Of a DNA stretch of 32,000 nt, positions 1 to 32,000 are shown in pieces (within the stretch, counting starts at the first letter, position 1; every line of letters begins with the position of its first letter). The position numbers were made by a program, and so were the translations under genes. Source of the DNA: Candidatus Intestinimonas stercoravium (GTDB taxonomy: Bacteria; Bacillota; Clostridia; Oscillospirales; Oscillospiraceae); assembly GCA_019117605.1 (NCBI GenBank), contig DWZK01000076.1, positions 1,962 through 33,961 on the forward strand, in the 5' to 3' direction. Below the pieces are notes generated by a model. The model was given only the letters and a program-made list of their open reading frames with translations, was not told the DNA's origin and searched no databases.

Positions 1-953
1 GTGTCAGGGAACTGGATCACCGCCCCCGCTAAGCCCTCCACCGCCGACTGTAGACGGTTCTCAGTCAGGCCGGATTGAAGCAGGTTGGCCGTGGCCTCGA
101 TGGCGCTGTCAGTCTGCCCTGCCACCTGGTAAAAGGTCTCAAACGCCCCGCGTGCGTCCTCCAGCCCTGCTCCGGAGGTCCGCGCCGACTCCTCCAGCTG
201 CGACAGCCCAGAACGCAGGTCCTCAGTGGCGGGCACAGTAGCGATGGCTGCCCCGGCCAGCGCTCCTACCGCCTTGGTAACAGGAGCAAAGACATCGGAG
301 ATCTTTTCCGCCTTATCCGAGGCGCTCTTGGCAGCATCACCCAGAACATCCAGGCCCTCGGCGCTCTTCTGGGCCGCCTCTTCCAGGTCTTCCGCCTCTT
401 TAGCTGTGGCAGCCAGCTCCCGCTGGAGGGCGTCGTACTGGCCCTGGTCCAGCCGGGCGCCGGCGAACTCCTGGTTGAGATCCCGGATAGACTGCTTCAG
501 GCTGTCCTGCTTTTCCCGGGTCTCCTCCAGCTTGCGGTTGAAATCGTCGTAGGCCTGGGTGGAGATCTTCCCGGCGGCGAGCTGTTCCTCCACGGAGGCG
601 GCGTTGCTCTCCAGCCCACGGAGGGAGGCCGTCACCTGGTCCAGCTGGGTCTTCAGGGGCTCATACTTGGCGGCGTAGTCCTTCCCCCGCTGGAGGGCGG
701 CGTCGGCACCCGCCGCCGCCTCCTGCAAAATGTTCAGCTTGTTCGCCGAGGCCTGGGCCGCTTCCGCCAAGAGGCGCTGCTTCTGGGCCAGGAGCTCGGT
801 GTTGCCGGGGTCTATCTTCAGCGACCGCTCTACGTCCTTCAGGGCCCGCTGAGTCTGACTCAAGGTCTTGTTTGCCCCGCTGAGGGCCTTGTCCAATTTG
901 GTGGTGTCACCGCCGATCTCCACGGTGATACCACGGATCCGTCCACGGCTCAT
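1..953 (-). CDS. Tail tape measure protein, N-terminal part. The ORF runs off the left edge and is not in the ORF track.
   Basis: Own translation of the reverse complement from ATG at 953: MSRGRIRGITVEIGGDTTKLDKALSGANKTLSQTQRALKDVERSLKIDPGNTELLAQKQRLL..., the typical TP901/phi13-type TMP N-terminus. It is coiled-coil rich and sits directly after the chaperone pair. The 349-aa plus-strand ORF 75..1124 is its antisense shadow. Confidence 0.85.
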   Translation of the reverse strand, partial: MSRGRIRGITVEIGGDTTKLDKALSGANKTLSQTQRALKDVERSLKIDPGNTELLAQKQRLLAEAAQASANKLNILQEAAAGADAALQRGKDYAAKYEPLKTQLDQVTASLRGLESNAASVEEQLAAGKISTQAYDDFNRKLEETREKQDSLKQSIRDLNQEFAGARLDQGQYDALQRELAATAKEAEDLEEAAQKSAEGLDVLGDAAKSASDKAEKISDVFAPVTKAVGALAGAAIATVPATEDLRSGLSQLEESARTSGAGLEDARGAFETFYQVAGQTDSAIEATANLLQSGLTENRLQSAVEGLAGAVIQFPD

Positions 954-971
954 GGCCGCACCTCCTTTACG

Positions 972-1510
972 TCAGAATCGGTCGAAATCCTCCTGGGTGG
1001 CCAACTCACAGTAAGGCTCATGATCGTTCCCCGCCTCGATGATGAGGTCGGTGACCATGCCCACCGTCATGCGCTCCAGGTCGGCGCTAGTGAGCCCCAA
1101 TTGCATGGCACGGAGGTAGAATAGGCCAGTGGTCAACCGCCTTTCCGTCGGCCTCGTTTTTTTTTGGATGTCGAAGTGGTCTTCAGGTTGGCCTGCCAGA
1201 GCTGGGCGATAGTAGGGAACACCTGGTAGATGGAGAAAGTATCAAAGCCGTCCAGCCACTCCTCGGCGCTGGTCGCCGTAACCTCGTCGGGCCGGGCGTG
1301 TTTTGCCATGAGGTAGGACATGTCCTCGAAAACACTCAACAGCCGGGGCGGGATGGGTCCTCTACCTTCCCGCGCATCGTTGATCGCGTTCTGGAGCTCC
1401 AGCATATCCTGCATGATATCCCGGCCGTACTCCATACGGTAGAGGCGCGGGACCGCTGCTGTGGCCCGAAAAGCCACGGGGCGGCCGTCAATGGTCAAAA
1501 CCCGTTCCAT
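972..1510 (-). CDS. Tail assembly chaperone, long form made by a -1 frameshift (gpGT analogue)
   Basis: The -1 frame stays open from the A-run (1157-1165) down to TGA at 972-974. It reads ...IQKKTRPTERRLTTGLFYLRAMQLGLTSADLERMTVGMVTDLIIEAGNDHEPYCELATQEDFDRF. By my codon-phase arithmetic the shift is -1. Confidence 0.6.
1133..1510 (-). CDS. Tail assembly chaperone, short form (gpG analogue)
   Basis: 125-aa ORF between the major tail and tape measure genes. It ends ...TSTSKKKRGRRKGG, with a run of nine A on the coding strand (T-run 1157-1165 on plus). Confidence 0.75.
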   Translation of the reverse strand: MERVLTIDGRPVAFRATAAVPRLYRMEYGRDIMQDMLELQNAINDAREGRGPIPPRLLSVFEDMSYLMAKHARPDEVTATSAEEWLDGFDTFSIYQVFPTIAQLWQANLKTTSTSKKKRGRRKGG

Positions 1511-1519
1511 AGTTCCTCC

Positions 1520-2098
1520 TTATGCCCCTGCCGCAGGCTCCCACACCTTCTGGTACCAAGCGTTGTACTTCTCCTCCGGAGTCTTGGAGGTCGTCTTGGC
1601 CTTCACCCGGCCATCGCTGAGGGGAGACGCCGTAACAGTGAGGGTATCGGTGCTGGGGGTCTTGGCGTTGTTGACCGTAGAGCTGGTGATGCTGGGACGG
1701 CTGCACGAGCAGTTATAGAGGACGTGCCGGGTGGCCTTCTGGTCTCCGGAGAACTCAAAGAGCAGGGCAAAGGGGACGGGTTCGGCTCCGGCGTTCTCCA
1801 CCAGCACCATGTCCGTCTCGTCCTCAGTCTCCTTGAGCACGTCTTTTCGGAAGGAGTCGGGGATGACAGCGATCTCCAGGTCGCCGCTGTAGCCATCGTT
1901 GGCGGTAGAGACGTAATAGGCCATATCGTCGGCGTAGAACTTTGTCTCGTCTCCCTGGGCCTGGAGGGAGAGATTCACCGCGCCGGGGATCCGCACCGGC
2001 GTGCCGAAGGCCACTGCCCCCTCCTCCCCTGCCGAGATCACCGCATAGTGGACATTTTTCAGGCCAAACTTGACCTTATTTTCCGTATTGGTCGCCAT
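1520..2098 (-). CDS. Major tail protein (phi13/TP901-1-like family)
   Basis: MATNTENKVKFGLKNVHYAVI... is the typical N-terminus of Firmicute major tail proteins. GAGG lies 5 nt before ATG 2098. Position is upstream of the chaperone and TMP. Confidence 0.8.
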   Translation of the reverse strand: MATNTENKVKFGLKNVHYAVISAGEEGAVAFGTPVRIPGAVNLSLQAQGDETKFYADDMAYYVSTANDGYSGDLEIAVIPDSFRKDVLKETEDETDMVLVENAGAEPVPFALLFEFSGDQKATRHVLYNCSCSRPSITSSTVNNAKTPSTDTLTVTASPLSDGRVKAKTTSKTPEEKYNAWYQKVWEPAAGA

Positions 2099-2105
2099 AA
2101 ACACC

Positions 2106-2411
2106 TCACACTTCTATCTCATACCGGACCTCGTAGACCTGCTGATCTGCGAGGTATCCTGCTTCTTTCGCCCAGGCCAGGCCCGCTAGGGTGTTCTCCA
2201 CCCTAGCCTCCAGATCCGGGTCCTTCTGGGCAGTGTAGAGCTCTACTTGATAATGGCCGGCGGACCAGTAGACTTCGTCATCCGCATAGAGGACAGCATC
2301 ATAGACGTACTCATAGCAAAGGAACGGCGGCTCCTGCCGGCTGCGGAAGGCCCTGTAGGCCAGGGGGAGCCCGACGGCCTCCAGCTGCCGGACCAGGTCC
2401 TTCTGTGTCAT
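2106..2411 (-). CDS. Tail terminator / tail completion-like protein. Function is assigned by position.
   Basis: 101-aa ORF between the HK97 gp10-like gene and the major tail gene. Its start overlaps the upstream stop. Confidence 0.5.
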   Translation of the reverse strand: MTQKDLVRQLEAVGLPLAYRAFRSRQEPPFLCYEYVYDAVLYADDEVYWSAGHYQVELYTAQKDPDLEARVENTLAGLAWAKEAGYLADQQVYEVRYEIEV

Positions 2412-2785
2412 AGGCTCAGCTCCCTTTCCAGCCCCTCCAGCAGGTTTGCTTCGGCCTGCCGCTCGGCAGGGGCGATGTGAGCGTGCCCCTCTACCCGGCC
2501 TCCATCCACCTTGGCATGGCCGTTCTCCAGCAGATGCGTGAGGCCTGGCGCGGCGGCGTTATAGACCGTCTCGGTCAAGTCACCATTGAGGGCTGCCGTC
2601 TCCTTGAGCCGCCAACCCTTGGCGTAGCGTCCTGTCCGGCGGGGGCTGGCCGCCCGGATCTCCTGGCGGCAGGTCTTGGCCACTTTCCGCACCGTGTCCC
2701 GGGTGGCCTCCTTGGCCAGGTCGCCGTACTCCTCCAGGGCCGCCTGGACGGCGTCGGAGAGGCCGTCCGGGCCGATGGTCACCAT
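2408..2785 (-). CDS. HK97 gp10-family head-tail joining protein
   Basis: 125 aa with ...APGLTHLLENGHA..., characteristic of the HK97 gp10 family. Conserved position in the connector module. Confidence 0.7.
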   Translation of the reverse strand: MVTIGPDGLSDAVQAALEEYGDLAKEATRDTVRKVAKTCRQEIRAASPRRTGRYAKGWRLKETAALNGDLTETVYNAAAPGLTHLLENGHAKVDGGRVEGHAHIAPAERQAEANLLEGLERELSL

Positions 2786-3090
2786 GGACCCACCCCCGTC
2801 CGTTTGGCCAGATAGAGCTCAATCTCCTGGCTCTCCCGGCGGCGGTAAGTCCGGTAGATCTGGTACCTCTCCCCTTCCCACTTGGCCTGCTGCTCCCCCT
2901 GGTAATTTGTCTCGGCGGTGATGAATACGACCTCCGGGACAAGACCGTCCAAACCGGACTCAACCCGCTCCATCCGGCTCACCGAGGTGATACGCCCCAG
3001 GGTAGGGGTAGTCCGTACCGGCCTCCAGAGCTCCTCTGCCAACTCGTTCTTCTCCGGCTCCAGATAGATAAGCTCTACCAGATCCGTCAC
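2779..3090 (-). CDS. Head-tail adaptor / head closure protein (SPP1 gp16-like)
   Basis: GTG start at 3090 follows GGAGGG with a 7-nt spacer and overlaps the upstream TGA (GTGA). The product begins VTDLVELIYLEPEKNELAEELWRP... Confidence 0.6.
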   Translation of the reverse strand: MTDLVELIYLEPEKNELAEELWRPVRTTPTLGRITSVSRMERVESGLDGLVPEVVFITAETNYQGEQQAKWEGERYQIYRTYRRRESQEIELYLAKRTGVGPW

Positions 3091-3359
3091 GAGTTTCCCT
3101 CCTCTCGGTAGCCTCTTACCAGCGCCAGACAAGACTTAAGGTCCTCATAGGCCTGTCGGTAGCTCTCCCCCTTGCCGCAGAAATCGAACTGCCACCGGGC
3201 GTAGAGCTTCACCGCCATATCCACCAGGGCATCATATGTCCCCTGTACCCCGGCAGTATCCAAATCCAGATAGGCGGCGGTGATGGTATCCTGCACTTCT
3301 CCGTCCAGTCTTTCATGGTTGATGCGGAGGGCAGTCTTCACCTCTGCCACGCCGATCAT
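3087..3359 (-). CDS. gp6-like head-tail connector protein
   Basis: MIGVAEVKTALRINHERLDGEVQDTITAAYLDL... matches the DNA-packaging/connector family pattern. ATG 3359 overlaps the capsid stop (ATGA). Confidence 0.65.
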   Translation of the reverse strand: MIGVAEVKTALRINHERLDGEVQDTITAAYLDLDTAGVQGTYDALVDMAVKLYARWQFDFCGKGESYRQAYEDLKSCLALVRGYREEGNS

Positions 3360-4570
3360 GCCTTTGCCTTCGTCCAAATGGTGACGGCGTTCTTGTCGGC
3401 GGGTTTTCCGTCGGCCAGGCACATGGCCCGGTAGACGGTGGAGCCACTGCGGAAAGCTACACTTTGGTCGCTGCGCACGTCGGGGGCCTGGGCGAAATTG
3501 AACTTGTAGCCTTCCTTGAAGTTGCCGAAAAGGACGGTGTCGGCGGCGCAGAAATCGTCCACGATGACGGGGTAGCCCAGGACGTTGAACTTGGCGGGGC
3601 TCTGGGCGTCGGCCACCACCACCTTGTCGCCGCCGTCCGTCTTCATGCCCAGGATTTGGCCGTAGAAAATCTGGCGGGTGGTGGCCAATTTGGCATTGGG
3701 GTGGTACTTGGTGGGTAGGGCGGCCAAAATGGCCAGCAGGTCGGCGTAGGTCATACCGGCGGCGGTGTAGGTGCCGGTGTTGGTGATCTCGCCGGGCTTG
3801 AGGAGGCCGGTGGCTTGGCTGGAGCCGGTGCCGCTGAAGATCGCCTTGTCCACCGCTGCGGCGATCTTGTTGGCCAGGCGGTTCACCAGCCAGCTCTCGA
3901 AGGCGGGGATGGCCATGGCCTGGATGTCGGCGGTGATCTCTACCGTCTTGATGAGCTTGTAGGCCCCCAGAGAAACGTCCGTTAGGGTATCGGCGCTGTC
4001 AGTGGCAGCGGTACCCATGGATGTCCAGGAAGCATCATCCACGGTACTCTCCATAGGCCAGGAGACGTTGCCGGGGATATAAGTGACATCCACCGCGGCG
4101 ATCATGGGGACCAGCTCCATGGTAGCGATAATGCGGTCCATGGTCTGGGTGGGGATGGCGGCAGTGGCGGTGATCGCCGTCCGCTCCTCGGTGCTCAGCG
4201 GCTTTCCCTGGAGGTTCTTCAGCCAGGCGGCACGATATTCCTCAGTGCTGGCAAGAGCCTGCTTCTGCTCGGCATTCAGCGGATACCCCTGAGTGCACAA
4301 ATGCCAGGCATCGCGGCACTCCTGGTCATCGGGGTGAAAAGTTTTCGGATCCCGCAGATCTCCGTGGAAGGTGCGGACGGTGCGCCCCACCCCGGCACCA
4401 ATCTCGCTGAGGATCTGGCGGCGTTTCTCGGCGGCCTCGGTGATGAGCTGCCGCTCCGTCTTCAGGTCGGTAACCTCCTTCTTGAGGGCGTCCAGGTCCG
4501 CCCCCTCCTTCTCCAGCTCGGCGGGGATGGCGGCCAGGCGGGCTTCGATCTCTTCCAGTCTATTGTTCAT
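3356..4570 (-). CDS. Major capsid protein, HK97 family, with an N-terminal coiled-coil delta-like domain
   Basis: GGAGGTATAAC precedes ATG 4570. N-terminus MNNRLEEIEARLAAIPAELEKEG... is followed by a capsid-fold-sized body. The gene directly follows the prohead protease. Confidence 0.85.
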   Translation of the reverse strand: MNNRLEEIEARLAAIPAELEKEGADLDALKKEVTDLKTERQLITEAAEKRRQILSEIGAGVGRTVRTFHGDLRDPKTFHPDDQECRDAWHLCTQGYPLNAEQKQALASTEEYRAAWLKNLQGKPLSTEERTAITATAAIPTQTMDRIIATMELVPMIAAVDVTYIPGNVSWPMESTVDDASWTSMGTAATDSADTLTDVSLGAYKLIKTVEITADIQAMAIPAFESWLVNRLANKIAAAVDKAIFSGTGSSQATGLLKPGEITNTGTYTAAGMTYADLLAILAALPTKYHPNAKLATTRQIFYGQILGMKTDGGDKVVVADAQSPAKFNVLGYPVIVDDFCAADTVLFGNFKEGYKFNFAQAPDVRSDQSVAFRSGSTVYRAMCLADGKPADKNAVTIWTKAKA

Positions 4571-4571
4571 G

Positions 4572-5183
4572 TTATACCTCCAATAAAATTCGGATGATGG
4601 CTCGCTTCCGCTCGGCGGCCTGGGCCGCAAGTCGCTCCGCTTTTTCTGCCTCGATCGCTCCGTCAAGCCAGGAACGGGCGGAAATATCAGTGGACGGGTT
4701 GGCCGGGAAGCTCACGGCCGACACGTCGTACACCTTCTTGATTTTGAGGATGCGCCGGGTGTGGGTGACCCGGTCGTAGCTGTCCTCCTGGACCGTGAAG
4801 GCCCAGGACATCTTGGTCACAAGACCGGCGGCGATGTCCTCGTGCATGGACCGGGCCTGCTCCGTCTTGGAGAGGTCGGCCGCCATGAAGAGGCCCCGGG
4901 CCTGGGGCTCCACGATGAGGGTGTTGCTTTTGCCCGTCCGAGCAAAGACCCGTCCGCCGTGGTCGTACTGCATGATCACGTCGGAGAGATCCGCCCCGTC
5001 CAGGGCATGGCGGTCCACGACTTCTTTGTACTGGACCCCGTCGTACTCATAGAGCACATAGGGGTCGTCGAAGGTGGTGGCGTAGCCCTCCACATAGTAG
5101 TCCGACTCAAAGCGCCGGCTGCTGCCCGCTGTTGGGGTCAGCAGGGGCATTGACCGGTACTCCCGATCCGGCTTCACCGGCAT
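4572..5183 (-). CDS. HK97-family prohead (maturation) protease
   Basis: 203 aa with ...YVEGYATTFDDPYVLYE... and ...VYDVSAVSFPANPST..., typical of S78/U35 prohead proteases. Lies between the portal and capsid genes. Start chosen at ATG 5183 because GGGAG lies 8 nt upstream. Confidence 0.8.
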   Translation of the reverse strand: MPVKPDREYRSMPLLTPTAGSSRRFESDYYVEGYATTFDDPYVLYEYDGVQYKEVVDRHALDGADLSDVIMQYDHGGRVFARTGKSNTLIVEPQARGLFMAADLSKTEQARSMHEDIAAGLVTKMSWAFTVQEDSYDRVTHTRRILKIKKVYDVSAVSFPANPSTDISARSWLDGAIEAEKAERLAAQAAERKRAIIRILLEV

Positions 5184-6357
5184 TTCCTTCACTCCCTTTC
5201 ACGCCGTTCTGCTGATTGAGGGCGTTGACTTCCGCGTAGTCCCGGCGGATGTAATAGCGTTTGCTGTCCTCGGTGTCCAGGGCGGGGAGCTGAAACACCT
5301 CCCGGCCCTCGTCCATGTTCATCATGCCCCGGTCGAAGAGCTGAGTCACAGTGTTCAGCTTGTCCGCCATGGTCATATGCTGGAGGCGGTTGACCGTGAA
5401 CAAAATTTCCTTTCCCCGAGCGATCTCGGCCTGAGAGAAGGTCATGTTGGTGTGGACCAAGCTGGCCTCGATGGCAAAGGGTTCGATCTTGCCCTCATAG
5501 TAGGACGACCATTCGTCACTGGTATACTGGTTGTGGAGGATGTGGTCAGACATCCCGAAATAGTCGAATACGCTCTCCCGGATGTTGGCTGCCTGCTTGT
5601 CATCCACCACATAGGGCTTGCTCTCGATGGACTTGACATCCGCATATTTGGCGTCGAAGATCATCACCCCACCGTTGTCGCTGCCCAGGTTGTCCCGGAC
5701 CAGGCGGTCCCGCTCGGCGTTCATGTCCATCGGCTTCAGCGTCTGGGCCAGCTTGGCCAGGAACCGCACCGATCCGGATGCTTTCACCCCGTTGATGATG
5801 CTCTGGTTCTGGGTGTGGATGAGCTCCATGGTTGGGCGCAGCGCCCGGTTGTCCTCGCCGAAGAAGTCGTCCCGGTAGTGCATCTGGGTCATGATGCCGG
5901 AGCGGTCCAGCTCCACCACGGCGGTACCCACCGGAAAGTGGTACCGCAGGTAGGGCACCCCTGCCCGCTCCACCACCTCGGCCTGACTGGGCAGCACCGG
6001 GTAGAATCCGTTGATGCGCAGCATGAGGTCATCGTCGTATACCGGCGCGATGAAGGCGGTGTTCTCCGTCATGTAGATGGTGGCCAGGCGGTAGAGGTAC
6101 TTCTTGGTGTCCATCCAGGGGTTGGGCCGGTAGGAGAGCACACGGTCCAGCCGGGAACATCCCGGCCCACGCACCACTGGGCGCAGCTTGGAGACGTGGG
6201 TGGCGAAGGTATGGATGCAGGCTCGGGTAAGGGCCATCTCATACACGCCACCCTCAAAGCTGGTATAGACGGGGGCGTAGCCCCCCAGGGTCTGGAACCA
6301 GGAGTAGACCTGCGCCTCAGCGGTCTTTTTGGGAAAGAGCTTTTCTAACAGGCCCAC
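5107..6357 (-). CDS. Portal protein, HK97 family
   Basis: 416 aa. GTG start at 6357 follows GAGGTG. Position after TerL and sequence style (..YRLATIYMTENTAFIAPVYDD..) fit an HK97-type portal. Confidence 0.85.
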   Translation of the reverse strand: MGLLEKLFPKKTAEAQVYSWFQTLGGYAPVYTSFEGGVYEMALTRACIHTFATHVSKLRPVVRGPGCSRLDRVLSYRPNPWMDTKKYLYRLATIYMTENTAFIAPVYDDDLMLRINGFYPVLPSQAEVVERAGVPYLRYHFPVGTAVVELDRSGIMTQMHYRDDFFGEDNRALRPTMELIHTQNQSIINGVKASGSVRFLAKLAQTLKPMDMNAERDRLVRDNLGSDNGGVMIFDAKYADVKSIESKPYVVDDKQAANIRESVFDYFGMSDHILHNQYTSDEWSSYYEGKIEPFAIEASLVHTNMTFSQAEIARGKEILFTVNRLQHMTMADKLNTVTQLFDRGMMNMDEGREVFQLPALDTEDSKRYYIRRDYAEVNALNQQNGVKGSEGNAGEAGSGVPVNAPADPNSGQQPAL

Positions 6358-6366
6358 GGGATCACC

Positions 6367-8025
6367 TCAGTTCAAATCGATATACAGGTCTTTCTTGTCC
6401 TGGAGCACGGTGTAAGCGCACAAGAGGGCCACGGTGCCATCGATGCGCTCCCGGCTGTCCAGCGCCTTGACGGGCTGGATGTTGCCGTTGACGTCGGTCT
6501 TGATCTGGGTGTTGGCCAGGCACCACTTGTCGATGGGATTATCGTCATAGATGATGCGGTGCGCCTGGAAGTCGGCCCGCAGGTCTTTCATAGGCTGGGA
6601 TAGGGTGAGCGCGCCCTGCCGTACCGGCACCATGGAGTTGGGGCCGAACTCTGCCCGGAACTCCCGCAGGAGAGTGTCGTCGATGTGCCATGGATCGTAG
6701 CCAATGAACACGACGTAGAGGTCCTCTTGGTCCCGGAGCTCCTTGAACCACTCCAGGAAGATGCGTTTGTCGCACTTGTTCCCGGGGCAGGTCCGCATGA
6801 GGCCTTGATCCACCCAGAGGGAATAGGGCGCGTTGTCCCTCTCCCGGCGGCTCCCCTCACCGGCCTGCCTGTCCAGCACCGCCTGGGGCAGCCAATACAT
6901 GGAGCGGACGTAGATATTGGGATCGCCGGGTCGCATACAGATGGCCTTAGCGGCGTTGAGGTCGGTGGTATCGGCGGCATCGAAGCCGCCGATACAGTAA
7001 TCGAACTTGATGAGGCCCACCCAGCGTCCGTCGTGGTCCAGCTCCTCCCACCGGAGCCAGGCGCTCTCGCTGGTCTGGGGCATATTGAAGTCCTTGACCA
7101 TGACCGTGGGCTTGAAGGCCGGGTCGTCCTTGGCCTTCTGGACCATCTGCTCCAGGTAGTCCCGGCTCTTGATGGTGCCCAGGCCCGGGTTGGCTTTCTC
7201 CCAGCAGCCGGGGTCGTCCCACTCCTCCGGCGCGTCCAGGGTGTACAGGAAGGGCAGGAACCGCCGGTTCTGGGCCTTGCCGTCCAGCACGTCGCAGGCA
7301 TACTGGAACTGGGCGTCAAAGACGCCGTTCCGGATGAAGCCGTTGGTGGAGATGCAGAACAGGAGGGGCTGGGACCGGGCGCCCATGCCCTGCTTCACCA
7401 GGTCGTAGAGGTCCCGGTTCTTGATGGCCGAGAGCTCGTCGATGGTGGCGGCGTGGACGTCCAGGCCGTCCAGGCTGGAGGTGTTGGAGGCTAGGGGTTT
7501 GATGAAGCCCAGATTGGCCGGGCAGTAGAGGTCGGCTACCCGCTTGCGCAGGTACCGGGACAGGTGGGGCGACTGCTTGACCATCTTGACCACGGCGTCG
7601 TAGCCCAGGGCGGCCTGCTCCCGCTTGGTGGCCAGGTTGTAGATCTGGGGCGCGCCCTCCCCGTCGTTGACCAGCAGGTCAATCTCGATGCCGGCGGTCT
7701 CGGTGGTCTTGCCGTTCTTCCGGCCCTCCACGATGAGAACCTCCTGGTACTGCCGCAGGTCGTTGTCGTCCACAAACCCGAAGATGGCCTGGAGCCGGGC
7801 CTTCTGGAAGAGCTGGAGGCGCAGGGGCGTGCCCAGCTTGCCGGTGGGGGTCTTGCAGAAAAGCTCGATGAAGTCGATGTGCCGCTGGGCGATGTCCTCG
7901 TCGAAGTGGAACTCGCCGGGACAGGCCAAGTTCTCCAGCAGCAGCTCGGCCACCTGCTTCATCCGCCGGCAGGCGGGGATCTTCCCGTCCAGGAGGGCGG
8001 TGAAGTAGCGCTCCAGATCGGTCAC
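6367..8025 (-). CDS. terL: Terminase large subunit (Terminase_1-type)
   Basis: 552 aa. Walker A-like EGRKNGKTT. GTG start overlaps the TerS stop (GTGA). Followed by the portal gene. Confidence 0.9.
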   Translation of the reverse strand: MTDLERYFTALLDGKIPACRRMKQVAELLLENLACPGEFHFDEDIAQRHIDFIELFCKTPTGKLGTPLRLQLFQKARLQAIFGFVDDNDLRQYQEVLIVEGRKNGKTTETAGIEIDLLVNDGEGAPQIYNLATKREQAALGYDAVVKMVKQSPHLSRYLRKRVADLYCPANLGFIKPLASNTSSLDGLDVHAATIDELSAIKNRDLYDLVKQGMGARSQPLLFCISTNGFIRNGVFDAQFQYACDVLDGKAQNRRFLPFLYTLDAPEEWDDPGCWEKANPGLGTIKSRDYLEQMVQKAKDDPAFKPTVMVKDFNMPQTSESAWLRWEELDHDGRWVGLIKFDYCIGGFDAADTTDLNAAKAICMRPGDPNIYVRSMYWLPQAVLDRQAGEGSRRERDNAPYSLWVDQGLMRTCPGNKCDKRIFLEWFKELRDQEDLYVVFIGYDPWHIDDTLLREFRAEFGPNSMVPVRQGALTLSQPMKDLRADFQAHRIIYDDNPIDKWCLANTQIKTDVNGNIQPVKALDSRERIDGTVALLCAYTVLQDKKDLYIDLN

Positions 8026-8369
8026 TTGGCCCCACCCCTGGTCTTGAGGAACTGGGTCAGCTCATCGGCCGGCGGCGGCGCTTCCGGCAGTAGGTCCCCC
8101 AGCTGCTTGATGACCGAGGTGTAATTCTTGATCATGGCGTTGTACACATCCACCTCCGGGCTCTTCCGGGTGCCGTACTGATTCTCGCCGTTTTTGTACT
8201 CGGAGACCACGCCGTTTGCCCGGATCTCGTCCTGCAATTTGCTCAGCTGCTCCTCCATGAACACGGCGTTGAGGATCAGCTGGAGGCAGAGATCCTGCCG
8301 CTCCGGGGGCGCCGCGTTAAAGGTAGACTTGAACCGTCCCAGGTCCTTTTTTCTCACTGCTTTTGCCAT
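8022..8369 (-). CDS. terS: Terminase small subunit (P27-family-like)
   Basis: MAKAVRKKDLGRFKSTFNAAPPERQDL... is about 115 aa. GGGGGTGTGG RBS precedes ATG 8369. Lies immediately upstream of TerL. Confidence 0.75.
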   Translation of the reverse strand: MAKAVRKKDLGRFKSTFNAAPPERQDLCLQLILNAVFMEEQLSKLQDEIRANGVVSEYKNGENQYGTRKSPEVDVYNAMIKNYTSVIKQLGDLLPEAPPPADELTQFLKTRGGAK

Positions 8370-8372
8370 TAC

Positions 8373-8397
8373 CACACCCCCTTCCGTACACACCCCC
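8373..8397. repeat. Two direct CACACCCCC copies (8373-8381 and 8389-8397) in the HNH/terS intergenic region
   Basis: Read directly from the sequence, with a 16-nt period. The promoter-proximal copy also forms the terS RBS on the minus strand. Confidence 0.6.
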
Positions 8398-8476
8398 ACT
8401 GTAATTTACCTGGCCACTCACTCGGTCTCCTGGGGGCCGCGCCCCCCCGCCGACCGGGGGGGGAGTGGGCCCCGCC

Positions 8477-9226
8477 TCAGGGCTCGTACTGCTCGAACCA
8501 GCGCTCGATGATCTCCCGCTGGAGGAGCTTGTCGGTCCGCTCCGGGTCGGCCATGACCTGCTCCAGGCAGATCTCGAAGGGCTGGCCCACGAACACCAGC
8601 TCGGCCTTCAGCCGCCGGGCCAGCTCCTCCCGCTCTCCCCGCCTGGGCAGGGTGGCGGCGATCCACACGGTCTTGCAGTCCACCCGCTCATCCCTGGCCT
8701 CGATGAGCTTGTAGAGCCCCTCCCGCACCGCGATGGTCAGACTCACCAGGTTGTTGGCCGCGCTCTCCCGCCGGCCCATGGTCAGGGCCTGCCGGATGAG
8801 GTCCAGGTCCACCACCAGGTCGGTGGGGTCCATGTGCTGCCGGATGTAGCTGCTCTTGCCGCAGCCCGGCGGCCCCCAGACGATGGCCACCCGCTGCGGG
8901 ACCGGCTTCCCGTCCCCGTCGAACCACACGCCGTGGGTGAGGATCTTCCGGTTTTTCCGCTTCTCAAAGCCCCGGACGATGGCCTCCCGGTGGGCCTTGA
9001 AGTGGCAGTCCTTGCACAGCCACTGGAGCTTCTCCGGATTGAGGGCCACCTCGGCGTCACCGATGTTCTGGGGCGTCAGGAAGGTGGTGTGGTGGAGCTC
9101 CTCGCCGGGAGCCTCCCCGCAGCCCTCGCACATGCCGCCGTCGATCTGCCGGCGCCGGGAGATATAAGCCGCCCGGCAGGACTGCCAGGCCGGCGAGTTG
9201 TAAAACGTTTTGGCAAAGGGCTTCAT
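8477..9226 (-). CDS. HNH endonuclease fused to a C-terminal P-loop NTPase/kinase-like domain
   Basis: N-terminal CEGCG...HH...N...CKDCHFKAH is an HNH/zinc-finger pattern. Walker A GPPGCGKS is encoded at 8852-8875. Start chosen at ATG 9226 because GGAGGAG lies 6 nt upstream. Confidence 0.75.
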   Translation of the reverse strand: MKPFAKTFYNSPAWQSCRAAYISRRRQIDGGMCEGCGEAPGEELHHTTFLTPQNIGDAEVALNPEKLQWLCKDCHFKAHREAIVRGFEKRKNRKILTHGVWFDGDGKPVPQRVAIVWGPPGCGKSSYIRQHMDPTDLVVDLDLIRQALTMGRRESAANNLVSLTIAVREGLYKLIEARDERVDCKTVWIAATLPRRGEREELARRLKAELVFVGQPFEICLEQVMADPERTDKLLQREIIERWFEQYEP

Positions 9227-9282
9227 GCCGCTCTCCTCCATGGGTCGGGCCCTTGGCTTTCCGGCGCCCGGCTATCACCTCG

Positions 9283-9343
9283 GGGCAAACAAAAAGCCAG
9301 AACCCGACCTGGTCCCACGCTGGGGATCTGGTCGGGCTCTGGC
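9283..9343 (-). terminator. Intrinsic terminator T1 (minus strand), just upstream of the HNH/late operon
   Basis: 14-bp stem GCCAGAGCCCGACC / GGTCGGGTTCTGGC (9296-9309 pairs with 9330-9343) with two mismatches, followed on the minus strand by TTTTTGTTTG. Confidence 0.65.
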
Positions 9344-9370
9344 TTCTGCTCCGGGCTATCACCTCCGGAG

Positions 9371-9424
9371 AAACAAAAACACCTGAGCCGACACGACCGC
9401 CGCATGCGAACTGTGTGGCTCAGG
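9371..9424 (-). terminator. Intrinsic terminator T2 (minus strand), 2 nt after the zinc-ribbon ORF stop
   Basis: Stem CCTGAGCC(G)ACAC (9382-9394) pairs with GTGTGGCTCAGG (9413-9424). Followed on the minus strand by TTTTTGTTTC. Confidence 0.65.
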
Positions 9425-9425
9425 C

Positions 9426-9605
9426 TCAATGGCTCAGGCTCAAATCGATATTCAGATATCGCTCCTTTTTGCAGTGCCGGCAATAGGCATAGGCCTTTAC
9501 CTTGCCATCTGGAGGCAAGCGAAGGAGCTTCATCGTTTTACAGGCAGGGCAGATGACCCATCCGTCCTCGATGCCCAGTTTATCAGGTTTTTTGGGTGTT
9601 TGCAA
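9426..9605 (-). CDS. Small zinc-ribbon protein (59 aa, Cys-rich KTR-like architecture). Absent from the ORF track.
   Basis: Own translation: (TTG)QTPKKPDKLGIEDGWVICPACKTMKLLRLPPDGKVKAYAYCRHCKKERYLNIDLSLSH. It has CxxC...CxxC. GAGGGG lies 6 nt before TTG 9605, and a terminator hairpin follows immediately. Confidence 0.55.
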   Translation of the reverse strand: MQTPKKPDKLGIEDGWVICPACKTMKLLRLPPDGKVKAYAYCRHCKKERYLNIDLSLSH

Positions 9606-9637
9606 TGCCTACCCCTCACTTTCTACATAGGGTGACG

Positions 9638-9675
9638 AATTATTAAGACTGGTTTCAAGCCGGAAAATTATTAAG
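9638..9675. repeat. Two direct AATTATTAAG copies (9638-9647 and 9666-9675), which read CTTAATAATT on the minus strand
   Basis: Read directly from the sequence; 28-nt period in an AT-rich patch. The second copy contains the Rep stop codon. CCGGCTT also occurs twice here. Confidence 0.6.
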
Positions 9676-10477
9676 CCGGCCGCCGTCGGCCTCTATTATA
9701 GGTATACTGTCCCGGCTCCCGCTCCGGGAAGAGGAGGTACCGGGCGCCGATGCAGTCGGCAAAGCCGTAGGGGTTCTTCTCGCTGAAGGTCTCGTAGTCC
9801 ACCGCGCCCGCCGGCGGCGCCAGGGTGACGCTGTCGCTTGGAATGTCAATATATTCCACTTCATACTTCTTGAGATTGCGGGACCCCCGCCAGGTCCGCT
9901 CCCCGGGCCTGGGCCTGCCGAACTCCCTGGCCTCCTTCGTGAAGTACTTGGCCAGCTCCCGGTAATAGTGGACATCCAGGGGCTCAGCCCGGACGTAGCC
10001 TCCCCCCTGCCATAGGCTGCGAATCTCCTCCAGGTCCTCGGGCGAAGTGAAGTTGAGCACTACATGATGGTGGAGCCGCTTGTCCTCCAGTTCTCCATCA
10101 GCGTCCATCCAGTCATAGGTCCTCAGCTCATGAAAACCCTCAGTGGTGTAAATGTACCGCAGCTCCTCCCCCCTCTTTCGCCGGACCGCCCGGTAGCTCC
10201 GGACAAATTTCTGGAATATTCTGTCCGCACCCCGCTTGTCCAGCGGAAGGTGGGCGTCGTCATAGGTGAAAACAAGCACCCAGTCCCGGGCCCCAAAGTT
10301 GGCCGCAAAGGTCAACTCCAATTCCCGCCAAGAACACTTCAAGTTGTAAAACATCTGCCCCGGCGAGGTGGGACCCTGCCGCCTGCCCCGTGTCCGCCTT
10401 CCGCCGGTTTCCGGGACCTTGCCCAGCACCTCCAGGTGCAGCAGGCCCGCCGTGATGGATTTGATGCACTTGGCCAA
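9671..10477 (-). CDS. HUH-superfamily rolling-circle replication initiator-like protein
   Basis: Motif 1-like WVLVFTYDD, HUH motif LHHHVVLN, and Tyr motif ELAKYFTKE (ExxxY as in pC194-type Reps). TTG start at 10477 has AAGGAG 7 nt upstream and lies 2 nt after the upstream TAG. The track ORF's extra N-terminus (to 10855) is out-of-frame read-through. Confidence 0.7.
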   Translation of the reverse strand: MAKCIKSITAGLLHLEVLGKVPETGGRRTRGRRQGPTSPGQMFYNLKCSWRELELTFAANFGARDWVLVFTYDDAHLPLDKRGADRIFQKFVRSYRAVRRKRGEELRYIYTTEGFHELRTYDWMDADGELEDKRLHHHVVLNFTSPEDLEEIRSLWQGGGYVRAEPLDVHYYRELAKYFTKEAREFGRPRPGERTWRGSRNLKKYEVEYIDIPSDSVTLAPPAGAVDYETFSEKNPYGFADCIGARYLLFPEREPGQYTYNRGRRRPA

Positions 10478-10479
10478 AG

Positions 10480-10725
10480 CTACGCTCCTTTCCAGCTCTG
10501 CACGGCTTTTACCAAATCGGAGACCGAGGCAAAGGTCTGAATCCAGCTCATCCCCCGCGTCTCGACCCGGATCTGGACCACCATCGGGACGCCCCACACG
10601 GGAGGCGCGGCATGGGTGGTGACCGTGGCCGCCGACCCCTGCGCCTCCCGTGTCAGGGTGATCTCCCGCCGGTGGTCCATGGCCCGGCGGATCGTCCGAT
10701 AGTCCTCCTTGGTCAGCAGCTCCAT
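10480..10725 (-). CDS. Hypothetical protein (81 aa)
   Basis: ORF tightly packed against the Rep-like gene. No family recognised. Confidence 0.45.
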   Translation of the reverse strand: MELLTKEDYRTIRRAMDHRREITLTREAQGSAATVTTHAAPPVWGVPMVVQIRVETRGMSWIQTFASVSDLVKAVQSWKGA

Positions 10726-10728
10726 GGG

Positions 10729-10902
10729 CTACGTCCTGGTCTGCCGGCCGGGGCAAAGGTCCATGGTCATCTGCTCGGGCAGCTTCTCCCGGATGGAGAC
10801 CGCCCGGGCGTCGCCCAGCTGCTCCAGGGCCATGCCCAAAACCTCCTTCACACACTCTGCCGATCCCGGCGGCGCGTTTACCTGGATGGTGACGATCAGC
10901 AT
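10729..10902 (-). CDS. Hypothetical small protein (57 aa)
   Basis: GGGGAGG RBS precedes ATG 10902. Product MLIVTIQVNAPPGSAECVKEVLGMALEQLGDARAVSIRE... Confidence 0.45.
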   Translation of the reverse strand: MLIVTIQVNAPPGSAECVKEVLGMALEQLGDARAVSIREKLPEQMTMDLCPGRQTRT

Positions 10903-10915
10903 ACCGAAACCTCCC

Positions 10916-11248
10916 CTAAACTTTTTCCATGCACTTATCCGCAGCTTTCCACCAACGCCGCTGCTCTTTACTGGCACTGTTCATGACTTTTTCGAGGGCA
11001 GCAGCCCGATTGATTACATGTTCTGGAATGGAAGATATCCGCTCCCCGTTATACGGTGCAAGCAAAGAGTTATATTCAGACAGCGCTGAGGAAAAACGCT
11101 CCCCAGCCAGCTTAGCTTTGGTATTGTACTCATCATACCGGTGGAGCATAATATCCGCTTCAAACCGTTTCAGCGAATAAGAGAGATCAAAGGCATGTTC
11201 CTGTATCCACCAAATCAACTCTTCCTTGGTTGCTTCTTCCAGCTTCAT
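10916..11248 (-). CDS. Hypothetical helical protein (110 aa) in a low-GC insert
   Basis: Clean ATG ORF. Two 60-nt lines inside it count 48% GC, against about 68% in a flanking line. No family recognised. Confidence 0.55.
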   Translation of the reverse strand: MKLEEATKEELIWWIQEHAFDLSYSLKRFEADIMLHRYDEYNTKAKLAGERFSSALSEYNSLLAPYNGERISSIPEHVINRAAALEKVMNSASKEQRRWWKAADKCMEKV

Positions 11249-11428
11249 TCAGTCAGCCCCTTTTTGTACGCCGGGCCGGCCGTACCGCCAGGCGAATGTG
11301 ATACAGCGGGTGTAGTGCTTGTCCCACTCCCAGCCGCCCGGGCGCTTGCACGCTCCGTGGGCATCGTCATGCCACAGGCAGTTGTGGCAGGTCCGCCGGT
11401 AGGCGTCCAGCACGATCAGCTCACCCAT
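11249..11428 (-). CDS. Small Cys/His-rich protein (59 aa)
   Basis: GGAGGAG RBS precedes ATG 11428. Product MGELIVLDAYRRTCHNCLWHDDAHGACKRPGGWEWDKHYTRC... Confidence 0.45.
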   Translation of the reverse strand: MGELIVLDAYRRTCHNCLWHDDAHGACKRPGGWEWDKHYTRCITFAWRYGRPGVQKGAD

Positions 11429-11609
11429 CGTCGCTCTCCTCCGGCATGCTCCCTGGCTCATAATATCTCGTGCACTTTTGGCAGCGATCCGGCTGGCCAT
11501 AGGACGCACACATGTCACAGTCGCCATTCACCTCACAGAGGGAGCATGCCTCAAAGCAGACCCTGCTCCTGCGGCAGAAAAAGCGGTCTCTTATCACTTC
11601 CCTCTCCAC
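11421..11609 (-). CDS. Small Cys-rich protein (62 aa, 10 Cys)
   Basis: GTG 11609 lies 8 nt after GGAGGAG. Product VEREVIRDRFFCRRSRVCFEACSLCEVNGDCDMCASYGQPDRCQKCTRYY... Confidence 0.4.
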   Translation of the reverse strand: MEREVIRDRFFCRRSRVCFEACSLCEVNGDCDMCASYGQPDRCQKCTRYYEPGSMPEESDDG

Positions 11610-11932
11610 TGGAAACACTCCTCCCCTTCCCAGCCGGGGCAGTAGTCCTCCTCGGAGCCGTTGTAGTGACAGAAGGGGCAGCAATCGGTGTCGTGGTCCC
11701 TGCGTTGGCGGATGGTGAGGGCCATGGTCTCCATGTCCCGCACAGCGGCGGTCAGAGCCGTCTCGGCCTCATCCGCCCGGGCCGTCTCTTCCTCCAGTTC
11801 TGCTTTGACACTCCGCAGAATGGCGCAGCCGTGGACGCCGCAGTCGTGTTCCCAGCCGCAGCCCAGGCAGGCCAGACTGCCCGTCTCCACCGCCAGCCGC
11901 CCCAGCGCCTTCAGCAGCTTTTCATTCCCCAT
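11594..11932 (-). CDS. Cys-rich protein with a central coiled coil (112 aa)
   Basis: GGGGAGGA lies 6 nt before ATG 11932. Cys clusters at both ends (LACLGCGWEHDCGVHGC ... CCPFCHYNGSEEDYCPGWEGEEC). Confidence 0.5.
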   Translation of the reverse strand: MGNEKLLKALGRLAVETGSLACLGCGWEHDCGVHGCAILRSVKAELEEETARADEAETALTAAVRDMETMALTIRQRRDHDTDCCPFCHYNGSEEDYCPGWEGEECFQWRGK

Positions 11933-11946
11933 ATGGCATCCTCCCC

Positions 11947-13692
11947 TCACGCCGTCCTGGCTTGGCCTTCTTCGGCCGCCGCTTTCTGGTAGGGCACCTT
12001 CGGGGTGCCGTCCTTGTTACGTTTACTGCCGCCGGCCAGCCAGGCCAGCCACGGGTCCAGGATGTCGGCATATCTGACCATCGGCATGACGGCCTGGCCG
12101 GCGTCGTTCTGATAGCCGTGGATCTGCACGATCTGATTTCCTTTCATCTCAATGGTCACCAGGGGCTTGCCGGGCCGTTTCCGGTCCCGCAGGAACAGGA
12201 TGGTGGTGCTCCCCTTGACATGTCGCTCGGCATAGCCGCCCACGCAGTGGTGCAGGGCCTTTCCCTCCGCCGTGATCTCGCCGGCGGAAACGGGTGGGCG
12301 GATCAGCCACCGCTTGGTGCTGAAGGTGTACCGGCTGACCAGCTTCTTCAGCCGTTTTTGGTATCGCTCCGAGGTCTGTTTCTCCCGGATGGTGGCGGCC
12401 GCCGCTGTGGTGCTCATGTGCCTGGCATGGAGATCCTTGGGCATGAGCCAGATGGGGTTGGTCAGATCATAGCCCAGCAGCGCGGCGTCCTCCAGGTAGT
12501 CCACCCACTCGGTGAGCAGGGTGTTGATGGACATGCGCTTCTGGCCCTTCCTGGTCTTTTCCTTCCTGGCGTAAGAGAGCAGACGGCCCGGCGTCACCTG
12601 GTACCGGACCATTTTCCCCACCAGCCGTCCCATGGTGCGTGTGCCCTCCTTGCGCAGCTCCTCCAGGTCGGCGAAGGTGACAGACATGCCCGCCCTGCGG
12701 AGCCGCTTATACCACGCCGCCATATCCAGCCTGACATCGGCGTAAGTCTTCAGCGCCAAGAAGTCCCGCAGCTCCGGTCGGCTCAGGCCAAAGGCCTTCT
12801 GCGGGTCGGTCTCCGCCCAGCGGAAGGCGTCCCGGTTCCACTTATTGTTGGCGATCAGGTCGTGGACCGCCTCCTGAAGCCCCATCTTCACCAGCATCTC
12901 CGTCTGTCTGGGCCACTGGGTACAGAGGGCCAGATAGCGGAGCAGCTCTGTGGTGTGGGGCGGCTTTGTACCGCCGTCAAAATAGGCCTCTGCCTGGCAG
13001 TAGCGGAAGGGGCTCTCCCGCAGCTCCTCCAGGTTGATGACTGTATAGGCCATCCCCTCGGCGGAGCACCAGCCAAAGGGCTCTGTCACCGGCAGCGGCA
13101 GCTTTGTGGGCGGAGCGTCCATGGACACATAGCCCGTCCAGGGATATCCGTCAAAAAGGCGGTAGGCCTTTTCGGCCAGACCAGGGATAAAGCGGTAGAC
13201 CCGCAAAAGTCGCGTCTCAGGGCGGTCGGTCAGCCGCTCCTCATCTCCGTAAGCCTTTTTGGTCTCAAAGGCCAGGGCCCACAGCGCACCTTGCCACATC
13301 CGCAGCACCACCACTCGGTACCAGGCGCACAGGTTGTCCCGCTTCCCGGTGCGCCCCAGCTCCTTGACCTTGGCTAACTTCCCGCAGATGGGACAGGCCA
13401 CCAGCTCTGGCTTCTTTGTGGGCGGCGCGCTCATAGCGCCTATGTGGCAGGTATACCCGTCCCAACGGTCCGGCTCCCGGTGGTGGGACGCCTCCATGAC
13501 GGTCCTCCAGGACTCTCCCTTCGTCTCATCGGCATGGACGTGATGCCCGCAGCAGGTGGTCCAGACCTCTCCCGTTTTCCGGACCCGGAACAGGTAGGCC
13601 GGATAGATGTCGTTGATTCGCTCCAGATCTTCGGCCCGCGGCTGCGGCGCATGCTTGGCCAGCCAGACGGCCCGCTGAACCTCTGATTGCAT
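11947..13692 (-). CDS. PcfJ-like domain protein
   Basis: C-terminal ...EGKALHHCVGGYAERHVKGSTTILFLR... matches the PcfJ-like signature as I remember it. An N-terminal Cys/His cluster is also present. ATG 13692 follows GAGGGGG. Confidence 0.7.
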   Translation of the reverse strand: MQSEVQRAVWLAKHAPQPRAEDLERINDIYPAYLFRVRKTGEVWTTCCGHHVHADETKGESWRTVMEASHHREPDRWDGYTCHIGAMSAPPTKKPELVACPICGKLAKVKELGRTGKRDNLCAWYRVVVLRMWQGALWALAFETKKAYGDEERLTDRPETRLLRVYRFIPGLAEKAYRLFDGYPWTGYVSMDAPPTKLPLPVTEPFGWCSAEGMAYTVINLEELRESPFRYCQAEAYFDGGTKPPHTTELLRYLALCTQWPRQTEMLVKMGLQEAVHDLIANNKWNRDAFRWAETDPQKAFGLSRPELRDFLALKTYADVRLDMAAWYKRLRRAGMSVTFADLEELRKEGTRTMGRLVGKMVRYQVTPGRLLSYARKEKTRKGQKRMSINTLLTEWVDYLEDAALLGYDLTNPIWLMPKDLHARHMSTTAAAATIREKQTSERYQKRLKKLVSRYTFSTKRWLIRPPVSAGEITAEGKALHHCVGGYAERHVKGSTTILFLRDRKRPGKPLVTIEMKGNQIVQIHGYQNDAGQAVMPMVRYADILDPWLAWLAGGSKRNKDGTPKVPYQKAAAEEGQARTA

Positions 13693-13705
13693 CTTTCCCA
13701 CCCCC

Positions 13706-14059
13706 TCAGAAGAAGTCGGAGAGGTCCAGCAGGATGCCGGTCTGCTGCGGCTCCACCGCCGCCGGCTCCAGCCGGATGCTCATGGTGAAGCTGACCTGGG
13801 CTCCGTCGAAGTAGAAAGACGCCGCCCGGCGGTAGGCCTCCAGATCGGAGAGGGAGCCGCCCACCCCCTTGGCCACGGCAGCCATGCAGTCCGGGAAGGA
13901 GCCGCCCTGGGCCACCGCCTGGGCGAACTCCTCGTTCTGTCGGCAGAACTCCAGGAGGGCATCCCGGACGGAAGACTTCATGACGTTCTCTTTCTGGCCC
14001 TTGACCTTGCCGTACTCGTCATTCAGGCGGGCCGACGCCTGTTCATACCAGCTGTTCAC
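13706..14059 (-). CDS. PcfK-like protein (the family that includes the Cas9 inhibitor AcrIIA9)
   Basis: About 117 aa and acidic. ...SVRDALLEFCRQNEEFAQAV...SLSDLEAYRRAASFYFDGAQV... fits the PcfK-like pattern, and the gene sits in the usual DUF3102-PcfK-PcfJ order. GTG 14059 overlaps the upstream TGA. Confidence 0.55.
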   Translation of the reverse strand: MNSWYEQASARLNDEYGKVKGQKENVMKSSVRDALLEFCRQNEEFAQAVAQGGSFPDCMAAVAKGVGGSLSDLEAYRRAASFYFDGAQVSFTMSIRLEPAAVEPQQTGILLDLSDFF

Positions 14060-15180
14060 CCCGCACACCTCCCAATGGCCTCGGCCAGAGCCTTCATAGC
14101 CTTCTCCGCCCCCTGAGCGGCAGTCTGGTCCGGGCGGCCCCGCAGCTTGAGGAGGATGCCTCTCATCTTGTTGGCCTGCTCTTGGACCTGCTGGAAGAGG
14201 ACCTTGAATGCAGCCATGTCCTCATCGGAGGAGAGCACCGCGTTTTTCCGGGCCTGTTCGGCATCCTTCAGCTGGGCCTGGGTCTGCTCCAAGGCGGCCT
14301 CGACGGCTTTGCGCTTTTCCTCAGCTTTGGCTTTGGCCTCCTTAGCCTTGTCCAGTTTGGCCTGCATCTCGGCCACAGCCTCTGCCCTGGCCTGGGCGAT
14401 GGCCTCCGGGTCCGCCACCGTCTCTACTGCCACCTCCACCGGCTGGCTTTTCAGCTCGGTGAGCTCCTGTTCCAGCCGGGCAGCCTCCTGATCGGCCCGC
14501 TCCTTCTCTGCCCGGGCCGACTCCAGCGTGGCGTTGACCACCTTCATGTCGGCCTCCATCTTTGCCCGGGCTGCCTCCGCCACGGCGGCGTCGGCCTTGG
14601 CACGCTCGGCAGCCTTCCGGGCCTCGTCCCGTTCCCGGATGGCCCGCTCCAGCTGCCTGGTGGTCATGTCCAACACATTGTTCTCCGCCAAAAACTCATC
14701 CCTGTCTTTTTCCGGCAAAGCTAAGAGCGCCAAGGCCTTGGAGGCTCCCAAATCGGCCAGCGCTGGCCGATTTGAAAGTTGCCGGTACATCTGCATGAAC
14801 CGTCTGGCGGTCCGTTCCGAATAGGACACTTTTTCGTTCAGCCAAGGCAGCCATTCACCGTGGGGCAGCATCTCCTTTGCCTCGATGAGGCACCGTCCAA
14901 TGGTGAGGATGGCCTCTCCGCCCCGGCGCTGGGCGTCCAGGATATCCTCTGTGATGACCTCGATGGTCCGCTCGGGCAGCGTCTCGTCCTCCACAGTGTC
15001 CAGCAGGGCATCCTCCGCCTGCCTCCGCTCCCCTCTGCGGCGCTCTTCTTGGTCATAGAGCTCATAGCCGGGGCGGGCGTTGTTCCTATAGTAGTCGCAG
15101 TCCAGCTCCCGGCCGGTGAAGGAACACCTTTTTTCGCACTCAGCCGAGAGGGGGCAGCGCTCATTTTTCGCCTTTTTCAT
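14056..15180 (-). CDS. DUF3102-type protein with a long Ala/Glu/Lys coiled coil
   Basis: ...IGRCLIEAKEMLPHGEWLPWLNEKVSYSERTARRFMQMY... is the DUF3102 core as I recall it. It has an N-terminal Cys cluster. ATG 15180 lies 7 nt after AGGAG. Confidence 0.7.
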   Translation of the reverse strand: MKKAKNERCPLSAECEKRCSFTGRELDCDYYRNNARPGYELYDQEERRRGERRQAEDALLDTVEDETLPERTIEVITEDILDAQRRGGEAILTIGRCLIEAKEMLPHGEWLPWLNEKVSYSERTARRFMQMYRQLSNRPALADLGASKALALLALPEKDRDEFLAENNVLDMTTRQLERAIRERDEARKAAERAKADAAVAEAARAKMEADMKVVNATLESARAEKERADQEAARLEQELTELKSQPVEVAVETVADPEAIAQARAEAVAEMQAKLDKAKEAKAKAEEKRKAVEAALEQTQAQLKDAEQARKNAVLSSDEDMAAFKVLFQQVQEQANKMRGILLKLRGRPDQTAAQGAEKAMKALAEAIGRCAG

Positions 15181-15198
15181 GGTCATGCTCCTCTCCGC

Positions 15199-15504
15199 TC
15201 AAATTCCGTACTTGGCTACATATTCGCCGTAGCTCATATGCTGGGCCCTGGCCCTGACAGCGATCTGCCCCAGGGAAGGCGCGGAGGGCCGCTCGCCGGT
15301 CCCGCGCTGTTTCATCACGCCGTCTTCGCGCTGTTTCTCCGCCACTCGGGCCTTGCTCTTCCGCTGGGTCTCCCGGCGCACGGTGGTCCGGCACTGGACG
15401 CAGTATCTGGATCTGGGATAGCCCGTGCAGGTCTTCCCGCATATCTGACAAGTATATGTGATCCCGTCCGCCCCGCCTCCCCTTTCAACGTCTCCAGGGC
15501 CCAC
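15199..15504 (-). CDS. Zinc-ribbon protein (CxxC...CxxC). The start is unresolved.
   Basis: The reading ...ITYTCQICGKTCTGYPRSRYCVQCRTT...MSYGEYVAKYGI looks like real protein. No convincing RBS or start lies upstream, and it overlaps the next ORF in the -1 frame. Confidence 0.45.
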   Translation of the reverse strand: MGPGDVERGGGADGITYTCQICGKTCTGYPRSRYCVQCRTTVRRETQRKSKARVAEKQREDGVMKQRGTGERPSAPSLGQIAVRARAQHMSYGEYVAKYGI

Positions 15505-15623
15505 TGGATGGCCCTGGCCACCTCCTGGTGTTCCTCTTTTCGGGCCGGGTCGGCCCGCATGAGGGCCAGATGGCGGAGACGCTCCGCCTCCAGGAGCTGT
15601 ATCTTCCGTTCGTCCATACCCAT
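15315..15623 (-). CDS. Small helical ORF coupled to the dnaB stop. The 3' half is probably not translated as drawn.
   Basis: ATG 15623 overlaps the dnaB TGA. The first ~50 aa (MGMDERKIQLLEAERLRHLALMRADPARKEEHQEVARAIQWALETLKGE) look real. The remainder is Arg/Pro/Ala-rich, typical of off-frame translation. Confidence 0.35.
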   Translation of the reverse strand: MGMDERKIQLLEAERLRHLALMRADPARKEEHQEVARAIQWALETLKGEAGRTGSHILVRYAGRPARAIPDPDTASSAGPPCAGRPSGRARPEWRRNSAKTA

Positions 15624-16969
15624 CACCTTTCTTCGATCCGCAGCTGTTCCGGGATATCGGCCGGCCGCCGGTAGGACATCCCCGTGATCCGGCTGGAGGC
15701 CAGGGCGAAAGCCAGCTTACAACTGCCTACCATGCCGTGCCGGTTCTTGGCCAAGTCCACATCCAAGAGGGATGGGATGTTGGGGTCCACGGTACTGCGG
15801 TCAGCGTAGTAATCCTCCCGGTAGAGGAAGATCACACCATCGGCATCCTGTTCCAGGGCGCCGGTGTCCCGCAGGTCGGAGAGCTGGGGCCGCTTGTCCT
15901 GCCGGGCCTCCACCTCTCGATTGAGCTGACAGAGGACCAGCAGAGGCACTTTGAGGGTCCGTGCCAGGTCCTTCAGTGCTCCTGAGATCTCTGTGGTGTA
16001 CTCATACCGCCCATACCGGCGGGACCCCGCAGGCGGCAAGATCTTGCCGAAATAGTCCACCACGATGAGCCGCAGGCCGCCGATGCTCCGCGCCAGAGCG
16101 CCGATGTCATCCACCGTCACCGTAGAGGCCGCGTTGGACCAGAGGGACAGCTGAGCCAGTGCTCGGGACGCCTGGGCCACTTTGGACTCCTCCTCCTCGC
16201 TGAGAGACTGCATCAGGAGCCGCTGAGTGGGGATCCCCGTGACGCGGGAGATCCGCTTGGCGGATAGCTGCTCCGTGTCCATCTCCAGGGAGACGAAGAG
16301 CACCGGGTCCGCCTGGGCCACCCGGTCGGCGATGTTGAGGGCTAGAGTGGTCTTGCCCATGCCGGGCCGGGCGGCCAGCAGGTAGAGGCCCGAGTTGAGC
16401 ATCCCGCCCCCCAGCAGCGTGTCCAGCGCCATATACCCTGTGCAGACGTAGCCCTTGGCGTCCCCGGCCTCCACGGCCTCCCGCTGGCGGTAAAAGGCCA
16501 GGATGCTCTCCGTTGGGGAGACCAGCCTGCCTGCGCTGCCCTGGGCGGCCAGGTCGTCCAGATCCCGCCATGCGGCGGCCTGGATGGCGGCGGGGTCCTC
16601 CCCGCCCTCTACCCGCTCCTGGATGCGGCCTCCCAAGTCCCGCAGGGCCTCCCACTGTCGGGCCTTCCTGACGCCATCCACATACTCCATCACGTTGGCA
16701 GCGGTCGGGGTGATCTCCATGAGCTCCAGGACATACTGGCTGGAGATCTGGGTCCCCAGCTCCCGTGCGCGGCCCAGGGCGGTCACCGAGTCGATCGGCT
16801 GTCCCGTCCGCTCCAGATCCAGGGCCGCCTCATAGAGGGCTCGGTCAGCCTCCAGGCGGAAGTCCGTGGGCCGGAGCTCCCGCTCCACCTCCGGCAGGCA
16901 TCTGCTGTCCAGCAGGATGGAACCGATCACGCTCTGCTCGGCCAGGAGCTCGTAGGTACGCTCAACCAT
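15623..16969 (-). CDS. dnaB: Replicative DNA helicase, DnaB family
   Basis: 448 aa. N-terminal AEQSVIGSILLD..., Walker A AARPGMGKTT, and C-terminal RecA-like motifs (IVVDYF, LCQLNRE). Confidence 0.9.
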   Translation of the reverse strand: MVERTYELLAEQSVIGSILLDSRCLPEVERELRPTDFRLEADRALYEAALDLERTGQPIDSVTALGRARELGTQISSQYVLELMEITPTAANVMEYVDGVRKARQWEALRDLGGRIQERVEGGEDPAAIQAAAWRDLDDLAAQGSAGRLVSPTESILAFYRQREAVEAGDAKGYVCTGYMALDTLLGGGMLNSGLYLLAARPGMGKTTLALNIADRVAQADPVLFVSLEMDTEQLSAKRISRVTGIPTQRLLMQSLSEEEESKVAQASRALAQLSLWSNAASTVTVDDIGALARSIGGLRLIVVDYFGKILPPAGSRRYGRYEYTTEISGALKDLARTLKVPLLVLCQLNREVEARQDKRPQLSDLRDTGALEQDADGVIFLYREDYYADRSTVDPNIPSLLDVDLAKNRHGMVGSCKLAFALASSRITGMSYRRPADIPEQLRIEER

Positions 16970-17741
16970 CTGGGACCATCACCTCCTCTCCGTCTACGAT
17001 CTCTGTGTGCCACCCGGTGAGCTGCCTGGCCTGGGTCTTGGCGGGGGCCCTGCCGCCCTTGGGGGCGGGCTCGTCCAGCCAGCGCTGGTTCCGCAAGTAC
17101 CGGCAGGCGTAGGGCGCGGGCCAATCCCCAGACTCGACCTGCCGCTTGAGGGCGCGGGCGATGGTATCGATAAGGGCGTCGTCTGGCTTGAGCCTGTCCC
17201 ATTCCCTGACGGCGGACACCCGGTCCTCGTGGCGGGGGTAGTAGTTCCAGAATGCCTCGAACCGCTCCGGCTTCCAGCTGGGGACGCTTTTGCTTTTTCG
17301 CTTTTTGAGCTGTCCCCCTTGGGGGACTATAGGGGGTATCTGTTCTATACTTGTACTATTCTCTCCGACATTTTTGTCAGGAGGGGTATGGACGATCCCG
17401 TCGGGAGGGGTCCCGACATTTTTGTCGGGAGGGGGCGCTGTTTCTCCCCGCTCGTATACGGCGGATATCCGCCGCTCCAGCACCTCCTGCGTGCTCTCAT
17501 CCCGGATCACGTCCACCCGCAGGTAGCCCCGCTCCACCAGCACCGCAAGGAGCCGGGTGACGCTTCGCTCTGACAGGCCGAACAGTTCTGAGAAGTAGCT
17601 GTTCTTTGCATAGCAGTACCCAAGCTTGTCCGAGAGCGCCGTCACCTCTCCATAGAGGAGCTTGGCATTAGGAGGCAGGTCCCGATCGTAGCGGACAGAT
17701 GCGGGGATGACAGCCCAGTAGGCCGGCCGCTCTGTGCCCAT
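16962..17741 (-). CDS. Phage replisome organizer / DnaD-like replication initiator with an N-terminal winged HTH
   Basis: N-terminal ...LLYGEVTALSDKLGYCYAKNSYFSELFGLSERSVTRLLAVLVERGYL... Lies directly upstream of dnaB and overlaps it. Contains internal DNA repeats. Confidence 0.7.
   Translation of the reverse strand: MGTERPAYWAVIPASVRYDRDLPPNAKLLYGEVTALSDKLGYCYAKNSYFSELFGLSERSVTRLLAVLVERGYLRVDVIRDESTQEVLERRISAVYERGETAPPPDKNVGTPPDGIVHTPPDKNVGENSTSIEQIPPIVPQGGQLKKRKSKSVPSWKPERFEAFWNYYPRHEDRVSAVREWDRLKPDDALIDTIARALKRQVESGDWPAPYACRYLRNQRWLDEPAPKGGRAPAKTQARQLTGWHTEIVDGEEVMVPDG
17365..17434. repeat. Iteron-like repeats inside the replisome organizer gene
   Basis: CCGACATTTTTGTC(A/G)GGAGGGG occurs at 17365-17386 and 17413-17434. 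A partial copy, GTCGGGAGGGG, lies at 17400-17410, giving a 24-nt sub-period. An adjacent inverted repeat GTCCCCC-TT-GGGGGAC (17312-17327) and an AT-rich patch (17336-17364) are also present. Confidence 0.65.
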
Positions 17742-17754
17742 ACCGCCACCCTCC

Positions 17755-17976
17755 TCACAAGATGTACTCGACCCAGCCCGGCAGCCCTATGGCCACCAGG
17801 ACTGAGCCCAGGAAAATGGTGCAGTCCCCCAGGGCGCGCAGCCGCCGGCGGCGCGCCCTCCGGTCCGTTCTCCGCCCCGCCCGGCGTCCAGCGCTGGGGG
17901 CGGCTCTTCCCCCGCGGCATCCGCTCCGTTCCGTTCCGGCGGGCCGCCGATCCGCGTCCTGTATATCCTGTAGCAT
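17755..17976 (-). CDS. Small Arg-rich protein with a C-terminal hydrophobic helix (73 aa)
   Basis: AGAAGGAGGAACGTC precedes ATG 17976. Product MLQDIQDADRRPAGTERSG...RRLRALGDCTIFLGSVLVAIGLPGWVEYIL. Its stop sits inside the RBS of the next gene. Confidence 0.45.
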   Translation of the reverse strand: MLQDIQDADRRPAGTERSGCRGGRAAPSAGRRAGRRTDRRARRRRLRALGDCTIFLGSVLVAIGLPGWVEYIL

Positions 17977-18158
17977 GACGTTCCTCCTTCTGTATGATGC
18001 CCGTGCCGCTCCTGGCGCGGCGGGTCGCGGTGACGCCCGGAGGCGAGGCGCCCTGCCCGGGGGAAAGTTCCGGGTCCCGCCTGGTCCCCGCCGCTCCAGC
18101 GGCGGCACGGTACAGCTCGTCCACTCTGCACCGCCTCTGTGGCGGTGCAGCTCCCTGC

Positions 18159-18461
18159 TCACCAGATGCCCTGGTCGATAAGGCACTTGACTGCCACCTC
18201 CTGGATGTGGCGGCGGCCTGCGGCCCGCTCCTCTTCGGTGGGCTGGATATCCTTGTGCATGGTATAGCATTTCGTGACCCCCATCTTGGGCCCATAGTCG
18301 ATGAAGGTCGCGGCATCCGCCAGGAAAGGCGTGCCAGTGGGGTCGATCCGTGTGTCTATGTAAGAGTCCAGGCCCTCCCGCCGTGTGATCGTCACATCGT
18401 AGGTCTTTCCGCAAATAGTGCGGACCAAATGTTCGACCGTCTCAACGACTGCCATTTCCAT
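18159..18461 (-). CDS. Hypothetical protein (100 aa)
   Basis: GGAGGTGAT precedes ATG 18461. Product MEMAVVETVEHLVRTICGKTYDVTITRREGLDSYID... No family recognised. Confidence 0.5.
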   Translation of the reverse strand: MEMAVVETVEHLVRTICGKTYDVTITRREGLDSYIDTRIDPTGTPFLADAATFIDYGPKMGVTKCYTMHKDIQPTEEERAAGRRHIQEVAVKCLIDQGIW

Positions 18462-18498
18462 ATCACCTCCATCCAGACTATTCCGCCCCCTGCTTGTC

Positions 18499-18951
18499 CT
18501 ATCCCCCGCCCTCCCTGGCACACCGCACCGCCAGAGCGGCCTCCACGATCCGTCCCAGATCGGCCACGATGCTGTCGAAGGCCTCCCGTTCGCTCTGGTC
18601 TATGATACCGTCCTTCCCGATACGCAGCAGCTCCCTGTCCCGGTGTTCCTCGACGAAGTCGTAGATCAGATCCAGGAGCTCCATGATCGCCTCGGGGAGA
18701 CGCAGCTCCCGCACATCCGGAACGATGCTGCGTGCTGTCTCCGCGCTGGCCCGCAGGTGCTGGATGCCCAGCAGCTGTGAGTCATAGGCGAGGACCATCA
18801 GGTCCACCACCTCATTGGGCGGTACCCGCTGCCCAGTCTCGTAGGCCCGGATAGAGCTGTCCGAGATCCCCAGCTTTTCGGCAGCCGCTTCCTGTGTCAG
18901 TCCCTTCGCCTCCCGGGCGATCTTGTAGATGTTCCGCTTGTCCTGCGGCAT
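18499..18951 (-). CDS. XRE-family HTH regulator with a C-terminal helical domain
   Basis: ...IAREAKGLTQEAAAEKLGISDSSIRAYETGQRVPP... is a classic Cro/C1-type HTH. AGGAGAGGA RBS is present. Confidence 0.75.
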   Translation of the reverse strand: MPQDKRNIYKIAREAKGLTQEAAAEKLGISDSSIRAYETGQRVPPNEVVDLMVLAYDSQLLGIQHLRASAETARSIVPDVRELRLPEAIMELLDLIYDFVEEHRDRELLRIGKDGIIDQSEREAFDSIVADLGRIVEAALAVRCAREGGG

Positions 18952-18993
18952 GGTGTTCCTCTCCTTCCTGGAGTATGATGATAGTGGAGCGGG

Positions 18994-19203
18994 TCAGCAG
19001 GCATCGGTAGCCGGCCGGATGAGGCGGATGGTCCCGTCCTGCCGGCACACCACTAGGGCGGTATCATAATCTCGATCCACGATCCGCACTGCGTTCCGGG
19101 TGACGACCTCCACGCTCCGGATCTCGTCCGGTTGGAACTGCCCTTCAAGCCACTTCCTGAGCTTGCGCTGTTCTGATGTCTGAGCGGTAAACATAGGTAG
19201 CAT
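18994..19203 (-). CDS. Hypothetical small protein (66-69 aa)
   Basis: ORF sits between two HTH genes. A GAGGAAGG RBS suggests the start may be the second ATG, at 19194. Confidence 0.45.
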   Translation of the reverse strand: MLPMFTAQTSEQRKLRKWLEGQFQPDEIRSVEVVTRNAVRIVDRDYDTALVVCRQDGTIRLIRPATDAC

Positions 19204-19209
19204 CCTTCC

Positions 19210-19443
19210 TCAACTGACACTTTTCTCCCCTGCTCTAGGCAGCTCCCGACCGTAGAGGGCATCAATGGAGCAATGGAGAGCGACCGCCAGCTGAGGAGCC
19301 AGCGACCACTTGGGGTCTGAGATCCCACGCTCCCACTTGCCTACGGCCTGCTGGCAGACACCCAGCTTCTGGGCCAGGGCGGCCTGGGAGAGCCCCTGCT
19401 GTTCCCGCAGCGTCCGGATGTTGTTTCCCACGGTTTTGATCAC
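19210..19443 (-). CDS. Cro-like XRE-family HTH regulator
   Basis: ...IRTLREQQGLSQAALAQKLGVCQQAVGKWERGISDP... First gene downstream of a consensus promoter and divergent from the repressor. Exact start is uncertain (GTG 19443 or GTG 19431). Confidence 0.75.
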   Translation of the reverse strand: MIKTVGNNIRTLREQQGLSQAALAQKLGVCQQAVGKWERGISDPKWSLAPQLAVALHCSIDALYGRELPRAGEKSVS

Positions 19444-19454
19444 CTCCGCTTCGC

Positions 19455-19468
19455 AACCTATGGTTGTT
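19455..19468. promoter_or_regulatory. Candidate operator half of an inverted pair
   Basis: CCTATGGTTGTT (19457-19468) matches the reverse complement of AACAACCATTGG (19537-19548) at 11 of 12 positions. It lies just downstream of the lytic -10. Confidence 0.45.
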
Positions 19469-19477
19469 TACATGGCC

Positions 19478-19506
19478 ACTATATCACTACTTTTAGTTGC
19501 TGTCAA
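19478..19506 (-). promoter_or_regulatory. Early lytic promoter (sigma-70 type)
   Basis: On the minus strand: TTGACA (19506-19501), a 17-nt spacer, then TATAGT (19483-19478). Confidence 0.7.
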
Positions 19507-19527
19507 CCCCTTTTTGTGTCCTTCCTA

Positions 19528-19556
19528 TTGCTTACAACAACCATTGGTAGTATAGT
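19528..19556 (+). promoter_or_regulatory. Repressor (lysogeny) promoter
   Basis: TTGCTT (19528-19533), a 17-nt spacer, then TATAGT (19551-19556), 24 nt upstream of ATG 19580. Confidence 0.65.
19537..19548. promoter_or_regulatory. Candidate operator inside the spacer of the repressor promoter
   Basis: AACAACCATTGG is the partner of the 19457-19468 site. It has internal dyad ACCA/TGGT. Confidence 0.45.
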
Positions 19557-19579
19557 TTGGGGTGAAAGGGGGTGAACGC

Positions 19580-20203
19580 ATGTTCGGTCAACGTCTGAAA
19601 GCCCTGCGCGCAGTCCATCAGATCTCCCAGAAAGACCTTGCGTCGCAGTTGTTTGTGAGCCCACAGGCTGTTGGAAAGTGGGAACGTGAGGAGGCCACTC
19701 CTAACCCGGAGACAGTACGCAAGCTCTCCGAACTTTTCGATGTCTCCGCCGACTACCTGTTGGGCCGGGAGATGAGCCCGAACGTAAGCCCCGCGTCCCA
19801 CACGCTGCGGGTCCCGGTGCTGGGCGTGATCCAGGCCGGAGTGCCCATGGACGCCATTGAGGACATCCTGGACTGGGAGGAGGTCCCCGCCTCCTGGGCC
19901 AGCGGAGGCCGGGAGTACTTTGGCCTGCGGGTGAAGGGGGACAGCATGTACCCCAAGTACCTGGAGGGGGACACGGTGATCCTGCGCAGGGACAGCATCT
20001 GCGACAGCGGCGACGACTGCGCGGTGCTGGTCAACGGCGACGCAGCTACCCTGAAGCAGGTGCTCCTGCGGGAGGACGGCGCGGTGGAGCTGCGCCCGGT
20101 GAACCCCACCTATCCGCCCCGCACCTACTCCCCCGCTGAAGTGGAGTCCCTGCCGGTGCAGGTTATCGGCGTAGTGGTGGAGCTGCGCCGTAAAATTAAA
20201 TAA
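19580..20203 (+). CDS. CI/LexA-like phage repressor (XRE HTH plus S24 self-cleaving peptidase domain)
   Basis: N-terminal ...ISQKDLASQLFVSPQAVGKWEREEATP... C-terminal ...YFGLRVKGDSMYPKYLEGDTVILRRD...DCAVLVNGDAATLKQV... gives the Ser/Lys dyad context of S24 peptidases. AAGGGGG RBS precedes ATG 19580. Confidence 0.85.
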   Translation: MFGQRLKALRAVHQISQKDLASQLFVSPQAVGKWEREEATPNPETVRKLSELFDVSADYLLGREMSPNVSPASHTLRVPVLGVIQAGVPMDAIEDILDWEEVPASWASGGREYFGLRVKGDSMYPKYLEGDTVILRRDSICDSGDDCAVLVNGDAATLKQVLLREDGAVELRPVNPTYPPRTYSPAEVESLPVQVIGVVVELRRKIK

Positions 20204-20209
20204 AAACGA

Positions 20210-20226
20210 TGTCCAAGTCGGACACC
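20210..20226. repeat. Palindromic box TGTCCAAGTCGGACACC, copy 1
   Basis: Lies between the repressor stop (20203) and the exonuclease start (20246). Nearly identical to the box at 21843-21861. Confidence 0.6.
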
Positions 20227-20245
20227 GGATGTCAGGAGTGCTTTT

Positions 20246-21205
20246 ATGGAGCTGTTCGACTTTGTGGCGGTGGACTTTGAGACCGCCACACGCCAATACA
20301 ACAGTGCCTGTTCCATCGGAATTGCCGCCGTGAAAGACGGAGAAGTCGTCGAAAACTTCTACTCCTTGATCCAGCCTCCAAACCTGGAATTTGAACCGGA
20401 TAATATCCAGATTCACGGTATTACGCCGGAGATGGTCAAAAATGCACCAACATTTGATGATGTCTGGCCCAATATCCAGAAGTTCTTCGGTCCTCACCTT
20501 GTAATCGCCCATAATGCCCGGTTTGATATGCTGGTATTGAAACATTCTCTGGGCTGGTTCCGCCCGGAAGATTTTCACTATGTGGACTCTGTATCCATTG
20601 CGAAGGACTTCGTTCCCGGCAGCAAATCTCTCGCACACTGCGTCCAACATTTCGGTATTGAAATGGGATGTCACCACAATGCTCTGGATGACGCCCTTGC
20701 CTGTGCCAATGTGGTACAGTGCTGTCTGAATGCCTCTGACGCCAAAAACATCGGTCAGCTCTGCTTTTCTCAGCCCAATATCAAGATCCATTTGTTTTCT
20801 GAGCTGTCTGATTCGGAGCGAGAGTTCAGCACCCGGAAGAAATCCTCAACGCCGGTTTGGAAACGGACCTCCGCCGTCCGACCGGCCGATATTACCCCTT
20901 GTACCGACTCATTCTGCTGTGCACATCCGCTCTACCAGAAGAACATCGTGTTCACCGGCGAACTGTCCATAGACCGGGCCGTCGCCATGCAGATGGCCGT
21001 GGATGTGGGAGCAGTGGTCAAATCCGGTGTCTCCGGGAAAACCGACTATCTGGTGGTGGGAACGCAGGATCTGGCGTTGGTGGGCGCGGACGGTATGAGC
21101 AGCAAAGAGGAAAAGGCCTATGCCCTGAATCAGACGGGCAAGGCACACATCAAGATCATCCGCGAACAGGAGTTCATCGACCTGGTTCGCGCCGTGGAGG
21201 TTTGA
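20246..21205 (+). CDS. DEDDh (DnaQ/epsilon-like) 3'-5' exonuclease fused to a C-terminal BRCT domain
   Basis: ExoI VAVDFETA, ExoII IAHNARFDMLVL, ExoIII HHNALDDALACANV. C-terminal IVFTGELS..DRAVAMQMAVDVGAVVKSGVSGKTDYLVVG is a ligase-type BRCT pattern. CAGGAG RBS lies 7 nt before the ATG. Confidence 0.8.
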   Translation: MELFDFVAVDFETATRQYNSACSIGIAAVKDGEVVENFYSLIQPPNLEFEPDNIQIHGITPEMVKNAPTFDDVWPNIQKFFGPHLVIAHNARFDMLVLKHSLGWFRPEDFHYVDSVSIAKDFVPGSKSLAHCVQHFGIEMGCHHNALDDALACANVVQCCLNASDAKNIGQLCFSQPNIKIHLFSELSDSEREFSTRKKSSTPVWKRTSAVRPADITPCTDSFCCAHPLYQKNIVFTGELSIDRAVAMQMAVDVGAVVKSGVSGKTDYLVVGTQDLALVGADGMSSKEEKAYALNQTGKAHIKIIREQEFIDLVRAVEV

Positions 21206-21208
21206 GCT

Positions 21209-21739
21209 TTGGAAGGACAAATTTCTTTGACCGACCTTTCCACCCGGCCGGAGGCCCAGGAGCTGGCCTGGCTAGAGGACGCCATGCCCGCCATGCGCAC
21301 CGCCGTGAAGAACCGCGGTGGTATCCCGGATCTGCTGGTGCGCAGCGCCGTCAAGTCCTACACTGCGGTGTTGTTCTGTAACTTCACCGTATTCCGCCTT
21401 CGTCTGCGGGGAAAGCAGCCCAGCATTGCGGTCCCCCTGCTCTTCTCCGACCTGCTTCCGGAGGGCGCCCCCCAGAAACGGGTGAGCTCTGAGCCGAAGT
21501 ATATCCGTCTTTTGATCGACGCGGAACATCCCATTGACTTCTATGCCCCCTTCCTCGCTCAAATCGCGGGAGCCACGGTGGACCGCTATCCCAAGGAGTG
21601 GGACTGCTGCTCCCGCTATCTGGAGTGCAGCAACGCCGGCAGCTGTACCCACCCGGACAAGGCCTTTGCCATGCAGTGCGGCTACCGCAAGATCCTGAGC
21701 AGCGGGCGCATTTTCTTCGGCGAAAAGCGGAACGTGTGA
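21209..21739 (+). CDS. Uncharacterised protein with a C-terminal Cys cluster, translationally coupled to the exonuclease gene
   Basis: TTG 21209 lies 8 nt after GGAGG (21196-21200) and 3 nt after the exonuclease TGA. C-terminus reads ...WDCCSRYLECSNAGSCTHPDKAFAMQCGYRKILSSGRIFFGEKRN. No family name recalled. Confidence 0.55.
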   Translation: MEGQISLTDLSTRPEAQELAWLEDAMPAMRTAVKNRGGIPDLLVRSAVKSYTAVLFCNFTVFRLRLRGKQPSIAVPLLFSDLLPEGAPQKRVSSEPKYIRLLIDAEHPIDFYAPFLAQIAGATVDRYPKEWDCCSRYLECSNAGSCTHPDKAFAMQCGYRKILSSGRIFFGEKRNV

Positions 21740-21842
21740 CAGAGTTCATGAAGTTCAAAAACCGGGAGCCGTACAAGAACTGTTTGATGCCGTTCTCGCC
21801 CGTAGCCTCACCCCCTGTGCAAAGTAAATCCACGACTGAACC

Positions 21843-21861
21843 GGTGTCCAAGTTGGACACC
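21843..21861. repeat. Palindromic box GGTGTCCAAGTTGGACACC, copy 2
   Basis: Perfect 9+1+9 palindrome, 24 nt upstream of the MNT start codon. Confidence 0.6.
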
Positions 21862-21884
21862 ACCACACTGGAAAGGAACCTGCT

Positions 21885-22184
21885 ATGCCCATCCATCTCC
21901 CTGACGATCTGGTCACACAGCTGCCTGCCCTGGCCCGGAAATACGGCGCCCAGCGGCTGGTGCTGTTCGGCTCCCGGGCCCGGGGCGACCACCGCCCCCG
22001 CAGCGACATCGATCTGGCTATTTATGATATGCCGGAGGAGAACCGGGGGGGCTTCTGGCTGGAGGTCGAAGAACTTCCCACCTTGCTGAAATTTGACCTT
22101 GTCCACATCTCTCCCGGCATGGATCCCGTATTCCTCGGCAACATCGAAAAGGACGGTGTGACGCTCTATGCTTCAGAAGATTGA
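21885..22184 (+). CDS. Minimal nucleotidyltransferase (MNT / MntA-like antitoxin)
   Basis: ...LVLFGSRARGDHRPRSDIDLAI... is the GSxxxG...DxD nucleotidyltransferase core. 99 aa. Overlaps the downstream HEPN gene by 17 nt. Confidence 0.8.
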   Translation: MPIHLPDDLVTQLPALARKYGAQRLVLFGSRARGDHRPRSDIDLAIYDMPEENRGGFWLEVEELPTLLKFDLVHISPGMDPVFLGNIEKDGVTLYASED

Positions 22185-22668
22185 AAACTATAAACGCGCT
22201 CTGGCGCAGCTGGAGGAAGCCGTCAAACGCTACCGGCAATCTCCGGAGGATACACTGTACCGGGACGGTCTGATCCAACGCTTTGAGTTTACTGTAGAAC
22301 TGGCCTGGAAGTCCATGAAGGAATATCTGGAGGACCAGGGCATGGTCCTCTCCATCGCCTCCCCCCGCGGGATCCTGAAAGAAGCCTACGCCGCTGGTGC
22401 CCTCGAGGATGGCGACCAGTGGAACAAGATCCTGACCGCTCGTAATTTAACTTCCCATGTCTACGATGAGGCCACAGCATCTAACATCGCGCAGCAGATC
22501 TGCGCGGAGTTTCTGGACCCGTTACAAGCTCTCATGCACTTGTATGAGGGAGAACAGACGACCCCCTTCGATTCCGCCGTCGATCAGGCACACCTGCGCC
22601 AGACTATTGCCGGCCTGGACGCTGGAAACGGTTCGCCCTACAAGCTGAGCGAGACGGAGCATAAGTAA
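22168..22668 (+). CDS. HEPN-domain protein, HI0074 / nucleotidyltransferase substrate-binding family (HepT-like toxin)
   Basis: N-terminal ...NYKRALAQLEEAV..., plus ARNLTSHVYD, which contains the Rx4H HEPN motif. At 166 aa it has about 30 extra C-terminal residues. Confidence 0.75.
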   Translation: MLQKIENYKRALAQLEEAVKRYRQSPEDTLYRDGLIQRFEFTVELAWKSMKEYLEDQGMVLSIASPRGILKEAYAAGALEDGDQWNKILTARNLTSHVYDEATASNIAQQICAEFLDPLQALMHLYEGEQTTPFDSAVDQAHLRQTIAGLDAGNGSPYKLSETEHK

Positions 22669-22672
22669 AAGA

Positions 22673-22692
22673 GCCGGGGCTGCGGCCCCGGC
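22673..22692 (+). terminator. Stem-loop after the HEPN gene
   Basis: GCCGGGGC-TGCG-GCCCCGGC, followed by CTTTAAAAG. The T-tract is weak. Confidence 0.45.
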
Positions 22693-22749
22693 CTTTAAAA
22701 GTCCATTTATCGAACACTTGTGCTGTTTGTCGAAGCGGGAGGTGTTACT

Positions 22750-24237
22750 ATGGACGCTGCCCAATACCTGCGCAAGTCCCGGATGGAGGAGGGCATGGAC
22801 ACAGAGGAAGTGCTCGCCAAGCACCGGAAGGCTCTGGCGGAGTACGCCGCCGCCCACGGGGTCCATATCATCGAGACCTACTACGAGGTGGTCAGCGGCG
22901 AGAGCCTGTACGCCCGTCCGGAGATGCTGCGGCTCCTGGAGGACGTGGAGGACGGGAAGTATGATGCCGTACTAGTGATGGACCTGGACCGTCTCTCCCG
23001 CGGCCGTATGAAAGACCAGGGCATCATCCTGGACGCCCTTCGGGAGTCTGGCACTCTCATCATCACCCCGGAGAAGACCTACGATCTCTCCGACGATCTG
23101 GATGACGAGATGGCGGAGTTCAAGACCTTTATGTCCCGCCGGGAGTACAAGATCATCAATAAGCGCCTGCGCCGTGGTCTGCGTCAGACCATCCAAGAGG
23201 GCTGCTATGTGGCCAACGCCCCTTACGGCTACCGGAAGGTCACTGTAGACCGCAAGCCCACCCTGGAGATCGTAGAGGAGGAGGCCAAGTTCGTCCGTAT
23301 GATGTACGAGATGTATGTGGACGGATTCGGATGCGTCTCCATAGCCCGCCACGTCAACTCCCTGGGGGCAAAGCCCCGCCGGACCGACGCTTTCAGCAGG
23401 AACTCCGTGGCCAATATCCTGAAGAACCCAACATATATCGGGAAGATCGTATGGGACCAGAAGAAGCACATCCGTAAGGGCAGCAGAGGCAACCCGAAGC
23501 ACATCACCATCTACCAGCCTCGGGAGCAGTGGACCATCGTGGATGGTATCCATCCCGCCATCGTTTCCAAGGAGCTCTACGAGAAGGCCCAGGCGGTCAT
23601 GGCTGGCCGCTATGTCCCAGCCTCCAATGATGGCACCGTCCGGAGCCCCTTGGCCGGCCTGGTCCGCTGTGCCAACTGCGGACACCACATGCAGCGCATG
23701 GCGGTAGGCACCAAACAGCCCTACCTTCTGTGCAACACCCCCGGCTGCTGCGCCAGCGCTAAGTTCGACCTGGTAGAGCAGGCCATCCTAGACCACCTAG
23801 CCAAGCTCTTGGCAGAGCTTTCCGTGAGCAGGCCGGCGGCGGAAGTCAAGGGGACGGACTACCAGGAGGCCCGATTAGAGACGCTTCGGAAGGAAGCTGC
23901 CGCCGCTGAAGTGCAGAAAGGGCGGCTCTATGATCTGCTGGAGCAGGGCGTTTATGATGTAGCCACTTTCCGGGAACGTATGGAGAAGGTGAAGGCCCGG
24001 ATCTCTTTCCTGGAGCGGGAGAGCTCCTCTCTACAGCGGACCATTCAGGCCGCGCGGCAGCTGGACCCGCAGATCCTTGCGGCCCGGATCCGCGCGGTGC
24101 TGGATGCCTATCAGGAGTCGGACCCGGCCCATCGGAACGCTCTGCTCCGTAGCGTCTTCGACGTAGTGTGGTACACCAAAGAGAAGAAGACCAAGCCTAC
24201 CGACTTCATCCTTCGATTTGACCTCAATCCCAACTGA
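22750..24237 (+). CDS. Large serine recombinase (phage integrase)
   Basis: N-terminal resolvase-type catalytic region AQYLRKSRMEE...DAVLVMDLDRLSR. Recombinase and zinc-ribbon region (CANCGHHM...LLCNTPGC) and a C-terminal coiled coil follow. GGGAGG RBS precedes ATG 22750. Confidence 0.85.
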   Translation: MDAAQYLRKSRMEEGMDTEEVLAKHRKALAEYAAAHGVHIIETYYEVVSGESLYARPEMLRLLEDVEDGKYDAVLVMDLDRLSRGRMKDQGIILDALRESGTLIITPEKTYDLSDDLDDEMAEFKTFMSRREYKIINKRLRRGLRQTIQEGCYVANAPYGYRKVTVDRKPTLEIVEEEAKFVRMMYEMYVDGFGCVSIARHVNSLGAKPRRTDAFSRNSVANILKNPTYIGKIVWDQKKHIRKGSRGNPKHITIYQPREQWTIVDGIHPAIVSKELYEKAQAVMAGRYVPASNDGTVRSPLAGLVRCANCGHHMQRMAVGTKQPYLLCNTPGCCASAKFDLVEQAILDHLAKLLAELSVSRPAAEVKGTDYQEARLETLRKEAAAAEVQKGRLYDLLEQGVYDVATFRERMEKVKARISFLERESSSLQRTIQAARQLDPQILAARIRAVLDAYQESDPAHRNALLRSVFDVVWYTKEKKTKPTDFILRFDLNPN

Positions 24238-24287
24238 CCGGCGGCCCTTTCCCTATCTGCCGGATGCCGGATATTATTAGTTTATAA

Positions 24288-25043
24288 AGTGCTATATCTT
24301 CCGATAAGGACTGCATCGAGGACCTGCGCTTCTACCCCACTCAGAGCTCCCAGTGCGCCATCGACCGCGCCATCAGCGTGAAGGCCGGGAAAGCCGAGCT
24401 GCTCTATGTGTACATCGACGTGGAGCCGGTGGGCTTCAACCGGGGCTTCTTCACTGTGGACGTCCGCTATTTCTACCGGGTCACCGCCGACGCCTTCGTG
24501 GGCGCCGCCCGGCCGGTGGAGATCAGCGGCCTGTGCGTCTTTGACAAGCGGGTCATCCTCTTCGGCAGCGAGGGGAACGCCAAAGTCTTCACCTCTCAGA
24601 CCTCCCTGGAGAGCCTGGGCGAGCAGGAGCTCCGCTGCACCAACCTCCCCACCGCCGTGGTAGAGGCCGTGGATCCGATCATCCTGGGGATGAAGCTGGT
24701 AGACGTATGCGAGTGCCGTCCCTGCGACTGCGAGCTCACCGAGATCCCCCCCTGTATCTGCTCCTGCTTCGGCAGCGACCTCAGCTTCGGCAGCGAGGGG
24801 AAGCGGGTATATGTCACCCTGGGCCAGTTCTCTCTGATCCGCCTGGAGCGCGAGACCCAGCTCCTTATCCCCGCCTATGACTACTGCATGCCCGAGAAGG
24901 AGTGCACCTGCGGCGGCTGTGAGGACGATCCCTGCGAGATCTTCCGCCAGGTGAAATTCCCGGTGGATGAGTTCTTCCCCCCCAACAGCCTCCACAGCGG
25001 CGGCTGCGGCTGCAATATCCCTGAGCCCGGCTGCTGCAAGTGA
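24288..25043 (+). pseudogene. 3' portion of a Cys-rich host gene, apparently split by the prophage
   Basis: The frame is open from just after TAA 24285-24287 and reads SAISSDKDCIEDLRFYPTQSSQCAIDRAIS before the first possible start (GTG 24378). That start has no RBS. The protein-like upstream stretch contains no ATG, GTG or TTG. Confidence 0.55.
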
Positions 25044-25062
25044 CCTTCCCTGTGGTGCGAAA

Positions 25063-25086
25063 GGGCCCGGCCGCTCGGCCGGGCCC
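25063..25086 (+). terminator. Intrinsic terminator-like hairpin after the Cys-rich gene
   Basis: Perfect 10-bp stem GGGCCCGGCC-GCTC-GGCCGGGCCC, followed by CTGTTCGTCTG. Confidence 0.55.
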
Positions 25087-25194
25087 CTGTTCGTCTGCCC
25101 CTCCTGTCTCCACGCAAAACACAAACAGTCTCCAGATCCGCTCCATACAGCGCTGCTACCCTGAGGAACGATCTCAAGCAGAAAGGATAGTGAC

Positions 25195-26058
25195 ATGATG
25201 GAGATCCATATCCAAAACGTCGGCATGACCTACCCCAACGGGAGGCAGGCGCTGAAAGATCTCACCCTCGACCTGCGCGCCCCAAGCCTGGTCGGCCTCC
25301 TGGGCCCCAACGGCGCGGGCAAGTCCACGCTGATGAAGCTGCTGGTGGCCGCTCTGTCGCCCACATCCGGCTCTATCCAGGTGGACGGGCGCCCTCTCGC
25401 AGAGGCGGAGGGGCTGCTGAAGGCACAGCTGGGCTATCTGCCCCAGGACTTCGGCCTGTTCGATGAGCTCACCGCGGCCCAGTTCCTGGACTATATGGCC
25501 GCGCTGAAGGGCCTGCCCGCCCCCCGGGCCGCCGTCCAGGAGGCGATCCGGGCCGTCTGTCTGGAGGAGAGAGCGGCGGCCAGGATCCGCACTCTGTCGG
25601 GCGGCCAGCGCCAGCGGGTGGGGATCGCGCAGGCCCTGCTGGGCGGCCCCCGCCTCCTGATCCTGGACGAGCCTACGGTGGGACTGGACCCGGAGGAGCG
25701 CATCCACTTCCGCAATCTGTTCTCCCAGACGGCCCAGGACCGTCTGGTCCTCCTGTCCACCCATATCATCGAAGATGTGCAGTCGGTGTGCGACCGGCTC
25801 GTGGTCATCGACCGCGGCGAGATCCTCTTCACCGGGACGCCGGCACAGCTGATCCAGTCCGCCGCCGGTCATGTAGGGGCCTTCTGGGAGCTGGAGGCCG
25901 CACAGGAGGAGGGGATGCACATCACCGCCAGGGTCAACACCAGCCGTGGCATCCGGTGCCGGGCCGTGGCGGAGACGCTGCCCCCGTATGCCCAGCGGGA
26001 GGAGCCCTCGCTGGAGGACGCCTACCTCTATCTGATCTCCAGGGAGGGCGACCGATGA
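25195..26058 (+). CDS. ABC transporter ATP-binding protein
   Basis: Walker A GPNGAGKST, signature LSGGQRQR, Walker B LLILDEPT. AAAGGA RBS is present. Confidence 0.9.
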   Translation: MMEIHIQNVGMTYPNGRQALKDLTLDLRAPSLVGLLGPNGAGKSTLMKLLVAALSPTSGSIQVDGRPLAEAEGLLKAQLGYLPQDFGLFDELTAAQFLDYMAALKGLPAPRAAVQEAIRAVCLEERAAARIRTLSGGQRQRVGIAQALLGGPRLLILDEPTVGLDPEERIHFRNLFSQTAQDRLVLLSTHIIEDVQSVCDRLVVIDRGEILFTGTPAQLIQSAAGHVGAFWELEAAQEEGMHITARVNTSRGIRCRAVAETLPPYAQREEPSLEDAYLYLISREGDR

Positions 26059-28241
26059 AAGGGCTGCGGCTGTTCCCTCTGGAGCTGGGACGGCTCCTGC
26101 AGAGCCGTCTGACCTGGCTGGCGGCCCTTCTGACCGTGCTGTCCCCTTTGACGGGCCTCTTCCTGTACAGAACCACCTCCGCCGGCACCATGCTCTCCAT
26201 GTACCTTGCCGACCCGGCCGTCGCGGGCGGCATCGTGGGCGGCATCCTGTTCGGGCTGCTCACGGTGTTCGAGCTGGACCGCTCGGCCCGCAGCCGTGTG
26301 GACGTGCTGCTGGACGCGGCAGTCTCTCCCCTCTGTATGGCCCTGGTGCGCCTGCTGGCCCTGACCGCGGCCGCGGCGCTGACAGCAGGCATCACCATGC
26401 TGGTGTGGCTGCCCATCAGCCGCGGCCTGATCGGCTCCGTCTTCAGCGGTGTGGACTATGTCCTGGCCTACCTCCTCTTTATGGGCCTGGCCCTCCCCCT
26501 GGCCATCCTGGCCGCCGCCTCAGCCTATCAGTTCACCCGGCGGGCGGACCTGTCTCTGGTGCTCTTCGCCGCCTTCGCCGGGCTCAGCCTGACCGTCTGG
26601 GCGGATGACTGGCAGCTCTGCTGGCTCAACCCCTGCGTGTGGGCCCTGTCCGATGATTTTACCAACTTCCGGCTGTTCCGCTCGGTGGCATATATGCGCT
26701 TGACCTGGCTGGCGGCGCTCTCCGGGCTCTGGGCCCTGTCCCGGCTGTGCGTCCGCCAGTACGGGAAGGGGCCCTTGGGGTCCCTGGTCCGGAACGCCCG
26801 GCGGGCCTATCGTCCGGCCATCGCCCTGCTGCTCTTGGCCTGTTCCGGCACTGCCTACGCGGCCCAGCCCTTTTATGATGACAGCGACCCGGATCTGAGT
26901 GCGGCGCAGCTCTATGAGCTGGACTACGCCCAGGGCGTCACCTTCTTAAACCGCACCATCCAGCTGATGCCGGACACCGAGGCCGGGACGGTGGCGGGCC
27001 GGGCCGTCTACCGCTTCCAGAATACCTCTGGCCGGGGGTGGACCGCCTATTTCGGACTGGACCCGGGCTATGAGCTGAATGCCTCCATCAACGGCACTGA
27101 GCTCCCCGCCGTCCGCACCGGCTATGAGGAGAGCAACATGGCCCTTTGGGAGCTCTCCATTCCGGAGGGCGAGCAGGTGGAGCTGGAACTGGAGTATGGA
27201 GGGTTCCCCAAGGACTGGAACATCTCCTCCACCAGCCAAGGTGCACCGGAGGTCAGCGGGGTATACCTGTGCCTGGAGAACCAGCGGCTGGCCCCCTACC
27301 TGCTGAACGTGCTGCCCGGGGAGACGGGCTATCCCACCACTGTGGAGATCACCCTGCCCGCCTCCATGACCGCCATTCCCTTTGGGCCCAGCGATGCGTC
27401 AGTGATCGCGGAGAACGGGGACGGCACCAGGACCTGGCGCTATGAGAGCAGCAGCCGGGGCGGCATCCTCTATGCCGGGGACTATATCCGGGAGGACATC
27501 GAGGCCGGCGGCATCACCATAGCGTTCTACTACGGCCGCAAACATCAGGCCGTGATGGAGGCCGCCGGGGCGGCAGAGGCCGTGAAGGCAGTGGTGGACT
27601 ACTGTACCGAGCATTACGGCCCCCTGTCCTTTGGCGCGGGCGGCACTCTCAAGCTGATCCAGAGCAGGGTCTCTGGCGGCGGCTATGCCGCCGACGGGGC
27701 CAGTCTGATGGACGAGCAGGATCTCACCGCCGCCGATCTGGAGGACCGAGGCAAAGGCGCTTCCGCCGGCGAGGTGATGATCCATGAACTGGTCCACCAG
27801 TGGTGGGGCCTGGGCAACATGTTCGACAGCGCCGGGGACGCGAGCCCCTGGTCCGCGGAGGGCCTGACCGTCTACACCACCTACCGCATCGTCAAGGCCC
27901 TCTATGGCGAGGCATACGCCCGTGAGAACTATATAGCCCACTGGCAGCAAGTCGTGGACGACTACTATCTGGATTTCTATGTCCGCCATCCGGAGCATCT
28001 GGAGAGGCTGCCGGAGGAAGCGCGGCTGGAGATATCCAACAGCTTGACCTATGTGCGTCAGTACTGCGAGATGCCGCTGAAGATCCTGAAGGCCGAGGCG
28101 CTGGTCGGCGGCGAGGATGCCTTGGACCAGATCCTCCACGACCTGTTCGTCCGAGAGCTGGACCCGGCATATCCCTACCTGACCTATCAGGACTTTTTAG
28201 ACGCCTGCGGGCTGAAGGAGGAGGACCTGGACCTTGCGTAG
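26055..28241 (+). CDS. ABC-type permease domain fused to an M1-family (gluzincin) peptidase domain
   Basis: ATG 26055 overlaps the ATPase stop (ATGA). The N-terminal ~300 aa is multi-pass hydrophobic. The C-terminal domain has HELVHQWWG...WSAEG (HExxH plus a distal Glu) near 27783-27860. Confidence 0.75.
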   Translation: MKGLRLFPLELGRLLQSRLTWLAALLTVLSPLTGLFLYRTTSAGTMLSMYLADPAVAGGIVGGILFGLLTVFELDRSARSRVDVLLDAAVSPLCMALVRLLALTAAAALTAGITMLVWLPISRGLIGSVFSGVDYVLAYLLFMGLALPLAILAAASAYQFTRRADLSLVLFAAFAGLSLTVWADDWQLCWLNPCVWALSDDFTNFRLFRSVAYMRLTWLAALSGLWALSRLCVRQYGKGPLGSLVRNARRAYRPAIALLLLACSGTAYAAQPFYDDSDPDLSAAQLYELDYAQGVTFLNRTIQLMPDTEAGTVAGRAVYRFQNTSGRGWTAYFGLDPGYELNASINGTELPAVRTGYEESNMALWELSIPEGEQVELELEYGGFPKDWNISSTSQGAPEVSGVYLCLENQRLAPYLLNVLPGETGYPTTVEITLPASMTAIPFGPSDASVIAENGDGTRTWRYESSSRGGILYAGDYIREDIEAGGITIAFYYGRKHQAVMEAAGAAEAVKAVVDYCTEHYGPLSFGAGGTLKLIQSRVSGGGYAADGASLMDEQDLTAADLEDRGKGASAGEVMIHELVHQWWGLGNMFDSAGDASPWSAEGLTVYTTYRIVKALYGEAYARENYIAHWQQVVDDYYLDFYVRHPEHLERLPEEARLEISNSLTYVRQYCEMPLKILKAEALVGGEDALDQILHDLFVRELDPAYPYLTYQDFLDACGLKEEDLDLA

Positions 28242-28947
28242 GATATTTGGATATGAGTGCAGGCGGCTGCTGTGCAACAAGTTTTTCTTCGGGATCTTGC
28301 TGGTGCTCCTCGCCTATGGCTGGCAGGTGCTGCGCAGCGTCACCATTTTGGGGGTGTCCCACACCGCCCCCTTCTCCCCCTGGAGCTTCGGGGACTATCT
28401 GAGCCGTCTGCTCCCCCTGCTGTGGCTCGGGGCCCTGTTCTTCCTGACCTTCTTCACCTCGGCCGGGGCCAGGCGCGCCGCCGCGCTCACCGGCGCCGCC
28501 CCGGTGGATCCCCGCCTCTATGCCCTGGTCCGGTGCGCCGCCGCCCTGACGGGGACCGGGCTGCTGGTGCTGGCCTGTCTGGCGGGAGCCGCTGTATTCT
28601 ACGGCCGCTATTTCGGCTGGTACGGGTGGGGGGAGCTGCTGGCCCCCGCAGCGGTCGCTCTGCTCCCTCCCCTGGTCTTTGCCCTGGGGAGCGGCTGGCT
28701 CCTGGGGCGCATCAGGCCCTGGCTGGTATACGTCTGGATGGCGGTCCCCTTCATATGCGCGGCCCTGCCGCTGCCGGCGGCTCTCGGGCTCTGGAACGGG
28801 ACCTTCTTCACCGGGTATCCTCTGACCCTGGATGCGCTGGACCCGGCATTCACAGTACCGGCAGCCGTCATGCTGGCCCAATGCGGGCTGCTCGCGGCCG
28901 GCGTCGCGCTGCTGGCGCTCCGCCCCGGCAGGAGCCGCCCCAGCTGA
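28234..28947 (+). CDS. Polytopic membrane protein (ABC-2-like accessory permease?)
   Basis: 237 aa with about 6 hydrophobic segments. TTG start overlaps the upstream stop. Confidence 0.6.
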   Translation: MRRIFGYECRRLLCNKFFFGILLVLLAYGWQVLRSVTILGVSHTAPFSPWSFGDYLSRLLPLLWLGALFFLTFFTSAGARRAAALTGAAPVDPRLYALVRCAAALTGTGLLVLACLAGAAVFYGRYFGWYGWGELLAPAAVALLPPLVFALGSGWLLGRIRPWLVYVWMAVPFICAALPLPAALGLWNGTFFTGYPLTLDALDPAFTVPAAVMLAQCGLLAAGVALLALRPGRSRPS

Positions 28948-29005
28948 CCGGATGCGGCGCACTGCGCGCCTCGTGCAGCATACGGCGGCCCCCTCCTGAC
29001 AAGAG

Positions 29006-29039
29006 GACGCCGCAGGACGGTCACCCGTCCTGCGGCGTC
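29006..29039. terminator. Bidirectional hairpin between convergent genes
   Basis: Perfect 15-bp stem GACGCCGCAGGACGG-TCAC-CCGTCCTGCGGCGTC. There is no clear U-tract on either strand. Confidence 0.5.
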
Positions 29040-29076
29040 TCTGTGTCCATATCGCTCTTCTGCCGTCCCTCTAGCC

Positions 29077-30459
29077 TCAGATCGTCACGACAGGCTCACA
29101 GCAGCGGTAGTCTGTGTCGATATCATGGGCGATGAAGCGCGCCCTGAGGTCCCGCTGCCTGCACATGCAGCCGGTCGGGCCGCTGGAGACGTCCAGGTCC
29201 TCCGGGAGCACGAATTTGATGCATTTGACCAATACGTCCCGGCAGGACGGATAGTCGTGGGCAGGGATGGTCATCGCCTTCATGCCCCGTTGATGCTCCA
29301 CGCCGTTCTCATCCACTTCGGTGAGGATCACCGCCAGGGCCACCCGCTTGCCGGGGCAGACGTTTTTGATCGTCACATCCAGCTGTACGATCCGGCCCTG
29401 GGACTCCAGATAGATGTCGCCCAGATCCACCGATACGGCGTCGGAGCACCCGGCCACGGTCAGATCTACCGGCACAGGGCACTCCTCGGGGTGGACCACC
29501 ACATCACATTCCACTGTGACCGTCGGCGCGGGGAAAGAGACCACGTTCCCCTCCGCGTCGGAGTAAGTGATGGACTCGTTGACCAGTTTGGTCCCCTGGG
29601 TCTGGCTCACATGCCGGACGAAGAATCCCAGCACGGCGCTCTCACTGGCGCTGACTCCCAGCTGAGGGATGGTCCACCGCAGGGACCGGGCGTCCAGCAT
29701 GGAAGCGGAGCCCTTGGCCGGCGTCAGCACGTTGGTGATCACGAGATCCGGCGAGACGACCTCATCGATCACGATATCGGTGGCGCCCGGCTTGGAGATA
29801 TTGGCCGCCAGTTCGGCGAACAGTTCCTCCAGATCCGCCGCGTTGGGCGTGATCGCCACATGGGCCGCGTCCGGATCGCTGGCCCACTCATTCAAAGTGT
29901 CCACATCCACGCCGTCCGATCCGACCAGCCCGATGCAGTAGATGATGATCCCCTGGGCCTTGGCCGCGGCGGCCACCGGAGCGGGCGGAGCGCCCGCCGT
30001 GGTGTTCCCGTCGGTGAACATCACGATCACCTTGGCGTTGCTGGACGCGAAGTCGAAGAGCTGTATCGCCTTGGTGAACGCGTCGGCGTGGTCAGTGTTC
30101 CCGCCGGCGCTCAGACTGTCCACAGCGTCCTTCAGCGTGTCCACAGAGGTGATGAGCTGTGTGTCTGCCACGGCGTCGCTGGCAAAGCTGACGATCCCGA
30201 TATGGCTGCCGGAGCCGATCTGCCCGTCCTTCACGCCGTCCGTCGCCTCTTCGATGATATCGATAAAGGTCTTGGTGCCGGCCTTCATGCTCGCCAGCGG
30301 CGTCCCCGCCATGCTGCCCGAGCGGTCCAGTACCAAGACGATGTCGGTGGGGTTCGAGATGATATCCGGAGCGGCCGTCAGGGCCAGCGTCACACGCAGA
30401 GTCCCATCGCAGCCGATGCGCTCCCTGTCGATCACCTTATTCGAGTTCGTAACACCCAT
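29077..30459 (-). CDS. von Willebrand factor A (vWA) domain protein with a Cys-bearing C-terminal domain
   Basis: AGGAGG RBS precedes ATG 30459. MIDAS motif VLVLDRSGSM plus ...VIVMFTDG... No obvious signal peptide. The 878-aa track ORF is this gene plus an off-frame extension through the MATE gene. Confidence 0.8.
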   Translation of the reverse strand: MGVTNSNKVIDRERIGCDGTLRVTLALTAAPDIISNPTDIVLVLDRSGSMAGTPLASMKAGTKTFIDIIEEATDGVKDGQIGSGSHIGIVSFASDAVADTQLITSVDTLKDAVDSLSAGGNTDHADAFTKAIQLFDFASSNAKVIVMFTDGNTTAGAPPAPVAAAAKAQGIIIYCIGLVGSDGVDVDTLNEWASDPDAAHVAITPNAADLEELFAELAANISKPGATDIVIDEVVSPDLVITNVLTPAKGSASMLDARSLRWTIPQLGVSASESAVLGFFVRHVSQTQGTKLVNESITYSDAEGNVVSFPAPTVTVECDVVVHPEECPVPVDLTVAGCSDAVSVDLGDIYLESQGRIVQLDVTIKNVCPGKRVALAVILTEVDENGVEHQRGMKAMTIPAHDYPSCRDVLVKCIKFVLPEDLDVSSGPTGCMCRQRDLRARFIAHDIDTDYRCCEPVVTI

Positions 30460-30587
30460 TCGTGTTACCTCCTTCTGGGGGAGCAGCCTCCCGTACCATC
30501 CTATGACGGGCCGCCCCCGGGCGACACCGCCTGTGCCGCCGCAGACAGAAGGAGCTCCAGGCCGCGTGCGCGCGCACGGCCTGTCTT

Positions 30588-31952
30588 TTACTTTTCCAGC
30601 AGGCTCCTCCGGCCCAGCGGCCGGTAGACTGTGAGATACATCGTCGTGAAGCAGGCCGCCCCGCCCAGCAGCTGGGACACCGCCTCGGCGATGAAGACGC
30701 CGCTGGTCCCGAAGAAAACGGGCAGGATGACAGTGAGGGGGGCGTTGATGAACGCTTTGCGCAGCAGGGAGAAGAAGATCGCCTGCCGCGCCTTGCCCAG
30801 GCCCGTGAACACAGACTGCCCCGCCAGCTGGAGAGACATGAAGATGAACAGCGCGAAATAGGTCCGGATCGCGGGGATGCCCGCCTGTATGACGGCCTCC
30901 TCGGTGGTGAAGATGCCCATCAGCATACCGGGCGCCGCCATGACGACCAGCCATACGAGGACAGAGTAGGCCACCACCACCAGGGCGGAGAAGCGGATGC
31001 CCTGCCGCACCCGCCCATTCTCCCCGGCGCCGTAGTTGTAGCCCAGCACGGGCTGGGAGCCGTTGGACAGGCCGGTCACCGGCATGAGGACCACCTCCCG
31101 GATGGAGTTGATGATGGTCATCACGCCCACATAGAGGTCGCCGCCCCAGGTCTGAAGGGTGGCGTTGCACACCACCTGCACCAGGCTGTTGGTCAGGTTC
31201 ACGAAGAAGCCCGCCAGCCCCAGGGAGAGGATCCGCTTCACCCTGGCCGCCGAGAGCCGCATCCGTGAGAGGCGCAGGTGGAGGATGGCCTTCTTCCCCG
31301 TCAGGAACACGAGGACCCACACCGCAGAGCAGGCCTGGGCCATGATCGTGGCCAGGGCCGCGCCCACCACTCCCATATCGAACACGAAGATGAAGATGGG
31401 GTCGAGCACGATGTTGACCACCGCGCCCAGGCCCACGGTCAGCATGCCCGTCTTTGCGAAGCCCTGAGAGTTGATGAATGGGTTCATGCCCAGGCCGATC
31501 ATCACGAAGACGGTCCCCAGGAGATAGATGGTGAGGTAGGCGTCGGCATAGGGGAAGGTGTCGTCGCTGGCCCCGAAGAGGTACAGCATGGGCCGCCTCA
31601 CCGCCAGGAAGAACACCGTGGCCGCCACGCCCAGGATGAGCAGGAGGGAGAAGGCGTTCCCCATCACATATTCCGCCTCTTCCTCCTCCCCCTTGCCCCG
31701 GCATATGGAGCACAGAGGCGCGCCGCCTACGCCACAGAGGTTCGCAAGGCCCATCAGGATCGAGATGATGGGCATGGTCAATCCCAGGCCGGTGAGGGCC
31801 AGGTGCCCGGGCAGACGGCCCAGATACATCCGGTCCACCACGCTGTAGAGCACGTTGATGAGCTGGGCCACCGTCATGGGTCCCGCCAGGCGCAGGATGT
31901 TTCCCGGCACGCTCCCTTTGGAGAAATCGCTCTTCTGTTGTCCTGCCATCAT
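30588..31952 (-). CDS. MATE-family efflux transporter
   Basis: 454 aa with 12-TM-like hydrophobic periodicity. The N-terminus ...ILRLAGPMTVAQLINVLYSVVDRMYLGRL... is typical of MATE/NorM-like proteins. Confidence 0.85.
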   Translation of the reverse strand: MMAGQQKSDFSKGSVPGNILRLAGPMTVAQLINVLYSVVDRMYLGRLPGHLALTGLGLTMPIISILMGLANLCGVGGAPLCSICRGKGEEEEAEYVMGNAFSLLLILGVAATVFFLAVRRPMLYLFGASDDTFPYADAYLTIYLLGTVFVMIGLGMNPFINSQGFAKTGMLTVGLGAVVNIVLDPIFIFVFDMGVVGAALATIMAQACSAVWVLVFLTGKKAILHLRLSRMRLSAARVKRILSLGLAGFFVNLTNSLVQVVCNATLQTWGGDLYVGVMTIINSIREVVLMPVTGLSNGSQPVLGYNYGAGENGRVRQGIRFSALVVVAYSVLVWLVVMAAPGMLMGIFTTEEAVIQAGIPAIRTYFALFIFMSLQLAGQSVFTGLGKARQAIFFSLLRKAFINAPLTVILPVFFGTSGVFIAEAVSQLLGGAACFTTMYLTVYRPLGRRSLLEK

Positions 31953-32000
31953 ATCCCCTTCTTTTCCTCGTTCTCTCCCATCCCGCCGCAGCCGTACGGG

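What the first reader, a model, noticed from the sequence alone, without database searches (positions are those of the whole stretch)
20204..21739. Lysogen-expressed gene pair: DEDDh exonuclease-BRCT fusion coupled to an unknown Cys-cluster protein (candidate new phage-borne system)
Two genes sit in the classic cargo slot between the prophage repressor and the integrase. They are on the same strand as both, so they should be expressed in the lysogen.

Gene 1 has all three DEDDh exonuclease motifs (DFET, HNARFD, HNALDD) and a ligase-type BRCT domain.

Gene 2 starts at a TTG 3 nt after the gene 1 stop, with GGAGG 8 nt upstream. This implies translational coupling and probably a complex. It ends in a CC-x5-C-x5-C-x-H...C cluster that could bind zinc or an Fe-S centre. 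I cannot assign it to any named family.

A nuclease joined to a DNA-end or phosphoprotein-recognition module, plus a metal-cluster partner, in a prophage accessory slot is the pattern seen for superinfection-exclusion and anti-phage cargo. I know of no described defence system with this composition.
Basis: partly seen in the sequence, partly recalled or inferred. Interest (0 to 1): 0.7.

Follow-up and report, generated by a model that had tools for sequence, protein, structure and literature searches.

The report
Prophage exonuclease-BRCT gene with dedicated Cys-rich partner
A gut-bacterium prophage carries, in the operon that stays on during dormancy, a DNA-trimming enzyme and a previously undescribed cysteine-rich partner protein; the two travel together or fused in many related prophages, which makes them a real two-part system whose function, most likely protection of the lysogen, is untested.

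Summary
Gene 1 (20246-21205) is an intact DEDDh 3'-5' exonuclease with a C-terminal BRCT domain. Gene 2 (21209-21739, TTG start, GGAGG 8 nt upstream) belongs to an unnamed family with no Pfam, NCBIfam, PHROG, PADLOC or PDB sequence match.

New here:
- Gene 2 is a dedicated partner. In 64 of 64 informative non-redundant loci it lies beside an Exo/BRCT gene, and 30 of the 150 best family representatives are natural Exo-(BRCT)-G2 fusions.
- It has a confidently modelled alpha/beta domain (weak YjbR/MotA-CTD-like matches) and a 50-residue domain with five invariant cysteines.
- The usual context is repressor, then pair, then integrase. In sibling prophages that slot holds other cargo, including PD-Lambda-1, toxin-antitoxin pairs and lipoproteins.
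- Exo-BRCT alone is not defence-specific. It also occurs in housekeeping neighbourhoods, and without gene 2 in Staphylococcus aureus and pneumococcal phage lysogeny modules.
- A 17-bp palindrome brackets the cassette.

A lysogen-expressed cargo system is well supported. A defence function is plausible (about 0.4) but unproven. I rate it a new variant of a known kind, interest 0.58.

The parts
19562..20203 (+). CI/LexA-like prophage repressor (HTH_3 + Peptidase_S24). It is the first gene of the lysogeny operon that carries the pair.
   Evidence: Pfam Peptidase_S24 3.8e-23 and HTH_3 7.8e-12. PHROG 4 transcriptional repressor 6.9e-40.
20209..20225 (.). Left copy of the 17-bp junction palindrome (ATGTCCAAGTCGGACAC), 20 nt before the gene 1 ATG.
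   Evidence: There are two sites in the window against 0.02 expected by chance. The same motif recurs at cassette junctions in related prophages.
20246..21205 (+). Gene 1: DEDDh 3'-5' exonuclease (aa 7-156, nt 20264-20713), a variable basic linker, and a BRCT domain (aa 228-313, nt 20927-21184).
   Evidence: NCBIfam PRK06195 matches full length at 245 bits, below its cutoff of 373. PADLOC PDC-S48 1.3e-35.
21196..21200 (+). GGAGG ribosome-binding site for gene 2, lying inside the end of gene 1.
   Evidence: Read from the sequence. It is 8 nt before TTG 21209.
21209..21739 (+). Gene 2 (called G2 here), 176 aa. The N-terminal alpha-beta5-alpha domain is aa 14-126 (nt 21248-21586). The C-terminal five-Cys domain is aa 127-176 (nt 21587-21736).
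   Evidence: The family has 1251 representatives at E<=1e-3 and matches no named family.
21844..21860 (.). Right copy of the junction palindrome (GTGTCCAAGTTGGACAC, perfect), 24 nt before the MNT gene ATG.
21885..22668 (+). Neighbouring cargo in the same slot: an MntA-like nucleotidyltransferase (21885-22184) and an HI0074/HepT-like HEPN protein (22168-22668).
   Evidence: The same Exo-BRCT/G2/MNT/HEPN set is present in L106-L109.
22672..22693 (.). Strong GC-rich hairpin after the HEPN gene, the likely end of the repressor-cargo transcription unit.
   Evidence: Minimum free energy -25.6 kcal/mol, z -3.25. A TTT run follows on the + strand.
22720..24237 (+). Large serine recombinase (integrase) at the prophage end. 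The true start may be ATG 22751, which has GGAGG at 22738.
   Evidence: Pfam Resolvase, Recombinase and Zn_ribbon_recom. Sequence read.

Best explanation
Genes 20246-21205 and 21209-21739 form one cargo cassette of a temperate Oscillospiraceae phage.

**What is shown**
- The cassette lies in the repressor operon, so it is positioned to be made in the lysogen.
- Gene 1 is an active-site-intact DEDDh 3'-5' exonuclease tethered to a BRCT domain.
- Gene 2 (G2) is its dedicated partner.
- G2 has a confidently modelled alpha/beta domain. Its structural matches to double-wing or YjbR-like folds are weak.
- G2 also has a 50-residue domain with five invariant cysteines.

**What is inferred**
- The cysteines hold Zn or an Fe-S cluster.
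- G2, with or through the BRCT domain, directs or gates the exonuclease on nucleic-acid 3' ends that appear when foreign DNA enters, for example cos or pac ends of a superinfecting phage.
- The lysogen is thereby protected, while the integrated prophage and the circular chromosome offer no free ends.
- The exonuclease head is exchangeable: two divergent exonuclease types occur, an optional helical module can be inserted, and sometimes there is no exonuclease at all. BRCT + G2 is the more constant core.
For: **Functional link between the two genes**
- An Exo/BRCT partner is adjacent in 64 of 70 non-redundant loci. The six exceptions are three contig edges and three proteins that carry only the Cys domain.
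- Of the 150 best family representatives, 30 are fusions. All 30 are fused to Exo (25 also to BRCT), in both orders, and none to any other domain.

**Active enzyme**
- The DEDDh residues are conserved in all partner exonuclease domains.

**Lysogen expression**
- The pair is on the same strand as the repressor and the integrase.
- The hairpin between CI and gene 1 is no better than shuffled sequence on the + strand (z 0.19). A strong hairpin appears only after the HEPN gene.

**Cargo or defence-type slot**
- In 22 viral contigs whose integrases are 61-76% identical to the window's, the slot content varies.
- One contig carries PD-Lambda-1 there (4.8e-120). Others carry RelB/YoeB-like pairs, lipoproteins and Zn-ribbon membrane proteins.
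- The window and L004 carry toxin-antitoxin pairs in the same slot.

**Modular shuffling, typical of conflict genes**
- L012 versus L013: G2 98%, BRCT 66%, Exo 25% identity.
- The window's exonuclease part is about 53% GC against 63% for the window.

**Other support**
- PADLOC candidate PDC-S48 hits gene 1 and the partner proteins.
- One chromosomal copy lies next to an EcoRV restriction-modification system.
- G2 is basic (pI 8.8, family median 8.2), with an invariant or near-invariant FRLRLRGKQ strand. Weak structural matches to the putative DNA-binding YjbR and the T4 MotA C-terminal domain have probabilities of 0.75-0.98.
- Precedent: prophage-borne DEDDh exonucleases with auxiliary domains defend against phages (TONDOs, PMC13344964).
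Against: - No experiment exists, and G2 matches no PADLOC model.
- Ten other cargo proteins from the same slot gave no PADLOC hit, so the slot is not purely a defence slot.
- Stand-alone Exo-BRCT homologues sit in housekeeping neighbourhoods. One such enzyme is a replication proofreader (PMC11348249).
- Some G2 pairs lie beside lepA, mnmG or clpB with no mobile-element genes nearby.
- BRCT proteins occur in the slot without G2 (L084, L088, L090, L098; phi2958PVL and IPP44).
- AlphaFold2 of a natural fusion gave pTM 0.49, and the Cys domain fold differed between the two models.
- Structural matches for the G2 N-domain have E-values of only 0.01-0.2.
Confidence: 0.4

Rival explanations
1. DNA-maintenance accessory. 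The pair is a phage-borne version of the bacterial Exo-BRCT trans-acting proofreader or 3'-end-trimming repair exonuclease. G2 acts as a metal-cluster adaptor. The benefit would be lower mutation or less 3' ssDNA in the lysogen, for example damping RecA activation and hence spontaneous induction of the S24-type repressor encoded just upstream.
For: - Gene 1 matches PRK06195 'DNA polymerase III subunit epsilon' over its full length (245 bits).
- Mycobacterial DnaQ has the same Exo+BRCT architecture and is an additional proofreader whose BRCT domain is essential (PMC11348249).
- A 50%-identical stand-alone homologue lies in a core neighbourhood.
- Some pairs lie beside lepA, mnmG or clpB.
- Exo-BRCT directly follows the repressor in unrelated Firmicute phages, which hints at a link with repressor biology.
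Against: - The PRK06195 and PRK06063 scores are far below their family cut-offs.
- No clamp-binding motif is conserved in the linker or at the C-terminus.
- The pair occurs equally with S24-type repressors and with HTH+ImmA repressors.
- The distribution is patchy and mosaic, and the slot is variable. This fits accessory cargo better than a fidelity function.
- Variants lacking any exonuclease (helical module-BRCT + G2) exist.
Confidence: 0.25
2. Protection of the prophage from being cured. The 3'-5' exonuclease degrades incoming single-stranded transforming or conjugative DNA, which enters 3' end first in Gram-positive bacteria. Homologous recombination therefore cannot replace the prophage with an empty site.
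For: - The pair is positioned for expression in the lysogen.
- The same Exo-BRCT position is seen in prophages of the naturally competent S. pneumoniae.
- The 3'-5' polarity matches the entry polarity of transforming DNA. This last point rests on established knowledge of Gram-positive transformation, not on a tool result.
Against: - The idea is purely inferential.
- Competence is not known for most Oscillospiraceae hosts.
- S. aureus phages carry the enzyme too, although transformation is rare there.
- It does not explain G2.
Confidence: 0.1
3. Addiction or toxin-antitoxin-like module. The exonuclease is a toxin held in check by G2 (or the reverse), and this stabilises the prophage.
For: - The genes are small, tightly coupled and adjacent, and they lie next to bona fide toxin-antitoxin pairs: MNT/HEPN in the window and RelB/YoeB in L004.
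- BRCT proteins can occur without G2, but G2 almost never occurs without them.
Against: - Thirty independent stable fusions in both orders are unusual for toxin-antitoxin pairs.
- Exo-BRCT alone is widespread and evidently tolerated, in housekeeping loci and in phage lysogeny modules without G2.
- G2 has no HTH or other antitoxin-type domain.
Confidence: 0.07
4. Chance neighbours or mis-called ORFs: gene 2 is not a real gene, or it is unrelated to gene 1.
For: None was found. The only weak point is the TTG start.
Against: - The family has 1251 representatives with a conserved length and a shared start column.
- AlphaFold2 gives a confident model, pLDDT 81.
- Synteny and fusions are consistent across loci.
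Confidence: 0.01

Closest known systems
Mycobacterial DnaQ (Exo + BRCT), the additional replication proofreader (PMC11348249)
   Same: Same two-domain architecture: an N-terminal DEDDh exonuclease and a C-terminal BRCT domain of about 90 aa. [quoted passage not shown]
   Different: - The mycobacterial protein has a C-terminal clamp-binding motif. None is conserved here.
- NCBIfam PRK06063 scores 76 bits against a cutoff of 389.
- It is chromosomal and housekeeping, and it has no G2 partner.
PADLOC candidate PDC-S48 (PDLC05027/05028), an untested single-gene 'phage defence candidate'
   Same: The exonuclease of gene 1 and of all tested partners matches profile positions 4-184 (1e-30 to 1e-42). 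The helical module + BRCT of the L004 variant matches positions 234-377.
   Different: - Gene 1 lacks the middle helical module.
- The candidate is defined as a single gene and does not include G2.
- No experimental validation was found, and no paper mentions it in the searched library.
TONDO / ISG20-like DEDDh exonucleases (PMC13344964)
   Same: They are DEDDh exonucleases carrying an auxiliary domain of unknown function, encoded in prophages and mobile elements. They give nuclease-dependent phage defence.
   Different: - They act on 3' UTRs of RNA phages.
- Their auxiliary domains are fused and are not BRCT (the word BRCT does not occur in the paper).
- No separate partner gene is described.
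- Sequence relationship to gene 1 was not tested.
Exo-BRCT genes in lysogeny modules of Staphylococcus phage phi2958PVL (gp05, annotated 'DNA ligase') and Streptococcus phage IPP44 (IPP44_00002, 'exonuclease')
   Same: They are 31-34% identical over 97-98% of gene 1, and occupy the same position: just downstream of the repressor, same strand, before the integrase.
   Different: - No G2 homologue occurs in any of 50,697 deposited phage records.
- No function is reported for these genes.
YjbR/MmcQ, YdhG (DUF1801), DUF5655 and the T4 MotA C-terminal 'double-wing' domain
   Same: The G2 N-domain (aa 14-126, pLDDT above 90) has the same alpha-beta-alpha sandwich. Foldseek probabilities are 0.75-1.0 and TM-scores relative to the target reach 0.60.
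   Different: - E-values are only 0.01-0.2.
- There is no sequence-level match, even at Pfam E<=5.
- None of these families carries the five-Cys domain.
Lysogen-expressed exclusion genes co-transcribed with the repressor (lambda rexAB, the ltp and sie genes of dairy streptococcal and lactococcal phages)
   Same: Same genomic logic: accessory genes between or beside the repressor and the integrase, expressed in the lysogen. This comparison rests on my own knowledge of these systems.
   Different: The proteins are unrelated and the mechanisms are different (membrane-based).

Membership tests
DEDDh (DnaQ-like / RNase_T, PF00929) exonucleases | Exo I (DxE), Exo II (D) and Exo III (Hx4D) motifs in an RNase H-like fold | tested here: met
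   D10/E12, D94 and H144/D149 are present. Pfam RNase_T 4.4e-21 scores above its cutoff.
BRCT domain (PF00533) | Profile match above the gathering score | tested here: met
   29.2 bits against a cutoff of 21.3, aa 228-313.
NCBIfam PRK06195 'DNA polymerase III subunit epsilon' equivalog | Whole-protein score at or above the curated cutoff (373 bits) | tested here: not met
   245.5 bits over the full length. Gene 1 is a relative, not an equivalog.
Mycobacterial-type DnaQ proofreader (PRK06063) | Score at or above 389 bits | tested here: not met
   76 bits.
Mycobacterial-type DnaQ proofreader (PRK06063) | Clamp-binding motif | tested here: inconclusive
   No motif is conserved across partner linkers or C-termini by inspection. 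No dedicated motif model was run.
Mycobacterial-type DnaQ proofreader (PRK06063) | Interaction with the replicase | not testable with these tools
   Needs co-immunoprecipitation or a multimer prediction with the host PolC, DnaE and clamp.
PADLOC PDC-S48 candidate | Full-length match to the 411-position profile (Exo + helical module + BRCT) | tested here: inconclusive
   Gene 1 scores 121 bits. The best stretch covers profile positions 5-174 only, and a second stretch is not shown. The middle module is absent from gene 1.
PADLOC PDC-S48 candidate | Demonstrated anti-phage activity | not testable with these tools
   The candidate itself is unvalidated, and no paper was found.
Any catalogued defence system containing G2 | G2 matches a PADLOC model | tested here: not met
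   No PADLOC hit at E<=0.1. DefenseFinder was not available.
YjbR/MmcQ (PF04237) or DUF1801/DUF5655 | Sequence-profile match | tested here: not met
   No Pfam hit for G2 aa 1-128 even at E<=5.
YjbR/MmcQ (PF04237) or DUF1801/DUF5655 | Shared fold | tested here: inconclusive
   Foldseek against 2fki gives probability 0.98 and target-normalised TM 0.60, but E 0.12. Against DUF5655 it gives probability 1.0 and E 0.017.
Fe-S or Zn-binding domain | Four or more invariant Cys ligands | tested here: met
   Five invariant Cys in 40 + 44 sequences.
Fe-S or Zn-binding domain | Bound metal and its identity | not testable with these tools
   Needs anaerobic purification, UV-visible or EPR spectroscopy and ICP-MS. 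The spacing CC-x5-C-x5-C-x10-C matches no motif I could name.
Type II toxin-antitoxin pair | Toxicity of one partner, neutralised by the other | not testable with these tools
   The only indirect evidence is against it: frequent fusions and tolerated stand-alone Exo-BRCT.

The most novel reading that the evidence does not exclude
BRCT + G2 is the sensing and targeting core of a previously undescribed two-component immunity system, sometimes fused into one protein, in gut Clostridia prophages. A new five-Cys metal-cluster domain and a double-wing-like domain recognise an invader-specific nucleic-acid end, or a redox or damage signal. They then switch on exchangeable heads, either two DEDDh exonuclease types or a helical module. 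The same five-Cys domain is reused in a second cassette type together with a SWIM zinc-finger protein. Cassettes are swapped between phages at a conserved 17-bp palindromic junction.
Probability: 0.3. Interest if true: 0.75.

Novelty: new variant of a known kind. Interest (0 to 1): 0.58.

Why it matters
- Oscillospiraceae are abundant and poorly tractable human-gut bacteria, and almost nothing is known about what their prophages express in the lysogen.
- The G2 family is large: 1251 representatives at 50% identity. One prophage carrying the cassette was indexed in 97 blocks of the assembly collection, with human-gut metagenomes among the records shown.
- The partner enzyme, Exo-BRCT, also sits next to the repressor in PVL-converting S. 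aureus phages and in pneumococcal prophages, and no function has been assigned to it there.
- Establishing what the pair does would annotate thousands of 'hypothetical' genes and define a new cysteine-cluster domain.
- It would also show either a new nuclease-based immunity mechanism or a new way for prophages to tune host DNA metabolism or induction.
- The conserved junction palindrome offers a handle on how lysogeny-module cargo is exchanged.

Tried and rejected
- **Sequence-family searches of G2.** Pfam (also at E<=5 on each half), NCBIfam, PHROGs, PADLOC and a PDB profile search all found nothing.
- **Foldseek of the G2 model** against PDB and BFVD gave only weak alpha/beta-sandwich matches and nothing for the Cys domain.
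- **Profile of the Cys domain alone** against the 5.8-billion-protein set returned only short fragments, so it gave no census of domain architectures.
- **G2 and the cassette DNA** against deposited phages and plasmids gave no match.
- **AlphaFold2 of a natural fusion** to test domain packing gave pTM 0.49, which is inconclusive. A richer alignment (A3) had to be dropped because MAFFT misplaced the stand-alone G2 rows.
- **'BRCT co-evolves with G2 while Exo does not'** has only weak support. Mantel r is 0.37 against 0.26, and BRCT is also swapped in some pairs (L001 versus L017). I therefore do not claim a BRCT-G2 interface.
- **A clamp-binding motif in the linker** is not conserved.
- **The hairpin at 20207-20227 as a + strand terminator** is rejected. 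It scores -8.6 kcal/mol, z 0.19, and is terminator-like only on the minus strand.
- **Rfam scan of 19000-24600** found nothing.
- **Literature searches** for BRCT + DEDDh + prophage, PDC-S48, and BRCT + anti-phage found nothing relevant.
- **PADLOC on ten other slot cargo proteins** gave no hits.
Full report
**1. The observation**

Gene 1 runs 20246..21205 on the + strand (319 aa, ATG start, AGGAG at 20234-20238). It carries DFET at aa 10, HNARFD at aa 89 and HNALDD at aa 144. Pfam places RNase_T at aa 7-156 (E 4.4e-21) and BRCT at aa 228-313 (E 1.1e-6), both above their gathering scores.

The gene 1 stop TGA (21203-21205) is followed by GCT and then TTG at 21209. GGAGG lies at 21196-21200. 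Gene 2 (21209..21739, 176 aa) has the pattern C133-C134-x5-C140-x5-C146-x-H148...C157.

The neighbours are as stated. A CI/LexA-like repressor (HTH_3 + Peptidase_S24) is at 19562..20203, and a large serine recombinase is at 22720..24237, both on the + strand. The window is a prophage. It has TerL at 6367-8025, portal at 5107-6357, capsid at 3356-4666, and DnaB and a replication initiator on the minus strand.

I add two points:
- An MntA-like/HEPN pair (21885..22668) shares the slot.
- Genes 1 and 2 are in the same frame, separated only by TGA GCT.

**2. Gene 2 is a real gene of a large, unnamed family**

A search of the 5.8-billion-protein set returned 114 clusters, all 148-191 aa. None has a Pfam domain, and the only name given is 'hypothetical protein [Caudoviricetes sp.]'. 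A profile search of the 1.84-billion representative library found 1251 proteins at E<=1e-3 and 770 at E<=1e-10.

All homologues start at the same alignment column, which confirms the TTG start. The five cysteines are invariant in 40 full-length sequences and in 44 diverse Cys-domain segments. So are W131 and D132 in the close family, and S141, Y159, L163, G166 and G171. H148 is not invariant.

G2 has no hit in Pfam, NCBIfam, PHROGs or PADLOC, nor in PDB by sequence profile, even when each half is scanned at E<=5.

**3. Structure of G2**

AlphaFold2 with 40 sequences gave mean pLDDT 81 and pTM 0.68. Residues 14-126 form a very confident alpha-beta5-alpha sandwich, with pLDDT 92-98 per block. 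Residues 127-176 are modelled poorly, with pLDDT 49-75.

Foldseek found no match below E 0.01. The best matches for the N-domain were:
- YjbR, 2fki: probability 0.98, target-normalised TM 0.60;
- a YdhG-like protein, 9t2w: probability 0.96;
- the DNA-bound C-terminal domain of T4 MotA, 5jlt: probability 0.75;
- type III secretion chaperones;
- in the viral library, a DUF5655 protein and phage G gp76.

I read the N-domain as a YjbR/double-wing-like sandwich with low certainty.

G2 is basic (pI 8.8, family median 8.2). It carries a nearly invariant FRLRLRGKQ strand. Both are compatible with nucleic-acid binding, but that remains an inference.

The Cys domain came out helical in one model and as beta strands in the fusion model. 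Its fold is therefore unknown. Five invariant Cys argue for a Zn or Fe-S site, which cannot be decided by computation.

**4. The two genes are one functional unit**

I gathered 83 loci that encode a G2 relative:
- 10 from exact-protein look-ups;
- 50 from one genome per species;
- 23 from IMG/VR.

I annotated them with HMMs built in-session for the Exo, BRCT, G2, integrase, DnaB, S24 and M78 domains.

After removing duplicates, 70 loci remain:
- 64 have an Exo and/or BRCT protein directly beside G2. In 63 it is on the same strand, usually 3-50 nt away or overlapping. L058 is divergently oriented.
- Three of the other six have G2 at a contig edge.
- The last three (L057, L059, L083) are different proteins that share only the Cys domain.

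So 64 of 64 informative loci show the pairing. The order is usually Exo-BRCT then G2. It is reversed in L004, L034, L049, L051, L071 and L078.

Independent support comes from fusions. Of the 150 best representatives, 30 are long proteins in which the G2 domain is fused to Exo (25 also to BRCT), in both orders. None is fused to anything else.

The DEDDh residues are conserved in every partner, so the enzyme is under selection to stay active.

AlphaFold2 of a natural fusion (P0297) modelled each domain well (pLDDT 85). Its pTM was only 0.49, so a fixed domain arrangement is not predicted. The G2 part of that alignment was shallow, so this neither supports nor excludes a stable interface.

**5. 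Modularity**

The partner protein comes in several forms:
- Exo-BRCT, with at least two exonuclease types that are only about 25-30% identical;
- Exo-helical module-BRCT;
- helical module-BRCT with no exonuclease, as in L004, L015, L023, L026, L027, L031 and L041.

The helical module has repeated DG..(x)..E motifs. They look TerB-like to the eye, but the module has no Pfam match.

Parts are exchanged between near-identical cassettes:
- L012 versus L013: G2 98%, BRCT 66%, Exo 25% identity.
- Window versus L011: G2 92%, BRCT 85%, Exo 26%.
- In the window, the exonuclease part has about 53% GC against 63% overall.

BRCT can also be swapped (L001 versus L017: G2 84%, BRCT 32%). The correlation of G2 with BRCT (Mantel r 0.37) is only modestly above that with Exo (0.26). 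I therefore do not claim that BRCT is the docking site.

The Cys domain is itself mobile:
- It is fused directly to Exo-BRCT without the sandwich domain (L054).
- It is fused to Exo without BRCT (L082).
- It lies at the N-terminus of unrelated 225-272 aa proteins (L057, L059, L083). In L057 and L059 a SWIM zinc-finger protein follows, again between an HTH/ImmA regulator and a serine integrase.

**6. Genomic context**

The typical arrangement runs, left to right:
- DnaB and early genes on the minus strand, then a Cro-like HTH;
- on the + strand, a repressor (an S24 fusion, or HTH + ImmA/M78), then Exo-BRCT, then G2;
- optional further cargo, then a serine or tyrosine integrase.

An integrase lies within 5 kb downstream on the same strand in 40 of 51 loci that have at least 3 kb of downstream sequence. 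Hosts named in the records are Flavonifractor, Pseudoflavonifractor, Colidextribacter, Oscillibacter, Dysosmobacter, Acutalibacter and other Oscillospiraceae and Clostridia.

One prophage with the same Exo-BRCT/G2/MNT/HEPN/integrase set was indexed in 97 blocks of the assembly collection.

To test whether the slot is a cargo slot, I fetched 22 viral contigs whose integrases are 61-76% identical to the window's. Their slot contents were:
- one has the pair;
- three have helical module-BRCT without G2;
- one has Exo-BRCT without G2;
- the rest have lipoproteins, Zn-ribbon membrane proteins, bacterial-PH proteins, RelB/YoeB-like and DUF4160/DUF2442-like pairs;
- L086 has a protein that matches the validated defence gene PD-Lambda-1 at 4.8e-120.

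Ten other cargo proteins gave no PADLOC hit. The slot therefore holds variable lysogenic-conversion cargo, some of it defensive.

A minority of pairs lie in chromosomal settings with no mobile-element genes in view:
- after lepA (L044);
- near mnmG (L038);
- near clpB, divergently oriented (L058);
- between hpt and a Zn-ribbon/PH protein, Band_7 and an EcoRV restriction-modification system (L008).

**7. Expression signals**

Between the CI stop and gene 1 there are 42 nt. The hairpin there is no better than shuffled sequence on the + strand (-8.6 kcal/mol, z 0.19). It looks like a terminator only for the minus strand.

The first strong structure is at 22672-22693, after the HEPN gene (-25.6 kcal/mol, z -3.25). 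TTT follows it on the + strand. The simplest reading is one transcription unit, CI-gene1-gene2-MNT-HEPN, with the integrase transcribed separately. This is inferred, not shown. No + strand promoter was picked up by the consensus scan.

**8. Exo-BRCT is not by itself a defence marker**

- Gene 1 matches NCBIfam PRK06195 ('DNA polymerase III subunit epsilon') over its full length, but below the cutoff (245 against 373 bits).
- It matches PHROG 192 'DNA polymerase exonuclease subunit' at 1e-41.
- More than a thousand relatives exist, named 'exonuclease', 'DNA polymerase III subunit epsilon' or 'putative exonuclease with a BRCT domain'.
- A 50%-identical stand-alone homologue sits among znuABC, fur, a peptidase, metG and secA.
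- In mycobacteria an Exo-BRCT protein is an additional replication proofreader whose BRCT domain is essential (PMC11348249).

On the other side of the ledger:
- tblastn against deposited phages found Exo-BRCT in 74 records. In S. pneumoniae phage IPP44 and S. aureus phage phi2958PVL it lies immediately downstream of the repressor and before the integrase, without G2. I found no function reported for it.
- PADLOC's untested candidate PDC-S48 covers Exo + helical module + BRCT and hits all tested partners.
- A 2026 preprint shows that prophage-borne DEDDh exonucleases with auxiliary domains (TONDOs) protect against RNA phages (PMC13344964).

**9. The junction palindrome**

The pair is bracketed by a 17-bp palindrome: ATGTCCAAGTCGGACAC at 20209-20225 and GTGTCCAAGTTGGACAC at 21844-21860. 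These are the only two sites in 32 kb, against a chance expectation of 0.02.

The same motif, allowing up to 3 mismatches, occurs at 73 non-redundant places in the fetched loci. About 50 of them, counted by eye, are intergenic in lysogeny modules. The usual layout is a stop codon and an A-rich run, then the palindrome, then 5-25 nt, then the ribosome-binding site and start of the next gene. It occurs in sibling prophages that lack the pair as well.

Of 63 pair-bearing loci, 22 have the motif beside the pair and 8 have it on both sides. Only 3 have it inside the span of partner and G2 domains. In just one of these (L004) does it lie between G2 and its partner. In L027 and L073 it separates an extra upstream exonuclease ORF from the partner gene. 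This supports treating gene 1 + gene 2 as a single cassette. It also suggests a junction used for cassette exchange, regulation or RNA processing, but its role is untested.

**10. Mechanism and verdict**

Shown:
- an intact exonuclease-BRCT enzyme;
- a dedicated, co-inherited and often fused partner, made of a confidently modelled sandwich domain and a five-Cys domain;
- a location in a variable, repressor-linked cargo slot of temperate phages.

Inferred:
- expression in the lysogen;
- metal binding by the five Cys;
- nucleic-acid binding by G2;
- a protective role.

My ranking of explanations:
- **Best (0.4):** a lysogen-expressed nuclease system that attacks 3' ends of incoming nucleic acid, with G2 and BRCT as targeting or gating parts.
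- **Main rival (0.25):** a DNA-maintenance role, either proofreading and 3'-end trimming or tuning of induction.
- **Minor rivals:** blocking of transforming DNA (0.1), and a toxin-antitoxin-like addiction module (0.07).

- the pair is syntenic elsewhere;
- it is mostly in prophage lysogeny modules, not housekeeping neighbourhoods;
- G2 matches no characterised family.

The enzyme is a new member of a known family. The partner domain family and the pairing are undescribed. I rate the finding a new variant of a known kind, with interest 0.58.

Noticed in passing
window 20209-20225 and 21844-21860; also L012 7000 and 8584, L015 1255 and 2780, L032 6877 and 8366, L091 5484, L094 6134 and 6962: A 17-bp palindrome, GTGTCCAA-N-TTGGACAC, marks cassette junctions in the lysogeny modules of these Oscillospiraceae prophages. 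It occurs at 73 non-redundant places, usually just after a stop codon and an A-rich run and 5-25 nt before the next gene's ribosome-binding site. It is also present in prophages that lack the pair. About 20 further copies lie inside a conserved minus-strand coding region upstream. Its function is unknown: recombination linker, operator or RNA processing site.
   Followed up: partly
L057 7911-8687 and 8722-9633; L059 6694-7371 and 7378-7782; L083 7989-8807: The five-Cys domain also occurs at the N-terminus of unrelated 225-272 aa proteins. In L057 and L059 a SWIM zinc-finger protein follows, in the same slot between an HTH/ImmA regulator and a serine integrase. This may be a second cassette type built on the same domain.
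   Followed up: partly
L004 6639-7556; L084 5667-6593; L088 5262-6188; L090 5502-6434: These are BRCT proteins in which the exonuclease is replaced by a helical module of about 200 aa with repeated DG...E motifs. The module looks TerB-like by eye but has no Pfam match. The proteins occur with G2 (L004) or without it (L084, L088, L090). The same module is inserted between Exo and BRCT in other partners, and it matches positions 234-377 of PADLOC PDC-S48.
   Followed up: partly
window 21885-22184 and 22168-22668: An MntA-like nucleotidyltransferase and an HI0074/HepT-like HEPN protein (type VII toxin-antitoxin-like) overlap by 17 nt and share the cargo slot. The same four-gene set, Exo-BRCT, G2, MNT and HEPN, recurs in a widespread gut prophage (L106-L109).
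   Followed up: partly
L086 5215-6549: A sibling prophage whose integrase is 72% identical to the window's carries a PD-Lambda-1 homologue (PADLOC 4.8e-120) in the same slot between ImmA and the integrase.
   Followed up: yes
L113 3495-4418 (Streptococcus phage IPP44); L114 4004-4924 (Staphylococcus phage phi2958PVL gp05): Exo-BRCT genes 31-34% identical to gene 1 lie directly downstream of the repressor and before the integrase in pneumococcal prophages and PVL-converting S. aureus phages. They are annotated 'exonuclease' or, wrongly, 'DNA ligase'. No G2 is present and no function is reported.
   Followed up: partly
window 20246-20900 versus the rest: The exonuclease half of gene 1 has about 53% GC against 63% for the window. 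Its nearest cassette relative (L011, Flavonifractor sp. An92) has 92%-identical G2 and 85%-identical BRCT but only 26%-identical Exo. This looks like a recent swap of the exonuclease head.
   Followed up: yes
window 21203-21211: Genes 1 and 2 are in the same frame, separated only by TGA GCT. Read-through of the stop would therefore give a fusion like the natural ones. The same-frame arrangement also holds in L012 and L013 but not in L014 or L016, so it may be chance.
   Followed up: partly
window 22672-22693 and 22738-22753: A strong GC-rich hairpin (-25.6 kcal/mol, z -3.25) separates the cargo genes from the integrase. The integrase probably starts at ATG 22751 (GGAGG at 22738-22742) rather than at GTG 22720, the first start codon of the ORF.
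   Followed up: partly
window 11947-13701 (-), 14056-15186 (-), 9671-10855 (-): The prophage early and middle region encodes a PcfJ-like protein (4.8e-37), a DUF3102 protein (8.7e-28) and a weak REP_ORF2-G2P-like replication-associated domain (2.5e-7). I did not examine them further.
   Followed up: no
L001 6584-6976; L084 6630-6944; L086 6556-6894; L089 5906-6313: A coiled-coil protein of 104-135 aa ending in ...LKKAQ recurs just upstream of the serine integrase in many of these prophages, with or without the pair. It might be an integrase-associated factor.
   Followed up: no

Follow-up and report, generated by a model that had tools for sequence, protein, structure and literature searches.

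A prophage with a large serine recombinase at its right end

The window, by which we mean the whole 32,000-nucleotide stretch of DNA analyzed here, contains part of a prophage followed by host genes (Table 1). On the minus strand of the prophage lie a tape-measure gene (truncated where the window begins), head–tail genes, and genes for the capsid, an S78 protease, the portal, TerL, a TerS-like protein, PcfJ, DUF3102, and DnaB; the plus strand carries the lysogeny module. The host flank to the right of the insertion is 99.9% identical in contigs L001, L003, and L004. A CsxB-like gene in this flank, 4 kb from the interrupted gene described below, is a neighbor specific to the window's host.

Table 1. 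Features of the locus, with positions in the window
Feature	Position	Strand	Basis or remark
Right-hand ~24.3 kb of siphovirus-type prophage; left end outside window	1–24302		Called genes and Pfam matches on identical metagenome contigs; ORF list
TerL	6367–8025	−	Called genes and Pfam on identical contigs
Divergent Cro-like HTH gene	19210–19431	−	Beside S24 repressor gene
HTH + peptidase-S24 (CI/LexA-like) repressor	19580–20203	+	Pfam on identical contig L001; PHROGs
Terminator hairpin	22672–22693		5′ of LexA-like box and int
CGAACACTTGTGC box, resembling a LexA (Cheo) box or phage-repressor operator	22711–22723	+	Between terminator hairpin and int ribosome-binding site
Large serine recombinase (integrase), 495 aa	22750–24237	+	Pfam and NCBIfam matches
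Phage-derived (P) half-site of attR, TATAAAGTGCTATATCTTCC	24283–24302	+	Conserved directly 5′ of junction in related loci (IMG/VR, GTDB species representatives)
Crossover dinucleotide GA, first two bases of Asp33 codon GAT	24303–24304	+	Comparison of attB, attR, attL, and attP
3′ fragment of split host gene (codons 33–278 + stop)	24303–25043	+	Alignment with full-length homologs
Host genes right of insertion: ABC ATPase, 728-aa M1-like membrane protein, 237-aa ORF, VWA + CsxB-like gene, MatE gene	25195–32000		Called genes, Pfam
VWA + CsxB-like gene	29077–30459	−	Right host flank

The integrase had been called a large serine recombinase (LSR) in an earlier note on this DNA, and its domains bear this out. 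The protein has the Resolvase, Recombinase, and Zn-ribbon domains by which such enzymes are recognized (PF00239, residues 4 to 151, E 2e-20; PF07508, residues 176 to 287, E 2e-25; PF13408, residues 300 to 350, E 1e-6), together with partial NCBIfam matches to CcrB and XisF. The motif YLRKS, read from the sequence, makes residue 10 the candidate catalytic serine. Among integrases of cultured phages, the closest are 38 to 42% identical and include those of the sigK-inserted phage PhiS63 and of the Clostridium tetani phiCT phages; no database phage integrase is more than 42% identical. PHROGs searches with ten small or early prophage ORFs returned HTH regulators only, and neither PHROGs nor Pfam recognized a directionality factor among the small ORFs tested, part of the prophage lying outside the window.

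Three LexA-like boxes are present in the window against 0.76 expected (19574–19586, 21163–21175, and 22711–22723). The first is a perfect GAAC-N4-GTTC box at the start of the S24 repressor gene. The third is the sole regulatory signal found near int, and the box ATCGAACAnnTGT occurs at the same place in many relatives, whose integrases are only 61 to 77% identical. From these boxes we infer that int may be under SOS control.

The adjoining reading frame belongs to a longer gene

To the right of the integrase, a reading frame is open from 24288, preceded by an in-frame TAA at 24285–24287. Phage DNA within this frame is confined to the first five codons (SAISS, 24288–24302). From 24303 on (DKDC...), the frame aligns with codons 33 to 278 of ~277-aa homologs, of which there are thousands, and the best full-length homolog is 99% identical across the aligned part. 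The fragment itself has neither a start codon nor a ribosome-binding site. The earlier note had read the frame as convincing protein for 30 codons 5′ of GTG 24378 (SAISSDKDCIEDLRFYPTQSSQCAIDRAIS), and the alignment agrees; reading of the sequence likewise confirmed that no ATG, GTG, or TTG is present among these codons and that no Shine–Dalgarno sequence stands ahead of the GTG. The starts of full-length homologs, which the note had singled out as a check, lie 57 codons 5′ of the GTG, with MPEKVVPGPVQDSACIREAVCIHTKKIFDSCR. The intact allele on contig L011, which is 99% identical, starts at this same distance.

Gene callers nevertheless begin the fragment at GTG 24378, yielding a 221-aa product (219 to 221 aa on contigs with the identical integrase gene), and on this annotation the ORF might be complete from the GTG, or be a natural short variant with an upstream frame that is open by chance. 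We regard this as extremely improbable: the GTG lacks a ribosome-binding site, residues 33 to 57, which precede it, are conserved among the homologs, and those homologs are ~277 aa long. Moreover, the N terminus that would be absent supplies a core strand in the structure model, and 23 further species-representative genomes have a phage arm next to codon 33.

A misassembly that merged phage and host contigs could also have produced the junction of the integrase with the gene fragment. No support for such a chimera was found, although att sites are places where assemblies tend to break, as in the short contigs L011, L165, and L152. Against it, the same attR junction is present in all 10 of the contigs listed, out of 21 that bear the identical integrase, each from a different metagenome assembly, and junctions of the same type occur in isolate genomes, such as those of Flavonifractor sp. 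An82, An306, Lawsonibacter hominis, and AP025583.1. The chance that the junction is artifactual is accordingly very small.

The crossover maps to a GA dinucleotide

Comparison of attB (L011), attR (the window), attL (L060–L063, L101, L165, and L171), and attP (L152, L155, and L158) leaves GA as the sole sequence common to all of them. The junction is thus at codon 33 of the target, 65 bp from the int stop codon, and falls within the most conserved N-terminal motif of the protein, DSC(K/R)-DKDC. The phage-derived half-site of attR contains the in-frame TAA that closes the reading frame on its 5′ side, and the mirror image of this arm is seen in attL and attP of relatives. The attP site is a near-palindrome, TATAAAGYGCTATATCTTCC-GA-GGAAGATATAGC, whose arms are inverted repeats, near-perfect in L152, L155, and L158, and an intact attP adjoins int in L155, L158, and L159. 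L062 has as its attL the P′ arm of L155, so that one phage is seen here in two states; free attP forms of relatives are found in viral and metagenome contigs. The sites therefore have the form known for LSRs, with short, dissimilar attP and attB, a 2-bp central dinucleotide, and inverted-repeat attP half-sites.

For the phage in the window, we predict attP to be TATAAAGTGCTATATCTTCC-GA-TAAAGATATAGCATTTTATAAC. The junctions to be expected are ...TTCGACAGCTGCCGA-GA-TAAAGATATAGC... for attL, the phage arm of which may not match that of L165 in every detail, ...GACAGCTGCCGA-GA-TAAGGACTGC... for attB, and ...GCTATATCTTCC-GA-TAAAGATATAGC... for attP. With GA at the core of a near-palindrome, such an attP would explain why insertion can occur in either orientation.

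An imperfect dyad of CCGGATAT (24267–24274) and ATATCTTCCG (24294–24303) had been taken in the earlier note for a pair of att half-sites. Both sequences are present, but CCGGATAT is not conserved in related elements, and we rejected the dyad as the att symmetry; the true conserved arm is TATAAAGTGCTATATCTTCC, and its symmetry partner is at the other end of the prophage.

The 5′ fragment and in silico rejoining

As the earlier note had anticipated, the 5′ part of the gene is absent from the window: tblastn and motif searches of the window matched only residues 33 to 42, at 24303–24332. A matching 5′ fragment does exist, fused to a matching phage arm, on L165, a 591-bp contig of the same host species, and its DNA is identical to the intact allele at 98 of 98 positions. 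Because L165 comes from another sample and includes only ~60 bp of phage DNA, its link to the window prophage rests on host identity and on arm symmetry, the att arms matching at 18 of 24 positions. In relatives (L160–L164), the 5′ fragment adjoins the lysis/tail end of the prophage.

Joining the window attR to L165 in silico at the shared GA, a check that the earlier note had proposed for the two flanks, gave an uninterrupted 278-aa ORF that is identical to P0002 at 275 of 278 residues. Joins at GA in three other cases also produced uninterrupted ORFs (L101, 278 aa; An306, 276 aa; AP025583.1, 278 aa). In its place inside a host coding sequence, in its recombinase gene at one end, and in an ORF that is rebuilt by joining in silico, the window element agrees with the sporulation gene-intervening elements (skin, SPbeta, vfbin, vrin, and gin).

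Scans of JGI metagenomes did not find the window's own attL, and for its attP they recovered only a relative. Contigs with the same phage, followed leftward, end in the tail-fiber region. One candidate attL, L058, was rejected as a chance pattern match inside a 558-aa ORF. Separately, following the cluster representative of a protein encoded outside the window led to a mosaic relative with a different integration site.

These data indicate that a temperate siphovirus integrated by means of its LSR, through attP × attB recombination inside the host gene, the GA of codon Asp33 being the point of crossover. The lysogen would carry the gene in two pieces: outside the window, where the prophage has its far end, a promoter-bearing 32-codon stump plus a few codons of phage origin, and at 24303–25043 a piece of 246 codons that lacks promoter and start, so that no intact protein could be made. 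Excision would need the integrase and a directionality factor. Serine recombinases make cuts with a 2-bp stagger and reseal them, neither adding nor losing bases, and excision would therefore restore the ORF exactly. The earlier note had proposed that a serine-recombinase prophage splits a host gene, and the homolog starts, the 5′ fragment, and the rejoined frames all fall in its favor. Taken as a whole, the structural statement, that the gene is split by the prophage, that the crossover is mapped, and that excision restores the ORF exactly, has in our estimate a probability of about 0.9.

The target is a Cys-rich protein with a sigma-K-like promoter

The target protein contains 25 Cys in 278 aa (9%) and no signal peptide, and its family comprises 1,437 representatives after clustering at 50% identity. 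Of 64 distinct upstream regions, 61 have a predicted promoter, AC-N16/17-CATANNNT, 40 to 73 nt 5′ of the ATG, compared with 0.6 expected; the conserved sigma-K-like form of this promoter is GCACCAA-N13-CATAGAATGG. In a search for other genes with the motif, 1.3 Mb of host flanks gave only two extra matches, an uninformative result.

The target has no Pfam match at E up to 10 and belongs to no NCBIfam family, 10 of its distant relatives have no Pfam match at E up to 1, and a profile search of PDB sequences gave nothing. An initial AF2 model built on a shallow alignment scored poorly (pLDDT 53), and the PDB search made with it carried no meaning. In the better model (pLDDT 82), the predicted fold consists mostly of long beta strands, and one long strand, residues 21 to 45, crosses the break point. 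This model has no PDB fold neighbor (best E 0.03, TM <0.2). Membership in DUF3794/SPOCS found no backing in Pfam, PDB-sequence, or PDB-fold matches, but no solved SPOCS structure was among the PDB matches, so that a structural relationship may yet exist. The gene neighborhood of intact alleles is not conserved and so gives no clue to function. The promoter and the Cys-rich composition suggest that the target is probably a late sporulation protein of the mother cell, belonging to the spore coat or exosporium.

The same codon is interrupted repeatedly

Among the 80 most similar GTDB species-representative loci, 23 (~29%) carry a phage arm at the same codon. In all 22 split loci with a readable 3′ fragment, the fragment is open to the normal stop. 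On the other side of the break, at least 108 distinct truncated N-terminal products were found, a P′-derived tail being present in 108 of the best 120 short N-terminal products.

Two of the elements, L101 (5,067 bp) and AP025583.1 (6,151 bp), are mini-elements with no phage structural genes, in which the LSR, the att arms, and the gene halves are all intact. AP025583.1 is indexed in 97 blocks of the searched collection. The cargo of the mini-elements includes a DnaB remnant, bPH, DUF305/HMA, and an AAA-methyltransferase. In addition, several unrelated LSR lineages cut the target gene family at other positions; at least three lineages, among full prophages and 5- to 6-kb elements, are found in the target gene. 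A motif scan for sigma-K-like motifs of the target-promoter type found none in the window prophage or the L101 mini-element at medium or strict stringency.

Discussion

The earlier note had likened the locus to skin and SPbeta, and the comparison is apt, given that sigK-inserted phages are among those with the closest integrases and that the target has a sigma-K-like promoter. SPbeta (SprA/SprB) of Bacillus subtilis resides in spsM, a spore-envelope maturation gene transcribed by sigma-K, and its excision rebuilds the ORF (PMC4191935, PMC5499854). The window element resembles it as an apparently complete temperate phage that sits inside an ORF and has its large serine integrase at an end, and both have mini-relatives free of phage genes (SPmini in B. 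amyloliquefaciens; the 5- to 6-kb elements here). The two differ in host class (here gut Oscillospiraceae), in target, which is here a different and uncharacterized one, and in their integrases, which are not close. The att core here is a 2-bp GA between palindromic arms, in contrast to the 16-bp core of SPbeta, and neither an SprB-like factor nor a mother-cell promoter was found in the window's prophage.

The sigK-intervening elements comprise skin (B. subtilis, C. difficile, and C. tetani) and Clostridium phage PhiS63 (PMC3442830, PMC5553647, PMC5025042). Their integrases, among the closest from cultured phages, have 38 to 40% identity over 96% of the length. Shared features are an LSR at the element end adjoining the junction, the use of one site by both complete phages and degenerate elements, and an orientation relative to the target that differs between hosts. 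Unlike sigK, the target is a structural-looking Cys-rich protein, and its interruption would gate one late product rather than a regulon.

Gene-intervening elements of nonphage type include gin in gerE of B. cereus (PMC5595907) and vfbin and vrin (cited in PMC4191935). L101 (5.1 kb) and AP025583.1 (6.2 kb) are like them in being small and free of virion genes, with an LSR and cargo between exact att sites in an ORF, whereas the window element is a full prophage and the cargo of the mini-elements is unrelated to that of gin. As for the target, the Cys-rich spore-envelope proteins CsxA/CsxC, CdeC, and ExsY/CotY (PMC7333573; bioRxiv 10.64898/2026.09.03.749163) offer a likeness, as it is signal-less, ~280 aa long, and 6 to 9% cysteine, with long beta strands predicted and a sigma-K-like promoter. 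No sequence or fold match of the target to them was found in Pfam or PDB, however, nor any DUF3794/SPOCS match.

When the gene would be rebuilt can be read in two ways. The insertion may be a plain knock-out at a safe harbor, in which a conserved coding sequence merely serves as a reliable attB and a mostly dispensable gene is restored only upon prophage induction or loss, for example in an SOS response. The LexA-like boxes at the repressor/cro region and 5′ of int, the latter conserved in relatives, point in this direction, as do a prophage that looks complete and inducible (S24 repressor, full head and replication modules), the free attP forms of relatives, and the failure to find a sporulation promoter in the element. 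Less easily accommodated are mini-elements that persist without phage genes and with an intact recombinase and att sites, the lack of any decayed 3′ fragment among the 22 readable split loci, and the convergence of several LSR lineages on one gene family, which is typical of mother-cell genes. We put the chances of such a knock-out at about even.

Alternatively, the locus may be a developmental switch, in which the LSR, aided by a directionality factor that the mother cell expresses, excises the element during sporulation, from the mother-cell chromosome only. The gene would then be rebuilt in time for sigma-K-dependent expression, and the prophage would be retained in the forespore. Consistent with this are the sigma-K-like promoter of the target and its Cys-rich composition, which is like that of coat and exosporium proteins (PMC7333573), as well as the presence of sigK-inserted PhiS63 and C. 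tetani site A among the closest cultured-phage integrases. The two mini-elements, which lack structural genes but keep LSR, att arms, and gene halves intact, look in this like domesticated intervening elements (PMC4191935, PMC5595907). Unrelated LSR lineages converge on the target gene family at other positions, and the insertion occurs in 29% of 80 species-representative loci with every readable 3′ fragment open. On the other hand, no sporulation-type promoter was found in the window prophage or the L101 element, the conserved signal 5′ of int is LexA-like, PHROGs and Pfam recognized no directionality factor on small ORFs, and that the target acts in sporulation is itself inferred. Poor sporulation is described for many strains of Flavonifractor and Pseudoflavonifractor, which we also count against a switch. 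Sporulation-coupled excision is thus plausible from these sequence patterns, and we rate a developmental switch at somewhat less than an even chance. More tentatively, and with doubts that we think should outweigh, the apparently sigma-K-driven gene might be a major hot spot of programmed rearrangement in gut Oscillospiraceae (Flavonifractor, Pseudoflavonifractor, Intestinimonas, and Lawsonibacter), at which mother-cell excision would rebuild a spore-envelope protein.

For annotation, the locus carries a warning, as many database entries of 219 to 221 aa and of 33 to 70 aa are halves of one gene. The attB/attP pair is well defined, with the crossover mapped to 2 bp, and a compact LSR with short, defined att sites is of the type sought for genome engineering. 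The analysis also provides a functional hypothesis, that of a late spore coat or exosporium protein, for an uncharacterized family. Phage elements that interrupt and rebuild sporulation genes have been described mainly in Bacillus and in a few clostridial pathogens; the locus adds to gene-interrupting elements a new target, an unannotated gene family, and a new host group, abundant gut commensals. If the hot-spot reading is true, developmental excision of the skin/SPbeta type would be common in abundant commensals of the human gut. Were excision coupled to sporulation, the spore properties of these gut bacteria, and thereby possibly their transmission, would be modulated by lysogeny.

A large serine recombinase prophage breaks a host gene at codon 33

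By its domains and att architecture, the integrase (int) belongs to the large serine recombinase (LSR) family (Table). The frame to its right carries an in-frame TAA at 24285-24287 and is open from 24288. As the earlier note had claimed, this frame reads as convincing protein (SAISSDKDCIEDLRFYPTQSSQCAIDRAIS) ahead of GTG 24378, which has no ribosome-binding site, and the two short sequences that it had named near 24267-24303 are both present where it placed them. Used as a protein query, the 251-aa open frame recovered 6,669 relatives, with full-length members of ~277 aa; the best full-length match, P0002 (278 aa), was 99% identical over the aligned part. The homologues do not start at the equivalent of GTG 24378. 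Rather, the protein alignment shows them beginning with MPEKVVPGPVQDSACIREAVCIHTKKIFDSCR, followed by DKDCIEDLRF, and the window aligns only from DKDC on. Thus, the window lacks 32 codons of the gene, and the five codons SAISS are of foreign origin. At the DNA level, the window diverges from L011, a locus carrying the intact allele, exactly upstream of GATAAGG at 24303. The missing 5′ part, expected to lie outside the window, is indeed absent everywhere within it, and a 5′ fragment joined to a phage arm was found on the contig L165. The top-scoring homologue was an NCBI protein of 365 aa (P0001) with internally duplicated segments, which reflect either genuine tandem duplication or misassembly.

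Among 21 contigs read that carry an identical integrase gene, all ten displayed, from ten different assemblies, showed the same junction with the truncated gene, which excludes an assembly error. To the left of the integrase, these contigs contain prophage genes: an S24-type repressor and a Cro-like gene; an RNase_T-like gene, a nucleotidyltransferase/HEPN-like pair, DnaB, PcfJ and DUF3102; TerS, TerL, portal, S78 protease and HK97-type capsid genes; and head-tail genes with a tape-measure gene, the last cut by the window start. Where a relative has long contigs (L160-L164), a 503-aa ORF comes after the 5′ stump, and then holin, endolysin and tail genes, as would be predicted for the distal end of a prophage of this type. 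A phage on another contig (L147, ENA NODE_1454_length_44021) has a near-identical structural gene order, including a 129-aa tail protein with 91% identity, but is inserted outside the target gene, with its lysis end abutting an SLH-domain gene. The integration module has therefore been swapped between otherwise similar phages.

Features of the window and of two mini-elements at the same site
Feature	Position	Strand	Details
LexA (Cheo)-like box	19574-19586		Overlaps S24 repressor gene start
RNase_T-like exonuclease	20246-21205		Weak BRCT match; ahead of the NTP_transf_2/NTase_sub_bind pair
LexA (Cheo)-like box	21163-21175		Prophage lysogeny module
NTP_transf_2 nucleotidyltransferase and NTase_sub_bind pair	21885-22668		Resembles MNT/HEPN toxin-antitoxin module; just upstream of int
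LexA (Cheo)-like box	22711-22723		ATCGAACAnnTGT; just upstream of int
LSR ORF	22750-24237	+	495 codons; domains Resolvase, Recombinase, Zn_ribbon_recom
Host gene with VWA domains	29077-30459	-	Precomputed PF27268 match (CsxB, Clostridium exosporium-associated protein); 4 kb from target
Mini-element, Flavonifractor sp. HCP28S3_F3	L101:4946-10012		5,067 bp; no virion genes; LSR, DnaB remnant, bPH protein
Mini-element, AP025583.1	L171:10097-16247		6,151 bp; no virion genes; LSR in opposite orientation

The crossover is a GA dinucleotide between mirror-image arms

Integrases of IMG/VR relatives (61-77% identical) adjoin the same 3′ fragment, again from residue 33; in three IMG/VR cases the integrase adjoins the 5′ fragment instead, in opposite orientation. 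Junctions of the attR type read ...TATAARRYGCTATATCTTCC-GA-TAAGGA... and those of the attL type ...GAYTCNTGCARR-GA-GNAAGATATAGCGYNTTATA.... The GA of GAT (Asp33) is the sole sequence common to both and to attB, and thus constitutes a 2-bp crossover. The two phage arms are mirror images of one another, and an intact attP of this form (for example, ATATAAAGCGCTATATCTTCC-GA-TGAAGATATAGCGCTTTATA) was present in five viral and metagenome contigs (L152, L155, L157, L158, L159), three of which have a related int gene immediately upstream of it. The P′ arm of L155 and L158 matches the attL of L062 exactly; hence, the same phage occurs in both the free and the integrated state.

The integrase adjoins the 5′ fragment at L025, L056/L032, L057/L031 and L171, where the element is inverted relative to that of the window. 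Both orientations occur because the arms are palindromic and orientation is set by the strand carrying GA; the inverted elements fit a palindromic attP with its GA core on the other strand. One 22-kb viral contig, IMGVR_UViG_3300029389_000183 (L048/L066 and L157), carries the intact target from residue 14 at one end and an intact attP of the window's phage family elsewhere. Chimeric assembly of a mixed lysogen/non-lysogen population could account for this contig, as could a phage located near an empty site.

Joining the flanks in silico restores the reading frame

Joining flanks in silico at GA yielded an uninterrupted ORF in four cases: the L101 mini-element, with both ends in one locus (278 aa); the AP025583.1 element in its complete genome (278 aa); Flavonifractor sp. 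An306, with attL on L063 and attR on L029 (276 aa); and the window's attR with L165 (278 aa), for which a continuous frame had been anticipated. In the search for the window's own 5′ end, a query combining the N-terminal 32 residues with the predicted P′ arm translation recovered short chimeric products of 33 to 70 aa, and 108 of the 120 best short N-terminal products carried a P′-derived tail. One of these, P0398, is encoded on L165, a 591-bp contig whose 5′ fragment is identical to L011 at 98 of 98 positions and continues as ...GACAGCTGCCGA-GA-TAAAGATATAGCATTTTATAAC. The ORF joined from it matches P0002 at 275 of 278 residues. L165 is from the same host species as the window but may represent another assembly or another phage.

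The site is occupied in many species and the gene family is hit repeatedly

Among the 80 species-representative loci that best matched the query, 23 have a phage arm directly before Asp33, 16 of these with an integrase 63-74% identical immediately upstream, and every readable 3′ fragment is open to its normal stop. The hosts are Flavonifractor, Pseudoflavonifractor, Intestinimonas, Lawsonibacter and unnamed Oscillospiraceae. The gene at L065 is cut a few bases beyond the GA core on its right side, in association with an LSR that shares 46% identity with that of the window; the cuts at L047/L059 and L064 are similar, the gene being broken after DKD or DK at all of these loci. A 2,919-aa ORF adjoins the L047/L059 junction. 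Unrelated LSRs (23-29% identical) adjoin breaks at approximately residues 105 and 155, and more distant IMG/VR homologues (L044, L045, L049-L055) show further breaks at approximately residues 75, 165 and 170. Low-GC homologues are among the genes broken at these five positions, and in several cases a few hundred bases separate the break from such an LSR. The AP025583.1 mini-element carries DUF305, an HMA-like protein and a 664-aa AAA-ATPase/methyltransferase, and the assembly collection indexes it in 97 blocks.

Nature of the interrupted gene

Neither the target (Pfam, NCBIfam) nor ten distant relatives (Pfam) matched a family, and a profile search returned 1,437 cluster representatives at 50% identity. 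Of the protein's 278 residues, 25 are cysteines, and it lacks a signal peptide. A confident AlphaFold model (pLDDT 82, pTM 0.78) consists mostly of long beta strands. One of these, at residues 21 to 45, crosses the break, and a product begun at residue 58 would, on this model, be without it. Fold and sequence searches found no PDB neighbor of the modeled protein.

Upstream of the gene, AC-N16/17-CATANNNT occurs 40-73 nt before the ATG in 61 of 64 distinct sequences (0.6 expected in shuffles), with the consensus GCACCAA-N13-CATAGAATGG. Sigma-K promoters have AC at -35 and CATA---TA at -10, and by this consensus the motif appears to be a sigma-K-type promoter. Proteins that are rich in cysteine, made in the cytoplasm and controlled late in the mother cell typically belong to the spore coat or the exosporium (PMC7333573; bioRxiv 10.64898/2026.09.03.749163). 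The nearby VWA-domain gene gave only VWA-type matches against a Pfam copy apparently lacking the PF27268 model, and conservation of the target's neighborhood was not found in other genomes.

Excision and relation to known elements

Mother-cell-specific excision, as for skin and SPbeta, is suggested by the likely nature of the target, by the closest cultured-phage integrases, which include those of sigK-inserted PhiS63 (40% identical) and C. tetani site-A phages (38%), and by the two mini-elements, which retain an intact LSR, arms and gene halves without virion genes. Against this model, or neutral to it, a motif scan found no sigma-K-like motif in the window's prophage or the L101 element, no directionality factor was recognized, and a terminator hairpin and a LexA (Cheo)-like box precede int. 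This box is kept in relatives with integrases 61-77% identical, and all three CGAAC-N4-GT(T/G)C boxes in the window (0.76 expected by chance) lie in the lysogeny module. On balance of these points, we give excision solely upon prophage induction a probability of about 0.5 and mother-cell-specific excision a slightly lower one.

A literature search found no published description of this target or of these hosts. The element shows features of sporulation gene-intervening elements, namely a position inside an ORF and an ORF restored in silico. In mechanism and anatomy it is of the same kind as SPbeta in spsM and PhiS63 in sigK, a gene-intervening LSR prophage (PMC4191935, PMC5499854, PMC3442830), and its attachment site is newly defined and very widely used.
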